A model generated the notes under the pieces. That model ran no database searches and was not told the origin of the DNA. It saw nothing but the letters and a program-made list of their open reading frames with translations. Below, piece after piece: positions 1 through 56,583 of a stretch of 56,583 nt of DNA (position 1 is its first letter; the number at the start of each line of letters is the position of its first letter). The translations under genes were made by a program, and so were the position numbers. This DNA is from a virus (Duplodnaviria; Caudoviricetes), in IMG/VR virus record IMGVR_UViG_3300005512_000041, positions 1 through 56,583 of that record. One strand, given 5' to 3'.

Positions 1-2
1 TA

Positions 3-31
3 TTGATACTTCAATTCGTTTGAATTACGTT
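3..31 (+). promoter_or_regulatory. Early (pL-like) promoter with repressor operator
   Basis: TTGATA(3-8)-N17-TACGTT(26-31); palindrome TTCAA-N5-TTGAA at 10-24, the same motif as in the cro/cI intergenic region. Confidence 0.7.
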
Positions 32-161
32 CAGAGGGTCAGCACGCAATGACGCGCTGATCCCCGCCGCAGGGAATGCGGTCTCCAGCAGAAGCAAGCG
101 GCCGGGGCGACGATCGTCCCCCGATACCCCGATCGCCCCGGTCGGCTTCTTGGAGGATGCG

Positions 162-536
162 ATGTCCCCCACTCCCGCGAGTGACGTGATCATCAAGCGG
201 ATCGACGCCTTCGTCCGCGACGCCCGTGCGGTGCCGCTGGGCACCACGATGACGGTGCGGCTCTGTACGCAGGTTGAAGGTGACGCCCGCCCCTGGATCG
301 TCGCGGAGGCGGTCTGGCAAGCGAACAAGGACGCGATGTCCGGGCCGGAGATCCGCCACGAGGCGCAGAGCTTCATCGACTGCTTCGCCATCGACCTGGG
401 CATGGCGCCGTACTGCGACACCATGGTCGAGACCGACGCCCGCCACCCCCGGCACTACGCGATGAAAGCCCGCGTCTTCGGGCCGGTACCGCTCCATGCC
501 CCGGTGTTCGCCGGACTGCTGGAGGCGGCGGAATGA
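162..536 (+). CDS. Hypothetical early protein
   Basis: GGAGG at 152-156 before ATG 162; ATGA coupling to the next ORF. Confidence 0.75.
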   Translation: MSPTPASDVIIKRIDAFVRDARAVPLGTTMTVRLCTQVEGDARPWIVAEAVWQANKDAMSGPEIRHEAQSFIDCFAIDLGMAPYCDTMVETDARHPRHYAMKARVFGPVPLHAPVFAGLLEAAE

Positions 537-808
537 GCCGTAACCCTATGGCCTCGGCCGAGTTTCACCGGACGCGCCAGAAGCGCGCGGAGGAACTGTG
601 CGACGTACTTCTTCGGGCGATCGAAGAGATCAGCAAGCTGTCGAGATCCCACGCCGCGAGCGGAATAGCCGATGCGGCGCTGCACAGATACGACGAGATC
701 AGCGCGCGCCACTTTCAGGAGGACGCCAGAGCGGAGGCGGAGTTTCAGGCCGGCCAAGCGGCTGACGCGCGCCGAGAAGAACGCGCCCTTGTCGAGGGCT
801 TGTCATGA
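533..808 (+). CDS. Hypothetical early protein
   Basis: ATGA overlaps at both ends; helical, protein-like composition. Confidence 0.75.
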   Translation: MSRNPMASAEFHRTRQKRAEELCDVLLRAIEEISKLSRSHAASGIADAALHRYDEISARHFQEDARAEAEFQAGQAADARREERALVEGLS

Positions 809-915
809 CCCGCAAAGCCCTCGCCGGCTGGATTTCCGTCGCCTTCACGCTGGGCGCCCCGCAGGTGGCTGTCGCTGTGATCGTGTTCACCGCCCTCTGG
901 TTCGGAGTCCGATGA
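805..915 (+). CDS. 36-aa membrane peptide
   Basis: Hand-translated MTRKALAGWISVAFTLGAPQVAVAVIVFTALWFGVR; ATGA coupled at both ends; not in the ORF track. Confidence 0.65.
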   Translation: MTRKALAGWISVAFTLGAPQVAVAVIVFTALWFGVR

Positions 916-1016
916 TGACCCTTCGCGACAAGGTAATCGGCGTCATGGTTTTCGGTGCGGTCGGGTTCGGCCTCGGCGTGATGATCATGCTTGCCATTGC
1001 AGGAACGCCGGCATGA
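912..1016 (+). CDS. 34-aa membrane peptide
   Basis: MMTLRDKVIGVMVFGAVGFGLGVMIMLAIAGTPA, single TM helix, ATGA coupled. Confidence 0.65.
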   Translation: MMTLRDKVIGVMVFGAVGFGLGVMIMLAIAGTPA

Positions 1017-1381
1017 GCCCCCTGCCCGTCATCAACCGCCCCGAGCCCGGCTTCTACTGGACCCGGCTTGTGCGCGGCGGCCCCAGGGTTCCGGCCCGCA
1101 TCTGGCGTCCCTGCTGCTGCACCGTCAACGGCGGCGACGATCAGGCGGAGCACGACTGGATTGAGACCTGTGACCGGTTCCCGCGGATGCGCTGCACCGT
1201 CGCCGGCTTTGAACGCGACCCGGTCGAGGAATGGCCCTCGCTCGCCGGCCGCACCATCCCGGAATCCGAGTTCCGGTACATGACCGACGCCATGGAGTGG
1301 GACCGGCAGAACGCCCCGTCGGCCCCGCTCGCCAACCCCCGCAAGCCCATCTCGCTCGGCGACATGCCGAGCCTGTTCTGA
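1013..1381 (+). CDS. Hypothetical phage protein
   Basis: Coupled start; aromatic-rich N-terminus PEPGFYWTRLVRGGPRVPARIW. Confidence 0.8.
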   Translation: MSPLPVINRPEPGFYWTRLVRGGPRVPARIWRPCCCTVNGGDDQAEHDWIETCDRFPRMRCTVAGFERDPVEEWPSLAGRTIPESEFRYMTDAMEWDRQNAPSAPLANPRKPISLGDMPSLF

Positions 1382-1391
1382 GGAGGACAGC

Positions 1392-2177
1392 ATGAACGAA
1401 ATGAGCCCCGCCCCCGCCGGCCACAATTCCGGCTACGTCCCGACGCCGGAGGAGATCCGCGAAGTTCTCCAGGCCGACCACGAAACGCTCATCGCCCGGG
1501 CGAACGATCTGCTGGCGGGCTTCGAGCGCGCGCCGGCCACGGTCGAGGACGAGGATACCGCCGGCCGGGTCAGCGACTTCGTCAAGCAGATCAGCGCCGC
1601 GATCAAGAACGTCGACACCGCCCGCACGTCGACCAAGGAGCCTTACCTTGCCGGCGGCCGGGCCGTCGACGGGTTCTTCAACCCGCTGAAGGACAAGCTG
1701 AACGCGGCGAAGAAGGGTCTTGCCGACCGTGTCGGCGAGTACCAGCGCCGCAAGGCCGCCGAGGAGCGGGCCGCCCGTGAGAAGGCAGAGCGGGAAGCGC
1801 GGGAGGCTGAGGAAGCCGCCCGGAAGGCCGCCGAGGAAGCGGAGCGCGCGGCACAGACCGACGACGACCTCAATGCGGCGATCGCCGCCGAGGAAGCGGC
1901 CAAGGCCGCCGCCGCCCAGGCCGAAGCCGCGAAGAAGGCGGCGAGCGCCAACGCGGCGGACCTGTCCCGGTCCCGCGGCGAGTATGGCGCCGTCGCCAGC
2001 CTGCGCACGGTGTGGGCCGGCGAACTCGTGGACCGCACCAGCCTCGACCTGGAGGCGCTGCGCGACCACCTGCCGGAAGCCGCCCTCGAGCAGGCGATCC
2101 GATCCTACGTCAAGGCCGGCGGCCGGACCCTGCGCGGCGCCCGCATCTTCGAGAAGCAGGACACGGTGATCCGGTGA
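1392..2177 (+). CDS. Coiled-coil protein upstream of RecT (possibly Gam/gp157-like, function uncertain)
   Basis: GAGGAGG RBS; long Ala/Glu coiled coil with a small globular C-terminus. Confidence 0.8.
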   Translation: MNEMSPAPAGHNSGYVPTPEEIREVLQADHETLIARANDLLAGFERAPATVEDEDTAGRVSDFVKQISAAIKNVDTARTSTKEPYLAGGRAVDGFFNPLKDKLNAAKKGLADRVGEYQRRKAAEERAAREKAEREAREAEEAARKAAEEAERAAQTDDDLNAAIAAEEAAKAAAAQAEAAKKAASANAADLSRSRGEYGAVASLRTVWAGELVDRTSLDLEALRDHLPEAALEQAIRSYVKAGGRTLRGARIFEKQDTVIR

Positions 2178-2383
2178 TGGCGGCGCGGGCCAACAAGTTC
2201 CGGCCGGGTCGGAGGATCCGCAGCATGAACGACCTGGCCCGCCAGATCGACGCGGGCCGGTGGCTCTACTTCGCCAGCAGGCCGGTCCACCCGGGCTTCA
2301 TCGTTTCGATGCCGTTCCGGGTTCTTCACCGGCGCCTCAACCTAATCCGGCTTGCCGAGCCGAACCAGGAGCAGAAATCATGA
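2177..2383 (+). CDS. Small basic hypothetical protein
   Basis: TGATG and ATGA coupling; MAARANKFRPGRRIRS... Confidence 0.65.
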   Translation: MAARANKFRPGRRIRSMNDLARQIDAGRWLYFASRPVHPGFIVSMPFRVLHRRLNLIRLAEPNQEQKS

Positions 2384-3819
2384 ACCAGAACGCCATCGCT
2401 CACGTCGACCGGGAGGAGGCCAATCACGCCCTCTCGCTCGCCAAGGGCACCAGTATCGCCGCATTCGTCCCCACCGACTTCTCCGGCCTGCTGACCGTCG
2501 CTGATTTGATGTCGCGCTCCGGCCCGGCCATCGCCAAGCACTGCCGGAACAACCCCGGCATCTGCCTGTCCATCGCCATGACCGCATATCAGAACGGGTT
2601 CAACCCGTGGCTCCTGGCGAACGACAGCTACGTGGTCAACGACCAGGTCGCCTATGGCGGCAAGTCGATCATCGCCATGGTCAACAACTCGCCGAAGCTG
2701 CAGGGCCGGCTGCGGTACACGTTCTCCGGCGACTGGCCGAACCGCCGCTTGCGCGTGGTCGGGCGCATCAAGGGAGAGCCCGAGGAACTGGACGTCGAGG
2801 TGAAGGCCGAGACGATCACTACGCGCAACTCGCCGAACTGGAAGCAGCAGCCAGATCAGCAACTCCGCTACTACGCCGGCCGGATGTGGGCGCGGGCGCA
2901 CATGCCCGAGGTCACGCTTGGCCTGCTCGACCGCGACGAGGCCATGGAAAACCTGGAGGAAGGGCCGGACGGCACCTATGCGCCGGCGACCGCCCGACCG
3001 ACGCGGGCCGATTACGTCGCCACTGCGGAAGCCGCCGCGGATCCCGATCCGGAGCCGGAAGCCACCTTCGCGTTCATCGACGAGGTTGGCGAGATCCTGT
3101 CCGATGACATGACGGCCCTGGATTGGGTCGGCCGGTACAGCGACCACTTGGCTCGCCTCAAGGACGCCAAGGCGATCGAGACTTTCATCGAGAACAACGA
3201 GGACACCGCCGAGGCGATCATCGCCGAGGGGCGCGTCGGAGACGCGGTCGACGTCATCACCGACGCGAACAAGGAATCCCGCGCCCGGGTCTCCGCGCCG
3301 GCGCCGACGAACAGCCTCGCCGTCCGCGGCAAGGGTCCGGCGGATTGGGTCGACAACTTCATCGCCGCGGTCGACATGGAGCCGGACGTCACGTCCCTCG
3401 CTAATCGCCAGCAGGCCAACCAGGATACGCTCGACCGCCTGAAGGGCGACGACGAACGGCTCTGGAACAAGGCTATGGCAGCCGTGCGTGAGCGGGCCGA
3501 GGCGCTGACCACGGACGACACGGCGGCCGGCCAGGGCGAGGACGACGACTCCGCTCCGCTCTACGAGGACGGCGACCCTGGCCCCGGCGCCGAGGACGGC
3601 CCGTCGCCCTGGCTGGTGCCGTACAACGAGCAACTGGCCGCCGGGAAGCTCCTGCCGTACCTGACGCAGGCGAAGAAGAAGGCCGAGCAGTGCAAGAGCC
3701 CGGCCGACTGGAGGGCGTTCGCCGCGGCCAACCGGCCGAACCTCGAACACGCGCACCAGCAGAAGAACCTGGCCGACGCGGGCAAGATCCTCGCGCAGAT
3801 CGATGAGGCGCTGTCATGA
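2380..3819 (+). CDS. recT: RecT-family single-strand annealing protein with long acidic C-terminal extension
   Basis: Motifs NP..CLSIAM.A...GFNP, YVVN, NSPNWKQQPDQQLRY..GRMWAR..MPEV.LG...DE; AGGAG RBS. Confidence 0.8.
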   Translation: MNQNAIAHVDREEANHALSLAKGTSIAAFVPTDFSGLLTVADLMSRSGPAIAKHCRNNPGICLSIAMTAYQNGFNPWLLANDSYVVNDQVAYGGKSIIAMVNNSPKLQGRLRYTFSGDWPNRRLRVVGRIKGEPEELDVEVKAETITTRNSPNWKQQPDQQLRYYAGRMWARAHMPEVTLGLLDRDEAMENLEEGPDGTYAPATARPTRADYVATAEAAADPDPEPEATFAFIDEVGEILSDDMTALDWVGRYSDHLARLKDAKAIETFIENNEDTAEAIIAEGRVGDAVDVITDANKESRARVSAPAPTNSLAVRGKGPADWVDNFIAAVDMEPDVTSLANRQQANQDTLDRLKGDDERLWNKAMAAVRERAEALTTDDTAAGQGEDDDSAPLYEDGDPGPGAEDGPSPWLVPYNEQLAAGKLLPYLTQAKKKAEQCKSPADWRAFAAANRPNLEHAHQQKNLADAGKILAQIDEALS

Positions 3820-3977
3820 GCGCCCCCAGCGTTGAGCAGGCGGCCACCACACCCTTCCCGCCGAAGGACTACGCCCCCAACGAGTGCCCGCGCTGCGGTG
3901 CGTCCCTGAGCCGGGGATGCGCGCACATGGTCAAGGTCCGGGCGATGCCTCGGGCTGGGTTGGGAGAAAGCCGATGA
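3816..3977 (+). CDS. Small CxxC protein
   Basis: Hand-translated MSAPSVEQ...ECPRCGASLSRGCAH; ATGA coupled at both ends. Confidence 0.55.
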   Translation: MSAPSVEQAATTPFPPKDYAPNECPRCGASLSRGCAHMVKVRAMPRAGLGESR

Positions 3978-4294
3978 CGATCAGGATCGGAGAGACGCAT
4001 GTGTTGCTGGCCGGGGGTGCCGGGCCATCGGGAAAACCGATGTTTGTCGTCCCCGGCGACGCCAAGGCCACCGAAGCGGTCAAGCGGCTGGTGGAGGCAA
4101 TGAAGGAGATCGAAACCGCTGCGGAGTTCTTCGTGCAGCACGGCATTTCTTCGGATGCGCTGCGCGGTGGTCACTTTCAGACCTTGGACAAGGCCCGCGC
4201 CGCCCTCGCCCCCTTCACGGACACCGACGCGTCGCTTGTAGACAGCGGCCTGCGCTCGTGCGCCACACCTGAAAATGAGGAGACGGGGACATGA
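3974..4294 (+). CDS. Hypothetical protein
   Basis: GGGAG RBS; ATGA coupling. Confidence 0.7.
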   Translation: MTIRIGETHVLLAGGAGPSGKPMFVVPGDAKATEAVKRLVEAMKEIETAAEFFVQHGISSDALRGGHFQTLDKARAALAPFTDTDASLVDSGLRSCATPENEETGT

Positions 4295-4539
4295 GCGCAT
4301 ATGAGACAGAAAAGGCCAAGCAAATATGGCGGTCGGTCATCTGCAACCGAGCCTGCGCCGGCATCCCCACCGAGGCCCTAGAGGCTGGGGTGGTGGAGAA
4401 GATGGTGGAGGCGCTGGAGGGCATGTGCTGGGCACTGGATGAACTGGCCAACAATCTCGGGCCTGGAGAAGAGATGTATGAAGTGCGGGAAAGAGCCCGC
4501 GCTGTCCTCCGTCAGATCAAGGGAGACGACCATGGCTGA
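4291..4539 (+). CDS. Hypothetical protein
   Basis: GAGGAG RBS; coupled. Confidence 0.75.
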   Translation: MSAYETEKAKQIWRSVICNRACAGIPTEALEAGVVEKMVEALEGMCWALDELANNLGPGEEMYEVRERARAVLRQIKGDDHG

Positions 4540-4798
4540 TATCGTGGAGAGGCTGAATCGAGTCATTGGCGATGACGGAGCGAAGCGCGTCCTAGTCGCG
4601 ACCGATGATCTGCGCGAAGCCATCACCACCATCGCCACCCTCACCCGCCGGGTAGAGGAGCAGAGCAAGCTGATAGGCGACCTGCGAACCGCATTGATCA
4701 ACATGGTGGACGACGGCGACCGGACCGACAAAGCGGCGGCTGTTGAATTGATCCGCGTCACCGCCCCCACCCCTCCCCAAGGAGACGACCATGGATGA
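4532..4798 (+). CDS. Hypothetical protein
   Basis: GGGAG RBS; MADIVERLN start typical of small phage ORFs. Confidence 0.75.
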   Translation: MADIVERLNRVIGDDGAKRVLVATDDLREAITTIATLTRRVEEQSKLIGDLRTALINMVDDGDRTDKAAAVELIRVTAPTPPQGDDHG

Positions 4799-5117
4799 CC
4801 TGAGAGAGAAGGTGGCGCGCGAGTTCCTGTCCAAATCTGGAATTGATCTTGATTGGGCGCCACTGGCCGGAGGTAAGCGCGCCACCGATTTAGCGGCAGA
4901 TGCCTTTGACGACTGGCTCGCCGCCATCCACGCCGCTGGCCACCGCATCGTGCCGGTGGAGCCTGCGGAGGAGGAGGCTCTCGCGGGTGTCAGCCCTGAC
5001 CTATTGCGGGTGGTTCAGAGGTTCGTCGCTCACTATCCGGTCGGCATCAACCCGTTTCTGGACGAAGCGTATCAGCAAGGCCGCAAGGCGCTCACCGCCT
5101 ACGGGCAGGGGGAGTAG
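4791..5117 (+). CDS. Hypothetical protein
   Basis: AAGGAG RBS; MDDLREKVAR...AAGHRIVPVEP. Confidence 0.75.
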   Translation: MDDLREKVAREFLSKSGIDLDWAPLAGGKRATDLAADAFDDWLAAIHAAGHRIVPVEPAEEEALAGVSPDLLRVVQRFVAHYPVGINPFLDEAYQQGRKALTAYGQGE

Positions 5118-5123
5118 GCACCC

Positions 5124-5402
5124 ATGCCCGCCTCGCTGGAATCCCTCTCAAGACTGCCGGATTGGCCGCTGCTGCTTTCTGACGAGCAAGCCGCCGCCTA
5201 TCTTGGCGTGTCCCGTGAGACGTTCCGCAAGGCGGTAGACGATGGAGACTTCCCGCGCCCCGTGCGCTCCCTGGGCAAGCGCGTCCTCTGGTATCGCCCC
5301 GGCCTGGACCGTGCCGCCGCCGCCCTTGCTGGTGAGCGCGTCGCGGCGAATGATAAGCCTGAACCGATCGATCAGGCGGAGTTCGACGCATGGCAACCGT
5401 GA
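5124..5402 (+). CDS. AlpA/Xis-like winged-HTH protein, probable excisionase
   Basis: LLSDEQAAAYLGVSRETFRK..DDGDFPRPV...RVLW; directly upstream of and overlapping the integrase. Confidence 0.85.
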   Translation: MPASLESLSRLPDWPLLLSDEQAAAYLGVSRETFRKAVDDGDFPRPVRSLGKRVLWYRPGLDRAAAALAGERVAANDKPEPIDQAEFDAWQP

Positions 5403-6454
5403 TCATCCAGGGCAAGCGGATCAAGGTTCCGTACATGGACCGGCGCGGCGATGCCTACTACTGGCAGCCGAAAGCCGAGATGCGGGCCGCTGGCTTCCGC
5501 CCCGAGGCGCTGGGCAAAGATCCGATCCGCGCCGCCGCCCGTGCGCAAGTTCTCAACGACGAATGGCGGGCCATCAAGAATTCCGGCGTCGGTGCCGTTG
5601 GCTTCCCGACCAACTCGTTCGGCTGGCTCTGCGACCAATACCAGCGATCCGGCTGGTACAAGGACCTGGCACCGCGCACCCGCGAGACATACGACATGGG
5701 ACTTCGCGCCCTCACCGCCAGCCCACTGGCAAAGCGCAAGGTGGTGGAAATCACCCGGGGCGATATCCGGCGCACCATGGATCGCGTGCGAGAGACCAAG
5801 TCCGAGGAATACCTCCGCAAGATCGTCAAGGTGCTCCGCCGCGTTCTGGCCTACGGCGTCGAGTTGGAGCTGATCACCGTGAACCCCGCCGCCAAGCTGG
5901 GCATCAAGGCGAACAAGCCCCGCCGCCAGCGGTGGAAGCCAGAGCACGTCAGCGCGTTTGTCAGTGCCGCCATTGAGGGCGGTTTCCCCGGCTGGGCGCT
6001 CGCCGTGATGCTGGCCTACGACACGACCCAACGGCTGGGGGATATCCTCAAGATCCAACACGGCCACTTCGACGGCGAAGGCGTGACGGTCACGCAAGGC
6101 AAAACCGACAAGACAACGTGGTGCCCTCTAGTTCCAGAAACCATTGAATTATATACACGCATCGAACGCCGATCAATAACAATGGTGTACGGAATCAATG
6201 GAAGGCCGATCACAAATCGGGTATACTTCAATCGTGTCTTTCGGAAGATTGCGGAGGCGATTGACCTTCCGCCAGACTTACAGTTTCGTGACTTGCGCCG
6301 GACTGGAATATCCGAAGTTCTAGCCGGTGGAGGACGCGGCGAGCCGATCAGCGGACACGCTCAGGGCTCGCTGGCAATCAGGGTTTACGAGGTAGCTGAC
6401 AAAGAGGCGGCGCGGTCGAGCATGGCGGCGCGGCGGAAAGGACGGGACGGATGA
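5390..6454 (+). CDS. int: Tyrosine recombinase (phage integrase)
   Basis: Catalytic set R (TTQRLGD), K (QGKT), RDLR, ISGH, Y; core-binding region with NPA. Confidence 0.92.
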   Translation: MATVIIQGKRIKVPYMDRRGDAYYWQPKAEMRAAGFRPEALGKDPIRAAARAQVLNDEWRAIKNSGVGAVGFPTNSFGWLCDQYQRSGWYKDLAPRTRETYDMGLRALTASPLAKRKVVEITRGDIRRTMDRVRETKSEEYLRKIVKVLRRVLAYGVELELITVNPAAKLGIKANKPRRQRWKPEHVSAFVSAAIEGGFPGWALAVMLAYDTTQRLGDILKIQHGHFDGEGVTVTQGKTDKTTWCPLVPETIELYTRIERRSITMVYGINGRPITNRVYFNRVFRKIAEAIDLPPDLQFRDLRRTGISEVLAGGGRGEPISGHAQGSLAIRVYEVADKEAARSSMAARRKGRDG

Positions 6455-6789
6455 GCGACAGCATCACGTATGACGACATCCTGCGGCTTGCACGGAAGTA
6501 TCCGCGACGGCCTGAATACTTCGGCCTGGACCTCGCTCGCGGGCCGGACCTGACCGGATTCAATGTGGTCGAGACACAGCCGCGTACCAAGACCGTCATG
6601 AAGCGGTGTCGCTCAGGCTCTCACCCGTTCATCCACTGGCTGGCGCGGTGGCTGCCCATCAACCCCTACGTCGAGTGGGACTGGCCGGAGCGCGTGCCGG
6701 ACAACGATCACGTCTACATCGTTGGCAGCTATCTGTTCGCCACCCCGATGCAGCACCGTATGCTGGTCGATATTTCGAACTTCAGTTAA
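6451..6789 (+). CDS. Hypothetical protein between int and attP
   Basis: ATGA coupled to int; ends just before the arm-type repeats. Confidence 0.65.
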   Translation: MSDSITYDDILRLARKYPRRPEYFGLDLARGPDLTGFNVVETQPRTKTVMKRCRSGSHPFIHWLARWLPINPYVEWDWPERVPDNDHVYIVGSYLFATPMQHRMLVDISNFS

Positions 6790-6815
6790 GCGGGCGAGGG
6801 AACAATGAGCGGACA

Positions 6816-6988
6816 AAAGTCTGAAAGCGTCCGGGGAAAGTCTGAAAGTTGGCGACCCCTACGGGATTCGAACCCGTGTTGCCGCCGTGAAAGGGCTGAG
6901 GCTTTCGCCCACCCCTGCGGCGTTTCAGACAAATCAACCACCGCTCCCGTCTATGCCGGTCAAGGGCTTAGGGGCGGGAGTCTGAAAG
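6816..6988. repeat. Integrase arm-type sites (GTCTGAAA x4)
   Basis: AAAGTCTGAAAG at 6816 and 6837, inverted TTTCAGAC at 6923, AGTCTGAAAG at 6979, on both sides of the core. Confidence 0.75.
6850..6896 (-). other. attP core: 3' half (47 bp) of tRNA-Glu(TTC)
   Basis: Reverse complement GCCCTTTCACGGCGGCAACACGGGTTCGAATCCCGTAGGGGTCGCCA = anticodon arm, T arm and CCA; D arm and 5' acceptor strand absent. Confidence 0.9.
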
Positions 6989-7019
6989 CCGGACCCCAGG
7001 TGGATGGAGGTGGCGGCGA

Positions 7020-8471
7020 ATGAATGTGCTCTCGGTCTGCTCCGGCATCGGCGCGCCCGAATGCGCCTGGCACCCGCTCGGCTTTAAATCGGTGGCGTTC
7101 AGTGAGATCGACCCCTTCGCCTGCTGGACGCTGGCGGCTCGGTTCGGCGCATCCCGACCGATGTTCATGCCGGAACCCGAGCCGATCATGCGCGCCGAAA
7201 CACTTGAGCCAACCGACTACGACGCGGTTGTCGAGGTGCGCAAGCGGCGGGCGGCAATCCGCGCCGTCGCCAACCTGTCAACGACAGGCGCGGTTCCGAA
7301 TTGGGGCGACATGACCAGATTTCAGGAGTGGCCGGATGCAGATGTCGATGTTCTCGTCGGAGGCACCCCGTGCCAATCCTTCTCAGTCGCAGGCCTTCGA
7401 GCGGGCCTTGCTGACCCGCGTGGGAACCTCGCCCTCACCTATCTTGCCATTGCTGACCGATATCGCCCCGAGTGGCTGGTCTGGGAGAACGTCCCCGGCG
7501 TCCTGTCGAGCGACGGAGGACGGGATTTTGGTGCCATCCTCGGGGCGATGGGGAAACTCGGGTATGGGTGGGCCTACCGAGTCCTTGACGCTCAATACTT
7601 CGGAGTGGCCCAGCGACGCCGTCGTGTGTTCGTTGTCGGATATCTTGGAGACTGGCGACGTGCCGCAGCGGTACTTTTTGAGCGCGAAAGCCTGTCGGGG
7701 AATCCTGCGCCGCGCCGAGAAAAGGGGCAAGGATCTGCCCTCGACACTGTCGGAAGCCTTACGGCAAGTGGCCGCGGTGGCGAGCGGGTAGGCGAGAGCC
7801 GGGGCCAAGATCCGGTTGTCCCGGTGGCCTTCGGCGGGAACAACCAAGCCGGGCCGATCGACATCGCGACAGCCAGGAACGCGCACGGTGGCCCGCACGG
7901 GCGCCTCGACTTCGAAACCGAGACGTTCGTTGTCGCGGGCGCGATGCCGGCGGCCGGCGGGACTGAGCGCAAGCACGGACACGGCTGGGGTCAGCAGGAA
8001 TGGGAAAGCGGCTATGCAATCCCGGTTGCCCACGCCCTGCGCGCCGAAGGCTTCGACGCCAGCGAGGACGGCACCGGCCGTGGGACGCCCCTGGTGCCGG
8101 TCGCCTACCGCACTGCGCCAACTCTACGGGCCATGGGCCATAGCGGGAGCCATGCGAACGCTGGCGGGCAGGTCGCGGTGGCCTTCAAGGAAAGCTAGAG
8201 CGGCACTCGGGTCGGAGACGTTCATGCCACACTCGACGCGAACAAGGGCTCCCGGCGTATGGAGGGGGTCATTGAAGGTATGGCCGTGCGCCGGCTCACG
8301 CCCATGGAGTGCGAGCGGCTGCAGGGGTTCCCGGACGGCTTCACCGCCATCACCTTCCGGGGCAAGCCCGCCGCCGACGGCCCGCGATACAAGGCGCTGG
8401 GCAACTCCATGGCGGTTCCGGTGCTGAGCTGGATCGGCGCGCGGATCATGTGGGTGAAGAATCAGTCGTGA
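7020..8471 (+). pseudogene. C5-cytosine DNA methyltransferase interrupted by an in-frame TAG at 8196-8198 (nonsense allele, split enzyme or readthrough)
   Basis: Motifs I (SVCSGIG), IV (GTPCQSFS), VI (ENV), VIII (QRRRRVF) before the stop; IX (RRLTPMECERLQGFP) and X (YKALGNS) after it in the same frame. Confidence 0.85.
7336..7791 (+). CDS. Nested +1-frame ORF resembling the beta polypeptide of M.EcoHK31I-type methyltransferases
   Basis: AGGAG RBS at 7324; RWGNSGM...SLSDILET...YFLS..ACRGILRRAEKRGKDLP pattern. Confidence 0.7.
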   Translation: MQMSMFSSEAPRANPSQSQAFERALLTRVGTSPSPILPLLTDIAPSGWSGRTSPASCRATEDGILVPSSGRWGNSGMGGPTESLTLNTSEWPSDAVVCSLSDILETGDVPQRYFLSAKACRGILRRAEKRGKDLPSTLSEALRQVAAVASG

Positions 8472-9145
8472 CCCCTACCTTCACGCTCGACGTACTTTCG
8501 CCATTCCTCGGGATAGGGGTGGCCCGCTCGCATAGCCTGCCGATAGATGCTGATCGTGGAGCGACCCGGCGCCTTCGCCGTCCCGTTATCCCAGCCCGCC
8601 CGCAGGAATTCGGGGTGCCGCTGGAGCGCAGCGATCGACAGGCTTGCCTCTTCCTTCAGCAGCCGCGTCCCGACCTCCCACTGCTCCGGCGAGATAGCAG
8701 GGCGCCGGCCGGCCACGTAGCCCCGGTCCTTCGCGGCGGCCAGGCCCGCCTTTGTCCGCTCGGAAATCAGATCGCGCTCAAGCTGCGCGAATGCCGCGAT
8801 GACGTGGAAGAAGAACTTGCCGTAGGCCGACGTGGTGTCGATCTGCTCCGTCAGAGAGCGAAGCTGCACGTCACGGCGCCGCAGTTCGTCCGCAAGCTTC
8901 ACCACTTCGATCAAGTCGCGGCCGAGGCGGTCCAGCTTCCAGATCACCAGCACATCGCCGGGGCCAAGCACCTTGATGCACTCGGTCAGCTCGGGTCGGC
9001 GCTTCGCCACGCCCGACACGTACTCTTCGTAGATGTTGGACTTCGGGACACCGGCCCGGAGCAGAGCGTCCCGCTGCAGATCAAGGTTCTGATCGTCGGT
9101 CGAGACGCGGGCGTAGCCGATGAGATTCCACTGAACGTCCGACAT
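8462..9145 (-). CDS. Small serine recombinase (resolvase/invertase family)
   Basis: IGYARVST, RPEL, KLDRLGR, IDTTS, AQLERDLISERT, GRRP and a C-terminal HTH; start set at MSDVQW (GAGGT RBS). Confidence 0.92.
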   Translation of the reverse strand: MSDVQWNLIGYARVSTDDQNLDLQRDALLRAGVPKSNIYEEYVSGVAKRRPELTECIKVLGPGDVLVIWKLDRLGRDLIEVVKLADELRRRDVQLRSLTEQIDTTSAYGKFFFHVIAAFAQLERDLISERTKAGLAAAKDRGYVAGRRPAISPEQWEVGTRLLKEEASLSIAALQRHPEFLRAGWDNGTAKAPGRSTISIYRQAMRAGHPYPEEWRKYVEREGRGHD

Positions 9146-9290
9146 CCTACCTCTGAAGAAATCCGTGAAATGCGGAGTTTTGTAAGAGCACCCAACATAA
9201 TGGCGAATAGGCTTGTTGACAACCTTGTCCGTCGTCACTACATTGTCGGATAGGTTAGATGGACAGCCGATCAAACAAGGAGGCCCAGCA

Positions 9291-9566
9291 GTGCCGAAGA
9301 CGCCAGACCGATACAAGCGCGATCCTGACTACGGGCGCGCCATGGCGTGGGGGCCGCTGTACGCGAAGCATTTTCCGCACGAGACCGATCCATGCTCGCG
9401 GCACGTCCGGATCATCGCCGAGGACATTCTGCGCGACGTGAATTCTCCGGTCCGCAGGATGCTTATCGATGCGGGCTATGAACCCGACCATTGGGCGCAG
9501 TCCATGGAACTCACGGTCCGCGAGCTATGGCGCGAGCGGGCGAAGAACTCGAAACCTTCGGAATAG
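9291..9566 (+). CDS. Hypothetical protein
   Basis: AAGGAGG RBS before GTG 9291. Confidence 0.7.
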   Translation: MPKTPDRYKRDPDYGRAMAWGPLYAKHFPHETDPCSRHVRIIAEDILRDVNSPVRRMLIDAGYEPDHWAQSMELTVRELWRERAKNSKPSE

Positions 9567-9578
9567 GAGGCCGACGCG

Positions 9579-9845
9579 ATGAAGATGACAGAGCCTCAAC
9601 GAAAGTGGCTGACACGCCTGTCTGACGGCGCGGCGCATACGGGCGGCCGTCGCGCTGCATATAATTGTCGCTGCGCGGGGTGGTCCGAGTTTGCCTATCA
9701 GGATCGGGCAACGGGCGACTATCTGCCCAAGTCGCATGTGAACGCCTTGGCCCTTTCTCCCGAAGATCGCGCGGAGCGGTTCTATCTGTCGGATTACGAA
9801 TTTATCACCGACGCGGGGCGCGCTGCCCTGGCGTCCACCGACTAA
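9579..9845 (+). CDS. Hypothetical winged-helix-like protein
   Basis: AGGAGG RBS; MKMTEPQRKWL...ITDAGRAAL signature. Confidence 0.75.
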   Translation: MKMTEPQRKWLTRLSDGAAHTGGRRAAYNCRCAGWSEFAYQDRATGDYLPKSHVNALALSPEDRAERFYLSDYEFITDAGRAALASTD

Positions 9846-9859
9846 CAAGGGAGCGACCG

Positions 9860-10084
9860 ATGGGCATCGGCACACTTATCATAGCCGTCCTGCTGGTCCT
9901 ATGGGCCGCAACCGTGGTCCACGATCCTAAGCGTGGCCGCGAACTGGATACGCGGGCGGCCATGCTTCAGGCCAGAACCCGGCTTTACCACGCTCTCCAG
10001 AAAGATCATCCCAAGCGGCGGATGATTGAGAAGGAGATGGGTCAGGAAGAATCCGATCGGCGGTCTTTGAGCCGCAGAATGTGA
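9860..10084 (+). CDS. Small protein with N-terminal TM helix
   Basis: AGGGAG RBS; MGIGTLIIAVLLVLWAATVV. Confidence 0.65.
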   Translation: MGIGTLIIAVLLVLWAATVVHDPKRGRELDTRAAMLQARTRLYHALQKDHPKRRMIEKEMGQEESDRRSLSRRM

Positions 10085-10098
10085 AAGAGGAGACAGAC

Positions 10099-10473
10099 AT
10101 GACAAGCAAGCCATTCAACCCCGAAGACCTGCCGCAGCAAATCCCAGATGACGCTACAGACGTTGTGCAAGGCTTCATCCCCGGCGCGTGGTCGGAGGTC
10201 GAGGAGGTCATGCGCGAGGTTTTCGCCCGGCTCCCCTATGGCGAGCCCATCACGCTGTCGAATGGGCGAGAGTTCCACCTGAAGAAGTTCATTGAGCCCC
10301 GGCGAGATCAGAACGGGCGATGGATGTTTGCTTTCGACGCTGCGTTTCCAGAGGCGGGGCCGGGCGCCATCGACCACTTGGAGTTTTCGGTGCGTCATTC
10401 CGGTGGAGGCGGTGCCCTTGTGTCGCCAGGACCCGTCGAAAAGGCAGACAACGACGGACAGAGCGCCTCCTAA
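10099..10473 (+). CDS. Hypothetical protein
   Basis: GAGGAG RBS; globular composition. Confidence 0.75.
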   Translation: MTSKPFNPEDLPQQIPDDATDVVQGFIPGAWSEVEEVMREVFARLPYGEPITLSNGREFHLKKFIEPRRDQNGRWMFAFDAAFPEAGPGAIDHLEFSVRHSGGGGALVSPGPVEKADNDGQSAS

Positions 10474-10568
10474 CAAGCCGCCTCCATCCCCCGGTTAAGC
10501 CGGATCAGTCCGTCTTGCGTCCGGCCTGCCGCCGGTCCACGATGCCCTATGACGGCAAGGAGACCACC

Positions 10569-10631
10569 ATGGAAATCGCCCTAGCCTTCGGCATCGCTGC
10601 CATCATCGTCGCGACGATTGCCGGGATGTAA
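10569..10631 (+). CDS. 20-aa hydrophobic peptide
   Basis: AAGGAG RBS; MEIALAFGIAAIIVATIAGM. Confidence 0.55.
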   Translation: MEIALAFGIAAIIVATIAGM

Positions 10632-10653
10632 CTCGCCAGGACGCCCCCGCGGG

Positions 10654-10890
10654 TCAGCCGCCGCGACAGGCGCGCAGTATGTCGCGCTCGCGGATGTAAT
10701 CCTCCACGATCATCGGGATGACAGAGTCTGCGGGAAGCGCCTCGATCTCGTCGGCCAGCCTAGACGAGACGGCCGCAGGGTACTCCACGATTGGCGGACA
10801 GGCCGATACGCTAGAGGCCGGCGTCTCGCAGGCGGTCAACGACAGCATCGCGACCGCGAGGAGCGGAAGCAGAGGCTTTGATCTGTGCAT
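10654..10890 (-). CDS. Outer-membrane spanin (Rz1-like lipoprotein)
   Basis: Signal peptide with lipobox LTAC, extra Cys residues, overlaps the i-spanin 3' end. Confidence 0.8.
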   Translation of the reverse strand: MHRSKPLLPLLAVAMLSLTACETPASSVSACPPIVEYPAAVSSRLADEIEALPADSVIPMIVEDYIRERDILRACRGG

Positions 10891-11056
10891 CTTTCACCTT
10901 CAGGGTTCGGAGGGCGGTATCGATCCGCTCGGCCTGTCGGCCCGCCGACTTTGCCCGCGCTAGGACCAGCAAGACGCCACCGACGATGGCCGCAGCCGCG
11001 GCAATGTAGAGCCACGCCCGGGACAAGCCGGTGGCCGAGAGAAGGGCCGCCAGCAT
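10811..11056 (-). CDS. Inner-membrane spanin (Rz-like)
   Basis: N-terminal TM helix then short coiled coil; directly after the endolysin. Confidence 0.75.
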   Translation of the reverse strand: MLAALLSATGLSRAWLYIAAAAAIVGGVLLVLARAKSAGRQAERIDTALRTLKVKDAQIKASASAPRGRDAVVDRLRDAGL

Positions 11057-11712
11057 CACGCCACCCGAAGCTTGCGGTCTTGGAGATACCGATAGGCCAT
11101 GTACCCGACGGCCGCGATCACCAGAACGCCGACAGCCCAGGGAGCGTACTTGCCGATCGTCTCGACCAGCGGCACGGCCGGGGCGATCTGCTGCGCAGCC
11201 TCGGCCATCATGCCGACGCCCGTGGCCCCGGCAGCTACCGTGCCCGCCTTCAGGGTGCGGCTCTCCTTCACCGGCTTGACCGGCGGCGCGATACCGGCCA
11301 GGGCGATGCCCTTGCGGATCTCCTCGTCGCTGTAGGGCATGGATCCGTTCTCGTGCAGGATGATCGAGGTCACCAGCCCGCGCATGGTCTCGTAGTTCTT
11401 CACGTCGACCGTGTCGCCGGCGCTCAGGCCCAGGCGCTTGCGGACGTGCGCGGCGTAGCTCGATGCGTCGTTCTCGCTCGACGGAGCCCAACGCTCGATG
11501 ATCTCGGCCACCGTGTCGATGCGGCTACCGTCCTTCGCCAGGCGTTTGTCCTGATAGGTGATGAGGACGCGAGCAATGGCGCGGATGCCGTACTCCGGCG
11601 AGACGAAGGCGGCGAACCGACCATGACGCTGGGTGGGGGCCAAGCCCTCCCATGGCGCGCCGATCTCGATATGTCCAGGGTTGTTTAGGTTGTGCGTGAA
11701 GTTGACGGACAC
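11056..11712 (-). CDS. Endolysin (lysozyme-like fold) with C-terminal hydrophobic helices
   Basis: NNPGHI...F.SPEYGIRA...II.RWAP..END..SY...HENG; AGGAGG RBS before GTG; upstream of spanins. Confidence 0.8.
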   Translation of the reverse strand: MSVNFTHNLNNPGHIEIGAPWEGLAPTQRHGRFAAFVSPEYGIRAIARVLITYQDKRLAKDGSRIDTVAEIIERWAPSSENDASSYAAHVRKRLGLSAGDTVDVKNYETMRGLVTSIILHENGSMPYSDEEIRKGIALAGIAPPVKPVKESRTLKAGTVAAGATGVGMMAEAAQQIAPAVPLVETIGKYAPWAVGVLVIAAVGYMAYRYLQDRKLRVA

Positions 11713-11801
11713 TGCCGCCTCCTCTTTGGTAGCGGGGATCAATCCACTGGTGCTCCCGAATCGCTATCAGAGTCCGTAGTCTTTGGTGGGAAATTCTTTC
11801 G

Positions 11802-14800
11802 TCAGTCGGCAAACACCCGGCTGCGCTCCTGCCCCAGCCGTTCCAACTTCTCGTAGATCCGCGCCAAGTCGCGTTCGAACTTCTCTTGGCTGATCATGTT
11901 CCGGTGCCGATCGCGGCCAAGACGCCGCATGTCGCCGCGCAGTTCCCGCTCGATCCGGTCAAACTGAAGGCCGTGGTAGTAGAACCCGGTCTCGACGTCC
12001 TGCGGCTTCACCTTGATACCGATCGAAGACAGTGCGGCGGAGTCTAGACCGTAGGGCCGATCGCTTCGGTCGCGCCCGCCGGTAGCAGCGGTGGCGATCT
12101 TTTCCCAATACCAAGACCCAGGCACCCACGGAGCCGACGGCATCCAAGCCTTCCACAGGTAGTCGGCCGTCTTCGCGACCTTGTCACCCGCGTTGTCGGT
12201 GTACTCGTTTGTGATCTCCTGGCCCGTGAACGCCTGCTTGTTCAGCAGCAACTCGGCCGCGATCATCAGCGGCCCGCCGAACTGCAGCCACGACGGCATC
12301 GGTAACGCCGACGCCCCTTGGTTCATGTCGAAGACGTCGCCCGCCGGGATCCACCGACGCACGTCCAGAAATACAGGGTTACCGTAGTCATCGTCCCACG
12401 GCATCCGGATCATGCGCGGAGCGCCGATCCAGGTGGAACCCTGCTCTTCGGTGCGCAGGGACCGTCGCTGCCGATCCTCCTCGTCCTCGTCTTCGGTAAT
12501 GGCGTATGCCATCGCATTCGCCACCCAAGCGATCGTGGCATACTTCGCCAGTTTCCAGGGGCGAGCCGCCACCGACTGCGCGAGAACGGGAATGGCGCGG
12601 TAGGTATAGGCAATGAACGGAAGAACCGTGCGGCGTGCGGCGTTCACCCAGGGGGCCCGGATGTCGTAGTCAAGGAACTGCTCGCGCGCTTCACGAGCCG
12701 CCGCCTTGGCATCCATGCCCTGGTCGCGCCGGCGAACATAGGTCGCCATACGGAAGACCTCGTCCTCGAACCGGTACAGATCGATCCCCTTCCGGTCGAG
12801 GTACTTCGCCATCCGCCATAGGCGATCGAAGAGTTTGCCGACGACGCCGGCAGACGATTCCAGGCTCCCGCGCCCTTCTTGCATGTCTCGCTCAATCTGT
12901 TCGAGCAAGGGTTTGAGGACGTTGTCACGGATCTCGACGCTCATCATGTCGGCGCCGAACGCGCCGTTCTTGACCGCGTCCTGATAGGCCGCATCTTTCT
13001 TGATCATCGATCGGATGGCACCGACCAGATCGACCGCGCGAACGTCAGCCAAGTCCATCAGGACCGCGTTCGACATCACGTTGTTCATGTGGACGACCGG
13101 GTTGCGCGCCGTCTTGTTGAGCTTCCAGTTGGTTATCAGAGCATCCCACCATCTCGGGCTCTGCATCCGCTCAACCTCGGCTAGATCTCGCCATATCTCA
13201 GCGCGCACCCAGCGGCCGGCCAGCGCGCCGTATCGCTTCGTTCGGCTCTGCGGGATATTGCCGTCCGGCACCAGCACCCATTGCACGTCCGGATCGGCCC
13301 AGAACCGGTTGTAGTCCTGCGCGCTCTTCCAGGTTCCGGCGGGCGGTTCCGCCTTCATCGACCATTCCGGATTGTCCGCAATGTCGCGGAAGAACCGGCC
13401 GGTCGACAGATCGTGCGCCATGCCCATGTACGTCTTGGCGATGGTGTAACGGGCATCGACGATCTCGCCCATCTGCTCGCGCTCGGCCTTCGTGTAGTCG
13501 CGCCAGAGGATGATTTTGTCCCCCCGGGTGCCGCGGACCTGCCACAACCCCTTGTCGGAATAGGACGCGAACTCGGACGGCACCTCACGCCCCTCCTCGA
13601 GGTAGACGCGCTTGGTGACCTTGCCCGTGTCGGCGACACGGTCGAGGATTCGGAACTCTGCCCCCATCGCCGGCGCCTGGCCCCCTTCCAGCAGATCGGG
13701 CATATCCTTCATCAGGCGCTCATACGGCACCTCGACGAACATGCCGCGCCCCTTGAACTGGTTGCCGACGATCTTTCGGCGGCGACGGCCGGCGACATTC
13801 GCGACCCAGCGAGCCAGCGCGCCGTTCTGCTCCTCGTGCTTCAGGTAGACCCGGTGCAGGTAGGCGCCGCGGTTGCGCTCGAACGCTTCGGGGCTCAGCA
13901 GGCCGAGTTCCACCGCTTCCGCGCCCATGGCGTCGATCGCGTTGCGGATCGGTTCAGACACGCGCTCCATGGCGCCCGCCGGGAGTTCTTCGCCGGTCAG
14001 CACCGCCTGCAGGACTCGCGCCTCGTCGGAGCCGATGCCTTCCTTCCGGAGCACATTCATCAACTCCGGGATCTCGGCCATGATCGCCCGCTCTTCCAGG
14101 GCGCGTTCACGCTCGCGGTCGACGTATTCCTGATCCAGGCCGTAGCGATCCAGCAACCCGGAACGCGCCGTGCGCAGGGTCGGGTTCAGCCAGGCCATGC
14201 GACCGTCTTCCTTGAACTCCGCGTTGACGATCAGGTCACCGGCCTTTTCCGACAACATGGCGCCGGGCTTCCACCGGCCCATCTCATCCAGCCCGCCGAA
14301 TATCTGGAACGGCACGCGCATGGCCCGGTCGATCGGCTGCGCGCCGACCAGTTTCATCATGAGCGACTGGCGTGCTTCGCGGGTCTGGGGATCGCGCGGG
14401 TCCGTGGCGGCCGCATCGTCGCGCGCATCCGAAGGGATGGAGAACCGATCCGCGCTGTCCTGTTCGCCAGCCTGCGGCCTCCGGCGACCGACTTCGCCGG
14501 AGGCCATGCGCTCGAACACCTGCTCCGCCGCCCGATCGAGGAACGGCGGCTCGGTCGCCGTGAAGCCCTTCCCGGTGATCCAGTTGGCGACCGCGCGGAA
14601 GAACCGCTCTACCTTCTGAAAAGCCCGCTCAATGCGGCCAGCCACCTTGAGACGGCCGGCCTTCCAGGCTTCCCACGCCATCGCGGCGGCTTCTTCTCGG
14701 CGAACTGCATCGGACTCGCCAGCATAGAGTCGCTCAACGTCAAACTGCCGCCGCCATAGACGGTTACGGTCGGAGTCTCCGAACAGGACTCGGTCTTCTT

Positions 14801-17800
14801 CGGCGGTGAACAGTCCTTGGCGCCGGAGGTCATGAAGCACCTCATGGTTCAGCGTGTCGGCGGGCGACGGGTTTGCCCTCACGTTGCCGTCGGCGTCAAC
14901 GTACCGCATCGCGATGACCATGGCACGGCCGAAACCGGGCAGGTCTTCAACGGAGACGCCCAAGCCAGTGCGCCCTGTCCGCTGCTCGATCACCTTATCG
15001 ACCACGACGACCTTGGCCTGCGGGTTCATCTGGCGGACCTGCCGGCGCAGGAAGGTGACCAGATCATCCGCCTGCGCCAGCAGTTTCGGATCCCAAGTGT
15101 ACGTGGTGCCGTTGTGCGAGAATGCCGTGCGGCCGTCGTCTCCGGCTGTGCCGCCATCGCCCGGGCGGGAGAAATTGATGCGAGGGTCGGACGGGTCGAA
15201 GGTGCCGCGGTTGCCGGTGGCGGATTTGATCTGCTCGGGGCGGAACGGCACATAGACGTCCGCCGGGGCAGCCCGGCCTTCGTAGCTATCTCGGGCCTGT
15301 TGGAACACCACCCCGTCGTGGCCGGCCTCCTTGGCCGCCATGATGGAGTCGAGGAATTCCTGCGGGTCGTATCTCGCTCCACGGACGTCCACGACGAACG
15401 GATTCTGGATCGAAAGATAGACGGGGACGACGTTGCCGCCCGCCGCGTAGGCGGTTCCAATTCGGCTGATCCGCAGAAACTCTTCGCTGATGCGCGCGTA
15501 CGTCCGGGACAACCAGTTGTTGCCCATCATCTCAACGTAGGGATCATGAAATTCCGTGTAGCTGGCAGCCGTCTCCGGATCTGAAGAGAAGAAGAACCCT
15601 TGAGCCCCGTCTGACGCGCCCGTGTTGCGACCACCGGCCCCGGCGTCGAATGCCTCGATATCGGCGTTCGTCCCATGGAAGACCCGCAACGGCTCGCCAT
15701 TCTCATCAACCACCTTGCTGTCACCAAACCACCGCTTGAACGCGGGCGCGTCGGTCTGCGGTCCAGCGTCAGCAGCGAACGAGAACCGATCGCCACCCTC
15801 TTCCGTATCCTCAACCTGCGCTGCGGCAGCGGCCTCTTCCTGCTTCGTCTCTGCGGCGAGCTCAGATTCCAGCGCCCGGACCTGCTCGCGCAGATCGTCG
15901 ATCTCCTTCTGACCCTCGAACCGCTGATCCATCTTCGGGGAGAACTGTTCGATGTCGGCCCGTGCTGCGGCCAACTCTTCCTCAAACCGCTTCTTCTGAG
16001 CCTCCAGGCTGCGGCCGACGGACTCGATCGCTTGCACCATGCCGCGAACAGAGGTGCCGATATTGATCTCTTCCTCGAAGCCAGCATTGCGCTTCAGCGC
16101 CAGCGCGGCCCGCCATTCCTGGCCGATCCGGTAGACATCGACCTCAAGGGGGAAGCCACCGACTTCGGCAACAGCCTGGTCCTTCACCTCCCGCTCCTGC
16201 GCGGCTAGGCGCTCGATCTCGCCCATGAGGGCTTCGCCAAACTCGACGCGCTCCTCGTAGACCTTGCCGTTCACCGTTCCCTTGAAGGCGTCGCCCTTCG
16301 TCTCGACGCGCTGGGCGATGTCCTGCTCTACCCCCTCAATGCGGCGGGTGTAGTAGTTGACCTGCCCCTCGGCCCGCTGCACCCGGGATCGCACGGCATA
16401 GACGTCGCGCTCGAATGCCCCCTTGCGGCGCTGCGCCCGTTCGAGATCCTGGCGAAGCTGCGTGAGCGTCATCAGGCGCGGATCGTTCGTGGATAGCGCC
16501 TTCGCCTGCTCGTAGTCGCTTGCCTTGCCGACATCCTCCATGTCGCGGATCGACGGGTCTCCCTCGAAGAACCCTTGAATGAACCGGGCCTTGGTCTCCA
16601 TCAGGCCCCACATCGTCGAGTCGTAGGTGCCCTTGGTGCTGTAGTCGTGGATCTCAATCTCTGGGTTCAGGTTGCCCTGACGGATGCCGCGGCCGTTGCG
16701 TTGCTCGTCATCGGCCGGAAACCAGAGCGGGTCGAGGTTGTGTAGCGCGTAGAGACGGCGCTGCACATTAAGCCCTGTCACCTTCGAGGCGATCATCACG
16801 CGAACCTTGCCCTCGTTCATGTCGTTGAACAGGCGCTGCTTCGCGACGTGGGTCTTGTACTCGGCGAGCACGGCAATCTGGTTCTTCGGGACGCCGCGGC
16901 GCACCAGTTCGGAGCGGATGTAGTCAGGCACCACAAACCCGCGCGCCGGCGAAAGGCCAAGCGTCACAAAGGCGATCTGTGTAGCCGGACCCTTGTCGAA
17001 CGCCTTTTCCTCGTATCCTTCCGGAGTCGGTCGGTGCAGGGGTTGGCGCTTCGTCTCTTCCCAGATCCGGTAGATGTTGTCGACCATCAGGTCGAGTTTG
17101 CTGGGAACCTCCGAGCGGCTTGAGTTGTCGATCAGCCGCATGTCGATCGCAGCGTGCCGGCCGTCGCCGATCACCTTCAGCAAGATGTCGTCACCCGGCT
17201 TCGGCGGGCCTTTCCGCTGCGCGAGCGCCCGCATTCGGTCTGCAAGCCCAGCCTGAAACGCCTCCAGCGCGTCGGACTTCTCCGCCAGGTTCATGATGCG
17301 CTTGCCGCCCTTGATGTCCGGCCGGGTCACGTACTGCGCCAGCATGTTGCTGGTGACCACGTCCATGGCCTGCCGGACCATCACCGACAGTTCGGGGACG
17401 TTGATGAACTTGGCGAAGCGCGTGACCTGCTTGTAGCCGCCGGCAGGATCCTGCTCGAGGTTGGTCACGGTATCGCCGAAGGCGCCGGCCCAGGCGTCAA
17501 AGTGCGTGAGCTGCCGCGCCTCTAGCTCGTTCATCTGCAGGAACCGGCTGACGGTGAACAACTCGGCCATGGTGTTGGTAATCGGCGTTCCCGAGGCCAG
17601 CACGAGGTTGCGGCCCGGGTTAACCGTTTCCAGATACCGAGTTTTCACGAACAAGTCCCACGCATACGTCGAGCCTTCCGCGGTCACCCCTTTCACGTTC
17701 GACATCTTCGTCGCGAAGTCGAGCTTTCGAAACTCATGGGCCTCATCGACGAACAGAAAATCGACGCCCATCTCCTCGAAGGTGAAGACCTGATCCTTGC

Positions 17801-20800
17801 GCCCTTTGCCGCGGCCGGCGAGGCGCTGCTCAAGACGTTCGATCTGCTTCTCGATCCGTGACCTCGTAATCCGCTCTCCCTCAGTGCCTTTTACCTCTTC
17901 CAGAAGATCGCGGTATTGATCGATCTGATCTTGGATGAGCCCTTCCTGAAACTCGTTGCTGATCGGGATGATGCCGAACGCCGAGTGCGTGATGATGACG
18001 GCGTCCAGATCCTCGTTCGCCACGTTGGCGATGAACTGCTTGCGCCGGTCGGTGTGGAAGCGTCGATCGTCGGCAACCGCGATCCGCGCTGTCGGATACT
18101 GCTCGTAGAACTCCTTGGTGAACTGGCCCAGCATGTGCCCGGGGACGACGTACATCGGCTTGCGCACGAGGCCGAGACGGCGCATCTCCATCCCAGCGCC
18201 GATCATGGCCGACGTCTTTCCGGCCCCCACGGCGTGCGCCATGTAGGTGTTGCCCTCCTGGATGATCCGGGCAATCACGCGCTTCTGGTGCGGACGCCAG
18301 GACCAGTCGGACGAAACCCCCGGCGTCGTGAGGTAAGAGCCGTCATACTCCGGGACGACGAGGTTGTTGTATTCCTCGTTGTAGAGTGCCGCGAGCCGGT
18401 CGGCCCGGTCTTGATCGCTGAAGATCCAGTCAGAGAACCGCGCCTTGATCTCGCGCATCTTCTCGGCGGCAGCCTCAGTGGCCGCCGGGTTCAACTGCTG
18501 CGTCCGCTTCCCGTCCACATAGACCGTGTCGTAGACCTTCGGATCCTGCTTGTTCAGAGCCGAGGCGATCAGTTCCGTGGCGGACTTCTCCGGCGTGCCA
18601 TAAGTGGACGTGGCGGCGGCCGAGCTCTTGTCGCCGTCGACCTGCCATAGCGCCAGGGCCGGCGTGTAGCGAACCGACAAGCTGTTCAGGCCGAGGGACT
18701 CGGTCGCGAACTCCTCGATCGTCTCGGTGGGGATCCACGGCATTCCCAGGTTCGCGCCGATTTCCGACGGCGGGATCGGGGCGGGTTGGGCCGCTTCCAG
18801 GGCGGCGACGTTGCGCACGAATGCCGGATCACGGTCGGCTTCGGCCCGGGCGATCCGGAGCTTCCGGCGCACGTTGCCCGACAGATACTTCTCACGGGTC
18901 TGGTACGTCTCCTCAGTGCCGGGCACCCGGTAGATGGCATCGCCCAGGCCTTCGATCACCTCGCTGCGGGTCTTTCCGGAAACCTCTGCTATCCGGTCGA
19001 TGTCGACCCGGCCGGTCTGGTTCAGGGTGTAGAGGAGCGCATCGCCGAGGCTGTTGATCTCGGGCTTGCGGTCCTTGGTGATGACGTTCTCACGGAATAC
19101 CGCGCCCTTGTCGGCGGTGCCGTCCGCGTCGTTGTAGTGCTCAATCGCGCGCAGGCGATAGGATTCCGGGTCATCGCTGAACGGATCGACGTTCGGGCGC
19201 TTCTCGACGACGATGTCGTCCATCTCGTCCGGGTTGAAGGTGCCCTCGCTCCACGGGCGCCCTTCGGCCTCCGCCTTTTCCCGCGCTTCCGCCCGCGCCT
19301 TGGCGATTTCCGACAGCGACGCCTCGGCTTCGATCATGTCGGTGGGGTCGAACGTACCTTCGTCGAACTCCTCCCCGGCGTAGCGCGCCTCTTCGCGGGC
19401 GGCGGATCGGGCGTTCTCTGCCTGGATGCGGGTCGGTCGGCGATAGCTGTACTCCGCCTTGTTGATCGGGCCGAACTGCTCGACGAAAGCGTCATAGGCC
19501 TTGTTCAGCCGTGCGCGGGCGGTCTCTGCATTGGCAGTGTCGCCGGCCAAGTCGGCGGCATAGACGGCGCGTAGGGAGTCACGAACCGGGATCAGCGCGC
19601 GGATCCGCTCTATCTCTCCCCCGGATCGGCCGCCCTTCACGCCCTTGCCGCGGCCCTGGACTGACGATCCGACGCCATCGACCACCTGCATCAGCTTGCC
19701 ATCGTCGCTGATATAGAACGATCCGTCCTTGCGCTCGCTGGTGCCGAAGTCGACCTCTGCCCGATCGGTCGTGTCCTGCCATTCGCCCATGACGCCGGCG
19801 GGTAGCCGCGCCGCAGCCTCGTCAAGGAGGGACTGGATGTCTGCGCCAGGCCGCGCTTTGACGCCATAGCGGTTCTGGTAGAGCGGATCGAAGAAGCCTT
19901 CCTCGCCCAGCACCATGGCCGGGTTGTCCGCGAAGTAGGCGCTCACGCGCCCCTTCATCGGCTTGCCTTCCTTGTTCGGCAGCGTCACCTCGACCGTCTC
20001 GGTCCATCGGCCGTCGCCGGCCGGCTCGCTCGGGAGGCGCTTGCGCAGGATCACGATGTCCGTCGTGACCTTGGTGCCGGCGTTCCGCTCAAAGGCATCG
20101 CCCGGCAGACGGATTGCCCCCACCAGATCGGCGCGCTCCGCCATATACTCGCGCGCGCTGGTGTCGATCTTGTTCATCGTGCCAGCCGACGAGATGAACA
20201 TCAGCAGGCCGCCCGGGCGCACCGCGTCCAGGGACTTCGCGAAGAAATAGTCGTGCAGCAAGAACCGGTGCTTGGCGTACTTCGGGTCGGACTGGACGGC
20301 GACATCCGCGAACGGCGGGTTGCCGATGACCAGGTCGAAGGTGTTCTCCGGCAGCGGCGCCTTGGTGAAATCGTCTTGCCGCACGCCCCACTTCGGATAG
20401 AGCAGGCGCGCGATCCGGGCCGTCGTGTGATCCAGTTCCAGGCCGGCATAGTCGGTGGCCTGCGCCACGTCGGCCGGCATCATCCCAGCGAAGTTACCGA
20501 CGCCCATACCCGGCTCGAACACCTTGCCCCCCTCGAAGCCCAGGCGGCGCGCGGCGTCCCACATCGCGCGGACGATGGTTTCAGAGGTGTAGTGCGCATA
20601 CTGGATCGAGCGTTGAGCGGTCTTGTACTCGGTGTCGGTCAGCAGTTCCCGCAGGCGCTCGCCGATCTTCTCGAAGCCCTTGGCGAACTTCCCGTCGGCG
20701 TCGGGGAACGCGCCCTTGATGCCGCCCCAGCCGACATAGCGCGCCAGTTCCGCCTGCTCCGCCTTGGTCGCCGGCCGCCCTTCGGCCTCGATCTCGCGCA

Positions 20801-23800
20801 GGAGTTCGATCGCCCGGATGTTGTCGAGAGCCTTCTGCCGCCAGGATCGATCTTCGGCGAGCGTCCCCGGCTCAATGAAGTGGTTCTCGCCCTTTACAGT
20901 TTGGGCGGTGTCAGAACCTCGGCCATTGCGTCCTCGGGAAACTCGATCAGCGTCCCGCGCACGATCTCCTCGGCCTCCCGGCGTTTCGGCAGCGTCGGGT
21001 TCGGCCCCGCGATCTCGTCGAACAGCCGTTGCGCTTCGACCGCCTTCTTCTGCAGGTGCGAGTCCAGTGCGCCGGTTCGACGCAACTCGCGGAACATCTT
21101 CGGCGCTTGATCGCGCATCGCCATCAGATACGGACCCTTGAACTCCATCGGTCCCTTCCTCCTGTAGCACCGCGTCGAGATCGGCGGCGGCCACCTCCTG
21201 ATATGGGGTCATATCGCCGGACATCACCCCCGGATAGTCGCGGGCTGCGTTATACCACAGTTTGATGAACGGCCGCGCCGCGTCTCCCAGGTCTTCGACG
21301 ATCGCCCGGGCGAAATCGTTGAACTTCCGCGCCCCCGCCTCGACATGGAAGACGGCGAGCACGGCGCCCTCGGCCATGATCTCCGGATCCACCCCGGCAG
21401 ATAGCTGGTTCTTCAGCTTGTCGCGCAGTTTGCGGCGGGCTTCCTCGGCGCGGTCCTGGCTGATCAGTTTGTTGTTGGCGCCGTAGGCGGCAGGGCGGGC
21501 AGGCTTTCGCCCCTCCGTCCGCGGCGACACCTCGACGATCTCCAGACGGCCAGATTCCTTGGCTGCGTCCAGAACGTCGCGGCCCTGCTCATTCCGTCGC
21601 TGGTTCTCGGCCTTCTTCAGCGCGGCAGCGATAGCACCTGCGCGCGTGCTGCCGTAACCGTCCCACACCGCTATCGGATCCCGGCGACGCACAATCGCCT
21701 TGAAGTCTCCGAAGGTCCGACCGTCCGCCACTGCCTCTTGTCGCGTCATCTTGGCGATTGAGGTGAGGGAGAGCCCGGCGGGAATGTCCGGGTCTCCTTC
21801 CGGCCCCTCCATCTTCGCGACATTCTCCCGGCGCTGCCGCTCACGGTCGTCTTCGACCGGCACTTCGCCGCGGCGGATGGATTCCTGTTCTGTTGGCGCG
21901 GCTACCGGTGTCAGGCCTTCGGTGTCGAGGCCGCGCGCCTGATCAGCCAGCGTCTTCGGATCGCCTTCACCCGTGGCGCGCATCCACACTTCCACAATCG
22001 AGCCCGGCCGCACGTATCCGGCCTTCTCGAATGCCTGCCGCACACCAATACCCGGCTGAAAGGCTGGGCCGGTACTGCGTTCGACGGTCCAGCCCAGCGC
22101 AATCGGGGCCTCTTGGGCAAACCGCTCACGCGACATCCCGTCGGATTTGAACTTCCGTGCCATTGCCTCGGCTTCGGCGACGATCGACTCCGCCGTTGGC
22201 GGCGGCGCCACCAGATCCGCCAGCGCCTCCCGGACTTGCTGCTCCTTCTTCTTCGGGAAGATCCAGCCCTTCGCCTTCTTCGCCCAGATCGGGCGGGCGC
22301 CGGTGATTCCCTTGATCCGGTCCAGGTTCTCCTTGGTCTGGCCTGTGACGATGATCGACTTGTCCGAGTAGTCGCGGATCGTCAGGGCCGGTTCTGCCGG
22401 CAGCGGGCCGCCGCGCTCGGCATCGGTCATGCCATCGCGGCCGACCACGTTGACCAGGACACGCGGACCAGTGGGGGCGACCCGTCCTGTCGGCTGCGCC
22501 TCGCCCGGCTGGTTCACGTCCTGCGCAGATGCTTGCTGAACCGGGGCCGTGGCGGGCGCAGTTTCCTGCGGTTCCTGCGGTCCGATCGGGTCACCAGTGG
22601 GCTCCCGCATCGGCGCCCGTGCCCCGCGCACATCACGATGCGCAAGGCGCAGCGCGTTTGCCCGCGCAATCTCAATCTCCGCATCGTTGAAGGCTGGCCC
22701 AGAGATCAGGTCCATGTATGCGTCGTAGGCCGCGCCCTCCAATCCGGTTGGGTTCCGATCGGCCGCGGCATCGATGATCACCTCAATGTCTGACTGCTCG
22801 GTCAGGCCCTCGTCGACCAGCCGGCGGGCCCGGTCGCGAAGCGCCATGTCCTCTTCGTTGCGCGTCGGCCCGCCCAGCATGTCGGGTTGCTCGCGTTCGG
22901 CCACCGGCAAGAGCCCGGTCACATCAAGCGCCGGCGCCTCATCGGCTGTCGCGACAAGCTCATCGTCCTGCTTTTCCTCCGGCTCGACCTCCCGGGCCGG
23001 CGGGTCGATGTCCAGAGGCCGGCCGGCGGCGGCGTCCTCGAGCATCGCCTTGCCTCGGCTGATCGCCCCGGTATCGATCGGGCTCGCCTCGTCCTCCGGC
23101 GTGACCGGGGCCATGCGCTTGGGCGGGGTCAGATCCGTGGCGCCGAGATAGCCTTCGGCCGGGCCGGGCATCGGCGGCGGCGCGGTGGGCACAGGGGCCG
23201 TCGGCGCGGCTTCCTCCTCACCGATCATGTCCTCGGCCGGCATGGCGCCTTCCGGCACGCCTGCAACGTCCTGGCCGGGGATCGTCGGGCCGGCTGGTTG
23301 CTGCTCCACACCCCCGGCGCCATCTTGCCCGTCAGCGGCGCCCCTACGGCCGCGCACGAAGGGTTCGGTGATGACGGCGAACGTGCCGCCCATGGCGCCG
23401 CCGAGAATGCCCGCTCGGGCCAGGTTCTCCAGCGCCTCGCCCCAGGTCATGTTCTCGTCCAGGACGCCGACGCTGTAGCCGTCCTGAAGCGCCTGCGTGA
23501 ATACCTCCTGCGCGGCCTCGGCGAGGGTGCCCTTGAAGAGGCGGGACACAAACGACTTCCCCGGCCGCGCCAGAATGCCGAGCGGGATAGCCTCGGGGAT
23601 CGCCTCGGCAGCGGCCATGAACAGGCCGTCCTGCATCGCTTCATCGTGCGTCCGGCCGTTCCCGCGGCTCTCCGCGTACTGGTCGCCATAGACCTGGCCG
23701 CCCATGATGGCGACACCGGTTACCGGATTTCGGGTGATCATCGTGGCCGCGACGGCGGGTGCCATGTTGGTCATCGACACCGCGAAGTCAAAGGCGAAGC

Positions 23801-24257
23801 CCTTGAACGAGTTCGGGTCGATGTCCGGGCGGGCCGCCTGCATGTCGGCGGTCGCCTGTTCGGCAACCCGCCGCGCGGTCTCCTGCGTCTCTGCGCGCCG
23901 CGCATTGATCTCGGCCATGGCCTGTTCTTCGGTCTGACCCGTGGCCCCGCCGAAGTATTTCGCGCCCATGGCCGACGCGCGCTCCGTCGCCCCGAGATCG
24001 CCATTGGCTCCCGACTCTTGGATACCCGCGATCATCCGACGGGTCATCGGCCCGAGCGTGTTCAGGAAACCATCCCACGTCTCGGCCCAGGTCGCCCCGG
24101 CAAAGGTGCGAGGGCGCTCCTGCTGATCGAGCGCGACCAGACCCGACGTGTCGAGCGGCGTCAGGCCAGACGTATCTAGACCGCTGCTACCGCTTTCAAC
24201 CGGCGCCAGGCCAGTCGTGTCCAGCGGAACGAGGCCGGTGGTGTCCAGGCGTGCCAT
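11802..24257 (-). CDS. Giant (4151 aa) DarB-like polyvalent virion protein: N6-adenine MTase, SNF2 helicase, ART-like and zincin-like domains
   Basis: FEPGMGVGNF and NPPF (~20310-20520); AHAVGAGKT (~18220); DEAH (~17740); FHGT..GFFFS..VYL..DGV (~15170-15745); HEVLH (14832-14846); last gene of the ejection cluster. Confidence 0.92.
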   Translation of the reverse strand: MARLDTTGLVPLDTTGLAPVESGSSGLDTSGLTPLDTSGLVALDQQERPRTFAGATWAETWDGFLNTLGPMTRRMIAGIQESGANGDLGATERASAMGAKYFGGATGQTEEQAMAEINARRAETQETARRVAEQATADMQAARPDIDPNSFKGFAFDFAVSMTNMAPAVAATMITRNPVTGVAIMGGQVYGDQYAESRGNGRTHDEAMQDGLFMAAAEAIPEAIPLGILARPGKSFVSRLFKGTLAEAAQEVFTQALQDGYSVGVLDENMTWGEALENLARAGILGGAMGGTFAVITEPFVRGRRGAADGQDGAGGVEQQPAGPTIPGQDVAGVPEGAMPAEDMIGEEEAAPTAPVPTAPPPMPGPAEGYLGATDLTPPKRMAPVTPEDEASPIDTGAISRGKAMLEDAAAGRPLDIDPPAREVEPEEKQDDELVATADEAPALDVTGLLPVAEREQPDMLGGPTRNEEDMALRDRARRLVDEGLTEQSDIEVIIDAAADRNPTGLEGAAYDAYMDLISGPAFNDAEIEIARANALRLAHRDVRGARAPMREPTGDPIGPQEPQETAPATAPVQQASAQDVNQPGEAQPTGRVAPTGPRVLVNVVGRDGMTDAERGGPLPAEPALTIRDYSDKSIIVTGQTKENLDRIKGITGARPIWAKKAKGWIFPKKKEQQVREALADLVAPPPTAESIVAEAEAMARKFKSDGMSRERFAQEAPIALGWTVERSTGPAFQPGIGVRQAFEKAGYVRPGSIVEVWMRATGEGDPKTLADQARGLDTEGLTPVAAPTEQESIRRGEVPVEDDRERQRRENVAKMEGPEGDPDIPAGLSLTSIAKMTRQEAVADGRTFGDFKAIVRRRDPIAVWDGYGSTRAGAIAAALKKAENQRRNEQGRDVLDAAKESGRLEIVEVSPRTEGRKPARPAAYGANNKLISQDRAEEARRKLRDKLKNQLSAGVDPEIMAEGAVLAVFHVEAGARKFNDFARAIVEDLGDAARPFIKLWYNAARDYPGVMSGDMTPYQEVAAADLDAVLQEEGTDGVQGSVSDGDARSSAEDVPRVASNRRTGLAPAEEGGRSATAVRRDRGAEPDAAETPGGRGDRARDADRVSRGRNGRGSDTAQTVKGENHFIEPGTLAEDRSWRQKALDNIRAIELLREIEAEGRPATKAEQAELARYVGWGGIKGAFPDADGKFAKGFEKIGERLRELLTDTEYKTAQRSIQYAHYTSETIVRAMWDAARRLGFEGGKVFEPGMGVGNFAGMMPADVAQATDYAGLELDHTTARIARLLYPKWGVRQDDFTKAPLPENTFDLVIGNPPFADVAVQSDPKYAKHRFLLHDYFFAKSLDAVRPGGLLMFISSAGTMNKIDTSAREYMAERADLVGAIRLPGDAFERNAGTKVTTDIVILRKRLPSEPAGDGRWTETVEVTLPNKEGKPMKGRVSAYFADNPAMVLGEEGFFDPLYQNRYGVKARPGADIQSLLDEAAARLPAGVMGEWQDTTDRAEVDFGTSERKDGSFYISDDGKLMQVVDGVGSSVQGRGKGVKGGRSGGEIERIRALIPVRDSLRAVYAADLAGDTANAETARARLNKAYDAFVEQFGPINKAEYSYRRPTRIQAENARSAAREEARYAGEEFDEGTFDPTDMIEAEASLSEIAKARAEAREKAEAEGRPWSEGTFNPDEMDDIVVEKRPNVDPFSDDPESYRLRAIEHYNDADGTADKGAVFRENVITKDRKPEINSLGDALLYTLNQTGRVDIDRIAEVSGKTRSEVIEGLGDAIYRVPGTEETYQTREKYLSGNVRRKLRIARAEADRDPAFVRNVAALEAAQPAPIPPSEIGANLGMPWIPTETIEEFATESLGLNSLSVRYTPALALWQVDGDKSSAAATSTYGTPEKSATELIASALNKQDPKVYDTVYVDGKRTQQLNPAATEAAAEKMREIKARFSDWIFSDQDRADRLAALYNEEYNNLVVPEYDGSYLTTPGVSSDWSWRPHQKRVIARIIQEGNTYMAHAVGAGKTSAMIGAGMEMRRLGLVRKPMYVVPGHMLGQFTKEFYEQYPTARIAVADDRRFHTDRRKQFIANVANEDLDAVIITHSAFGIIPISNEFQEGLIQDQIDQYRDLLEEVKGTEGERITRSRIEKQIERLEQRLAGRGKGRKDQVFTFEEMGVDFLFVDEAHEFRKLDFATKMSNVKGVTAEGSTYAWDLFVKTRYLETVNPGRNLVLASGTPITNTMAELFTVSRFLQMNELEARQLTHFDAWAGAFGDTVTNLEQDPAGGYKQVTRFAKFINVPELSVMVRQAMDVVTSNMLAQYVTRPDIKGGKRIMNLAEKSDALEAFQAGLADRMRALAQRKGPPKPGDDILLKVIGDGRHAAIDMRLIDNSSRSEVPSKLDLMVDNIYRIWEETKRQPLHRPTPEGYEEKAFDKGPATQIAFVTLGLSPARGFVVPDYIRSELVRRGVPKNQIAVLAEYKTHVAKQRLFNDMNEGKVRVMIASKVTGLNVQRRLYALHNLDPLWFPADDEQRNGRGIRQGNLNPEIEIHDYSTKGTYDSTMWGLMETKARFIQGFFEGDPSIRDMEDVGKASDYEQAKALSTNDPRLMTLTQLRQDLERAQRRKGAFERDVYAVRSRVQRAEGQVNYYTRRIEGVEQDIAQRVETKGDAFKGTVNGKVYEERVEFGEALMGEIERLAAQEREVKDQAVAEVGGFPLEVDVYRIGQEWRAALALKRNAGFEEEINIGTSVRGMVQAIESVGRSLEAQKKRFEEELAAARADIEQFSPKMDQRFEGQKEIDDLREQVRALESELAAETKQEEAAAAAQVEDTEEGGDRFSFAADAGPQTDAPAFKRWFGDSKVVDENGEPLRVFHGTNADIEAFDAGAGGRNTGASDGAQGFFFSSDPETAASYTEFHDPYVEMMGNNWLSRTYARISEEFLRISRIGTAYAAGGNVVPVYLSIQNPFVVDVRGARYDPQEFLDSIMAAKEAGHDGVVFQQARDSYEGRAAPADVYVPFRPEQIKSATGNRGTFDPSDPRINFSRPGDGGTAGDDGRTAFSHNGTTYTWDPKLLAQADDLVTFLRRQVRQMNPQAKVVVVDKVIEQRTGRTGLGVSVEDLPGFGRAMVIAMRYVDADGNVRANPSPADTLNHEVLHDLRRQGLFTAEEDRVLFGDSDRNRLWRRQFDVERLYAGESDAVRREEAAAMAWEAWKAGRLKVAGRIERAFQKVERFFRAVANWITGKGFTATEPPFLDRAAEQVFERMASGEVGRRRPQAGEQDSADRFSIPSDARDDAAATDPRDPQTREARQSLMMKLVGAQPIDRAMRVPFQIFGGLDEMGRWKPGAMLSEKAGDLIVNAEFKEDGRMAWLNPTLRTARSGLLDRYGLDQEYVDRERERALEERAIMAEIPELMNVLRKEGIGSDEARVLQAVLTGEELPAGAMERVSEPIRNAIDAMGAEAVELGLLSPEAFERNRGAYLHRVYLKHEEQNGALARWVANVAGRRRRKIVGNQFKGRGMFVEVPYERLMKDMPDLLEGGQAPAMGAEFRILDRVADTGKVTKRVYLEEGREVPSEFASYSDKGLWQVRGTRGDKIILWRDYTKAEREQMGEIVDARYTIAKTYMGMAHDLSTGRFFRDIADNPEWSMKAEPPAGTWKSAQDYNRFWADPDVQWVLVPDGNIPQSRTKRYGALAGRWVRAEIWRDLAEVERMQSPRWWDALITNWKLNKTARNPVVHMNNVMSNAVLMDLADVRAVDLVGAIRSMIKKDAAYQDAVKNGAFGADMMSVEIRDNVLKPLLEQIERDMQEGRGSLESSAGVVGKLFDRLWRMAKYLDRKGIDLYRFEDEVFRMATYVRRRDQGMDAKAAAREAREQFLDYDIRAPWVNAARRTVLPFIAYTYRAIPVLAQSVAARPWKLAKYATIAWVANAMAYAITEDEDEEDRQRRSLRTEEQGSTWIGAPRMIRMPWDDDYGNPVFLDVRRWIPAGDVFDMNQGASALPMPSWLQFGGPLMIAAELLLNKQAFTGQEITNEYTDNAGDKVAKTADYLWKAWMPSAPWVPGSWYWEKIATAATGGRDRSDRPYGLDSAALSSIGIKVKPQDVETGFYYHGLQFDRIERELRGDMRRLGRDRHRNMISQEKFERDLARIYEKLERLGQERSRVFAD
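20894..21148 (-). CDS. 84-aa gene nested out of frame within the giant gene (possibly TnpV-like)
   Basis: AGGAGG RBS before ATG; amphipathic helical sequence; coincides with an R/G-rich linker in the host frame. Confidence 0.65.
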   Translation of the reverse strand: MEFKGPYLMAMRDQAPKMFRELRRTGALDSHLQKKAVEAQRLFDEIAGPNPTLPKRREAEEIVRGTLIEFPEDAMAEVLTPPKL

Positions 24258-24263
24258 GTGGCC

Positions 24264-25277
24264 TCACTGCTTGGTGTAGAGCGTGCCGTTGATGCTGATC
24301 ACATCCCCCGGCTTGGCCTGCTGCTTGAACCAGTCTACGTGCTCTTGCGTCGTCGCGGTGTACGGATCTTCCTCGGTGCCGGAGCCCTTGACTGGTTTAC
24401 CCGCTTCCGACGAAGCACTGGCGGTCGCCGCCCCAGATGACGGTTCGAGCCCAAGCCGCCGCCTCTCCTCGGCCATGCGCTTGTCGACCTCCGCCTTCAC
24501 GCGCTGCTGCCGCGTTGCGCCGGATCCATAGGCGCCATCGGAGAACCACGACGCATCGTCGCCGGCGACGGCTTCCTTCTGCACTTCCGCCTGGATCTGG
24601 TCGCGAAGACCACCTTCAACTTCAGCCTGCAATGCAGGCGTCATCGGAACACCGTAGACAGTGAGGCGCTGGGCGTAGCGGCGATAGTCCACCTGCTCGT
24701 TACCGGCGAGATCCTTGGTCGTCGCGTCCTTGAGCGCCCGGGAGATGTTGACGCTTTGATCCTTCTCCTTGACCGGCGTCGGTCCCTTCCCTGCAATCGG
24801 CGCCCCGTCCGGCCCCGTGACGCGCTCCGCTTCCGCGCCCGCCTTGGACCGGACCCACCAGTTCCCTTCGCTGTCCTGGAATCGGTCGGTCTGGCGTCCA
24901 GCCTCTCGATCCGCCTCGCCGCTACGCCAGTCGCGGTCCTCACGGGCCATACGGTCGCGGAACTGCCGGTCGGTTTCTCCCTCGCGACGGCGGAAGTCAC
25001 GATCGGCGGCAGCCTCGCCAGACCGGAACGCCCGGTCCTCGTCCGCCTCTCCGCTACGCCAGTCGCGGTCGGCCGCGGTCTCTCCGGAGCGGAACTCCTG
25101 CGTCGCCTCACGCTCGCTGGTCTGGAACTGGCGGTTCGCCTCGTCCCGCGCCACCTGCCGCTTGTTCCGAAGCTCTTCCTGCATCGCCGCGAAGTTGCGC
25201 TCCGCCTGCTTGGCAATGCCCTCACCCGCACCGGCCAGCGCGCCGGCGGCTGCGTACCCCAGAAGCCCTACCATCAC
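24264..25277 (-). CDS. Ejection/internal virion protein with 11-aa repeats
   Basis: Gly/Ala hydrophobic N-terminus; repeats (F/W)RSGEA.ADRD. Confidence 0.75.
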   Translation of the reverse strand: MMVGLLGYAAAGALAGAGEGIAKQAERNFAAMQEELRNKRQVARDEANRQFQTSEREATQEFRSGETAADRDWRSGEADEDRAFRSGEAAADRDFRRREGETDRQFRDRMAREDRDWRSGEADREAGRQTDRFQDSEGNWWVRSKAGAEAERVTGPDGAPIAGKGPTPVKEKDQSVNISRALKDATTKDLAGNEQVDYRRYAQRLTVYGVPMTPALQAEVEGGLRDQIQAEVQKEAVAGDDASWFSDGAYGSGATRQQRVKAEVDKRMAEERRRLGLEPSSGAATASASSEAGKPVKGSGTEEDPYTATTQEHVDWFKQQAKPGDVISINGTLYTKQ

Positions 25278-25837
25278 GCCTCTCCCTGTGCCTGGTCGAT
25301 GCCGGGCAGTAGCGTGCCGAGTTGTCCCTGCTCCTGCGCCGCCTTCAGCGTCTCGATATCCTGCATCGCCGCCTGCTGGTTCAGCGACCCGGTCGCCGCC
25401 GCCATGCCGCGGTAGAGATCGGCCGCCTGATACATGGCGCCTTCGATCTCCTCCGGATCAAGATCGGCAATCCCCGCGCTCGCCTGCGTCTCCGCCAGCG
25501 CCTCGACGATCTCGACCCCGCCGTGCAGCATCACGTCGCCGCTGATCTCCATGCCCGACTTCTTCGCGCTCTCGGACACTTCCTTGACGATCAGGGCGGC
25601 CGTGGTCGCGAGCCCTTCCTTCGGGTTTCCATCGCCGGCCAGCGATTGCAGAATCCCCGACCGCGTCTTCGGGCTCGAAATCATCGTGAGCGCGTTGCCG
25701 ACGAACTGGTCGTACTGCTTCTGCTCTTCCGGCGACACGTTGGCGTCGCCCTCGCCCATGGTGACCTGATCCGCCTGCTGCGGCTGCATCATCTCAGCCT
25801 GCGCGGGTCCGGACGTCTGCGGCATCAACCCTGGCAT
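25274..25837 (-). CDS. Probable internal virion protein
   Basis: GAGGAG RBS before MPGLMPQ; position in ejection cluster. Confidence 0.7.
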   Translation of the reverse strand: MPGLMPQTSGPAQAEMMQPQQADQVTMGEGDANVSPEEQKQYDQFVGNALTMISSPKTRSGILQSLAGDGNPKEGLATTAALIVKEVSESAKKSGMEISGDVMLHGGVEIVEALAETQASAGIADLDPEEIEGAMYQAADLYRGMAAATGSLNQQAAMQDIETLKAAQEQGQLGTLLPGIDQAQGEA

Positions 25838-25847
25838 CGCCTTCTCC

Positions 25848-26747
25848 TCAAACCCGCTGTAGTTCCATTCGGCCGGTCGCCCGGTTCCAGGCGTAGCGCA
25901 TCCTGCCCCCGGTCGGCGGCGGGGGCGTCCGACGCACGGCGGACGTCGTGGGATACCGCTCGGCCGGCGTGGGGTTGCCGGTGGCGTCATAGGCCGCTTC
26001 CGACGTGCGGCGGTCGCCCATCAAGCCGGTGGTGCCGACCGTGTAGTTCTGGCTGACCTGCGCGCGTCGGCGCTCGGCCGCCTCGATGTCCGCCTGATCG
26101 CCCATGCCGGCGAGAAGGCCCTGCCCCAGGCCTTTGACCACGCCGCCGACGAGCTCGCCGTTACGCTCAACCCATCCGCCGCGACCCAGGAGATCGCCCC
26201 CAAGGCCCCTAGTTCCTGCGGATGCGGCCTGCGTCGAACTGCCAACGGGCGCGGCCGACACCCCAGCCGGCTGACCGGTGACCGCCGCCAGCCCATCGCC
26301 CACGTCTCCCGGCATCGGAGAGCCGGTCACCGCCGGCGACGTCGTGCCGACACCCGGGCCGTTGCCCGTGGAACTGGTCGACGGAGCCAGCGGATCAGTC
26401 GTCATTCCGAGGCCGCCGGTGACGCCGCCCGTGACCGCGCCGCCCAGCGCGCCGTACATCGCGCCCTCAGAGATGTCGCCGCCGGTCACCGCGCTTGTCA
26501 GCGTGCCTATGGCCGCGCCATACCCCGCCTGTGTTATCGCCCCTGTGACCACGTTCCCCAGGGTGCCGGTGAGGCCGAGAGACTGTGTCAGCGACCCGGC
26601 CATGGCCCCCATGCTGCCGGTGAGGCCCAGCGCAGCGCCCGCGGTGAAGTAGACGGCGGTCGCGGCCAGGGCCAGCGGCGCCACCTTCTTCGCAACCTTG
26701 GCTACCTTCTTGAAAGTCTTTTTGACCCCCTTGACGACGCCGCTCAT
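25848..26747 (-). CDS. Ejection (pilot-like) protein
   Basis: Basic N-terminus MSGVVKGVKKTFKKVAK followed by Gly-rich hydrophobic helices. Confidence 0.75.
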   Translation of the reverse strand: MSGVVKGVKKTFKKVAKVAKKVAPLALAATAVYFTAGAALGLTGSMGAMAGSLTQSLGLTGTLGNVVTGAITQAGYGAAIGTLTSAVTGGDISEGAMYGALGGAVTGGVTGGLGMTTDPLAPSTSSTGNGPGVGTTSPAVTGSPMPGDVGDGLAAVTGQPAGVSAAPVGSSTQAASAGTRGLGGDLLGRGGWVERNGELVGGVVKGLGQGLLAGMGDQADIEAAERRRAQVSQNYTVGTTGLMGDRRTSEAAYDATGNPTPAERYPTTSAVRRTPPPPTGGRMRYAWNRATGRMELQRV

Positions 26748-27223
26748 GCTCCGGTCCTCCGCTCGTAGATCACACCGGCCCGCTCGAAGCCGCGCTTGGC
26801 GAACGCCTTCTCCGCCGCCGAGTAGTCGCCCAGGACGTGGGTTGCCGTCGGATGGATCAGCTTCACCTTGGGGATGCTCGACGCCCACTCCACGAAACCG
26901 TCGAACATGGCAAGCATGTCCTTGGGCGATGCCCGATCGGTGCCGTACCAGTGGCAGTCGATCGCCCGGAGCGCGGTGCCGACGACGTAGACCCGATCGA
27001 GGATGCCGATGAACAGGCCCTCGACCTTGCCGTCCGTCTCCGCGACATTGACCCATGTTCCGCCCTCGTTCGGGCTGCCGTGCCGCTGGATCGCGCCCAT
27101 CAGGTAGGCCCTCGCCTCCTTGCGGTCGATCTCTCCGATGTCGCGGTAGACGCTCTTGGCGTAGCCGTCGTCAAGCACGGCGATCATGCCCGGGATGTCG
27201 ACGAACTGCGGCGCCCGGATCAT
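26744..27223 (-). CDS. GNAT-fold protein of the virion assembly cluster
   Basis: MIRAP...DIP, VAETDGKVEG, FAKRGFERAG; usual position before ejection genes in podoviruses. Confidence 0.7.
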   Translation of the reverse strand: MIRAPQFVDIPGMIAVLDDGYAKSVYRDIGEIDRKEARAYLMGAIQRHGSPNEGGTWVNVAETDGKVEGLFIGILDRVYVVGTALRAIDCHWYGTDRASPKDMLAMFDGFVEWASSIPKVKLIHPTATHVLGDYSAAEKAFAKRGFERAGVIYERRTGA

Positions 27224-29331
27224 GTCGCCCCCTGTACGGTCGTGCCGTCCCATACCAAGTCGACGCCATAGGTCTGCTCAATGAGGCTGATGCCGTTCTG
27301 CAGGACGTTGGTGATGTGCTGGAGTTCGGTCGCCCGCTGGTCGGCCGGGATGTCAGGGTTGTTGAGGATCGCCTGATAGTTCGAGTTGTACTGCTGCTGG
27401 ATCGCCGCGGCTGCCGCGCCGATGCGCTCTCGATCCGACGCGCCCACCTGCAGGTCGGCAATCGCCGATCGGGTGTCGGCGTCGAGTTGGGCGATCCAGT
27501 GATCGGACGAAATGTCGTTGTTCTGGAGCGCGATCTGCAGGTCGCTGTCGGCCGACGTAAGCCACTGCTGCAACTGGATATCGCGCTGCTGCATAAGCTG
27601 CCGGCTGTCGATATCGTTCTGCTGCATGAGCAGTTGCAACTGGTTGTTGGTGAGCTGCATGTACTGCTCGTGGGCGATCTGGTTCGCCTGCATGTACTCG
27701 CCGCTCTCGATCTGGCCTTCCTGCAAAGCGATCGGGGTGGCCGCGTCGATCATCGCTGCCTGCGCCGCCTCCTCCGCCATCGTCGAGTTCAGGAGGCCGC
27801 GCCGGTTCGCGCCCATGCGGCCCTGTGCCGCCGCACGCTGCATCAACGGGCTGTTGCTGCCCAGGATGGTGTTCAGCCGGTCTGACGTGGTCGTCGTCGT
27901 ACCCCCGCCGCCGAGACCATTTCCCGCGGTGGTGCCGCTTTCAGTTCCGGTATCCGTGCCGGTGCCGTCCTCCGTCTGCTGCTGCCCGTCACCGGCCGAC
28001 CCATCGACGGCGCTGTGCCAGTTGCCGCCGGCCGCGAGCCGCGTACCCCCGGCGGACGATGCGGCCGGCCCGCCTGGACGGTTCCACGATTCCGCCAGGT
28101 TGCCGCGCTGCTCGCTGGTGAAGTTGGCGGTGTCCTGAAAGTCGACGTTGTTGGTGCTCAGCCGGTTCTGTATCTCGTCCCACTCGTCCTGGTTCCGGAT
28201 GACCATCGACTGCCCGTTCTCGAGCGTGATCTGCCGCGGGTCAAAGAACTCTTGCGCGCCGGTGGCCGGGTTGTAGCTTCCGCCGCCCCCGAGGCCGCGA
28301 CCACGAGAAGACGATCCGGAGCGCGATGGCGACGCGGTGTTCGACGGGGCGAGTCCAGTGATGCTCATATCGGGAACCTCCCCGTTGATCGCGCCGATGA
28401 CGTCCTGAAGCCCGTAGGATACCGTGGGCTGGCCGGTGATGGCGTTGGCGATGTTGGCCGCCGTGGTCACCATGCCCACACCCGGAACGGCGAGGCCGGC
28501 AATCGTCGCCAGGGCGCGGGTCAGGCCGACGGTGGCGGGATTCTCTTCGGCGAAACCTGCGAGAGTCGACCGGTTCATGGCGCGTTGTGCCCTGGACGGA
28601 TTGTGTGCGGAGCGCGCCTCGGCGTAGGCTCCGACCACATCGGCAAGCGACATATCAGGGTTCTGGTTCTGCATGTTGTGGGCCTGGGAACGCGACAGGC
28701 CGAGCCCTTTGGCCCGCGCCTTCTCCCCTACGGACATTGAGGTTTCCCAGCCGAAATCCTGCGCCCCTCCCCCGTGACCGCCTGCCTCGCCGTCCGAGGG
28801 GTTGTCCGCCGCATTGGAGTTGTCCGACTGCGTGCCGGCCGCGGCCTCGGCGCCGCTGCGCCCGGAAGGGCCCTGGGCGTGGCCCATGCTCGCTTCAGCA
28901 TCATTCCCGCCGGGGTCGGACCCGCCATGACCAGCGGACTCGCCGTCCGCCCCCATGCCATTCGGCCCATCGCCCTCGCTGAAAAACTCCTCGAGCCCGG
29001 TCAGCTTGTGGTTCGGGCCGGCGGTGTCGGCCACGACATACCGATCCGGATCGAGCCCGGCATCGACGAACATCTGCCGCAGCGTCGGCATGAATTCGGG
29101 AAACTGGTCCTGTACGCTGTGCGGGATGATGATCTCGCCCGGGGCGACGTGGGCAATCTCCTCGTCCTCATACCGGCCGGCGGCCTTCATGACTTCCGCC
29201 GCCTTGCGGATCACCTCCGGCGTCAGGTCGTCCTCGTTCGGGTCGACGGACATGAGCCCGCGGCCGGGCTTGGCCTGCGGCTGTTTGGCCTTGCGAGGGG
29301 CGGCGGCTTCCTTGGGCATCAGTCCGGCCAT
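27220..29331 (-). CDS. Large internal virion/ejection protein
   Basis: GR.ED..IAHVAPGE...TGLEEFF module, low-complexity linkers, NRRGLLNS motif and Gln-rich coiled coil. Confidence 0.75.
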   Translation of the reverse strand: MAGLMPKEAAAPRKAKQPQAKPGRGLMSVDPNEDDLTPEVIRKAAEVMKAAGRYEDEEIAHVAPGEIIIPHSVQDQFPEFMPTLRQMFVDAGLDPDRYVVADTAGPNHKLTGLEEFFSEGDGPNGMGADGESAGHGGSDPGGNDAEASMGHAQGPSGRSGAEAAAGTQSDNSNAADNPSDGEAGGHGGGAQDFGWETSMSVGEKARAKGLGLSRSQAHNMQNQNPDMSLADVVGAYAEARSAHNPSRAQRAMNRSTLAGFAEENPATVGLTRALATIAGLAVPGVGMVTTAANIANAITGQPTVSYGLQDVIGAINGEVPDMSITGLAPSNTASPSRSGSSSRGRGLGGGGSYNPATGAQEFFDPRQITLENGQSMVIRNQDEWDEIQNRLSTNNVDFQDTANFTSEQRGNLAESWNRPGGPAASSAGGTRLAAGGNWHSAVDGSAGDGQQQTEDGTGTDTGTESGTTAGNGLGGGGTTTTTSDRLNTILGSNSPLMQRAAAQGRMGANRRGLLNSTMAEEAAQAAMIDAATPIALQEGQIESGEYMQANQIAHEQYMQLTNNQLQLLMQQNDIDSRQLMQQRDIQLQQWLTSADSDLQIALQNNDISSDHWIAQLDADTRSAIADLQVGASDRERIGAAAAAIQQQYNSNYQAILNNPDIPADQRATELQHITNVLQNGISLIEQTYGVDLVWDGTTVQGAT

Positions 29332-29345
29332 ATCAGAACCCTCAA

Positions 29346-29738
29346 TCAGCGGAGAAACAGGTCGGCAAGGAACACAAGGCCGGCGCAACTCAGGGCAAGA
29401 AACCAGATCCGCTCGCCATGCGCCGAATGCGTCGCCGCCCGGATGTGCAGCGTCGCCCCCCCGATAAGCAGGAGCGAGCACATTGCGACGATCGGGTTGC
29501 CGACCATCCAGTCGACATCCCAGCCGCTATCGAGCCCGTAACGCCACACCGCCCACCAGGCGCGGGTGATCCCCTCCGCGGACCAGCCGAACAGAATGCC
29601 GATCGCGAGGCAGGACGACGTGTCGTAGTCGCCGGCGCGAACCGCCTGGACGACCGGCCGCCAGTAGAGCCAGACCACAGCAGCCGCGAGCAATGTGAGG
29701 GCCGAGTAAAGCGGGCCGATGAGTTCAAGAACCTGCAT
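29346..29738 (-). CDS. Four-TM membrane protein (holin-cluster candidate)
   Basis: Four hydrophobic segments; GGAGG RBS. Confidence 0.7.
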   Translation of the reverse strand: MQVLELIGPLYSALTLLAAAVVWLYWRPVVQAVRAGDYDTSSCLAIGILFGWSAEGITRAWWAVWRYGLDSGWDVDWMVGNPIVAMCSLLLIGGATLHIRAATHSAHGERIWFLALSCAGLVFLADLFLR

Positions 29739-29940
29739 TGCGGCCCTCCATCTTATGCACGAGATTTCGGATCGGCGCGGCGGGGTCGCACATCATCTTC
29801 TGCTTCATCGCCTCACGGGCGCGCTCGTTTTCGGCAACCGCCTGTTCCAGCCGGCGCGGGGCGGACACCACGTCGCAGACCCATTCGCGGAGACGGGACA
29901 CCCTATCCACCTTGGCCTCCTTGACGGGTCCGCTCATCAA
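29725..29940 (-). CDS. Small hypothetical protein
   Basis: Overlaps both neighbours in the same orientation. Confidence 0.5.
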   Translation of the reverse strand: MMSGPVKEAKVDRVSRLREWVCDVVSAPRRLEQAVAENERAREAMKQKMMCDPAAPIRNLVHKMEGRNAGS

Positions 29941-30109
29941 GCAGCGTCTTCATGCCGACGATCGCTGTCGTGCTGTCGTTCAGCGCCGAGATCAGGCGGT
30001 CCTGAAGCCCCAGGAACTTGGCGAGCAGCCAGAATGCGATCGGCCACCCGAGCCCAAGCGGGCCATAGACGGATATGAGATCGGTGAAGAACTTCTCGCT
30101 CAAGGCCAC
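29903..30109 (-). CDS. Holin-like single-TM protein
   Basis: YGPLGLGWPIAFWLL TM segment followed by short coiled coil. Confidence 0.6.
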   Translation of the reverse strand: MALSEKFFTDLISVYGPLGLGWPIAFWLLAKFLGLQDRLISALNDSTTAIVGMKTLLDERTRQGGQGG

Positions 30110-30771
30110 CCCCCAACGTCGTCGATCGAGCCGGCCTCGATGTCGATCAGATCCAGCGCCGCGTGGTTCGCTGCGGCTTGAATGGCGGCGACGAGAAGGT
30201 TCTGCGTCTCTTCGCAGGACGCCACATGGGCATCGACCGCTGCGAGCATCGCGCCGGCAACCGCCGGGGTTAGGTCAACCGGGACGCCTGCCGTCGTCAC
30301 AACCTTCATGGACGACAGGGATTCCGCCGTCATGTACTCAAGCGCGCGGGTCAGCCGGGTCACCGGAGCCGTGGTTGTGGCGACGGCAACGGTCACGCCA
30401 GGGGCCAGCGTCGCCGTGGTGCCGCCGTCGGCTTCCTGTGCGTACCTGCTGCGCGTTGCGGCCCGCATGGCGGCCTTACGGTCGGCCAGGGCCAGGGGCT
30501 CGATCTGATAGGTGACCGCCACCGACTTCGCATCAGCGTCCACCGTGCGGATGAAGGTCGATGCGAGGCGCTTTCCCACGCCAGTTGCCGGCCGGATCTC
30601 AGTGACCGGCCAGTAGCCGACGTTGGCCTCCCCGCCCGATCCGGCGAGCGCGGACAGGTCCGCCAGCGTCGCCCGGTCGAGGCCGAGCAGGTTGCCCGGC
30701 AGCGCGCCAGCATCACCCACCGCCTGCGGTGTCTCGCCGGATAGGTCCATCTTTTGCCAGAGATTGGTCAT
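30100..30771 (-). CDS. Tail fibre assembly-like protein (DUF4376-like C-terminus)
   Basis: VDLT...MLAAVDAHVASC..Q..L..AI.AA....LD.IDI..GWP. Confidence 0.65.
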   Translation of the reverse strand: MTNLWQKMDLSGETPQAVGDAGALPGNLLGLDRATLADLSALAGSGGEANVGYWPVTEIRPATGVGKRLASTFIRTVDADAKSVAVTYQIEPLALADRKAAMRAATRSRYAQEADGGTTATLAPGVTVAVATTTAPVTRLTRALEYMTAESLSSMKVVTTAGVPVDLTPAVAGAMLAAVDAHVASCEETQNLLVAAIQAAANHAALDLIDIEAGSIDDVGGWP

Positions 30772-30783
30772 TGCACGATCACC

Positions 30784-31548
30784 CTACGAAGTCGGGAACA
30801 GGCCGGTCGGCACAATGTATGAGGCGCCCGTGTATCGGGCCGCACCCTTCGTGATCCGGAGCTGGTCAACGTTGCCCTGAAACGGATTATTGCCATTTGG
30901 GCGAGCGCCGATGCCGGTCGAGTAGCCGCTTATCGGGGTGCTGCTGCTGGTGAACGTCGAAGTGCGCGATCCGTTGTGATAGGTGGAGTACGTGTTGTCC
31001 GTGCGCGTGACCGCGACATGGCCGGACCAAGCGCCGGTACTAAGCGAAGATGCAACCCGAACAGCGTTTGCGATGTCCCAGGTTGAACCGTTGCTGCTGG
31101 AATAGAAGTCCAAGTTTGTCCCGGTCCATAGGATGGCTTGCGCGGCAAATGTCAGGTCGTCCTGCACATACACAACGGCTTGGGCAACGGTAGGACCGTC
31201 CTCCGGGTAAAGTTGAAACTCAATCGTGAAGTCGCCGGACAGGCGCAGGCTCGCGGCGTCGGCAATGGTCAGGTAGTCGCCGGTCCCATCAAAAAGCACA
31301 CTGCTTGACCCTGCCGCAGCGCGGGCCGTGCTGATTTGTGCATCACCGTTGAAGGTAATCGTGTGACCGATCGGGCTTCCATCCGTGGTGGATGCGGCCC
31401 CGTTTGCGCCTTCAAAATTGCAAATCAGCGACGTTAGCGAGTAAAGCAGATCGGACGCTCCGGCGACTGTCGTCGTCGCCGCGCGCACCCTCGCCCCAAT
31501 CGGCCGCCGCCCTACCGGCAACCCCATCGCTCCCGGATCAAGCGCCAT
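30784..31548 (-). CDS. LamG/concanavalin-like domain tail protein (receptor-binding candidate)
   Basis: FDGTGDYL, GDFTIE, HVAVTR, FQGNVDQLRITKGAARY. Confidence 0.85.
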   Translation of the reverse strand: MALDPGAMGLPVGRRPIGARVRAATTTVAGASDLLYSLTSLICNFEGANGAASTTDGSPIGHTITFNGDAQISTARAAAGSSSVLFDGTGDYLTIADAASLRLSGDFTIEFQLYPEDGPTVAQAVVYVQDDLTFAAQAILWTGTNLDFYSSSNGSTWDIANAVRVASSLSTGAWSGHVAVTRTDNTYSTYHNGSRTSTFTSSSTPISGYSTGIGARPNGNNPFQGNVDQLRITKGAARYTGASYIVPTGLFPTS

Positions 31549-31973
31549 CAGTAGTCGGCCCCCATCGCTTCAGCGACCATGTTCCCGCTCGATACGGTAA
31601 CCGCCGTCGTGAAGCCGAGGACCGCACTCGCCGGCAGCGGCATGGCCTTGTTCGGGTCGTCCTGGTCGATGATCGTGACCCGCCCGCCATTCGCGGTGGT
31701 CGCCGCCAGCGTGTGCGCCTCGATCAGGCTGTCCAGGTGCGGGAGATAGGTCCAGGTCGATCCGCTGTCGGTCGACAGGAAAAACCGCACGCTGGTCGCG
31801 GTCACCGTCGCGGTGGCGCCGGCGTAGAGCCCGGTGATCAGCGTTCCGTCCGAACCCGCCGTGATCAGCGTTGTGATCGTGCCGGAACCATCAGTGTTCG
31901 TATTCGCCGTCGATACGGCGGCCACGGCATAGCGCGGCGTCTGCGGCCAGGCGGGAGTGTTCGTCACGGCCAT
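31548..31973 (-). CDS. Beta-rich tail-associated protein
   Basis: AGGAG RBS; Thr/Ala-rich; ends GADY. Confidence 0.7.
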   Translation of the reverse strand: MAVTNTPAWPQTPRYAVAAVSTANTNTDGSGTITTLITAGSDGTLITGLYAGATATVTATSVRFFLSTDSGSTWTYLPHLDSLIEAHTLAATTANGGRVTIIDQDDPNKAMPLPASAVLGFTTAVTVSSGNMVAEAMGADY

Positions 31974-31985
31974 GGTGCTGTCTCC

Positions 31986-32762
31986 TCAGATCGACAGTGC
32001 GTAGGCGGCACCGAGGGTGACCGCGTAGGACTTGTGGGTGGTGCCGTTCACGGCGAGGGTGCGGGTTTCGTTGCCCCCGCCGTTCTGCGTCGTGGCGGAC
32101 AGGCCGTCGCCGGCCAGAAGCTTCGTTTCGAGATCGCCCGGCGTGGTGTCGTCGCTGGATACCTTTACGCCGTTGACCGCCGCCGCTGCATCGACCGCAC
32201 TCGCCGCCGCCGCCGAGGCGCTGGACGACGCCGCGGACGCGCTGGATGACGCAGCCGCCGCCGATGAGGATGCCGCCGACGCACTGGCAGACGCAGCCGA
32301 AGCGCTGGACGAAGCCGCCGATGCACTCGCCGCCGCCGCCGTGATATCCGCTCCGAGATAGCCGACGATCTGGAAGTTCGTGCCGTCGTAGCGGAGATCA
32401 ACGATCGCGCCCGCAACCAGATCGCCCGCCGACGGATCGTCGCCGGTCGGCCGCTTGATCGCCTTCGCCCCCAGGCTGTTGACGTTGATCGTGCAGGCGC
32501 CGGTGTTGGCCGCCGAGACCTTCATGGAAATGCGCAGGCCCGCCACGTAGGACGCGGGCGCCGTGGTCAGCGTGACGACATAGGCATCGGCCGCACCGGT
32601 GTCCGCCGCATAGGTGACCCGGTCCTGCTTGATGATCGCCTCGCCGGGCAGCTTGTCGAAGCCGGCCTCGACGGATGAGGACAGGTTCGAGACGTCCGCC
32701 GCCCGTGCCAGGGTGTTGGGGTTCGGCGGGGTGTAGTCGCCGCTGTCGAAGTAGTCGTTCAT
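31986..32762 (-). CDS. Tail fibre/spike adaptor protein
   Basis: ANTGACTINVNSLGAKAI...GDL...YDGTNFQ motif and Ala/Ser heptad stretch. Confidence 0.8.
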   Translation of the reverse strand: MNDYFDSGDYTPPNPNTLARAADVSNLSSSVEAGFDKLPGEAIIKQDRVTYAADTGAADAYVVTLTTAPASYVAGLRISMKVSAANTGACTINVNSLGAKAIKRPTGDDPSAGDLVAGAIVDLRYDGTNFQIVGYLGADITAAAASASAASSSASAASASASAASSSAAAASSSASAASSSASAAAASAVDAAAAVNGVKVSSDDTTPGDLETKLLAGDGLSATTQNGGGNETRTLAVNGTTHKSYAVTLGAAYALSI

Positions 32763-34846
32763 CAGCCCATCCTCTTGCGGCGACGCCTGGACGCATTGAT
32801 GGTCAGGCCGTGGAGAACGTGCGGCTCCTCGTATGTCGACGAGTGGATGACCGCGATCGAGACGTTTTCCCCGATGCCGTCGAGCGGCGCCTTCGCCAGG
32901 CCCTCGGCCCCGGCCGACCAGTAGAAATCGCCATAGGTGGACTCGTCCCAGAACCCGCCGCCGCCGCTCACATCGAAGGACAGCAGCGCCGGCGAGGGGT
33001 TGTTCGCATCGGCATAGGAAAGCTCGGCCGTCATCTTGAGCGTGGTCGGGCCGGCGCAGTCGACCTCGAGCACGGCGGAGTGCAGGCGCTTCTCGTAGCC
33101 GACCGATCCCAGGTGATTGAACGCGAGGCGGCATAGCGCGCTGATCGCAGACCCGTCGAAGCTGGTGCCGGCGTCCATCTCGTAGACCCAGCCGTCGTCG
33201 TCGCCCATGAGCAGGACTTCCTGCCCGCTCGCGTCTTCGGCCGAGATTGCCCACTCGATGGTGACGCCCAGATCGAACGGGAGGATTTCCGGGTACTTCC
33301 GGCCGAAGAACACGGTCAGGCCCGTGCCGTCGGAGAAGAACAGGCGATACTGACTCTTCACCCGTGAGCGCTGAGACGCCTTGATCGTGGCGCCGCTCGC
33401 CCGCTTGGCGCGGATCCACGGCTCGACCATGCGCGAGATCGTGCCCATGGTGAAGTTGCCGAACCGCTCCGTCGTCGACAAGCTGCGGATGCCGCGGTTG
33501 TCCACATATGTCGGCGTGCCGATGAGCTGCATCGACCACTCCTGCACCCCGGACTCGCTGCTGAACCGGCGCAGGTTGAAATTGTTGCTGTCGTCTCCGT
33601 AAAGCACGCTGATCCGGTCTTTGCCGCCGACCACCATGGCGGACTCAAGCACGTCGAGGAGTGCCGTCACGTTGGTCCCCAGACCGATCTCGGCGGCGCC
33701 CGTCACCGGGCTCCATGCGTAGGGGTCTCCAATGGACGAGTTCTGCAGCGAGCCGCCGGGGAACGACAGGAACAGGTGGTTCTTGAACGCCTCGATATGG
33801 TTCGGCGTGTCAACCGCCATGCCGGTGATGATCGGCACCAGCACGGACCCGTCCCATTCCATCGCCGTGCCCTGGCCGTTGACGAAATAGGCCCGGGTCA
33901 GGTTCGACGCCCCGAAGAAGTTCTCGATCCTGCACTCGTACCGCCCGCCGGCCGGCAAGGTGATCTGCGCGGAGTTGCCGGCTATGGTCGCGAGGTTCGT
34001 GGACGCGCCGACGTTCAGGTTCTCCGCCGCGTACGTGCCGGTTTGCCCGGAGAGGATGAGCCGTCCAGCCGCGTCGCCGCCGGCCCAGGTGCCCGAGGTG
34101 AGGATCACGCGCTCGACAGTCGCTGTCGCGCCAGACGTGGCCCCGGTGATGGTGTCGCCTTCCTCGATCTCGGTCGTGCCGCCGGAGGTGAACCCCAGCG
34201 TTCGACCGAAGGTCTGCAGCGCCCACCCGCTCGAGGTGGCCTTGAACATCTGCCCGGCGGTGCCGCCCGAATTGTCGCGGAAGACGTAGGCGTCACCGTT
34301 GAGGATGAACCCGCCGCGTGTCGGCCCGGATCCGGTTGGTTTCGCGATCAATGCCCGCGCCGTCTCGATCGCGTCGCGTATCCATGTCGTGTGGTTGGTG
34401 TCGTTGCTCGCGCCCCGCAGAACGGCCGTGCCGTCGGCTACGCACTTCGTCGCGGCCGACACCTGCAGGTTCTCGTCATCCTGGAACGTGCCCGATACGG
34501 TGGTCAGCACCAGATACCCGGCCGCGTCGCTGCCGCCGTAGCTGCCGCTGGTGACGACGCCGTCGATCAACGCCTTGCCTGTCGCCCCGCTGGTGGCGCC
34601 CGTCACGGTGTCGCCCTCGGAAACCGCAGCGGTGCCCGCGTCGAAGCTCAGGACGTAGTACGTCGCCGCCGAAGGTTTCGGCCGCCCGTCGTATCGCTCG
34701 AACCCCTTCAGGCGCCCATAGCCGCGCTCGATCGGCTCGTAGTTCACCGCCGAAATCGCATGGCCGGAGTTGGTCCGGATCGCTGGCGTGATCAGATCGA
34801 GACCGCCCAAGATCGGGAAGTGCTGCGGGGGGAGCATGTTCGTCAT
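32762..34846 (-). CDS. Tail tubular protein B / nozzle (beta-propeller)
   Basis: GGLDLITP..AVNYE start, HIEAFKNHLFLS, size and position after adaptor. Confidence 0.75.
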   Translation of the reverse strand: MTNMLPPQHFPILGGLDLITPAIRTNSGHAISAVNYEPIERGYGRLKGFERYDGRPKPSAATYYVLSFDAGTAAVSEGDTVTGATSGATGKALIDGVVTSGSYGGSDAAGYLVLTTVSGTFQDDENLQVSAATKCVADGTAVLRGASNDTNHTTWIRDAIETARALIAKPTGSGPTRGGFILNGDAYVFRDNSGGTAGQMFKATSSGWALQTFGRTLGFTSGGTTEIEEGDTITGATSGATATVERVILTSGTWAGGDAAGRLILSGQTGTYAAENLNVGASTNLATIAGNSAQITLPAGGRYECRIENFFGASNLTRAYFVNGQGTAMEWDGSVLVPIITGMAVDTPNHIEAFKNHLFLSFPGGSLQNSSIGDPYAWSPVTGAAEIGLGTNVTALLDVLESAMVVGGKDRISVLYGDDSNNFNLRRFSSESGVQEWSMQLIGTPTYVDNRGIRSLSTTERFGNFTMGTISRMVEPWIRAKRASGATIKASQRSRVKSQYRLFFSDGTGLTVFFGRKYPEILPFDLGVTIEWAISAEDASGQEVLLMGDDDGWVYEMDAGTSFDGSAISALCRLAFNHLGSVGYEKRLHSAVLEVDCAGPTTLKMTAELSYADANNPSPALLSFDVSGGGGFWDESTYGDFYWSAGAEGLAKAPLDGIGENVSIAVIHSSTYEEPHVLHGLTINASRRRRKRMG

Positions 34847-35547
34847 GCCATCTTGCTCCCGGCCCGGGTGATCGAGGGGAGTTCGGTGATGACCATGTCG
34901 CGGTAATAGTCGGCCCAACGGCGGCGGCCCGGCAGAAGCGCCAGCGGCCCGCCCTCGTCGTGCTCCGCCAGAAACTCCAGCGCGTAGGAGACGATTGCCT
35001 GGTGGTAGTCTTGCGGCAGGATCGGCACTTCGTCGTTGGCCGCGAGGCGCTGCGCGCTGCGGATGTACCATCCCGTGAGCGTGTAGACCTTGTCCGGCTT
35101 CGGGCCGATATGCAGGTTGCCGGTCGGCGCCACGGCCCAGAACCGGGGGCGGCTGTCGGTCTGCGTCCCGCGCAGGAACCGGCGCTTGAACACGGGCCAG
35201 TCGAGCCAGCACAGCGGCTGCTCGTCGCCTACACCCGTGTCGGGGTCGTAGACGGTGAATGCGTCCTGCTCTCCCCTGCCCGGGGGCCAGAAGCCGAAGT
35301 TGGTGATCGACAGGGAGCCCGACGTGTACTCGCCGGTGCTGGCGATCAGGGGAGCGGTGAACTCGGTATTGCGGAACCGCCATGTGCGGTGCCGGTTCTG
35401 GATCTGGACCCAGGCTTCAGCGGTCCAGGCGACGATCTTGGCGTCGCGCCCGGTCTGCCCGGTGACCGCCGCCGGCCGCGTCGTGAAATTGTCCGCCGTC
35501 CCGCTCTCGCGGTACAGGTCACGGCACAGTTCCAGGAACGTCGACAT
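34843..35547 (-). CDS. Head-tail adaptor (tail tubular protein A-like)
   Basis: MSTFLELC, W.F, P.PDKVYT, P.LPQDYHQAIV..AL. Confidence 0.8.
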   Translation of the reverse strand: MSTFLELCRDLYRESGTADNFTTRPAAVTGQTGRDAKIVAWTAEAWVQIQNRHRTWRFRNTEFTAPLIASTGEYTSGSLSITNFGFWPPGRGEQDAFTVYDPDTGVGDEQPLCWLDWPVFKRRFLRGTQTDSRPRFWAVAPTGNLHIGPKPDKVYTLTGWYIRSAQRLAANDEVPILPQDYHQAIVSYALEFLAEHDEGGPLALLPGRRRWADYYRDMVITELPSITRAGSKMA

Positions 35548-35570
35548 GGCGGCGGCTACCCTTCAGGGTG

Positions 35571-36191
35571 TCAGGCGGCGGCGGTCTGCTTCGGGGCCGG
35601 GCCCATGAAACTGACCGGATAGGCCGGAACATCCTCGCCGTCGTCGATGCCCCCGCCGTCCTCGTCCGGGATCGCGGAGTAGACCTTGGTCTTGGCGTCG
35701 GCGAGGATGTCGGCGTACTTCTTCTTCACCACCTGCGGCTTGCCGCGCTCGATGAAGATGCCCGACCCGTTGTGGGAGACGAATACCGGCTCCTGGCCGA
35801 GCTTGCCCTGCCCGTTGGCCGATCGCTCCTTGGAGATGGTGATGACCACATACTTCTCGCCCTCCTTGATGGAGCGGGCGTTCGCCAGCCTCTGCTGACG
35901 GCGGAGTTCGTTCGGATCCGGCTCGTCGAGCAGATCGTCGTCATCGATCTCGACGGCGTCGTCTTCCGCTTCGATCTCGACCGGTTCCGGCGCGGCGGCC
36001 TTCGGTGCCGGCAGGCCCTCGGCCTCGATCTCCGATTCCTCGGTCAGCCCGACCAGATCGAGCGCCGCCATGATCGACGCCCGCGGCTTGTTCGCCGGGA
36101 TGTCGATGTTCAGCACGTTGATCGCGTAGTGGCGAAGCTGCTCATCGCTCGCGTCCGCCACCTTGATCATCTTCGCCTTCTTGGAAGCCAT
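35571..36191 (-). CDS. Hypothetical virion-cluster protein
   Basis: GAGGAGG RBS; VFVSHNG..IERGKPQ.V pattern. Confidence 0.75.
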   Translation of the reverse strand: MASKKAKMIKVADASDEQLRHYAINVLNIDIPANKPRASIMAALDLVGLTEESEIEAEGLPAPKAAAPEPVEIEAEDDAVEIDDDDLLDEPDPNELRRQQRLANARSIKEGEKYVVITISKERSANGQGKLGQEPVFVSHNGSGIFIERGKPQVVKKKYADILADAKTKVYSAIPDEDGGGIDDGEDVPAYPVSFMGPAPKQTAAA

Positions 36192-36201
36192 GTTGCCCTC
36201 C

Positions 36202-36876
36202 TCAGCTTTCGGTCACGGTCAGGGCGACGCCCTGCAACGCGATGTCGGTGGACGCCGCCGTGGTGCCGGTCAGTAGCAGATAGAAGGTCTCGTCCGCTGC
36301 CACGACTTCGGTCAGGCCGGTGACGGCAGAGTTGGCCGACGTGACGGCGGTATCGGCGGTCACGCTGATCTGCGTCATTGCATCGACGCTCGCATCCGCC
36401 ACATCGGCGGCGGCGGCGGTCATCTTGCGGAGATCGGCGTCGAGCGTGACGGTGTTGCCCGCGCTCTCGATCTGTCCGATCAGGTGGAAGCCGGTGATCG
36501 TGTCGCCGACCTTCAGGCCGGGGATGGGGACAACCAGCGTGCCGGCGGTCTGGCTGGCCGCCATGGTTGCCATGAGGCCGGTATCGACCGTGCCGCCGCC
36601 GAGCGTCCAGCCGGACGTGGCGCCGATCTTGGCCTCGGTGTTGATGATGCGGGTCCGGCCGGTACGGGTGAACGTGCCCGAGCCATAGGTCAGGTTGCCC
36701 GAAGCATCGAGCACCAGCGCCTTCGATGCGGCGGCGGTGCCGGCGGTCACGTCGTCGACGAGATTGACTGCCGCGCCGATCTCATCGAGCGCGTCGCCGA
36801 TCGCGGGGAAACTGCCGGTGCGCGCGGCGTTCGCGTGGTTCCGGTTCCGGCTGAGAGAGAAGGAAGATGCGCTCAT
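36202..36876 (-). CDS. Structural protein (head fibre/decoration-like)
   Basis: VTAGTAAASKALVLD; beta-rich C-terminus; AAGGAG RBS. Confidence 0.7.
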   Translation of the reverse strand: MSASSFSLSRNRNHANAARTGSFPAIGDALDEIGAAVNLVDDVTAGTAAASKALVLDASGNLTYGSGTFTRTGRTRIINTEAKIGATSGWTLGGGTVDTGLMATMAASQTAGTLVVPIPGLKVGDTITGFHLIGQIESAGNTVTLDADLRKMTAAAADVADASVDAMTQISVTADTAVTSANSAVTGLTEVVAADETFYLLLTGTTAASTDIALQGVALTVTES

Positions 36877-36879
36877 CGA

Positions 36880-37113
36880 TCAGGTCTCCTTCTTAATCGG
36901 CGCGACATCGCCGGTCTTACGCTTGTCCGACGGCACGGCTGTAACCTTGTGGGTCGCGGGCGCGTCGGTGACACAGAACACGACGCCGTCAGCCATGAGA
37001 GCCGCAATCTGATCTGCGGTCGCCGCGACGACATCGCCCTTGTCGAGTTCTCGGAACGCGGCGTCTGCGGCCGGCTCCTTCTCGATCAGAACGTTGGTGG
37101 TGGGTTCAGCCAT
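36880..37113 (-). CDS. Small hypothetical protein
   Basis: AGGAGG RBS before MAEPTT. Confidence 0.65.
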   Translation of the reverse strand: MAEPTTNVLIEKEPAADAAFRELDKGDVVAATADQIAALMADGVVFCVTDAPATHKVTAVPSDKRKTGDVAPIKKET

Positions 37114-37135
37114 CGTGGCCTCCTGAACGGTTGAA

Positions 37136-37161
37136 GGCGGGGCAGCCGAAGCCGCCCCGCC
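37136..37161 (-). terminator. UUCG-capped hairpin after the capsid genes (weak terminator or stability element)
   Basis: GGCGGGGCGGC-TTCG-GCTGCCCCGCC followed by only TT. Confidence 0.6.
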
Positions 37162-37167
37162 CATGGA

Positions 37168-37761
37168 TCACCAGACCGCTTCGCGCTGGGTGTTGCCGAG
37201 GACGCGGGGCTCGGTGGCACCCGGGTCGCTGGCGACGGCCTCGTAGTGCAGCAGCTTGCCGTCCTCGCTGACCGTCGAGCCGACCGTGAAGCCCTTGGCG
37301 TAACCGCTGTCCGCGTCGCCGTGGTAGGCGATGACGGCGGCGTTGCCGGTGGCCGAGGCGACGGCGGCAGCGATCGCAACGCCGGTCTCCGTCTCAGCGG
37401 CAACGGTCAGGTCGTTGGTGCCGCTGTCGTTGATCTCGGCGTTTTCGGAGCCGAACGTGCCGACGATCCGATCCGCCTTGAAGATCAGCCAGCCGGCAGC
37501 GTCACCGCCGGCCCAGGATCCGCTATCGAGGATTACCTGGTCGACGACACCGCTAACGCCGGTGTTGGTCAGGCCGGTGATGGTGTCCCCCGCCTTGATG
37601 GCGACGGAACCGGAGGTGAAGGCCACGCGCTCGTGCATGAGGCCGACGGTGATCAGGTCGCCGTCGGTCACGTTGACGATCGTGACCTTGTCCGGGATGA
37701 AGCCGATCTCGATGTTGAGAGCGGCACCGGTGCCGTGGATGTATCCACACTGGATGGGCAT
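37168..37761 (-). CDS. Capsid-associated protein
   Basis: Directly after the MCP; GTGAALNIEIGFIPDKV...GFTVG pattern; GGAGG RBS. Confidence 0.7.
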   Translation of the reverse strand: MPIQCGYIHGTGAALNIEIGFIPDKVTIVNVTDGDLITVGLMHERVAFTSGSVAIKAGDTITGLTNTGVSGVVDQVILDSGSWAGGDAAGWLIFKADRIVGTFGSENAEINDSGTNDLTVAAETETGVAIAAAVASATGNAAVIAYHGDADSGYAKGFTVGSTVSEDGKLLHYEAVASDPGATEPRVLGNTQREAVW

Positions 37762-37776
37762 GTTTCAGTCCTCCGA

Positions 37777-38787
37777 TTACAGGGCCGTGGCCGCGACTTC
37801 GATGCGGGTCATCCAGGCCTGATTGAGGATCACGCTCGCGTACCAGAACTTCCACGACACGTAGCCGCGCTGGGCGAGGGGATCGGCCGCCGACGGGGTG
37901 GGCCGGATGATGTACGGCGTGGCCGCGTCCTTGCCCCGGAGCGGGACATGGGCGTAGGAGGCCTTGCCGATGACGATCATCGGGTACACGTCCGCGCTGG
38001 AGCCGCCGGTCGACATCATCGCCGTGCCGGACCCGTTGTAGGTTCCGCCGGCGTTGACGATCGGCCCGAGATCCGGCGAGCAGATGAACCGGAACCGCTC
38101 CACCGCACCGAGTTCGTAGTCATGCAGCTTCTGCATCGACCCGTACTTGGAGCACGGCACGAAGTTCGGCAGTTCGCGAATGTCGTGCTCCAGGTCGGTG
38201 TGGCAGAACACGATCCAGCCCGGCTCGATCGGCGTGGTCTGGAACTTCAGAGAGCCGTCAAGCATCTTGTTGACTTTGTTGGCCTTCTGGCTTTCCAGTC
38301 CGCGCACGGCGGCGCGGAGCTTGTTCATGCTGATCGGCGTGTTGACCGCGTTGCGGGCGGCGCCGTTGGCGTAGTGGACGGACGTGCCGGCCTTCAGGAC
38401 GCCGTAGCAAATGGCCTCCTGGGTGCGGCCGACGTTCTCGCCGGCCTGCTCGGCGGCGTCGTTGATGACGTCGTTCTCGTGGAGATCCTCGTCCTTATCC
38501 GTGGTCTGGATCACCATGCCGTACTGCGCGAGAACGGCGGTGACGTCCTCGTAGCGGAACGCGGTTGCGGTCGGGGTCACGCCTTCCTGCAGCGGCACGG
38601 TGGCGGCCTGGAAGGGGATGGGGCGGCGGAAGCCGATGGTCTCGGTCTTCTTGCGCGGCATCCTCTTCACTTCGCCGAACTTGCCGAGCACGATGACGGG
38701 CTGGGCGTATTCGAGAAGCTTGGTGACCGCGTACATATTCGTCAGCGGCGTGTTGCTGCCGCCCGAATCATAGGTCGTAACAGACAT
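37777..38787 (-). CDS. Major capsid protein, N4-gp56-like family
   Basis: FRR, LQEGVTP, QYG, E.GAV..FRF, DPLAQRG..SWK, ILN.AWM.RIE. Confidence 0.9.
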   Translation of the reverse strand: MSVTTYDSGGSNTPLTNMYAVTKLLEYAQPVIVLGKFGEVKRMPRKKTETIGFRRPIPFQAATVPLQEGVTPTATAFRYEDVTAVLAQYGMVIQTTDKDEDLHENDVINDAAEQAGENVGRTQEAICYGVLKAGTSVHYANGAARNAVNTPISMNKLRAAVRGLESQKANKVNKMLDGSLKFQTTPIEPGWIVFCHTDLEHDIRELPNFVPCSKYGSMQKLHDYELGAVERFRFICSPDLGPIVNAGGTYNGSGTAMMSTGGSSADVYPMIVIGKASYAHVPLRGKDAATPYIIRPTPSAADPLAQRGYVSWKFWYASVILNQAWMTRIEVAATAL

Positions 38788-38819
38788 TGCTCAGGATCCT
38801 CATGGATCCCAGCGAGCGT

Positions 38820-39896
38820 TCAGCCAGTCGCGCGGCGACGCTGATCGTACTGCCGGGCGTAATGCTCGAAGGCTTCCTCTTCACTCGCGTTCGGGCCGGG
38901 CGTGGTATCGACCACGCGACCGGCGCCGGAGCGCGGGCCTGGGGCCGCCGTCTCTCTCTGGCGTTGGCGCTTGCTGGTGAGGTTTTCACCGGTGCCCTTG
39001 CCTCCGCCGGCGGCCTGCCGGGTTTGGGTCTGGGCGGCTCCGGGCACTGCTCCGGCCCCACCTGCGCGCTGTTCGTACTTGAAGAGCTTGAGGACTTTGC
39101 TGGCGCCGACAGGGTCAACGATCGCGTCGCGGTTCTTGTCCACGATCGCCCGGATATCATCCGGCTGATCCGCGACCCACTGGTGCCAGTCAGGCGAGTT
39201 CACGACGTCGTCAAGATCCTCGTGTTCGCCCTTGAGAGCGGCGTAGTTCGCTTCCGCCTGCCGGCTCGCCTCTACCTCGCTCAGGCCGCCGACCGTGCCA
39301 CGCAGTTCTTCAAGCTCTGCGTCACGGGCGGACAGTTCTGCCTGGAAGGCGTCGGCGACTTCCGGGAAGTCGTCCTTGAACTTCGTCCACTGCTCCGATG
39401 TGAAGCCCTTCGGCCGTCCGTCCGCTCCCGCGCCACCGTTACCCGCCTGTCGCGGGGAGGTTCGGGTCTGCTGTTTCGCACGATCAAGGGCTGCCGCCAT
39501 GCGCGCGATCTTCGCGTCCTGGCCGGCCCTCTGCTTCTTCAGCGTCTCGTATTCAGCGCGTAGCTGTTCCGGGGCGTTGGCCCACGGGTCGGCGTCCTGT
39601 CCGTCCTGGTCCGAACCGCCAGTTGCTCCGCCATCGCCGGCATCGGAGGGCTGGCCGGCCCCCGTCTGCTGGCCCGCGGCTGGGCCTCGATCTCCGTCAG
39701 TGTCGTCCGCCGAATTGTCTTCGTCCTGGTCGTCGTCCAGCCCGCCAGTGCCGTCATCGCGGTCCTGGCCCTCGCTGGTGTCCTTGCCGTCGCGTTCGGC
39801 CTGCAGTCGCTCCCACGCGGCGTTCTCCGCTGCCTCAATGGCCGCGGCGTCGGGTGGGCCTTGCTCCTGCTCGCCGGTCTGCTGCTGCTCTGACAT
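38820..39896 (-). CDS. Scaffolding protein
   Basis: Acidic low-complexity N-terminus, coiled coil, position between portal and MCP. Confidence 0.75.
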   Translation of the reverse strand: MSEQQQTGEQEQGPPDAAAIEAAENAAWERLQAERDGKDTSEGQDRDDGTGGLDDDQDEDNSADDTDGDRGPAAGQQTGAGQPSDAGDGGATGGSDQDGQDADPWANAPEQLRAEYETLKKQRAGQDAKIARMAAALDRAKQQTRTSPRQAGNGGAGADGRPKGFTSEQWTKFKDDFPEVADAFQAELSARDAELEELRGTVGGLSEVEASRQAEANYAALKGEHEDLDDVVNSPDWHQWVADQPDDIRAIVDKNRDAIVDPVGASKVLKLFKYEQRAGGAGAVPGAAQTQTRQAAGGGKGTGENLTSKRQRQRETAAPGPRSGAGRVVDTTPGPNASEEEAFEHYARQYDQRRRATG

Positions 39897-39940
39897 CCGA
39901 CAACCCGTTCAGTTTTGAACTAGGGGGACGCTGGTTGCTC

Positions 39941-39955
39941 TCGCAGTCTTTCGCA
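39941..39955 (-). promoter_or_regulatory. Putative late-promoter motif copy 1 (TCGCAGTCTTTCGCA on +)
   Basis: Exact 15-bp match at 46616-46630; both intergenic and upstream of late genes. Confidence 0.55.
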
Positions 39956-39966
39956 ATAGAAAAAAG

Positions 39967-40245
39967 CTATCGGATATTCCGAGCGTCATAGGGCAATTTG
40001 ATGATCGACTCCATGGCGGCGAGATAGCCCCGCTCGAACTCGGTGGCTTCCGGGCTCATGCCGTGAGACTTCAGGCGCTCGATCGCGCCCTCCGCCTTGG
40101 TGATCAGGTACGGCTCCAGCGCCGCCCACGTTGCCGAGTGGATATCGACAGCCAGGCCAACGGCTTTCGATGTCGTGGCCGGGTCCGCGTCGGATCCTCG
40201 CTTGTTGAGGAACCGCTGCAACTCCGGGGGCAGGCGGCCGGACAT
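39967..40245 (-). CDS. Small protein downstream of portal
   Basis: TGATG coupling; SATW..L...TEFERG pattern. Confidence 0.75.
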   Translation of the reverse strand: MSGRLPPELQRFLNKRGSDADPATTSKAVGLAVDIHSATWAALEPYLITKAEGAIERLKSHGMSPEATEFERGYLAAMESIIKLPYDARNIR

Positions 40246-42458
40246 CAGACCGCCCCGCCGGAGGATTTGCCCGTCGCCTCGGCCATCGCCATTTCAGCCG
40301 CAAGCGATCGCTCCTGGTGGCCGATCTTCATGGCCTCCCGGCTGAGAAGCGCCCGTAGTTCCTCTTCCTTCATGTTCAGCGTCTCGGCAAGCTGCATCAT
40401 CTTGGTGTCACGCTCGATGTTGGCGAGCTCGATCTTGGTCTGGCGATCCATGACCGCAATCTCGCGCTGAACCTCAAGCTTCAGCATGTCCGGGTCCGGC
40501 TGTTGCGGCTGCTGAGCCTGAGCGCGGCGCCACTCCTCGATCTCGTCGTCGGTCAGCACCCAATCGTCGGCCGGCACCTTCCCGGCGGCGACCACGCGGC
40601 GGTACGCTTCGGGCAGGCGGGTCATTGCTCTGATCTCGGGGTCGCTTAGGGCAAGCTGGAACAGCCCGATCATGTTCTGCGCCTGGATCTCCTGCACCAG
40701 AAGCACGGACGATCCGCGGGCCACGACCTTCATGTCGCCCTTGATCGACTGGTCCTGGCTCCACTGCATCGTCCAGTCATAGAACCGGCGGATCAGCGGC
40801 GTGGTCAGGTAGTCGTCGAAGTCCTTCACCACGCGGCGGAACACCACATTGGTCGAGTTCATCAGGATCGACATGCCCTGGGCCGTCTTCGTGACCTGGC
40901 TGTTCTGCTGACCCTCGGCAAGCATGGAGATGCCGGTCTCGTCGTCCACGAACTGCATGGCGGCGTTCACCATTGCCATCAGGTCGCCGAGATTGGACGG
41001 CAGGCCATGGACCTCGAACAGGCGCTCGCCCTGCGTGGTCACGCGGGTCTTGAGCCATATCTTGCCGGCCTCGATGTTCCACGACCCGTCTTCCGGCTCG
41101 ATGCCGGTCTTGTCGATCACGACCTGCGGGACGGTGGACAGGCCGGCGTTGTCCAGGATCGCACGCCAGAACGCGCAGATCGCGGCCTGGATGTCGCGCA
41201 TCTGGTAGGGAACGCCATAGCCCCACACGCTGCCGTCGTCGCGCTGCCAGCAGAACGTCGAGTAGATGCATTCGCCGGAGTCGAGGGCCTGTTCTCCGAA
41301 CTTGATCACCTCGCCATCGCAGAACCAGACGCAGACGTGGACCTCGGCAAGCGGATCGACGTCCTCGTAGTCGCTCGCCATGTCCTGCCGGCCGATCGCA
41401 CGGGCGATCTCCATCATGTCTTCTGCCGTGAGCACACCGTAGTACTCGAAGACGTGGAAGGTATCGGACGATCCGTCCTGGTGGTTGCCCGTGATCGTGC
41501 GGAGATCGTTGACGAAGTATGGGGAGCTCTCGCGCGGCCCGCGCTTGATCAGCCGGCGGATCGCCTTGCGGTCAAAGCCGGGAAGCTGCGCCAGCTTTCG
41601 CAGGTGCCGCTCCTTGTACAGGTGCCGCTCATAGGTGCCGTCTCCGTCCTTGATGTCGGGGATGTCCGGATCGGGGAAGAAGTGCCACGGGTCGACGTAG
41701 TACGCCGCGCCCCGCATCATGTCCTCCTGCGGCTCCATCACCGTGAAGGGGATGCCGCCCGGGCCAAGCACCTCCTGCCACTTCATGGCGGGCTTCATCT
41801 GCTTGACCGGACCCTTGATGATGCCGGTCCCGAGCTTGCAGGCGTCCTCAATCACCCGGCGGGCCTGGTGGTTGTATTCGCATTCCACGAGTTGATCGTG
41901 GATCTCTTCCTGCATTCCCTCGGCGGCCCGGTCGGCCTTCTGGATCACAGCGCGGGCGCGGGCGGCCTCGTCGAGCACCGGCTGCGCCTGGGCGATCATC
42001 GCCTCGGCCTCTTCCTGCTGGCCGGACTCCAGGAGCATGTTCGCCTGGTCCTCGACCTGCTGGCCCATGGCGTCGACCTCCTCGAGGCGCCGGACCAGAT
42101 CGGGAACGGGCGTCGGCTCAATGCCCCAATTCCGGTCGTCGGTCGGGAACAGCATGTCAGAGAGCTTCGCCGCCGCGGTGTTGGTCTTCGACCGGGTGAC
42201 GTTGAGGTACAGTTCGCTGCCCTCGCGCTTGGCGAGCTCGCTCAGGATGTCGGACTCGTACTTGCCGTGGTACTGCCGGAGATCCTGCAGGCGCTCCTGT
42301 TCCCACGGGCGCTTGAGCCCGATCCGGCGGTTGACCTCCGCCTCATGTTTGCCGACGAACCCGCGCAGCCGCTCGGCAAGGGCGTCGTCCTGGTCCTGCT
42401 CATTGCCGTGGACGGCGAGCACCTGGTAGTCGCTGGCTTCAGCTTCGATCAGGGCCAT
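40245..42458 (-). CDS. Portal protein
   Basis: 737 aa after terL; VDPWHFFPDP, WGYGVP, DNAGLS, TAQGMSILM, C-terminal coiled coil. Confidence 0.88.
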   Translation of the reverse strand: MALIEAEASDYQVLAVHGNEQDQDDALAERLRGFVGKHEAEVNRRIGLKRPWEQERLQDLRQYHGKYESDILSELAKREGSELYLNVTRSKTNTAAAKLSDMLFPTDDRNWGIEPTPVPDLVRRLEEVDAMGQQVEDQANMLLESGQQEEAEAMIAQAQPVLDEAARARAVIQKADRAAEGMQEEIHDQLVECEYNHQARRVIEDACKLGTGIIKGPVKQMKPAMKWQEVLGPGGIPFTVMEPQEDMMRGAAYYVDPWHFFPDPDIPDIKDGDGTYERHLYKERHLRKLAQLPGFDRKAIRRLIKRGPRESSPYFVNDLRTITGNHQDGSSDTFHVFEYYGVLTAEDMMEIARAIGRQDMASDYEDVDPLAEVHVCVWFCDGEVIKFGEQALDSGECIYSTFCWQRDDGSVWGYGVPYQMRDIQAAICAFWRAILDNAGLSTVPQVVIDKTGIEPEDGSWNIEAGKIWLKTRVTTQGERLFEVHGLPSNLGDLMAMVNAAMQFVDDETGISMLAEGQQNSQVTKTAQGMSILMNSTNVVFRRVVKDFDDYLTTPLIRRFYDWTMQWSQDQSIKGDMKVVARGSSVLLVQEIQAQNMIGLFQLALSDPEIRAMTRLPEAYRRVVAAGKVPADDWVLTDDEIEEWRRAQAQQPQQPDPDMLKLEVQREIAVMDRQTKIELANIERDTKMMQLAETLNMKEEELRALLSREAMKIGHQERSLAAEMAMAEATGKSSGGAV

Positions 42459-42469
42459 GGTCCATCTCC

Positions 42470-44287
42470 TCAGTAACCGACGCGCTTGCGGGCGCCGCGC
42501 TGCACCGTGCGGGTCATCGTTTTCTCGACCGACGCGACCATGAGGCCGCCAGTGACCAGCATTCGAGTTGCCCGCATCAGTGGGTGATCGTCATCTACCG
42601 GCTTGCCGTCTTCGCCCTTGTGATATGTCCGGTACTCCCGCAGCCAGTTCCCGCAGGTCTGGCGGCACACCTTCAGGCGGCCGGTCGCGAGGCGGTTGGC
42701 GATCTGCGCCGTGCCGGCCTCGAATGGATCGGGCAGCGGGTTCAGCTTCACGCCCTGGCTTAGGTAGTTCGACAGCACCTGTCGCCCCACGTCCTCGGTG
42801 CGCCGGCTGCCGGTCGGATTGAACACGCCGGGTATCCACTCGCCACGCAGCTTGATCGCTGCGGCCTGGGTTGCCAGATCGGCGGCGGAGCGAACGTCGG
42901 TGGCGTAGAGATAAAGGGTGTCGTCGGCCGGGTCCAAGGCGCTCCACAGCGCGGCGATCTTGTCGGGGCCGACATCCAGCACGAACGCCCGGGGCCAATA
43001 CGCCGGGATCTTGCCCACGTCGTCCGCCTCGTAGACGAAGTCCGGTTCCGGCGCGCGGAACACGTTGCCCTCGCCCATGGTGGGGAACAACTCGGTCATG
43101 GCCCACACCAGAGCATCGGCGCGGTCGGGGCTGCCGTCGCCGTCGTAGCCGGCCGGGGTGATCTTGCAGAGTTGGTCTTCCAGCGCTGGGAAGGTGCCGA
43201 CGTGGCTGATCTGCCCGGCCTCGTACCGGCTGGCGATCGGTTCGGCGCGGACGTGCTTCCCCCGGCTCGCATAGACTTCGATGATCGGCAGGCCAACGCG
43301 CTCGGCCTGGAGAGTTTGGCGCACAAGGTCACCGCCCTGGTTGCGCTCGATGACGATGGCGTCGGCGTTGTGCTTGTCGAACTGTTCGATGGCGCGGCGT
43401 GCCCACTGACGCGGAGAGCCGGACAGCGACCCGTCTTCGATGACATAGCCGCGCTCGTCGTCGCCCTTCGCGGCCACGATGATGCCGTGCTCGTTCGATC
43501 CTTCCTCGGCGCTGACGGCGTGATCGACCGCGACGATGATGCGATGGAAGGTGATACCTTCCTCGTCCAACTCTTCGAGAGTCTTGCGGTGCTCGGCGAT
43601 GTTCGCGCGGTTGAAGATAGCGCCGACGGCCTGGGGCTCGTACTCGCCAAGCCAGATGTGGGCGTAGCGTTCGGGCCGCGCTCGCTCATCCAGCGCCCGG
43701 TCGGCCTCAAGCTCGTCGGTGAAATAACGGTTCTGATCATAGTTCACCGGCCGAATGATGGCGTTCTCTGGAATGATCGGCCCGCGGAAGAATTGATCGA
43801 CCGGATCCTGGGCGCTGCGCGGGTTCCAGGAGAACCACATCTCGGACCCGGGCTTGCGAATGGTGGGACGCAGCATTTCGAGCGATCGGCCGGAAAGCGT
43901 CTGCGCCTCCTCGACCCACGCGATATCGAAGCCCTCCAGCGACTTGATGGACTCGGCCGTGTGGTCCTGCATCCCCTGGAAAATGATCGTGCCGCCGCCG
44001 GGCGTCTTGATTTCGTCGCGCTGGCAGTCGAACAGATACCCCAGGCCGAACAGTTCGATCTTGTCTTCGATCAGCCGCTTGACCGACTCCCGCAGAGACT
44101 TCTGTACCTCGCGGACGCAGACCGCTCGCAAGCCATGGTTCGCAGCCGCGTTCGCCACCATCGCCTCGGCGAAGAAGTGCGACTTGGCCGATCCGCGCCC
44201 GCCGTAGAGGGCCTTGTACCGGCTTGGCCGCATGAAGTCGGTGAAGACATCCGAGGCGGTGCCTATTCGGACGACTGGTTGCCCCAT
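42470..44287 (-). CDS. terL: Terminase large subunit with two tandem RNase H-like domains
   Basis: YGGRGSAKS Walker A, WVEEAQ Walker B, SWNP; nuclease VAVD...ERNQGG...DRADA; further ~180-aa nuclease-like tail. Confidence 0.93.
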   Translation of the reverse strand: MGQPVVRIGTASDVFTDFMRPSRYKALYGGRGSAKSHFFAEAMVANAAANHGLRAVCVREVQKSLRESVKRLIEDKIELFGLGYLFDCQRDEIKTPGGGTIIFQGMQDHTAESIKSLEGFDIAWVEEAQTLSGRSLEMLRPTIRKPGSEMWFSWNPRSAQDPVDQFFRGPIIPENAIIRPVNYDQNRYFTDELEADRALDERARPERYAHIWLGEYEPQAVGAIFNRANIAEHRKTLEELDEEGITFHRIIVAVDHAVSAEEGSNEHGIIVAAKGDDERGYVIEDGSLSGSPRQWARRAIEQFDKHNADAIVIERNQGGDLVRQTLQAERVGLPIIEVYASRGKHVRAEPIASRYEAGQISHVGTFPALEDQLCKITPAGYDGDGSPDRADALVWAMTELFPTMGEGNVFRAPEPDFVYEADDVGKIPAYWPRAFVLDVGPDKIAALWSALDPADDTLYLYATDVRSAADLATQAAAIKLRGEWIPGVFNPTGSRRTEDVGRQVLSNYLSQGVKLNPLPDPFEAGTAQIANRLATGRLKVCRQTCGNWLREYRTYHKGEDGKPVDDDHPLMRATRMLVTGGLMVASVEKTMTRTVQRGARKRVGY

Positions 44288-44742
44288 AGGACAATTGGCC
44301 CTCCATTGGCTCCGGTGTGTTCAACCTGCTTCTTGTTCGAGAAGGCATCGCCCACCTCTTTCGCCGCCTGCTCCAGCAGCGCCCGGGTGGTGTCGTAGTC
44401 GCGGGCATCGAAGGTCTCGGCCGCCATGTCGTCGAGCATTCGCAGGCGCACGACCTTCTGCGATATGCCGACAGCCGCCGCCTTTTCCAGGAACTCGGCG
44501 CGGGCTTTCTCGAACAGGCTGCGCCACTTCGCCCCGAGCCGCCGCCCGGCCCACTTCGTCGGGTCATAGAACTCGACGGTCTGGCGGGTGATCGTCATCC
44601 CGTGTTCTTCCTCGAGGCGCTTGACCACCGTAGACGGCGTCTCGAAGCAGGCGATCTGCGTGACGACAAACTCTTTGTGGGTGTCGTTCAGCGTATGCGT
44701 GGGGGCCTCGCCGGGCTTCAGGACGCCGCGCTTCTTGGTCAT
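44263..44742 (-). CDS. Terminase small subunit (DUF2280-like)
   Basis: IACFETPS.V, YDPTK, LEQAAKEVGD, EHTGANGGPI; overlaps the terL start. Confidence 0.8.
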   Translation of the reverse strand: MTKKRGVLKPGEAPTHTLNDTHKEFVVTQIACFETPSTVVKRLEEEHGMTITRQTVEFYDPTKWAGRRLGAKWRSLFEKARAEFLEKAAAVGISQKVVRLRMLDDMAAETFDARDYDTTRALLEQAAKEVGDAFSNKKQVEHTGANGGPIVLWGNQSSE

Positions 44743-45122
44743 GCCGCCCTCATCATCCGCCGCGCCTTCCGCCCGGGCACGCTCATCGGCGGGCTGATCC
44801 GCGTGCTCGCCCCACCGTCCAGCCACGCACGGCCGCGCTCGGTCAGCCTGATCTGCCACGGGTAGACGCGGTATCCGCTCTCCTCCCACGGGTCATCGAT
44901 CTTCATGTCGCACGGCGCGACGGCGGCCAGCCCATAGGTCAGCAGTTGCCGCACCGGGTCAGCGCCGTACTGACGCTCTCCGCGGACGGTCCACGGGTCG
45001 GGCTCGTTCTTCAGCGGGTGGGTGCTGAACACCACCTTGCCGTCGGGCTCGGCCAACTGGCGGGCCATGGCGACGGCGTCGGGCGACAGGGCGAGCGAGG
45101 TTGTGGTGGCGGCGCTACGCAT
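44739..45122 (-). CDS. Hypothetical protein
   Basis: Overlaps both neighbours; LTERGRAWL motif. Confidence 0.6.
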   Translation of the reverse strand: MRSAATTTSLALSPDAVAMARQLAEPDGKVVFSTHPLKNEPDPWTVRGERQYGADPVRQLLTYGLAAVAPCDMKIDDPWEESGYRVYPWQIRLTERGRAWLDGGASTRISPPMSVPGRKARRMMRAA

Positions 45123-45321
45123 CGGCGGGGTCTTCCCGCTGCTCGTGGGCGCAGATTTCTCGCGCAGTTCGACTGGCGACCGCCATCGCGACATCAATGA
45201 ACTCGTCGGCTGACGTAACTTCACCTGAGTTCTCGGTGCGATAGACCGCCGAGAACTCCCGGCTTTCCCCCGCATGGTCGATAAAGCGAATGGTGGTGGT
45301 GGTGCTAAGCATTTCAAACAT
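45115..45321 (-). CDS. Hypothetical protein
   Basis: GAGG RBS; overlapping chain. Confidence 0.55.
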   Translation of the reverse strand: MFEMLSTTTTIRFIDHAGESREFSAVYRTENSGEVTSADEFIDVAMAVASRTAREICAHEQREDPADA

Positions 45322-45466
45322 CCTCAACCCTCCCGCGCGCCTCGGTGTAGGGGTTCGACATCGCCTGTTGCTCGACCGAACTCCGGCGCGTGTCCCGGAT
45401 CAGCGCGCAGCCGACCAGAGCGAGACAGGTGACGAAGCCGGCGGCGAACCAAGCGAAGGCGGCCAT
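45314..45466 (-). CDS. Small TM protein
   Basis: MAAFAWFAAGFVTCLALVGCALI; coupled start. Confidence 0.6.
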   Translation of the reverse strand: MAAFAWFAAGFVTCLALVGCALIRDTRRSSVEQQAMSNPYTEARGRVEDV

Positions 45467-45768
45467 CACGTCCACTCCGTGACCTGTGCCTGCCCGGCCG
45501 TCGACGCCCACGTCCCGAGGATCTGGCCCAGGTACGTCTCGGTGTTCCCGTTTGTCTGGTACGTCGGCAGATCGTACCGCTCGTTCGCCGCCACCTGCAC
45601 CGAGTGGGCCGAGGTGCTGTTCACGGTGACGCCGCCGTCCAGCAGCAGGAACAACGCCGCGCTCGACGTGTTCTGGATCGTCGCCGCCTTGCGGGCGTTG
45701 TTCGCGGCGAGAATCGTCTGCGTTGCGGTGCTGCCGGTGACCGTGGTGCGGTTCGGTGTCATGCCCAT
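45466..45768 (-). CDS. Small beta-rich protein, probably structural
   Basis: ILAANNARKAATIQN; AGGAG RBS. Confidence 0.7.
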   Translation of the reverse strand: MGMTPNRTTVTGSTATQTILAANNARKAATIQNTSSAALFLLLDGGVTVNSTSAHSVQVAANERYDLPTYQTNGNTETYLGQILGTWASTAGQAQVTEWT

Positions 45769-45786
45769 GTGCTCGCTCTCCTGCGG

Positions 45787-46212
45787 CTACGCGGCGACCT
45801 GCGCCGCCTTCTGGTGGGTGAGGTTCTGGAGCATCCGGACGTAGCCGGCCGGGTACATCTCCGGATTCGCCAGCGCGTGCTGAACCGCCTCATCGTCGGG
45901 ATCGAACTCCTCGAGATGGTCGGCGCCCTGGTCGTTGTGCGCGGTGTGGAACCCGGCCCGCTCCATCGCCGGCGCGACGGCCATCCACTGGTTCAGCGAG
46001 CAGTGGGAGGGGACGCGGACCACCACCGGGCGCTTGGCGTGCGGGTGGATGATCTGCGGTTGGGTCAGCGGCTTGCGGACCAGTGCCATGGGCTCGTCGG
46101 TGCCGTTGCGCACGACCTGCAGCGCGGCGGCGGCCTCGATCGTCTTGGCCGGCACCGGACGGCACGCCGTGGTGACGTGGAGGGCGTAGCGAAGGGCGGC
46201 GTTCGGGGTCAT
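45787..46212 (-). CDS. Hypothetical protein
   Basis: ATGA coupled. Confidence 0.65.
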   Translation of the reverse strand: MTPNAALRYALHVTTACRPVPAKTIEAAAALQVVRNGTDEPMALVRKPLTQPQIIHPHAKRPVVVRVPSHCSLNQWMAVAPAMERAGFHTAHNDQGADHLEEFDPDDEAVQHALANPEMYPAGYVRMLQNLTHQKAAQVAA

Positions 46213-46574
46213 GTGTCCAGGCCCATCCGGCGGCTGTCGAAGCGTTTGGCGCCTCCCTGTTCGCCGGCTGCCGGGGCCGGCACTTCCGCCGGTTCCGGCC
46301 CGAGCAGATACGTCTCGTAGATCTCAGCCACCATCGGGACGCCGAACGCTGACTCCCTCCCGGCCGCGACGGTATACACCGCCGCCAGGAACGCCGCGCG
46401 CCGGATCAGATCGGCCCGGTCACCTGCAATTTGGTTGGCTTTCTCTCGCAGTGTCGCCGCAAGCCGATCTGGGCACCCGTCTCCTGGTTCGGTGATGGGT
46501 AGCGGCACCTTTGCCAGCAGATCGGCAAGCGCCACGATGTCGCCCTTATCGCCTGCAGTCCGGTCAGTCGCCAT
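46209..46574 (-). CDS. Hypothetical protein, first gene of late operon
   Basis: GGAGGTGA RBS before MATDRT. Confidence 0.7.
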   Translation of the reverse strand: MATDRTAGDKGDIVALADLLAKVPLPITEPGDGCPDRLAATLREKANQIAGDRADLIRRAAFLAAVYTVAAGRESAFGVPMVAEIYETYLLGPEPAEVPAPAAGEQGGAKRFDSRRMGLDT

Positions 46575-46615
46575 CTCGTTCACCTCCGTGATCGATAGGA
46601 ACCCGCTATCGGCTT

Positions 46616-46630
46616 TCGCAGTCTTTCGCA
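46616..46630 (-). promoter_or_regulatory. Putative late-promoter motif copy 2
   Basis: Identical to 39941-39955; at the early/late boundary. Confidence 0.55.
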
Positions 46631-46638
46631 TCAAAAAA

Positions 46639-47040
46639 CTATCGCTGCGTCTCCAGCCCGAACCTCTGGGCAATCCCGCGGACCTCGCTCGGGACCAGCC
46701 CCAGCACCGCCGCCACCTGCGTCGCCGGGTCGCGCAGGACCGTCAGTGCCTCGATCACGATCAGGTCTCGGCCCATCGATCCGCTAGGGGACCGATCCCG
46801 CAGAGCCGCCCGCCTGCCCTCGTGGCAGCGAACGCCGTGGCCGATCGTCGTGTGGTCCCGCCCCTCGATCCGGCCAATCTCCGCGAGCGACAGGCCTTCG
46901 ACGTGGAGCAACCACCAGAACGCATGGCGGGCCAGAACTTCAGCCGGCCGCCGTGTCCGCCTTCGCATCGACGTCTCGGTGACGCCGTAGCGCCGGGCGG
47001 TCTGGCTGCGCAGGTGGTCGGCTTTCTCTCGGTTCTGCAT
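46639..47040 (-). CDS. DnaA C-terminal-like HTH protein (candidate late regulator)
   Basis: ARH...LSLAEIGR..GRDHTTI.HGV. Confidence 0.8.
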   Translation of the reverse strand: MQNREKADHLRSQTARRYGVTETSMRRRTRRPAEVLARHAFWWLLHVEGLSLAEIGRIEGRDHTTIGHGVRCHEGRRAALRDRSPSGSMGRDLIVIEALTVLRDPATQVAAVLGLVPSEVRGIAQRFGLETQR

Positions 47041-47067
47041 ATCGGTTTACTCGGTGTCAGTTTTCAG

Positions 47068-48036
47068 TCAGGCCTGCTGCCCCGCCTCTGCGAGCATGGC
47101 CTTCGCCCGCCGGGACTTCTCGACGTCGGTCAACTTCGGGTCGCGGCCGATGCTGGCGAGGGCGTCGTACCTCTCGCGATCTCCGGTGCGGGTGAAGTGG
47201 TTGATCGCGGTGCCGAACGCCATGCGACCGTCAGGCAGGGTGAGTTCTCGCATGGTCGCGGCGTCGCGCTCGGTCGGGTTGCTGGCGATGGCCTGGCGCA
47301 CGTCCTGGTCCCTGGCCTTAAGCATCCGCGGCGGGTCTTTGCCGTCCTCGGCCATGCGGACGTTGGCCTCTCGGAACGCCTGCCGGCAGATGGCCGGGGT
47401 GGCGCCTGCGTCGATCCAGTCGAGGGCGTACTGCAGGTCGGTGGGGTGCGGATAGGCTCGGCGGTGCTGGGGCGACCAGACCTCGGCGATCATGTCGTCG
47501 AACTCGCCGATGATCTCCCGAGCCATGGCCTTTCGATCGTCCTGCCCCTGGCCCTGCTCGGTCGGGTCGGCGCGATCGTCGTGGGGGGGCTTTGGGGGGG
47601 ACTCTTCTCTTATCTTCTCTTCTCTTATCTTATCTAGGCGGGACATTTCGTGACACTGCGTGACACTGCGTGACGGGGTCTGTGACGCAGCATCGTCACG
47701 TTGCCTCTCGCGCTGCGCTCTTTTCCGCTCGGCGGCGGTGCTATCTTCCCGTTTTGGCTGACGTTTTTCCCACGAGACCACGCGGTCGCCGTCGAGCACT
47801 TTGCCCTGCATCGCCTGGTAGATCGCCTCTACCTGCTCGGGCTCCATGTCAAAGGCGGCGGCAACGTCTTCGTGGTTCCAGCCCTCCAGCACACCTCTTT
47901 CGGCTGCCTGAGAGGCGCATTCGAGCATTGCGGCCCAGACCGACAACGTGTCACGCAATGTCACGCTTGCTCTGCGTGACACCACCCGCCACTTGGGATC
48001 GGTCACTGTTCCGTGGTGCCATCGAAGCCAGTCCAT
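47068..48036 (-). CDS. Replication initiator protein
   Basis: MDWLRWHHG..DPK, W.KRQPKRED.AAERKR.QR, SVTQCH, DKIREEKIRE linker; coupled to dnaB. Confidence 0.8.
   Translation of the reverse strand: MDWLRWHHGTVTDPKWRVVSRRASVTLRDTLSVWAAMLECASQAAERGVLEGWNHEDVAAAFDMEPEQVEAIYQAMQGKVLDGDRVVSWEKRQPKREDSTAAERKRAQRERQRDDAASQTPSRSVTQCHEMSRLDKIREEKIREESPPKPPHDDRADPTEQGQGQDDRKAMAREIIGEFDDMIAEVWSPQHRRAYPHPTDLQYALDWIDAGATPAICRQAFREANVRMAEDGKDPPRMLKARDQDVRQAIASNPTERDAATMRELTLPDGRMAFGTAINHFTRTGDRERYDALASIGRDPKLTDVEKSRRAKAMLAEAGQQA
47603..47700. repeat. Probable replication origin inside the initiator gene
   Basis: Four GTGAC direct repeats plus an inverted GTCAC (47650-47700) next to a pyrimidine tract of TCTT(A/C) repeats (47603-47635), as in lambda O-type origins. 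Confidence 0.6.
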
Positions 48037-49463
48037 CAGTTCACTCCATCGGTGATCACACCGGTTTCCATGTTGGCGTAGAGTTTCGCGTACCCGGCCC
48101 GGCCGCCGCGGCGCTTGCCGACGATGATCTCCATCCGATCGCGGGCGGCTTCCATCTTCTGGCGCCACTGGTCCTGGCGGGTCATGAACTTGCCCATGTC
48201 CTCCTCGGCACGCTGCACCGGCTCGGACTTCTCCAGGTAGTAGGACTCGCGGTAGGGGAAGAAGACGACATCAGCGTCCTGCTCTATGCTGCCGCTCTCC
48301 CTCAGATCAGCGAGCCCCGGCCGCTTGTCCTCCCGCTGCTCGACGGCGCGGGAAAGCTGGGACAGCGCGACCACGGGGCACTCCAATTCCTTCGCCAGCG
48401 CCTTCAGCGCGCCGGTGATCTCGGTCAGGTCGTTGGTGCGGTTGTTGTTCCGGTTGCGACTGGTGTTCCCAGGCGCGATCAGTTGCAGATAGTCGATGAA
48501 CACCGCGCTCAACCCGTGGCGCCGGCGCATCCGCATGGCGCGGCGGCGGATCTCGCGGACGTCGCTGGCCGGGGTGTCGTCGATGTGGAGCGGGATGCGG
48601 GACAGCGTCTCGTGCGCCTCGGAGATCTTCATGAACTCGTCCTGGCCGAACTCGCCGTTTTCCTGGCGCTCCTGGCTGATCCCCGTCTCCATCGCGATCA
48701 TGCGCTTGGCGATCTCGTCGGCCGGCATCTCCAGGGAGAAGAACGCGACCGGCAGGCCCTTCATGGCGATGTTGCGGGCCATGCGCACCGCGACGGCGGA
48801 CTTCCCCATGCCGGGGCGACCACCGCCGATGTAGAGCCGCCCCGGCCCCAGCAGCCCGATGGCGCGGTCCAGGTCGACCATGCCGGAGGACACGCCCCCA
48901 GCCTCGGGGCCGTCGCGCATGACTCGCTCAGCCGCTTCCAGGGCCGCATCCAGGCCGGAGGACACGGGCAGCAGGTCGCCCTTGCGCGCACCGTGACTGG
49001 CGAGGGCGTCCAGGTCGCTCTGCGCGGCGCTCACGATCGCGGTCATGTCGTCGAGGGAGTGATCGCGGGCGTTGTTGACCAGCGTCTCTCCGATGTCGAT
49101 CGCCTCGCGGCGCTGCCAGCAGTCGAAGATGACCCGGCCATAGTCGGCGGTGTTGATGACCGTGACCACGGATCCGGCCAGCGTGACGAGATACTGAGCC
49201 CCGCCGACGTCTTTCAGCGCGTCGTCCTGGTCGAAGACACCTTTGAGCGTATGCGGTGCGGCCTGCCGGCCCTGGTCGATCAGCTTGGCGCACTCGGCGT
49301 AGATCCGGCCGTGGACCGGGTCGGCGAAGTGCTCCGGTTGGAGAAAGTCGACGACGCGCTCATAGGCCTTGTTGTTGACCATGATCGCGCCGAGCAGCGC
49401 GGCCTCGGCCTCGAGGTTGTGCGGCGGCTCGTTGTCCTGTTCGTGGGCCAATTCCGCGCTCAA
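48036..49463 (-). CDS. dnaB: Replicative DNA helicase
   Basis: PPHNLEAE, GRPGMGKS, FSLEM, IDYLQL, LSQLSR, DLRESGSIEQDAD. Confidence 0.96.
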   Translation of the reverse strand: MSAELAHEQDNEPPHNLEAEAALLGAIMVNNKAYERVVDFLQPEHFADPVHGRIYAECAKLIDQGRQAAPHTLKGVFDQDDALKDVGGAQYLVTLAGSVVTVINTADYGRVIFDCWQRREAIDIGETLVNNARDHSLDDMTAIVSAAQSDLDALASHGARKGDLLPVSSGLDAALEAAERVMRDGPEAGGVSSGMVDLDRAIGLLGPGRLYIGGGRPGMGKSAVAVRMARNIAMKGLPVAFFSLEMPADEIAKRMIAMETGISQERQENGEFGQDEFMKISEAHETLSRIPLHIDDTPASDVREIRRRAMRMRRRHGLSAVFIDYLQLIAPGNTSRNRNNNRTNDLTEITGALKALAKELECPVVALSQLSRAVEQREDKRPGLADLRESGSIEQDADVVFFPYRESYYLEKSEPVQRAEEDMGKFMTRQDQWRQKMEAARDRMEIIVGKRRGGRAGYAKLYANMETGVITDGVN

Positions 49464-49756
49464 CGCACCCTCCCCCGAACCCGGTTATCCCACTCGTGCC
49501 CAGGGGCTCCGACCGGAGACATGAGCCAGTGAGGCAGGGTCCAGGCGCCAAGCGCATCCAAACTCGGTTCGGCGTAGATCACGCGTCCGGCGCTGGAAAT
49601 CGCGTGCCCAGGCGCGGCCGTGCACTCTGCGCCGTCTGCCATCTGCGCGCTGATCCAACCGCACCAGTACGAGAGCATGTAGGGCATCGTCTCGCAGGGG
49701 ATGCGGCGCATGATCTCGCCGTCTGCGCGCTCGACGATCAACCAGCCGGGGGTCAT
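49460..49756 (-). CDS. Hypothetical protein
   Basis: GGAGG RBS; coupled at both ends. Confidence 0.6.
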   Translation of the reverse strand: MTPGWLIVERADGEIMRRIPCETMPYMLSYWCGWISAQMADGAECTAAPGHAISSAGRVIYAEPSLDALGAWTLPHWLMSPVGAPGHEWDNRVRGRVR

Positions 49757-50373
49757 TCGGCGACCTCCGCAATCGGGGCGAACTTGTCGACCTCGTTGCC
49801 CCACGACGCCCAGCCTGGGCGCGCGGTCCGGGCAAACAGTTCGAGGTACGGCCCGGCGCAGAACCGCTCGATCCGCGGATGCGTGTCGTCGGGCTTCCGG
49901 CTGTGCTCCCGGCGTGGCGCTACGATCAGTTCACCGACATCACGGGCCAGCCGCTTCGGGCGCCCACGGCGGCCCAGAAGGCATATCTCGCACTGCTTTC
50001 GCGTTGTGTGCCCGGTGCCAATGGCAAAATCCTGATCACCGAGAAACAGCGCGTCGCGCGCGGCGGGCTTCAGCTTCCCCCACACGAACGCGGTGGAGCT
50101 GTACCGAAAGCCCCACGCCCGCAGGACGGAGAACGAGTGCTCTAGGAACGGCGGCGTCGTCCACAAAAACAGCCACGCCGACTTGGCGGCGACATCGGCC
50201 ACGGGCATGGCCTTGATGTCGGCAAGCGTCATGGTCGGATAGTGGTTCTCGACCGATCGGCCCGTTTTCTTGCCGTCGAACGTCCGGAACCGCCACGGCG
50301 GATCGGCAAGCACGCAGGCAAAGCCCCCTTCAATCGTCGGCAACTTTGTTGCGCAACTTTCGTACTCGCTCAC
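49753..50373 (-). CDS. MT-A70 family adenine methyltransferase
   Basis: ADPPW, HYPTM, LFLW, WGF.Y, HSRKP, LELFAR, WGNE; GTGA coupled to gcrA. Confidence 0.92.
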   Translation of the reverse strand: MSEYESCATKLPTIEGGFACVLADPPWRFRTFDGKKTGRSVENHYPTMTLADIKAMPVADVAAKSAWLFLWTTPPFLEHSFSVLRAWGFRYSSTAFVWGKLKPAARDALFLGDQDFAIGTGHTTRKQCEICLLGRRGRPKRLARDVGELIVAPRREHSRKPDDTHPRIERFCAGPYLELFARTARPGWASWGNEVDKFAPIAEVAE

Positions 50374-51128
50374 ATCCGCCCCCATGCGACCGACCGGGGG
50401 CCGCGGCTTTTCCGTGCAGCGAGGAGCGCTGCGTGCGTCTCGACTTCGGTGCGGGGCGCCTTCAGTTCGTTCGCAAGCTTGCTCGGGTCGGTCACGCCTT
50501 CCCGGATCAGCCGCTCCAGCTTCGCCTCGCGTGTCGGCGTCCAGTTGAACGGACTCGGCTCGCTGCGCCGCTGGTGTTCGTAGCAATAAGAGGGGTGCCC
50601 CTCGGTTTCCCTGCCGCAGCAACGGAACGTGGGCTTCTCGCTGTTGCCCCAGAGCGGCCATCGGCACTGGCCGGACACGATCTCTGCCATGCCGACTCCA
50701 TCGCCCTCTCCGAACGCTCCGGCCAGGCGCCCCGTCACTTCCACCATGGGCAGCTCCGCTTTCTTCTCGCCGTCCCGGTGCCGGCCGGGCTCGCGTTTCT
50801 TGATGGGCGATCTGCTGGGTTCGGTGAGCCCCAGCCGGTGTCTCTGGCCGGCGACCGCATTCCGGGTCACGCCCATGCGCCGGGCGATCTGGTTGAGGGA
50901 CAGCCCCTCAGCGTCGAGGGCTTTCAGCGTCTCAATCCGATCCTGGGTCCACGAAACGGTGTCGATCGACCGCGCGGGCAGGCCCATCGAGTGGGCTCGG
51001 CACCATGCGGCCTCCCGCGTGATGCCAAGTCGCTCGGCGATCACGCTTGTCGCGGCGCCTTCACTCCACATCTTCTCCAGCGCAGCCTGTCGATCCAGCG
51101 TCCAGAAGCCGGCGGTGTGCTTTCCCAT
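50370..51128 (-). CDS. gcrA: GcrA-family regulator with duplicated N-terminal HTH
   Basis: WT..R...L..EG....IA..LG.TR.A....H..GL twice; CRWP...CG...YC.EH; third HTH-like tail. Confidence 0.85.
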   Translation of the reverse strand: MGKHTAGFWTLDRQAALEKMWSEGAATSVIAERLGITREAAWCRAHSMGLPARSIDTVSWTQDRIETLKALDAEGLSLNQIARRMGVTRNAVAGQRHRLGLTEPSRSPIKKREPGRHRDGEKKAELPMVEVTGRLAGAFGEGDGVGMAEIVSGQCRWPLWGNSEKPTFRCCGRETEGHPSYCYEHQRRSEPSPFNWTPTREAKLERLIREGVTDPSKLANELKAPRTEVETHAALLAARKSRGPRSVAWGRM

Positions 51129-51592
51129 CAGCGGCTACTCCCCTTGAGGATTTCGAGTGTCTCGATCCGGATCCGCTCCGCCGCCATCAGTCCGCGCCGC
51201 TCAATCCGGGCCAGCATTCCCTCCAGGCCGGCGCGGCGGCATCGACAGTCGAGGACGATGCGGTCGACCACGTCTCCCAACGCCTCGAACGGGTCTGGGA
51301 ACACGGTGAGGCGCGGGCATTCGGCGGGCGGCTCGGTGCGAACGATCGGGCCGCGGCGGCGGTGCTGGCCCCGGCGCGGCATGGCCCGCTCTACGCCCAT
51401 GACACGACGAAGCTGCGCCAGAGCGTTCAACTCGCCGCGGCGCCTGTCCGATGGTGTCTTCGCGGCCACGTAGAGATACCGCTCGCCCTTGAAGGTGAAA
51501 CGGACATTCAGGTGCGTGCCGTGCTCGATCGTGATTTCGGTAGCGCCGTGCCGTTTGGCCTCGTCAACGAGCCTGTCAATATGGCGGGCCAT
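51128..51592 (-). CDS. Protein with HicA-like N-terminal domain
   Basis: G.H...F......KTPSDRR..N..AQLRR pattern. Confidence 0.55.
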   Translation of the reverse strand: MARHIDRLVDEAKRHGATEITIEHGTHLNVRFTFKGERYLYVAAKTPSDRRRGELNALAQLRRVMGVERAMPRRGQHRRRGPIVRTEPPAECPRLTVFPDPFEALGDVVDRIVLDCRCRRAGLEGMLARIERRGLMAAERIRIETLEILKGSSR

Positions 51593-51593
51593 C

Positions 51594-51752
51594 TCATGCC
51601 CCCGCCTTCTGGCCCTGCGCCTCGCTCGGCAAAGGCGGGAGCGCGAGCGCCTCCTGTATCGTCGGGTTGTCCTCGCGCTGCTTCAGGTTGCTGAGATCGG
51701 CGCACCGCTGGTTGCGGCGGGCGATCCGGGCGTCGACGTTTCGTCGGTTCAT
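51594..51752 (-). CDS. 52-aa hypothetical protein
   Basis: Hand-translated MNRRNVDARIARRNQRC; ATGA coupled; fills the gap exactly. Confidence 0.5.
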   Translation of the reverse strand: MNRRNVDARIARRNQRCADLSNLKQREDNPTIQEALALPPLPSEAQGQKAGA

Positions 51753-52135
51753 GCCAGCACCTCCGCGCGTATGGGGACGTTCTCAGCCCGAAGGACGGTC
51801 ACGAGTTGGTCGACCGACCGGACGATGTGCGTGTTGATGCCCAGCAGGGCGAGATCGGCGGCGACGGCCTTCTGTTCGGGCGACGCCTTGCCCTTGGGGG
51901 CCTTCAGTTCGACGCAGAACGGCCGCCCTTCGCCCAGGAAGATCAGGTCCGGAACCCCAGCGCGGACGCCCATCGCCTTGCGGATGCCGCCGATCTTGGC
52001 TGCGTGTTGACCGCTGGCCTGGATGCCTGCATCGGGCGCGAACCAGAACGGCCCGGCGGGCGGTGGCGGCACCGCGACCGTGAGGAAACGGGCCACCGAC
52101 TTCTGGAGTGCCTGTTCGGGGTGCGAGCGGGTCAT
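51749..52135 (-). CDS. VRR-NUC (PD-D/ExK) nuclease
   Basis: E..LQ, GVRAGVPDL, ELKAPKGKASPEQ. Confidence 0.88.
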   Translation of the reverse strand: MTRSHPEQALQKSVARFLTVAVPPPPAGPFWFAPDAGIQASGQHAAKIGGIRKAMGVRAGVPDLIFLGEGRPFCVELKAPKGKASPEQKAVAADLALLGINTHIVRSVDQLVTVLRAENVPIRAEVLA

Positions 52136-52140
52136 CGGCC

Positions 52141-52431
52141 TCAGACCATCCCGATCGCTCTCTTGTAGACCTCGAGCAGCGTCTCCTGCTCGTCGCGCTC
52201 GTCCTTGTCGATCCGCCGCAGCTTGAGGATTTGGCGCATGATGGCCACGTCGAAGCCGCCGGCCTTGGCCTCCGCGAAAACCTCGCGGATGTCTGCGGCG
52301 ATCTCTTCCTTGCTCTCGGTCAGGTTCTCGATCCGCTGGATGAAGGAGTCGAGTTGCCCGGCGTTGATGCCGCCGACGTAGGGGCTATCAATCGTGGTGG
52401 TGGTGTCCGGCTGTTCGGTGGTGTGAAGCAT
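52141..52431 (-). CDS. gapR: GapR (DUF2312) nucleoid-associated protein
   Basis: L.SFIQRIENL.E.K..IAADIREVFAEAK..GFD...RQILKLR...Y..AIGM. Confidence 0.92.
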   Translation of the reverse strand: MLHTTEQPDTTTTIDSPYVGGINAGQLDSFIQRIENLTESKEEIAADIREVFAEAKAGGFDVAIMRQILKLRRIDKDERDEQETLLEVYKRAIGMV

Positions 52432-52757
52432 TCTCAGGCTCCCGAGAAAGGGGCCGGGACCGGATGTGCTGGTCCCGGCGAGTTAACAGGGAGGTTTCAC
52501 GTCTGGGAGACGAGAGAGGCCGGGAAACATCGAAGCCGGCCCCTCTACGGCCTCAAACCCGCCGCCATCACGCGTATCGGGCTGTCAAGGTGCCGGTCTC
52601 TCCCGGCTGTCACGCCCATAAACTCAGACGTTGCAGGCCAGTCCGCGCTGGCCTCGCCTACTCCCGCTTCAACAGCAAACGCCGTGATATTGCTCTGACG
52701 GCATCCACCTCCACGGTTTCGCTCGGGATTCTTCTTTCCGCCCTATGCGGGCTGTGT

Positions 52758-52960
52758 GGTCGGCTTAGCGGTGAGGGCCGGGCGCTACTCCGGCTCGGGG
52801 TGTTACTGGAAACTCCCCCATAACCTGAGAGGCCCCACGATCCACGGCAGGGGCTTCAATGGCCGGTTACGTCCGGCGCTTCCGCCCGCATTGTCCGGGC
52901 CATATTTCCGTGTCTCTTGAGCGTGTCTGCTTTCCACGCCGCCTCACCGCTAAACCGACC
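52758..52960 (-). ncRNA. tRNA-shaped structured RNA candidate (~203 nt)
   Basis: 19-bp closing stem, D-arm-like and T-arm-like hairpins in tRNA geometry, internal multibranch domain. Confidence 0.65.
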
Positions 52961-52972
52961 TCCTTCATTCAC

Positions 52973-53191
52973 TCAGAACGGGATCATCGGGTCGTCGTAC
53001 CGGTGGGTGATCCGAGTCACGGTCACCGGGTCAACGATCACGTGAGACATCGCTTCCAACACGTAGAAGCTCTGCTCAGGGTGTTTCTTCGCCAGCCGCT
53101 TGGCTTCGGCCAACGCGGCAGCTTCTGTCGCGTGTCGGTACGTCGGCGACCGACCCTGCGGATTCCAAACGCACCAAAAAGGCTGTTCCAT
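52973..53191 (-). CDS. Small phage protein
   Basis: AAGGAG RBS; FW.VWNP.GRSPTYRH....A.AEAKRLA..HP...FYVL...IPF. Confidence 0.85.
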   Translation of the reverse strand: MEQPFWCVWNPQGRSPTYRHATEAAALAEAKRLAKKHPEQSFYVLEAMSHVIVDPVTVTRITHRYDDPMIPF

Positions 53192-53465
53192 CGTTCGCTC
53201 CTTCGTTCACTGCTCAGCGCCAACGGCCGTGGAGGCGCTTGCTTCTCCCCAAGAAGAGAGACCGCCCGTTACGCTCCATCCGGGCCGAGGGGAGAGCCGT
53301 TGACGTTGATCGGGCCTCTCACTGCCCCAAGCCCGCCGCCATCACGCGTATCGGGCTGAGGGGACCGGACCCGCCCCGGTTCTGACGCACATCAGGGGCG
53401 CGGGACGGGTCCGGACGCGCTGGCTCGGAAGGGTGGGGACCCACCAGCGCGATCTGTGTGGTTAA

Positions 53466-53693
53466 TCACGCAACCTTTTTGCGGGTTCTCTGATCGTTCC
53501 CCTTGTTCTCTGCCGATTCGCGCACCACCTGCGGTAGCGTGGAAACGCTCTCACCCTGCTGCCGCTGCTCGACCCGCCACCGCTGCGCGCGTGCTTCGAG
53601 CTTCGCCATGGCGGTGCCGTTCCGAAGCCCAGCGTCCCGGCGATCGATGATCCGACAGAAGTCCATGACGATGTCGGCTGCGTCTTCCATCAT
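53466..53693 (-). CDS. Hypothetical protein (cII position)
   Basis: GGGAG RBS; downstream of cro. Confidence 0.6.
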   Translation of the reverse strand: MMEDAADIVMDFCRIIDRRDAGLRNGTAMAKLEARAQRWRVEQRQQGESVSTLPQVVRESAENKGNDQRTRKKVA

Positions 53694-53719
53694 CCCGCTC
53701 CCAGCGATACGGTTGAACG

Positions 53720-54190
53720 ATGAACAGAGTTCGGACCCTCTCCGCGGTCGCGGTGATCGCGCTCGCCGGCAGTGGCGGCTGGCACTGGTTGCAAACCAGT
53801 CTGGAGAACGATCGCCTGCGCGACGCCGCTCTTGCCCAGGCTCAGCCGACCGAGGACCAGTCGATCCGGGCGGCGCACTTCATCGACCGGAAGATCGCGG
53901 ACCTGATCCAGCCGGGGCCGGGCGACCGATGGACGGCGAAGGCGCTGTTCGGATACGAGACGGCGATCGTCCGGCCGGACACCCGGTCGGTTCGATGCAG
54001 CAACACGGGGATCGAGATCGACTTCGGCCCGGACGTGTCCGTCTACGTGTTCTTCGCCCCGGACAATCCGACCGACGAGTGGCCGGACATACATCCCGCC
54101 TTCTGGCGCGGCCCGGCGGGCAAGGCGTTGATCGACGCCATGTGCCGGAGAACCGAGGAGCGGCTTGCCGCCTTGGAGCGCCAGGGCTGA
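53720..54190 (+). CDS. Exported or membrane-anchored protein, antisense to the cro operon
   Basis: N-terminal signal/TM segment MNRVRTLSAVAVIALAG, two Cys, globular composition. Confidence 0.65.
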   Translation: MNRVRTLSAVAVIALAGSGGWHWLQTSLENDRLRDAALAQAQPTEDQSIRAAHFIDRKIADLIQPGPGDRWTAKALFGYETAIVRPDTRSVRCSNTGIEIDFGPDVSVYVFFAPDNPTDEWPDIHPAFWRGPAGKALIDAMCRRTEERLAALERQG

Positions 54191-54192
54191 CA

Positions 54193-54426
54193 TCAGGCGG
54201 CCTCGCCGGATGTTCTGGCGGTCGGTCGCAGCGTCTCGGGTCGGATCGGGTCAATGTCGAAACCGCGATCCCGACATTCCCGCATGATCTTGTAGTGGAT
54301 GCGCTCGGGAAATCCGTCTCGCTTCCAGTTCGAAAGCGAAGACGGGCCGACGTCGAAGATTTTCTCCACCGCCGCCCGGCCGCCAAGGGCCTCATAGACC
54401 CGCTCGACAGGATGTTGCTTCTCCAT
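54193..54426 (-). CDS. Cro-like HTH protein
   Basis: ALGGRAAVEKIFDVGPSSLSNWKRDGFP; divergent from the repressor; alternative start 54435. Confidence 0.85.
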   Translation of the reverse strand: MEKQHPVERVYEALGGRAAVEKIFDVGPSSLSNWKRDGFPERIHYKIMRECRDRGFDIDPIRPETLRPTARTSGEAA

Positions 54427-54433
54427 GCGCGCC

Positions 54434-54478
54434 ATAATGCTTCAAATGTTTTGAAGCTTCAAGCTCAAAATGTATGAA
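54434..54478. promoter_or_regulatory. pR promoter and oR operators
   Basis: TTCAA-N5-TTGAA at 54441-54455, degenerate CTCAA-N5-ATGAA at 54464-54478; - strand TTGAAG-N17-CATTAT ending 7 nt before the cro ATG. Confidence 0.75.
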
Positions 54479-54511
54479 ATGACAAATCGTGCGGCAGAGC
54501 GAAAATTGCGC

Positions 54512-54835
54512 ATGACCGCTACCCTGCACGTAGGCGTGAAAGCGCGCATCGCCGTCCTGTACCATCTGTTCCGAGAGACGGAGCAGGCGGCGGGCCGCGA
54601 CGGGTCCAAGCGGGCGTTCGCGGCGCGCCTAAACAGCAGCGAGACAACTCTGTCGAACTGGACCAAGGGCCAGCGTCCGCTGATCGATACGGGGATAGAG
54701 ATCAGCCGTGTGTTCGGGGTCACCCTCGACTGGCTCTACACCGGCGACCCGGACGGCCTGAGCCGCGGCCGGTGGCGCGAGATTGAGCAGGCCATGGACG
54801 ATCTCGGCAATCGCGAAGAGTGCGAATCCCTTTAG
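54512..54835 (+). CDS. CI-like XRE repressor without S24 peptidase domain
   Basis: FAARL...TTLSNW.KG.RP...ISRVFGVTLDWLYTG; only ~107 aa. Confidence 0.85.
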   Translation: MTATLHVGVKARIAVLYHLFRETEQAAGRDGSKRAFAARLNSSETTLSNWTKGQRPLIDTGIEISRVFGVTLDWLYTGDPDGLSRGRWREIEQAMDDLGNREECESL

Positions 54836-54933
54836 CGCTCTGCGATTTTCTCACCGACCCGCAACAGGTAGATGTAGCGCGTTAACCAAGAACGCGGGAC
54901 AATATGTCGGCATTCGCTCGACGAGGTTCCGCT

Positions 54934-55623
54934 ATGCTTGCGATCGAAGACTACAGCAACATCAACCGCCATATCCGATACCACCGGAGCCGCATCGAAT
55001 CCCGCCAGTTGCGCCTTGCCGCGTCTGACGACATGGATGCGTTCGTGCGTGCTCGTTCGAGATTCCCCGGCTACATCCACCCGGCCTTCGACCCGGCGCA
55101 ATCGGCACTGCCTGCCGGGTCCGCTTTTTGGGTCTCCGTAGAGACGGCGTCCGGTGAGATCGTGGCGTGTGCCGCGACCCGGAAATTCGATAATGCGCGT
55201 CTGCTCGACCTGTTCATGTCGCGCCAGGTCTGGCAGTCACGGTGCGCGGTGATCGACGACATGGATCCACTCGACATCGACTGGCCGGATGAGGCTTTGG
55301 GCGTCCGCGGCACATTGGCCATTCACGGATCACTGATCGTGCGAAACGATTATCGCAAGGGCGGCCTGGGCACGCACCTCATACGGCTGGTCCGTGCCGC
55401 CAGCTTGCGCGCATGGCGCCAGGATTGGAACTTCGGACTGGTACGTGCCGAGCTCGAGGCCACGGCGTTCCAGGCCTGCCGCTATGGGTATCCGTTCACC
55501 TGCCGCGCCTACGAAGCGCAGCCGGATTGGGGGCCGAGGCACGACGTCGAGTACCTGAATCTGATCTCTCAGAGCGAGATGTTGGCCGAATATGCCAAAG
55601 AGCCGGAAAACCTGGGATTATGA
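54934..55623 (+). CDS. GNAT-fold acyltransferase-like protein
   Basis: GEIVACAATR strand and HGSLIVRNDYRKGGLG CoA-binding motif A; GAGGT RBS (alternative start 54904). Confidence 0.7.
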   Translation: MLAIEDYSNINRHIRYHRSRIESRQLRLAASDDMDAFVRARSRFPGYIHPAFDPAQSALPAGSAFWVSVETASGEIVACAATRKFDNARLLDLFMSRQVWQSRCAVIDDMDPLDIDWPDEALGVRGTLAIHGSLIVRNDYRKGGLGTHLIRLVRAASLRAWRQDWNFGLVRAELEATAFQACRYGYPFTCRAYEAQPDWGPRHDVEYLNLISQSEMLAEYAKEPENLGL

Positions 55624-56291
55624 ACGATGACCACTGAGGCGATGCAGCCCGGCAGGGGCAACAGAATCCGCTCGTAGTGCCGCCCCTGATCCTCTTCCTC
55701 CGCATACCAGAGCACTTCGGAGAACATCGGGCGCTCCGTGTGCCGCACCCAGAGGTAATCTAGGGTCGCCGCAGCAGCGTAGACCCCGGACCTGCCCTCC
55801 CCCAGCACCATACCCGTCCGGTCCACGCCAGACGCCTCAACGACATGGGGTGCGTGCCTGACGATCCGGAACGGCTCGCCGGCGGAAGGCGTTTCTATGA
55901 TCGACGCTCGCTGATCGGCCTCAATGGCAGCAAAGTCGCCGGCCGCCCACGACGCGACAAGACCTTTGAATGGCTCGGCCGTCGCCGGCCGCAACCGCCT
56001 GAGCACAAAGCCGCGATCGTCGCTTGCCTCGCGATGCTCAATCCCGCGTGACGCGCGCCACATCGGGTGATCGCGGAACCCCTTCTCGATCGACAGAAGC
56101 GTTTTCAGCGTGGCGCTCCAGCCCGGCGCATCCATCCGACGCACCATGGGCTCCGACACCTGCGCCCGCTTGGCGATCTTGCGGTAGCTCCACCGCTCCG
56201 AAGAATCGGCCAGCAGCGCCCTGGCAAGTTCCTGGCAGTCGCGATGGAGCAAGGTGCTGACGGCTGCGACTTTGCTTCTGGCTGTGAGCAT
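55569..56291 (-). CDS. HTH plus PAS-like (PAS_5-type) regulator
   Basis: N-terminal SYRKIAKRAQVSEPMVRRM..PGW..TLKTL HTH; C-terminal FRIVRH...GVDRTG...DY......P...YERILLPL; GGAGG RBS. Confidence 0.7.
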   Translation of the reverse strand: MLTARSKVAAVSTLLHRDCQELARALLADSSERWSYRKIAKRAQVSEPMVRRMDAPGWSATLKTLLSIEKGFRDHPMWRASRGIEHREASDDRGFVLRRLRPATAEPFKGLVASWAAGDFAAIEADQRASIIETPSAGEPFRIVRHAPHVVEASGVDRTGMVLGEGRSGVYAAAATLDYLWVRHTERPMFSEVLWYAEEEDQGRHYERILLPLPGCIASVVIVHNPRFSGSLAYSANISL

Positions 56292-56356
56292 TGGACCCTC
56301 CGTCCCCTGCCGATTCGCTAAAGAATAGTTGTTCGCATTGTGAGGTCATACAACCG

Positions 56357-56385
56357 TTGACGTGCGAAATAATTTTCGCAACCAT
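56357..56385 (+). promoter_or_regulatory. Promoter with 18-bp palindromic operator
   Basis: TTGACG (56357-56362) directly followed by TGCGAAA-TAAT-TTTCGCA (56363-56380); related half site ending at 56337. Confidence 0.65.
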
Positions 56386-56431
56386 TAACAGAATGCGCCC
56401 CGCCAAGGACGCCCTCTTTCGGGAGAACGCC

Positions 56432-56583
56432 ATGCAAGACCCGAACGGCTTCGCCAATGACGTTGCCCTTTCCCCCGCCCAATCACGACGGCTGCGCGAG
56501 ATCGTCGCGGCCATGGAAAACCCAGATCCGGACAATACGTCGGTAGCTGCTGCGCGGGCTCTTTTTCAGGCCGCGGCCGAAAT
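56432..56583 (+). CDS. Small ORF cut by the window end (68 aa if joined to position 1)
   Basis: GGGAG RBS; MQDPNGFANDVALSPAQSRRLREIVAAM...; the frame stays open across a 56583/1 join to TGA at 50-52. Confidence 0.6.
   Translation, partial: MQDPNGFANDVALSPAQSRRLREIVAAMENPDPDNTSVAAARALFQAAAE

What the first reader, a model, noticed from the sequence alone, without database searches (positions are those of the whole stretch)
20894..21165. Gene overprinted inside the giant DarB-like gene, just before the methyltransferase domain
Seen: an 84-aa same-strand, out-of-frame ORF with AGGAGG RBS and ATG and an amphipathic helical sequence. Over the same interval the host frame becomes an R/G/D-rich linker, as expected if selection acts on the other frame. 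The pattern (MFRELRRTGALDSHL...EAEEIV..LI) resembles TnpV-family proteins as I recall them. Inference: a hidden partner, chaperone or inhibitor of the MTase-helicase that gene callers would miss.
Basis: partly seen in the sequence, partly recalled or inferred. Interest (0 to 1): 0.78.

Follow-up and report, generated by a model that had tools for sequence, protein, structure and literature searches.

The report
Hidden small gene inside giant phage gene
A real, unannotated 84-residue gene distantly like the transposon protein TnpV is written in a second reading frame inside the floppy linker of this phage's 4151-residue DarB-like virion protein gene, and related phages of many bacteria keep the same layout, but what the small protein does is still unknown.

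Summary
An 84-codon ORF (20894-21148, minus strand) lies in the +1 frame of the 4151-codon DarB-like gene. It has AGGAGG 9 nt before its ATG and ends on the first codons of the methyltransferase module.

It is a real gene. Codon-position GC switches to its frame only here. It has 277 database relatives, nearly all small proteins starting at residue 1. All 17 related viral contigs keep both frames open in the same register.

I found the same unannotated +1-frame gene, with a ribosome-binding site, in cultured phages of nine host genera: Burkholderia, Ralstonia, Erwinia, Klebsiella, Pseudomonas, Vibrio, Pseudoalteromonas, Agrobacterium and Sinorhizobium (read for frame and signals in eleven phages). 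tblastn extends it to 62 GenBank or RefSeq records, where only the giant gene is annotated.

Similarity to Pfam TnpV is consistent but below threshold. Stand-alone copies sit beside recombinases in other mobile elements. The small gene therefore looks older, and the giant protein's Arg/Gly/Asp linker looks like the overprinted frame.

Function is untested. The complex prediction gave no answer. This scan reported the same nesting earlier on other DNA (at least nine notes). I found no paper describing it.

The parts
20894..21148 (-). Nested gene: 84 codons, ATG to TAA, in the +1 frame of the giant gene. It encodes a TnpV-like helical protein (P0001; pI 6.6, 9.6 kDa).
   Evidence: frame and GC3 switch. 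(protein family; 277 relatives at E<=1e-3). (AF2 pLDDT 88.8, five helices). (TnpV below threshold). (pI and mass).
21158..21163 (-). Shine-Dalgarno AGGAGG, 9 nt upstream of the nested ATG. In the host frame it is encoded as Gln-Glu-Glu.
   Evidence: An SD core 4-17 nt before the start is present in 23 of 24 nested genes examined. The background for other +1-frame ATG/GTG codons in the 15 giant ORFs is 203 of 1559.
11802..24257 (-). Host gene: 4151-codon DarB-like polyvalent virion protein with N6-MTase, helicase and ART-PolyVal domains. It is the last gene of the late structural operon and is followed by an endolysin-like gene.
20895..21149 (-). Host-frame linker, residues 1037-1121. It is rich in Arg/Gly/Ala/Asp, poorly conserved, and kept free of stop codons.
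   Evidence: composition. (host-frame identity 0.345 against 0.524 for the nested frame over the same columns). (chance of staying open 0.011-0.40 per locus; summed log10 = -16.8 over 15 loci).
21237..21485 (-). Helical module of the giant protein just upstream, residues 925-1007. In one metagenomic protein (P0043) it shares a polypeptide with a TnpV-like domain.
   Evidence: BLASTP E 5e-13, 37% identity. (clearly present in 8 of 13 aligned relatives, partly in a ninth; four others carry other upstream modules).
19758..20897 (-). Start of the methyltransferase module, residues 1121-1500. Its first codons overlap the nested stop codon.

Best explanation
This is a genuine same-strand nested gene. 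An 84-residue, five-helix protein distantly related to TnpV is translated from its own Shine-Dalgarno site and ATG in the +1 frame of the giant DarB-like gene. The giant protein reads the same bases as a disordered Arg/Gly/Asp/Ala linker between its N-terminal modules and the methyltransferase-helicase module. Shown: both frames are kept open by selection; the nested frame carries the normal coding signature and the stronger amino-acid constraint; and the layout is conserved across phages of alpha-, beta- and gamma-proteobacteria. Inferred: the small gene is the older frame, and the giant gene arose by reading through it, so the linker is the overprint. Also inferred, at about 40%: the small protein serves the MTase-helicase module it always precedes, for example as a folding or packaging adaptor, or as a brake on the enzyme before injection. 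Nesting would guarantee that the two are inherited and transcribed together late in infection.
For: Frame signal. Codon-position GC flips to the nested frame only in this interval.

Family. 26 small proteins are 53-90% identical, 25 of them beginning at the same residue as P0001 (one begins six residues upstream). An HMM finds 277 relatives at E<=1e-3. In the top 150 the longest is 399 aa, and the domain mostly starts at residue 1. A search of longer proteins found only 4, of 250-326 aa.

Conservation of the layout. 17 of 17 viral loci found through the small protein carry it inside an ORF of 1548-5085 codons in the same relative frame.

Stop-free host frame. Its survival is unlikely by chance.

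Substitutions. Nucleotide differences are 0.363/0.301/0.471 at nested codon positions 1/2/3. In close cultured pairs, changes silent in the nested frame are enriched: 17 of 43 and 12 of 25, against 0.26 expected.

Translation signals. An SD core is present in 23 of 24 nested genes, against a 13% background. There is no conserved host-frame start after the nested stop.

Cultured phages. Of 133 phage records matching giant residues 940-1500, 41 cover at least 80%. The DC1-type nested ORF is found in 41 records of the same Ralstonia and Burkholderia phages. A PEp14-type copy is in 21 more records. In all 62 only the giant gene is annotated.

Older-frame argument. Stand-alone copies with a closed host frame occur in 2 of 2 bacterial MAG loci and in 12 of 21 metagenome loci. 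They sit next to a serine recombinase, a tyrosine integrase or a DUF3987 gene.

Link to the MTase. The nested gene precedes the MTase module whatever lies upstream.
Against: There is no expression evidence at all: no RNA, ribosome-profiling or peptide data could be reached (one search listed no runs). Function is not shown.

Stand-alone relatives exist on contigs with no detectable DarB-like gene, so the protein may not need the MTase-helicase. Those contigs are short, however.

In the Sinorhizobium phage PBC5 record the TnpV-like segment is in frame with the upstream gene and another domain separates it from the MTase. The layout is therefore not invariant.

The three nested-protein subfamilies are linked only weakly by sequence: hhalign probability 30-35%, pairwise E about 4e-4. 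Their homology leans on shared position, frame and start signals.

The 17 of 17 count is ascertained through the small protein itself. One further DarB-like phage examined, Pseudomonas phage 8P, showed no such ORF.
Confidence: 0.75

Rival explanations
1. The small protein is an autonomous mobile-element factor, for example an Xis-like recombination-directionality or regulatory protein, as was postulated for TnpV of Tn4451. Its position inside the DarB-like gene then reflects history rather than partnership with the MTase-helicase.
For: Stand-alone relatives lie directly after a serine recombinase (L036, L037; Resolvase E 1e-44) and after a tyrosine integrase (L020). There is a consistent sub-threshold TnpV match. 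Passages of PMC3158075 say TnpV was postulated to act in excision by similarity to lambda Xis.
Against: This phage gene sits in a late virion operon far from any recombinase. The protein is near-neutral (pI 6.6) and no DNA-binding fold was recognised. Strict adjacency to the MTase module across distant phage lineages is not explained.
Confidence: 0.3
2. The nested frame is reached, partly or wholly, by a programmed +1 ribosomal frameshift. A second product would result: the N-terminal 1030 or so residues ending in a TnpV-like domain instead of continuing into the MTase.
For: In the PBC5 records the TnpV-like segment is in frame with the upstream gene, which ends at its stop, while the MTase frame is open 575 nt further upstream. 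P0043 joins a TnpV-like domain and the upstream helical module in one polypeptide. The nested frame is open for 10 or more codons before the start in all loci.
Against: A start codon (ATG or GTG) at the same aligned position with an SD core is kept in 23 of 24 genes, PBC5 included, which a frameshift would not need. Stops lie only 10-20 codons upstream in several loci. Atu_ph08, an Agrobacterium phage that like PBC5 infects a rhizobial host, has the +1 layout within one CDS (frame worked out by arithmetic). I saw no slippery motif in the window sequence by eye, but made no systematic search.
Confidence: 0.1
3. The giant ORF is an artefact of an accidentally open frame. There are really three genes: an N-terminal gene, the small gene and an MTase-helicase gene.
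For: The host frame over the overlap looks like an out-of-frame reading of GC-rich coding DNA. The PBC5 records annotate two genes.
Against: The host frame is open in all 15 distinct loci although 0.9-3.9 stops are expected per locus. No host-frame start codon lies within -60 to +240 nt of the nested stop in the window or in 3 other loci, and none is conserved. The JC1 paper reports its 4515-aa homologue among virion proteins with 51 unique peptides (passages), though peptide positions were not visible to me.
Confidence: 0.03
4. The nested ORF is a decaying relic of a gene that was once read through, and it no longer makes a protein.
For: There is no expression data. The window copy (84 aa) is shorter than most relatives and lacks about 9 residues in a loop.
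Against: Start, SD and frame are intact in every locus examined across alpha-, beta- and gamma-proteobacterial phages at 37-60% identity. The substitution pattern favours the nested frame. The AF2 model is confident.
Confidence: 0.03

Closest known systems
Rz1 embedded in Rz (phage spanin genes; the 'embedded class' is also described for Bcep22-like phages in passages of PMC9144972)
   Same: A complete small gene with its own start signals lies wholly inside a larger phage gene, on the same strand in the +1 frame, and both products are needed.
   Different: Rz1 and Rz are two small partner proteins of one lysis function. Here the host is a 4151-residue multi-enzyme virion protein, the overlap falls in an interdomain linker, the nested protein belongs to a family that also exists as free-standing genes, and no partnership has been shown.
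TnpV of Tn4451/Tn4453 and Tn6104-6106 (Pfam PF14198)
   Same: A small helical protein of mobile elements. 38 of 43 family members match the same part of the profile. Stand-alone relatives lie next to site-specific recombinases, as tnpV lies next to tnpX.
   Different: No sequence I scored reaches the Pfam cut-off where bits were shown. The window protein covers only profile positions 34-69 of 111. It comes from Proteobacteria phages, not Firmicutes transposons. TnpV's own function is only postulated.
comS nested out of frame in srfAB of Bacillus subtilis (my own knowledge, also named in earlier scan notes; not checked here)
   Same: A small regulatory protein gene is nested out of frame, on the same strand, inside a very large multidomain gene.
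   Different: comS is a lineage-restricted 46-residue peptide. This nested gene is a folded domain conserved across distant phage lineages.
P1 DarB with its accessory proteins (DarA, Hdf, DdrA and others; Piya et al. 2017, seen only as a reference, content recalled)
   Same: A capsid-packaged MTase-helicase antirestriction protein that depends on small accessory proteins for incorporation.
   Different: The P1 accessories are separate genes without similarity to this protein. P1 darB matched only the MTase core of my query, and I did not examine it for a nested ORF.

Membership tests
Pfam TnpV (PF14198) | Whole-protein score at or above the curated cut-off (27 bits) | tested here: not met
   P0001 scores 12.5 bits, E 0.14. 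Relatives whose bits were shown score 15-21 bits. The best member E is 6.4e-6, with bits not shown.
Pfam TnpV (PF14198) | Consistent match of related sequences to the same profile region | tested here: met
   38 of 43 members hit TnpV at E<=1, and no other family is hit by more than one member. PEp14, LASTA, Itty13 and PBC5 nested proteins match profile positions 22-83 or 5-77. The top Atlas cluster carries TnpV on 11% of its members, score 0.88.
Pfam TnpV (PF14198) | Gene context beside a site-specific recombinase in a mobile element (tnpX-tnpV type) | tested here: inconclusive
   Met for the stand-alone relatives L036 and L037 (serine recombinase) and L020 (tyrosine integrase). Not the case in this window, where the gene sits in a late virion operon.
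Same-strand nested (embedded) overlapping genes of phages | A complete ORF inside another ORF, on the same strand in a different frame | tested here: met
Same-strand nested (embedded) overlapping genes of phages | Own translation start signals, conserved | tested here: met
   ATG or GTG plus an SD core in 23 of 24 genes, against a 13% background.
Same-strand nested (embedded) overlapping genes of phages | Both frames maintained by selection | tested here: met
Same-strand nested (embedded) overlapping genes of phages | Both proteins actually made | not testable with these tools
   No sequencing run was listed and no proteomic data could be reached. Supplementary files of the JC1 paper are closed.
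DarB-like polyvalent virion protein (host gene) | N6-adenine MTase plus SF2 helicase in one giant polypeptide, with further conflict domains | tested here: met
   Pfam gives Eco57I/N6_Mtase at 1223-1407, DEAD/ResIII/SNF2/Helicase_C at 1986-2528 and ART-PolyVal at 2851-3020. Residues 940-1500 are 39-41% identical to annotated DarB-like proteins.
Programmed ribosomal frameshift site | A conserved slippery sequence and stimulator at the frame junction | tested here: inconclusive
   None noticed by eye in the window and no systematic search was made. The PBC5 record has the in-frame variant.

The most novel reading that the evidence does not exclude
TnpV-like proteins are the dedicated, obligatory partner of the methyltransferase-helicase module of polyvalent (DarB-like) proteins in phages, plasmids and conjugative elements generally. 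They would act as an adaptor or brake that controls when the injected enzyme becomes active. Nesting the partner gene in the linker would be the mechanism that has kept the pair together across bacterial phyla. That would give TnpV, unexplained since the 1990s, a function, and make the pair one of the most widespread long same-strand dual-coding regions in prokaryotic mobile elements.
Probability: 0.3. Interest if true: 0.82.

Novelty: new variant of a known kind. Interest (0 to 1): 0.68.

Why it matters
Long, conserved, same-strand dual-coding regions are rare in bacteria and phages and are routinely lost by gene callers. This one sits in the largest gene of a whole group of phages, including cultured ones in several named genera. 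That gene takes about 22% of the genome.

The nested gene is absent from all 62 public records I looked at and from PHROGs. If the small protein works with the injected MTase-helicase, it is a missing component of a widespread antirestriction system.

The finding also bears on how overlaps arise. It is a clear case where the older, folded protein is the nested one and the overprint is merely a linker created by gene fusion. That is the reverse of the usual picture of overprinting as the birth of a new protein inside an old gene.

Tried and rejected
Complex prediction. Giant residues 912-1500 (alignment A4) were folded with the small protein (A2): ipSAE 0.00 in both runs, and the tool's verdict is 'no answer'. 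It counts neither for nor against binding.

Sequencing runs. A search with window 19800-22800 listed none.

Fold searches with the AF2 model. Foldseek against PDB and BFVD gave nothing at E<=1e-3. VIA-align wide gave a best Z of 6.8, which is background for a helical protein. The top BFVD row (Q8W6J4_2, probability 0.91, TM 0.64) has no name in the tables. It might be the PBC5 upstream gene, but I could not verify that.

Family libraries. PHROGs, NCBIfam and PADLOC gave no family for the small protein.

Other searches. The genome search with PF14198 on the record itself gave no match, and the controls did not exceed the cut-off. tblastn of P0001 against cultured phages gave only chance hits at E 7; the cultured-phage copies were found instead through the host gene and composition.

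Mobile-insertion idea. No convincing flanking repeats and no promoter-like or terminator-like sites in 20500-22000.

Upstream neighbours. ORFs upstream of the stand-alone copy in L019 show no similarity to the giant protein.

Second alt-frame ORF. 14609-14845 had the next-highest GC3 contrast, but its translation looks like non-coding sequence and was dropped.

Literature. Searches for TnpV, 'polyvalent proteins'+DarB, Bcep22+DarB, DarB+overprint, DarB-like with nested/overlapping terms, and BcepIL02+gp75 returned no paper describing a gene nested in a DarB-like gene. PMC5512222 has 0 occurrences of TnpV, overlapping or frameshift. PMC9144972 treats the JC1 homologue as one gene. Gill et al. 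2011 on Bcep22/BcepIL02 was not in the library and is only recalled.
Full report
WHAT IS THERE. The window is a complete-looking 56.6-kb virus record. Its largest gene, 11802..24257 on the minus strand, encodes 4151 residues with N6-adenine methyltransferase, SF2/SNF2 helicase and ART-PolyVal domains. It closes a late operon that runs terminase, portal, major head protein and onward, and it is followed by an endolysin-like gene.

The reported ORF is exactly as described. It spans 20894..21148 on the same strand, has 84 codons, and lies in the +1 frame of the giant gene. AGGAGG sits 9 nt before its ATG, and its TAA overlaps host codons V1121-K1122, where the conserved methyltransferase module starts. 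Over the same bases the giant protein reads as an Arg/Gly/Ala/Asp-rich stretch: 86% small or charged residues and 9% hydrophobic.

IS IT MORE THAN CHANCE? Length alone is not. Other alt-frame stop-free runs in this GC-rich gene reach 188 codons. Composition is decisive. Along the giant gene the third codon position is GC-rich (0.7-0.95), but within the overlap the periodicity moves by one base. Host positions 1/2/3 read about 0.85/0.72/0.42, which is the normal pattern for the nested frame. Of the 22 same-strand alt-frame ORFs of 60 aa or more in the gene, this one has own GC3 0.82 against host GC3 0.40. The runner-up differs by only 0.15, and its translation looks non-coding.

A PROTEIN FAMILY. 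A word-seeded search returned 26 proteins of 71-119 aa at E<=0.01 out of 27 candidates. They are 53-90% identical; 25 of the 26 begin at the same residue as P0001, one has six extra residues in front, and most share a conserved C-terminal motif.

A profile of 43 sequences, searched against 1.84 billion representatives, found 277 proteins at E<=1e-3 and 140 at E<=1e-10. In the 150 listed, most are 55-160 aa with the domain starting at residue 1, and the longest is 399 aa. A search restricted to longer proteins found only 4, of 250-326 aa. For this subfamily I therefore found no in-frame fusion to a giant protein. AlphaFold2 with the alignment gives a confident five-helix model, pLDDT 88.8. No convincing structural neighbour turned up.

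BOTH FRAMES ARE KEPT. Scanning IMG/VR with the family gave 17 loci. In 17 of 17 the small ORF lies inside an ORF of 1548-5085 codons (some cut by contig ends) in the same relative frame. This count is ascertained through the small protein, and four loci are near-identical, which leaves 14 distinct loci plus the window.

I resampled synonymous codons of the nested gene from each phage's own usage. The host frame stayed stop-free in only 1-40% of trials per locus. Summed over 15 loci the log10 probability is -16.8, treating loci as independent.

Over the same alignment columns the nested frame is 52% identical between loci and the host frame 35%. Nucleotide differences are 0.36/0.30/0.47 at nested codon positions 1/2/3.

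The start is ATG or GTG in all loci, with an SD core 4-17 nt upstream in 23 of 24 nested genes examined. The background is 203 of 1559 for other +1-frame ATG/GTG codons in the same giant ORFs. No conserved host-frame start follows the nested stop. The window and three other loci have none within -60 to +240 nt. The methyltransferase part therefore cannot be a separate gene that starts there.

CULTURED PHAGES CARRY IT, UNANNOTATED. tblastn of P0001 against 50,697 phage records found nothing meaningful. The host region (giant residues 940-1500), however, matches 133 records. Of these, 41 cover at least 80% of the query, and all 41 are Ralstonia and Burkholderia phages. I read seven of these phages closely: the Ralstonia phages Gervaise, Gerry, RPZH6 and Claudette and the Burkholderia Lessieviruses Bcep22, DC1 and JC1 (an eighth, Ralstonia phage YL1, was read only).

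In Gervaise and DC1 the same GC-periodicity flip occurs at the same spot. A 107-codon +1-frame ORF with AGGAGG before its ATG fills it. The DC1 version is found in 41 records, and in every one the only annotated feature is the giant CDS. Among close pairs, changes silent in the nested frame but not in the host frame are enriched: DC1 against JC1 shows 17 of 43, and Gervaise against Claudette 12 of 25, where 0.26 is expected. Changes that alter both frames are depleted.

Going further out by the methyltransferase alone gave 119 records. I examined seven more phages. Erwinia PEp14, Klebsiella LASTA, Pseudomonas Itty13, Vibrio VvAW1 and Pseudoalteromonas Y7 each have a 98-109-codon +1-frame ORF with SD and ATG immediately before the methyltransferase. 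Pseudomonas phage 8P showed none. PBC5 is described below.

The PEp14 type occurs in 21 records, which also include Agrobacterium, Ochrobactrum, Sinorhizobium and Microcystis phages. Again only the giant gene (orf33 in the older PBC5 record) is annotated there.

The three sequence types are linked only modestly by profile comparison: probability 30-35%, pairwise E about 4e-4, colinear over up to 62 columns. Calling them one gene rests on sequence together with identical position, frame and start signals.

RELATION TO TnpV. P0001 alone is far below the Pfam cut-off. Even so, 38 of 43 family members hit TnpV at E<=1 (best 6.4e-6), and no other family is hit more than once. The PEp14, LASTA, Itty13 and PBC5 proteins hit it at E 4e-4 to 0.015 over profile positions 22-83 or 5-77. 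The nearest Atlas cluster carries TnpV on 11% of its members. I file the protein as TnpV-like, not as a demonstrated member.

WHICH FRAME IS OLDER? Three observations bear on this.
- The nested frame has ordinary coding composition and folds confidently.
- The host frame here is low-complexity and weakly conserved.
- The small gene exists on its own. In 2 of 2 bacterial MAG loci, and in 12 of 21 metagenome loci, the host frame is closed or short and there is no similarity to the giant protein. In the other 9 metagenome loci the gene is nested in a giant homologue.

Stand-alone copies lie directly after a serine recombinase (L036, L037), after a tyrosine integrase (L020), or near a DUF3987 gene (L029). 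Some homologues carry a second C-terminal domain. One (P0043) combines a TnpV-like domain with the helical module that precedes the nested gene in this window, BLASTP E 5e-13. I infer that a pre-existing small gene was read through when flanking genes fused, so the linker is the overprint.

A VARIANT. In both PBC5 records the TnpV-like segment, with its SD and ATG still present, is in frame with the upstream gene, which stops at its end. The methyltransferase frame is -1 and is open from 575 nt upstream of that stop. A further domain lies between the segment and the methyltransferase. This could be a one-base error in an old record, a two-gene state, or a frameshift arrangement. By arithmetic, Agrobacterium phage Atu_ph08 has the usual +1 nesting inside one CDS.

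HOW IT PROBABLY WORKS. Shown: dual coding maintained by selection, with conserved initiation signals. Inferred: independent internal initiation late in infection.

Function is open. My leading guess, at about 40%, is an accessory of the methyltransferase-helicase module it always precedes, whatever lies upstream. The main rival is an autonomous TnpV/Xis-like mobile-element factor. Passages of PMC9815147 say TnpV-bearing elements sit in the snf2 gene of Streptococcus suis ICEs. That may be the same association seen from another side, but I did not test it. The one binding test I could run gave no verdict and is reported only under Tried and rejected.

KNOWN OR NEW. Nested +1-frame genes are known in phages; Rz1 in Rz is mentioned for these very phages in PMC9144972. 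I found no paper or record noting a gene inside the DarB-like gene (records).

After my own analysis I consulted earlier notes of this scan. They report the same nesting on other DNA, including Firmicute elements with bona fide TnpV. They agree with my reading but are not independent evidence.

Noticed in passing
L050 (Sinorhizobium phage PBC5, AF448724) 1332-2600; L057 (NC_003324): The TnpV-like segment is in frame with the upstream gene (annotated orf33 / DarB-like, ending at its stop). The methyltransferase frame is -1 and open from 575 nt upstream, with clear coding signal well before the annotated start of orf23. This is either a record indel or a real two-gene or frameshift layout.
   Followed up: partly
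L026, L027, L028 (Ralstonia phages RPZH6, YL1, Claudette), host frame about 60 codons after the nested gene: The host-frame protein departs abruptly from the Gervaise/Gerry sequence shortly after the start of the methyltransferase module. The annotated giant CDSs there are shorter. This suggests an insertion or rearrangement inside the gene.
   Followed up: no
P0029, P0035, P0061, L029 2483-3316: Some bacterial homologues are two-domain proteins of 260-300 aa. They have the TnpV-like domain first, then a conserved second domain of unknown family with no Pfam hit.
   Followed up: partly
P0043 (metagenomic protein, 372 aa): One polypeptide combines a TnpV-like domain, the helical module found at giant residues 925-1007 of this window (E 5e-13), and a second partial TnpV-like end. 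This is a possible hint that the two modules work together.
   Followed up: partly
window 14609-14845 (-): This is the second-ranked alt-frame ORF by GC3 contrast inside the giant gene: 78 codons, own GC3 0.78 against host 0.63. Its Cys/Ser/Pro-rich translation does not look like a protein. The host region is probably another linker.
   Followed up: partly
BFVD entry Q8W6J4_2: This was the best structural neighbour of the small protein's model: a chunk of a long viral protein with no name available (probability 0.91, TM 0.64, 22% identity). It could be an in-frame TnpV-like domain such as that of PBC5, but this is unverified.
   Followed up: no
L036 634-1563 and 1502-1741; L037: In two soil or sediment contigs a serine recombinase gene overlaps the start of a stand-alone TnpV-like gene by about 60 nt. 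This echoes the tnpX-tnpV order of Tn4451.
   Followed up: partly

What the first reader, a model, noticed from the sequence alone, without database searches (positions are those of the whole stretch)
54512..56583. Candidate ligand-sensing lysis/lysogeny module: GNAT acyltransferase, HTH-PAS sensor and small ORF beside a non-cleavable repressor
Seen: the CI-like repressor has no S24 autocleavage domain. It is followed by a ~230-aa GNAT-fold enzyme, a convergent HTH-PAS protein (55-bp 3' overlap), and a divergent small ORF whose promoter carries its own palindrome TGCGAAA-N4-TTTCGCA, different from the CI operator. Known: non-cleavable repressors generally need antirepressors; phage VP882 uses a PAS-containing receptor (VqmA-phage) to induce the small antirepressor Qtip; LuxI and FeeM signal synthases are GNAT-fold proteins of similar size. 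Inference: this phage may encode both a signal-making or modifying enzyme and its receptor, controlling an antirepressor. That would be a non-peptide counterpart to arbitrium. The GNAT could instead acylate a protein.
Basis: partly seen in the sequence, partly recalled or inferred. Interest (0 to 1): 0.88.

Follow-up and report, generated by a model that had tools for sequence, protein, structure and literature searches.

The report
Phage acyltransferase–sensor regulator cassette beside cI
Next to its repressor gene, this temperate phage carries an unstudied enzyme gene paired with a sensor-type regulator gene, a pairing also conserved in many alphaproteobacterial chromosomes, which may give the phage a chemical input to its dormancy switch, though that role is untested.

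Summary
A 107/121-aa cI-like repressor without an S24 domain is followed by a 229-aa GNAT-fold protein. Convergent to it, with a 55-bp 3' overlap, lies a 240-aa XRE-HTH + PAS-fold protein. Beyond that are a perfect TGCGAAA-N4-TTTCGCA dyad and an ORF that runs off the record's end, so its size is unknown.

New here: the GNAT and the PAS protein are a conserved gene pair. All five loci with an HTH-fused PAS protein are convergent and overlapping. A PAS_5-like gene lies within 1.5 kb of the GNAT homologue in 18 of 19 loci from other Alphaproteobacteria. The pair is not tied to cI: only 1 of 5 HTH-fused loci sits beside a repressor. The divergent ORFs are unrelated between loci.

By profile comparison the GNAT is not a LuxI/FeeM-type synthase. 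A second dyad lies inside the GNAT gene, and two related dyads lie upstream of the closest homologue's regulator.

Best reading (0.4): an enzyme plus ligand-sensing regulator cassette, sitting where lambda carries rexAB, that gates a promoter facing the early operon.

The parts
3..31 (+). Promoter-like TTGATA-N17-TACGTT of the early recombination/excision operon, with the CI-type operator TTCAATTCGTTTGAA (10-24) in its spacer. The record begins 2 bp before the -35 hexamer.
   Evidence: Operator: (2 hits, 0 expected). Sequence read. Extended similarity to the cro/cI operator region. Downstream genes are exonuclease, RecT, excisionase-like and integrase. Promoter assignment is inference.
54193..54435 (-). 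cro-like small DNA-binding protein (80 aa), first gene of the leftward early/replication operon
   Evidence: phrog_8008 DNA binding protein E 1.5e-4; P22_Cro only E 0.2. GC3 0.74.
54441..54455 (.). CI-type operator TTCAAATGTTTTGAA in the cro/cI intergenic region
54512..54835 (+). cI-like repressor, HTH only (107 aa from 54512; 121 aa if from 54470), no S24 domain
   Evidence: HTH_3, Phage_CI_repr above cut-off; phrog_4/8 repressors; no S24 in the record. A promoter-like site at 54479-54506 would start the mRNA at about 54512 (weak, 0.7 such sites expected).
54934..55623 (+). GNAT-fold acyltransferase of an undescribed family (229 aa), with an R-K-G-G-L-G motif A; probably co-transcribed with cI
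   Evidence: No terminator-like site on the + strand between cI and this gene.
55340..55357 (.). Second dyad TGCGAAACGATTATCGCA (1 mismatch), inside the GNAT gene
   Evidence: 2 hits at <=1 mismatch; 0 in 100 shuffles. Function inferred.
55569..56291 (-). Regulator: N-terminal XRE-type HTH plus C-terminal PAS_5-like sensor domain (240 aa); 55-bp 3' overlap with the GNAT gene
56347..56362 (+). Conserved block CATACAACCG + TTGACG (a consensus-like -35 hexamer facing away from the regulator gene), 65 nt upstream of the regulator's start codon
   Evidence: Alignment of three loci. The same ATACA(A/C)..TTGAC block lies 60-70 nt upstream of the start in 4 of 5 HTH-fused loci.
56363..56380 (.). Perfect dyad TGCGAAA-TAAT-TTTCGCA directly after the -35 hexamer; candidate operator of the HTH-PAS protein
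   Evidence: Related dyads (2 and 3 mismatches) are the only such hits in 16.7 kb of L002, and both lie upstream of its regulator gene.
56432..56583 (+). Orphan ORF divergent from the regulator, cut by the end of the record after 50 codons
   Evidence: GC3 0.64; no homologue of 27-88 aa; the divergent ORFs of the other loci are unrelated.

Best explanation
The stretch holds a two-gene cassette. One gene encodes an acyl-CoA-type GNAT acyltransferase of an undescribed family. The other, convergent and overlapping by 55 bp, encodes a regulator made of an XRE-type HTH fused to a PAS_5-like sensor domain. The cassette sits in the immunity region of a lambda-like temperate phage, between the S24-less cI gene and the CI-controlled promoter of the exonuclease/RecT/excisionase/integrase operon. 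This is the position that rexAB holds in lambda (recalled textbook knowledge). The cassette derives from a GNAT + stand-alone PAS_5 gene pair that is conserved in alphaproteobacterial chromosomes. Shown: the folds, the pairing, its conservation and co-divergence, and the dyads and their non-random placement. Inferred: the GNAT is made together with CI in the lysogen. The PAS domain binds the enzyme's substrate or product. The HTH binds the TGCGAAA-N4-TTTCGCA dyads, one in the spacer of the divergent promoter and one inside the GNAT gene. Because of the spacer position it acts as a ligand-released repressor. When released, transcription runs through the orphan ORF towards the early operon. This would give the phage a CI-independent, chemically gated input.
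For: Layout of the record. The pair is convergent and overlapping in all 5 HTH-fused loci: window 55 bp, L002 55, L003 49, L007 20, L036 62 bp. In a sample of 401 alphaproteobacterial genomes the GNAT profile hit 30 and the regulator profile hit 25; in 10 genomes the hits are adjacent. With a PAS HMM, 18 of 19 GNAT loci from other genomes have a PAS-like ORF within 1.5 kb. Six of these were HMM seeds. Of the 13 non-seed loci, 12 matched, 5 of them at E<1e-10 and 7 weakly at 1e-6 to 1e-3. Thirteen of the 18 are directly convergent. The chromosomal partners pass Pfam PAS_5 (25.7-34.9 bits, cut-off 22). Divergence of the two genes is correlated (Spearman 0.79 over 55 locus pairs). Dyads. Conserved upstream block. 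No S24 or known antirepressor domain in the record.
Against: No ligand, DNA binding or enzyme activity has been tested. The PAS assignment rests on a predicted model with Z below 8 and on transitive profile hits; Pfam PAS_5 does not hit the window protein itself. No consensus -10 hexamer follows TTGACG at 17 bp, and the promoter scan did not call the site. L003, L007 and L036 have no dyad within 3 mismatches. The pair lies beside a DNA polymerase gene (L002), head genes (L003) or ordinary chromosomal genes elsewhere, so a role in lysis/lysogeny is not a property of the family. It is unknown whether the record's two ends are contiguous. The correlated divergence is also what simple linkage would give. 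The seven weak PAS hits could include false ones.
Confidence: 0.4

Rival explanations
1. The GNAT makes a diffusible acylated signal, the HTH-PAS protein is its receptor, and the divergent small ORF is an antirepressor that inactivates the non-cleavable CI. This would be a quorum-sensing-like lysis/lysogeny circuit.
For: The enzyme + sensor pair is conserved, and the regulator has its own operator. The layout (TF, divergent orphan ORF, next to cI) matches the TF-smORF logic of Silpe et al. 2023, where smORFs also lack homologues (PMC10432266; abstract and Main read). Alphaproteobacterial prophages that carry both a synthase and a receptor (xre-luxR-luxI) and use them for lysogeny control have been reported (bioRxiv 10.64898/2026.07.02.736140; abstract and section 14 read). 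No S24 or known antirepressor is in the record. The genome with the most copies of the pair (G001) has no LuxI match.
Against: The GNAT family is not related to LuxI, FeeM or Acetyltransf_5 at profile level (0.2, 6.2 and 8.2% against 96.5-100% among those three). Most pairs have a PAS protein without any DNA-binding domain. Only 1 of 5 HTH-fused pairs is next to a repressor. The ORF is cut by the record's end, has GC3 0.64 and has no homologue. The dyad's position fits repression, not activation.
Confidence: 0.15
2. A protein-level pair expressed by the lysogen as an accessory ('moron') function, with no part in the lysis/lysogeny decision. Either the GNAT acylates a protein (possibly the PAS protein itself or a host or phage target) and the PAS protein is its sensor or inhibitor subunit, or the two act like a toxin-antitoxin or abortive-infection defence, with the HTH serving only for autoregulation.
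For: The position is equivalent to lambda rexAB (recalled). The cassette moves between different places in prophages. One genome holds 4 pairs, including a decayed one, plus solo and stop-interrupted copies, as selfish or defence modules often do. GNAT toxins score as well as any other GNAT in the fold search (7byy Z 10.2, TacT2 Z 9.3). An N-terminal DNA-binding domain joined to a C-terminal partner-binding domain is the usual build of antitoxins (established knowledge).
Against: The genes are convergent, not an operon. Known GNAT toxin systems (TacAT, AtaRT, KacAT; recalled) are co-directional, with RHH antitoxins and toxins of about 160-175 aa. There are no PADLOC hits. Similar-looking flanking genes around the pair in two genomes (L045, L047, gene identities read by eye, not tested) suggest vertical inheritance of a cellular function.
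Confidence: 0.25
3. The two genes are functionally independent neighbours and the dyads are chance.
For: None beyond the absence of experiments.
Against: Adjacency is seen in 18 of 19 loci and in 5 of 5 HTH-fused loci; divergence is correlated; dyad counts exceed every shuffle.
Confidence: 0.03

Closest known systems
TF-smORF induction modules of temperate phages, including VqmA(Phage)-Qtip of VP882 (Silpe et al. 2023, PMC10432266: abstract, Main and passages read; VP882 papers seen only as a search listing)
   Same: A phage-encoded transcription factor with a sensory domain, a divergently oriented orphan ORF, and a location beside the cI gene. The smORFs of those modules also lack homologues.
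   Different: There the TF activates the smORF; here the dyad lies in the promoter spacer, a repressor position. VqmA has an N-terminal PAS and a C-terminal LuxR-type HTH (recalled); here the order is reversed and the HTH is XRE-type. The studied modules sit in phages with autoproteolytic cI repressors; here cI has no S24. No enzyme gene is part of those modules. The ORF here is cut by the record's end.
Prophage xre-luxR-luxI quorum-sensing modules of Roseobacter prophages (Bunsick et al. 2026 preprint, 10.64898/2026.07.02.736140: abstract and section 14 read)
   Same: An alphaproteobacterial prophage carries both an enzyme of the GNAT superfold and a ligand-binding transcription factor as an exchangeable cassette in its regulatory region.
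   Different: Those are true LuxI/LuxR proteins in an operon. Here the enzyme fails the profile test for LuxI, the sensor is a PAS_5-like domain, and the genes are convergent and overlapping.
MmyB-like regulators (MltR, PDB 3pxp; PMC3406030: search listing and start of abstract only)
   Same: Domain architecture: an N-terminal XRE-type HTH plus a C-terminal PAS-like ligand-binding domain. MltR was crystallised with a fatty acid bound.
   Different: There is no sequence-family match (no Pfam hit). 3pxp appears only at Foldseek rank 42 with probability 0.18. MmyB-like regulators are an actinomycete/Chloroflexus family, not known to pair with a GNAT.
MopJ and other single-domain PAS_5 (PF07310) proteins of Alphaproteobacteria (PMC4432633: passages read)
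   Same: The chromosomal partners of the GNAT are PAS_5 proteins of 175-205 aa and hit the MopJ model weakly (49.8-51.7 bits, cut-off 200). The phage regulator's sensor domain belongs to the same fold group.
   Different: MopJ is a cell-cycle/motility regulator without an HTH. In the passages I read it is not linked to any acetyltransferase (0 occurrences of 'acetyltransferase' or 'GNAT'). Its ligand is not named in those passages.
Lambda rexA-rexB (recalled textbook knowledge; no call)
   Same: Accessory genes placed directly after cI, between the two operator regions, and expressed in the lysogen.
   Different: No sequence or fold relation. Rex has no transcription factor with its own operator.

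Membership tests
GNAT superfamily | GNAT fold (mixed beta-sheet with the beta4-alpha3 CoA-binding element) | tested here: met
   AF2 model pLDDT 78.6. 180 Foldseek PDB hits at E<=0.001, all GNATs among those listed. VIA Z 11.6, rmsd 2.8, 139 aligned; 146 chains with Z>=8.
GNAT superfamily | Motif A (R/Q-x-x-G-x-G/A) and sequence-profile membership | tested here: inconclusive
   R-K-G-G-L-G is present and R-x-x-G is conserved in most homologues (motif definition recalled). hhalign to Acetyltransf_1 gives 63.5% over only 23 columns. Pfam scores fall below cut-off.
LuxI-type autoinducer synthases (PF00765) | Profile similarity to the family | tested here: not met
   No Pfam hit at E<=1. hhalign of the 29-sequence family profile against 13 LuxI proteins gives probability 0.2%, while the controls give LuxI-FeeM 98.9% and LuxI-Acetyltransf_5 96.5%.
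FeeM / N-acyl amino acid synthases (PF21926, PF13444) | Profile or fold similarity above that to generic GNATs | tested here: not met
   hhalign 6.2% (FeeM) and 8.2% (Acetyltransf_5) against 100% between those two. FeeM at VIA Z 10.0 (rmsd 3.9, 169 aligned) is tied with many generic GNATs. Atlas feature scores of 0.82-0.83 are leads only.
PAS fold / PAS_5 (PF07310) | Five-stranded PAS fold in the C-terminal half | tested here: met
   Model pLDDT 91.2. Nearly all 50 VIA rows are PAS, LOV, PYP or Cache sensor domains, best Z 7.9 (rmsd 3.9, 97 aligned) and none >=8. Atlas structure search finds PAS_5 clusters with TM 0.68-0.71 by row.
PAS fold / PAS_5 (PF07310) | Sequence membership in PF07310 | tested here: inconclusive
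   No Pfam hit for the window protein or for any of the 21 family members. The family profile does hit chromosomal proteins at 1e-15 to 1e-6, and four of those tested match PF07310, three above the cut-off and one at 21 bits (cut-off 22).
XRE-type HTH regulators | N-terminal cro/C1-type helix-turn-helix | tested here: met
   Profile positions 11-66 match XRE/SinR/HipB-type chains (best E 9.5e-5). HTH_3 or HTH_31 hit 3 of 21 members. The nearest Atlas cluster is named 'HTH cro/C1-type' (0.89).
TF-smORF induction module (Silpe et al. 2023) | TF with a divergently transcribed small ORF beside cI | tested here: inconclusive
   The layout is present, but the ORF is cut by the record's end, so its size is unknown. 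In the 4 other HTH-fused loci the divergent ORFs are unrelated and none of those loci was seen next to a repressor.
TF-smORF induction module (Silpe et al. 2023) | TF activates the smORF; the smORF inactivates cI | not testable with these tools
   Needs reporter and induction assays.
Type II GNAT toxin-antitoxin systems (TacAT/AtaRT/KacAT; features recalled) | Co-directional operon with an RHH-type antitoxin upstream of a toxin of about 170 aa | tested here: not met
   The genes are convergent in all 5 HTH-fused loci and in 13 of 18 other loci. The partner is HTH+PAS or PAS only. The enzyme is 229-270 aa. No PADLOC hit.
Non-cleavable CI-type repressor | CI-type HTH without an S24 peptidase domain | tested here: met
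   (HTH_3 and Phage_CI_repr above cut-off; protein ends at 121 aa). (no PF00717 match in the six-frame search of the record).

The most novel reading that the evidence does not exclude
The GNAT + PAS_5 pair is a new signal synthase/receptor family of Alphaproteobacteria, unrelated to LuxI/LuxR. The GNAT makes an acylated small molecule from acyl-CoA and the PAS_5 domain senses it. Temperate phages have captured a version whose sensor is fused to an HTH, and they use it to decide between dormancy and induction. That would also give single-domain PAS_5 proteins such as MopJ a candidate ligand class.
Probability: 0.15. Interest if true: 0.9.

Novelty: new variant of a known kind. Interest (0 to 1): 0.62.

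Why it matters
Sensory inputs to prophage induction other than DNA damage are known for only a few receptor types (VqmA, LuxR, arbitrium AimR). This locus adds a candidate built from two uncharacterised families. It also exposes a gene pair, a novel GNAT with a PAS_5 protein, that is conserved in about 7% of the sampled alphaproteobacterial genomes (30 of 401). My four paper searches on this question found no paper on it. PAS_5 proteins such as MopJ control the Caulobacter cell cycle, and no ligand for them is named in the passages I read. A dedicated neighbouring acyltransferase is a concrete lead to that ligand. The phage version comes with a DNA-binding domain and a recognisable operator, which makes the pair easy to assay with a reporter.

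Tried and rejected
Direct binding of the GNAT to the PAS domain: complex prediction returned 'no answer' (score 0.01, mark 0.32). This is no evidence either way.

Sequencing runs: none was listed for 54400-56583, and no RNA holder was listed.

Closing the record: a 35-base pattern from the window's end found 0 other viral contigs. The only metagenome hit (L005, 1,725 bp, 100% identical) does not reach the end. Whether the two ends are contiguous stays open. If they were, the ORF would run 17 more codons to a stop inside 1-55. The integrase gene lies 5.4 kb inside the record. That argues for a phage-form genome opened at an arbitrary point, but it is inference.

Homologues in cultured phages: tblastn of both proteins against 50,697 phage records gave no match. 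BFVD gave nothing close.

Word-based protein search: it found nothing for the regulator among 2,922 candidates and nothing for the ORF fragment (only lengths of 27-88 aa were searched).

Family libraries: no PADLOC or NCBIfam match for either protein. PDB sequence search with the GNAT profile gave nothing meaningful.

SOS box: the alphaproteobacterial LexA-box pattern GTTC-N7-GTTC (recalled) gave 3 hits against 1.87 expected, none in a promoter. It was rejected as a lead.

Terminator-like site at 56412-56395 (-): one site found against 1.9 expected; not used.

LuxI/FeeM kinship, suggested by size and by Atlas leads: rejected by hhalign.

Supplementary tables of the two Bassler-laboratory papers, which may list further non-LuxI phage modules, were closed and not seen.
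Full report
THE RECORD. The window is a complete IMG/VR virus record of 56,583 bp, classed as linear, with CheckV completeness 95% and 65.5% G+C.

Plus-strand genes at 150-8471 include an exonuclease (1392-2177), a RecT-like protein (2380-3819), an excisionase-like regulator (5124-5402), an integrase (5390-6454) and a C5 DNA methylase. Minus-strand genes from 8462 to 54435 include a 4,151-aa polyvalent protein, terminase (42470-44287), a DnaB helicase (48036-49463), a VRR-NUC-type nuclease and, last, a cro-like gene at 54193-54435.

The motif TTCAA-N5-TTGAA occurs only twice, against none in shuffles. One copy is between cro and cI (54441-54455). The other is at 10-24, in the spacer of a TTGATA-N17-TACGTT promoter-like site at the very start of the record. 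The two regions share further similarity.

So the layout is lambda-like: two divergent early operons, each with a CI-type operator. The finding lies between them, where lambda carries cI-rexA-rexB (recalled textbook knowledge). The integrase gene is 5.4 kb inside the record. I therefore infer that the record is the phage-form genome opened between the finding and the 10-24 operator. I could not show that the two ends touch.

THE OBSERVATION. All sequence claims hold.
- The repressor (54470 or 54512 to 54835) has only a CI-type HTH, and no S24 domain exists anywhere in the record.
- The next gene most likely starts at 54934, as its homologues do, and encodes 229 aa.
- Its Pfam GNAT scores are below cut-off. 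A model built on 8 sequences (pLDDT 78.6) is nevertheless a clear GNAT fold: 180 Foldseek hits at E<=0.001, and best VIA Z 11.6 with rmsd 2.8 over 139 residues.
- The convergent 240-aa ORF overlaps it by 55 bp.
- That protein's family is small: 21 representatives at E<=0.001 among 1.84 billion proteins.
- A model on 21 sequences has pLDDT 91.2. Residues about 107-236 align almost only with PAS, LOV, PYP or Cache domains. Each match is modest: best Z 7.9, none at 8 or more, and the best Foldseek E-value is 6e-4.
- The profile's N-terminus matches XRE/SinR/HipB-type HTH domains (E 9.5e-5).
- The perfect dyad is at 56363-56380.
- The ORF that starts at 56432 is cut by the record's end after 50 codons. 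It has GC3 0.64, against 0.72-0.91 for the genes around it. It has no homologue of 27-88 aa.

THE TWO GENES ARE A UNIT. This is the main new result.

A Thalassobaculaceae MAG prophage (L002) has a GNAT that is 70% identical and a regulator that is 42% identical. They are convergent and overlap by 55 bp. There the pair lies beside a phage DNA polymerase gene and 2.8 kb from an integrase gene. None of 10 neighbouring ORFs tested matched a repressor family.

An IMG/VR fragment (L003) has the pair with a 49-bp overlap, beside head genes.

The same MAG (G001) holds further copies:
- a pair beside a Gp37/Gp68-like gene, so named by eye (L007, 20-bp overlap);
- a pair among ordinary chromosomal genes (L036, 62-bp overlap);
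- a decayed pair (L009);
- a solo GNAT (L035);
- a GNAT interrupted by a TAG stop codon (L037).

In a sample of 401 alphaproteobacterial genomes the GNAT profile hit 30 and the regulator profile hit 25. Outside G001 only the PAS half matched. In 10 genomes the two hits are neighbours.

I then built a PAS HMM from the partner proteins and searched the 19 GNAT-centred loci taken from other genomes. Eighteen have a PAS-like ORF within 1.5 kb. Six of these were seeds of the HMM. Of the 13 non-seed loci, 12 matched: 5 at E<1e-10 and 7 only at 1e-6 to 1e-3. L048 had none. Thirteen pairs are directly convergent, two are tandem, two are divergent and one is convergent but 800 bp apart.

The chromosomal partners are stand-alone proteins of 175-205 aa (one of 295 aa). 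Three of the four tested pass Pfam PAS_5 and the fourth falls just short (21 bits against a cut-off of 22). Three of them hit the MopJ model far below its cut-off. Some chromosomal pairs also overlap at their 3' ends: 117, 87 and 35 bp in L043, L046 and L044.

Alignment scores of the two genes across 11 loci are correlated (Spearman 0.79 over 55 locus pairs). This shows inheritance as a unit. It does not by itself show co-evolution of an interface.

WHAT THE ENZYME IS NOT. Size, the FeeM row in the fold search (Z 10.0, tied with many others) and Atlas leads (FeeM and Acetyltransf_5 at 0.82-0.83) suggested a LuxI/FeeM-type synthase.

I tested this with profile-profile comparison. I took 13 LuxI, 5 FeeM, 11 Acetyltransf_5 and 12 Acetyltransf_1 proteins from the same class of genomes and ran hhalign against a 29-sequence profile of the new family.

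The result: LuxI 0.2%, FeeM 6.2%, Acetyltransf_5 8.2%, and Acetyltransf_1 63.5% but over only 23 columns around motif A. The controls found each other: LuxI-FeeM 98.9%, FeeM-Acetyltransf_5 100%, LuxI-Acetyltransf_5 96.5%.

So the family is a separate GNAT branch with a normal CoA-binding motif. It may still make a signal, but it is not a member of the known synthase clade. The Atlas shows that its nearest clusters (50-488 members, Pseudomonadota) carry no Pfam family.

THE REGULATOR'S DNA SITE. Upstream of the regulator genes of the window, L002 and L003 there is a conserved block, although the proteins are only 35-42% identical: CATACAA, then TTGAC(G/T), then TGC..AA. The ATACA(A/C)..TTGAC part also occurs in L007. 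In all four loci it lies 60-70 nt from the start codon; L036 lacks it.

The hexamer is a consensus-like -35 that faces away from the regulator gene. The dyad follows it directly, so it fills the promoter spacer.

Allowing one mismatch, the dyad has exactly two copies in the window, against none in 100 shuffles. The second copy is at 55340-55357, inside the GNAT gene, so the two copies flank the regulator gene.

In L002 the only matches within 3 mismatches in 16.7 kb are two dyads 45 bp apart, upstream of its regulator gene. The more distant loci have none.

I infer that the HTH-PAS protein binds these dyads and, given the spacer position, represses the outward promoter. No good -10 hexamer lies at 17 bp, and the simple promoter scan did not call the site. 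This step is therefore inference.

HOW IT MOST LIKELY WORKS. Shown: a conserved enzyme-sensor pair, a DNA-binding fusion in the phage-borne and G001 copies, non-random dyads, and placement after cI with no terminator-like site between them.

Inferred: the GNAT is made with CI in the lysogen. The PAS domain reads the enzyme's substrate or product. The regulator holds the outward promoter shut until that ligand state changes. Transcription then passes through the orphan ORF towards the early operon, which carries the excisionase-like and integrase genes.

I put 0.4 on this general reading. It is helped by three things:
- the record has no S24, ANT, Bro-N or pRha domain;
- it fits the TF-smORF logic of Silpe et al. 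2023;
- Roseobacter prophages with xre-luxR-luxI modules that control lysogeny were reported in 2026.

It is weakened by the failed LuxI/FeeM test, by the many HTH-less chromosomal pairs, by the lack of linkage to cI elsewhere, and by the cut, unconserved ORF.

A protein-level or defence reading gets 0.25. It fits the rex-like position, the mobility of the cassette and the multiple and decaying copies in one genome. The convergent layout and the apparent similarity of flanking genes between two genomes (read by eye) speak against a toxin-antitoxin system.

NOVELTY. The idea that a prophage carries both a signal-making enzyme and its receptor is no longer new (2026 preprint). TF-smORF modules have been known since 2023.

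What I did not find in print is this GNAT family, its pairing with PAS_5 proteins, and the HTH-PAS_5 fusion in phages. The searches were for PF07310, 'PAS_5 + acetyltransferase', MopJ, and 'N-acyl amino acid synthase + prophage + quorum sensing'. The MopJ paper has no occurrence of 'acetyltransferase' or 'GNAT'. Supplementary tables were closed.

I rate the finding a new variant of a known kind, with interest 0.62.

Noticed in passing
window 11802-24257 (-): A single 4,151-aa ORF with an ART-PolyVal domain (E 1.2e-21) and an Eco57I-type methylase domain (E 4.7e-7). It looks like a phage 'polyvalent protein' sitting among the virion genes.
   Followed up: partly
window 53720-54190 (+): A 156-aa ORF with high GC3 (0.88) and a hydrophobic N-terminus, on the opposite strand inside the leftward early operon just beyond cro. 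It has no Pfam, PHROG or PADLOC match. It looks like a second moron.
   Followed up: partly
window 54479-54514: A promoter-like site ATGACA-16-GAAAAT would place the transcript start at the ATG at 54512, so cI may be translated from a leaderless mRNA, as lambda cI is from PRM (recalled). The call is weak: 1 site found, 0.7 expected.
   Followed up: no
window 7020-8471 (+): The C5 cytosine methylase ORF (392 aa) matches Pfam over only part of the model. A separate 70-aa ORF at 8259-8471 looks by eye like a C-terminal methylase motif. The gene may be split or carry an insertion.
   Followed up: no
G001 (genome of L002): L007, L009, L035, L036, L037: One Thalassobaculaceae MAG holds 7 matches to the GNAT family and 6 to the regulator family. 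These include a decayed pair and a copy with an in-frame TAG. It has no LuxI (PF00765) match at E<=1e-10.
   Followed up: partly
L045 and L047: In two genomes the chromosomal GNAT/PAS_5 pair is preceded by an ORF that looks by eye like the C-terminal part of a CcrM-type adenine methyltransferase. In L047 it is followed by a MutY-like gene. These names were read by eye and not tested with a family search.
   Followed up: no
window 52141-52431 (-) and L002 2189-2479 (+): The two phages share a small early gene (phrog_4212, E 3e-27 for the window copy). Their early regions are therefore related beyond the cassette.
   Followed up: no
GNAT residues 98-115 (window about 55225-55278): The only long low-confidence stretch of the GNAT model (pLDDT below 50) contains residues that are invariant across the family (W100, P112) or nearly so (W117). 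It may be a loop that folds only on a substrate or partner.
   Followed up: no
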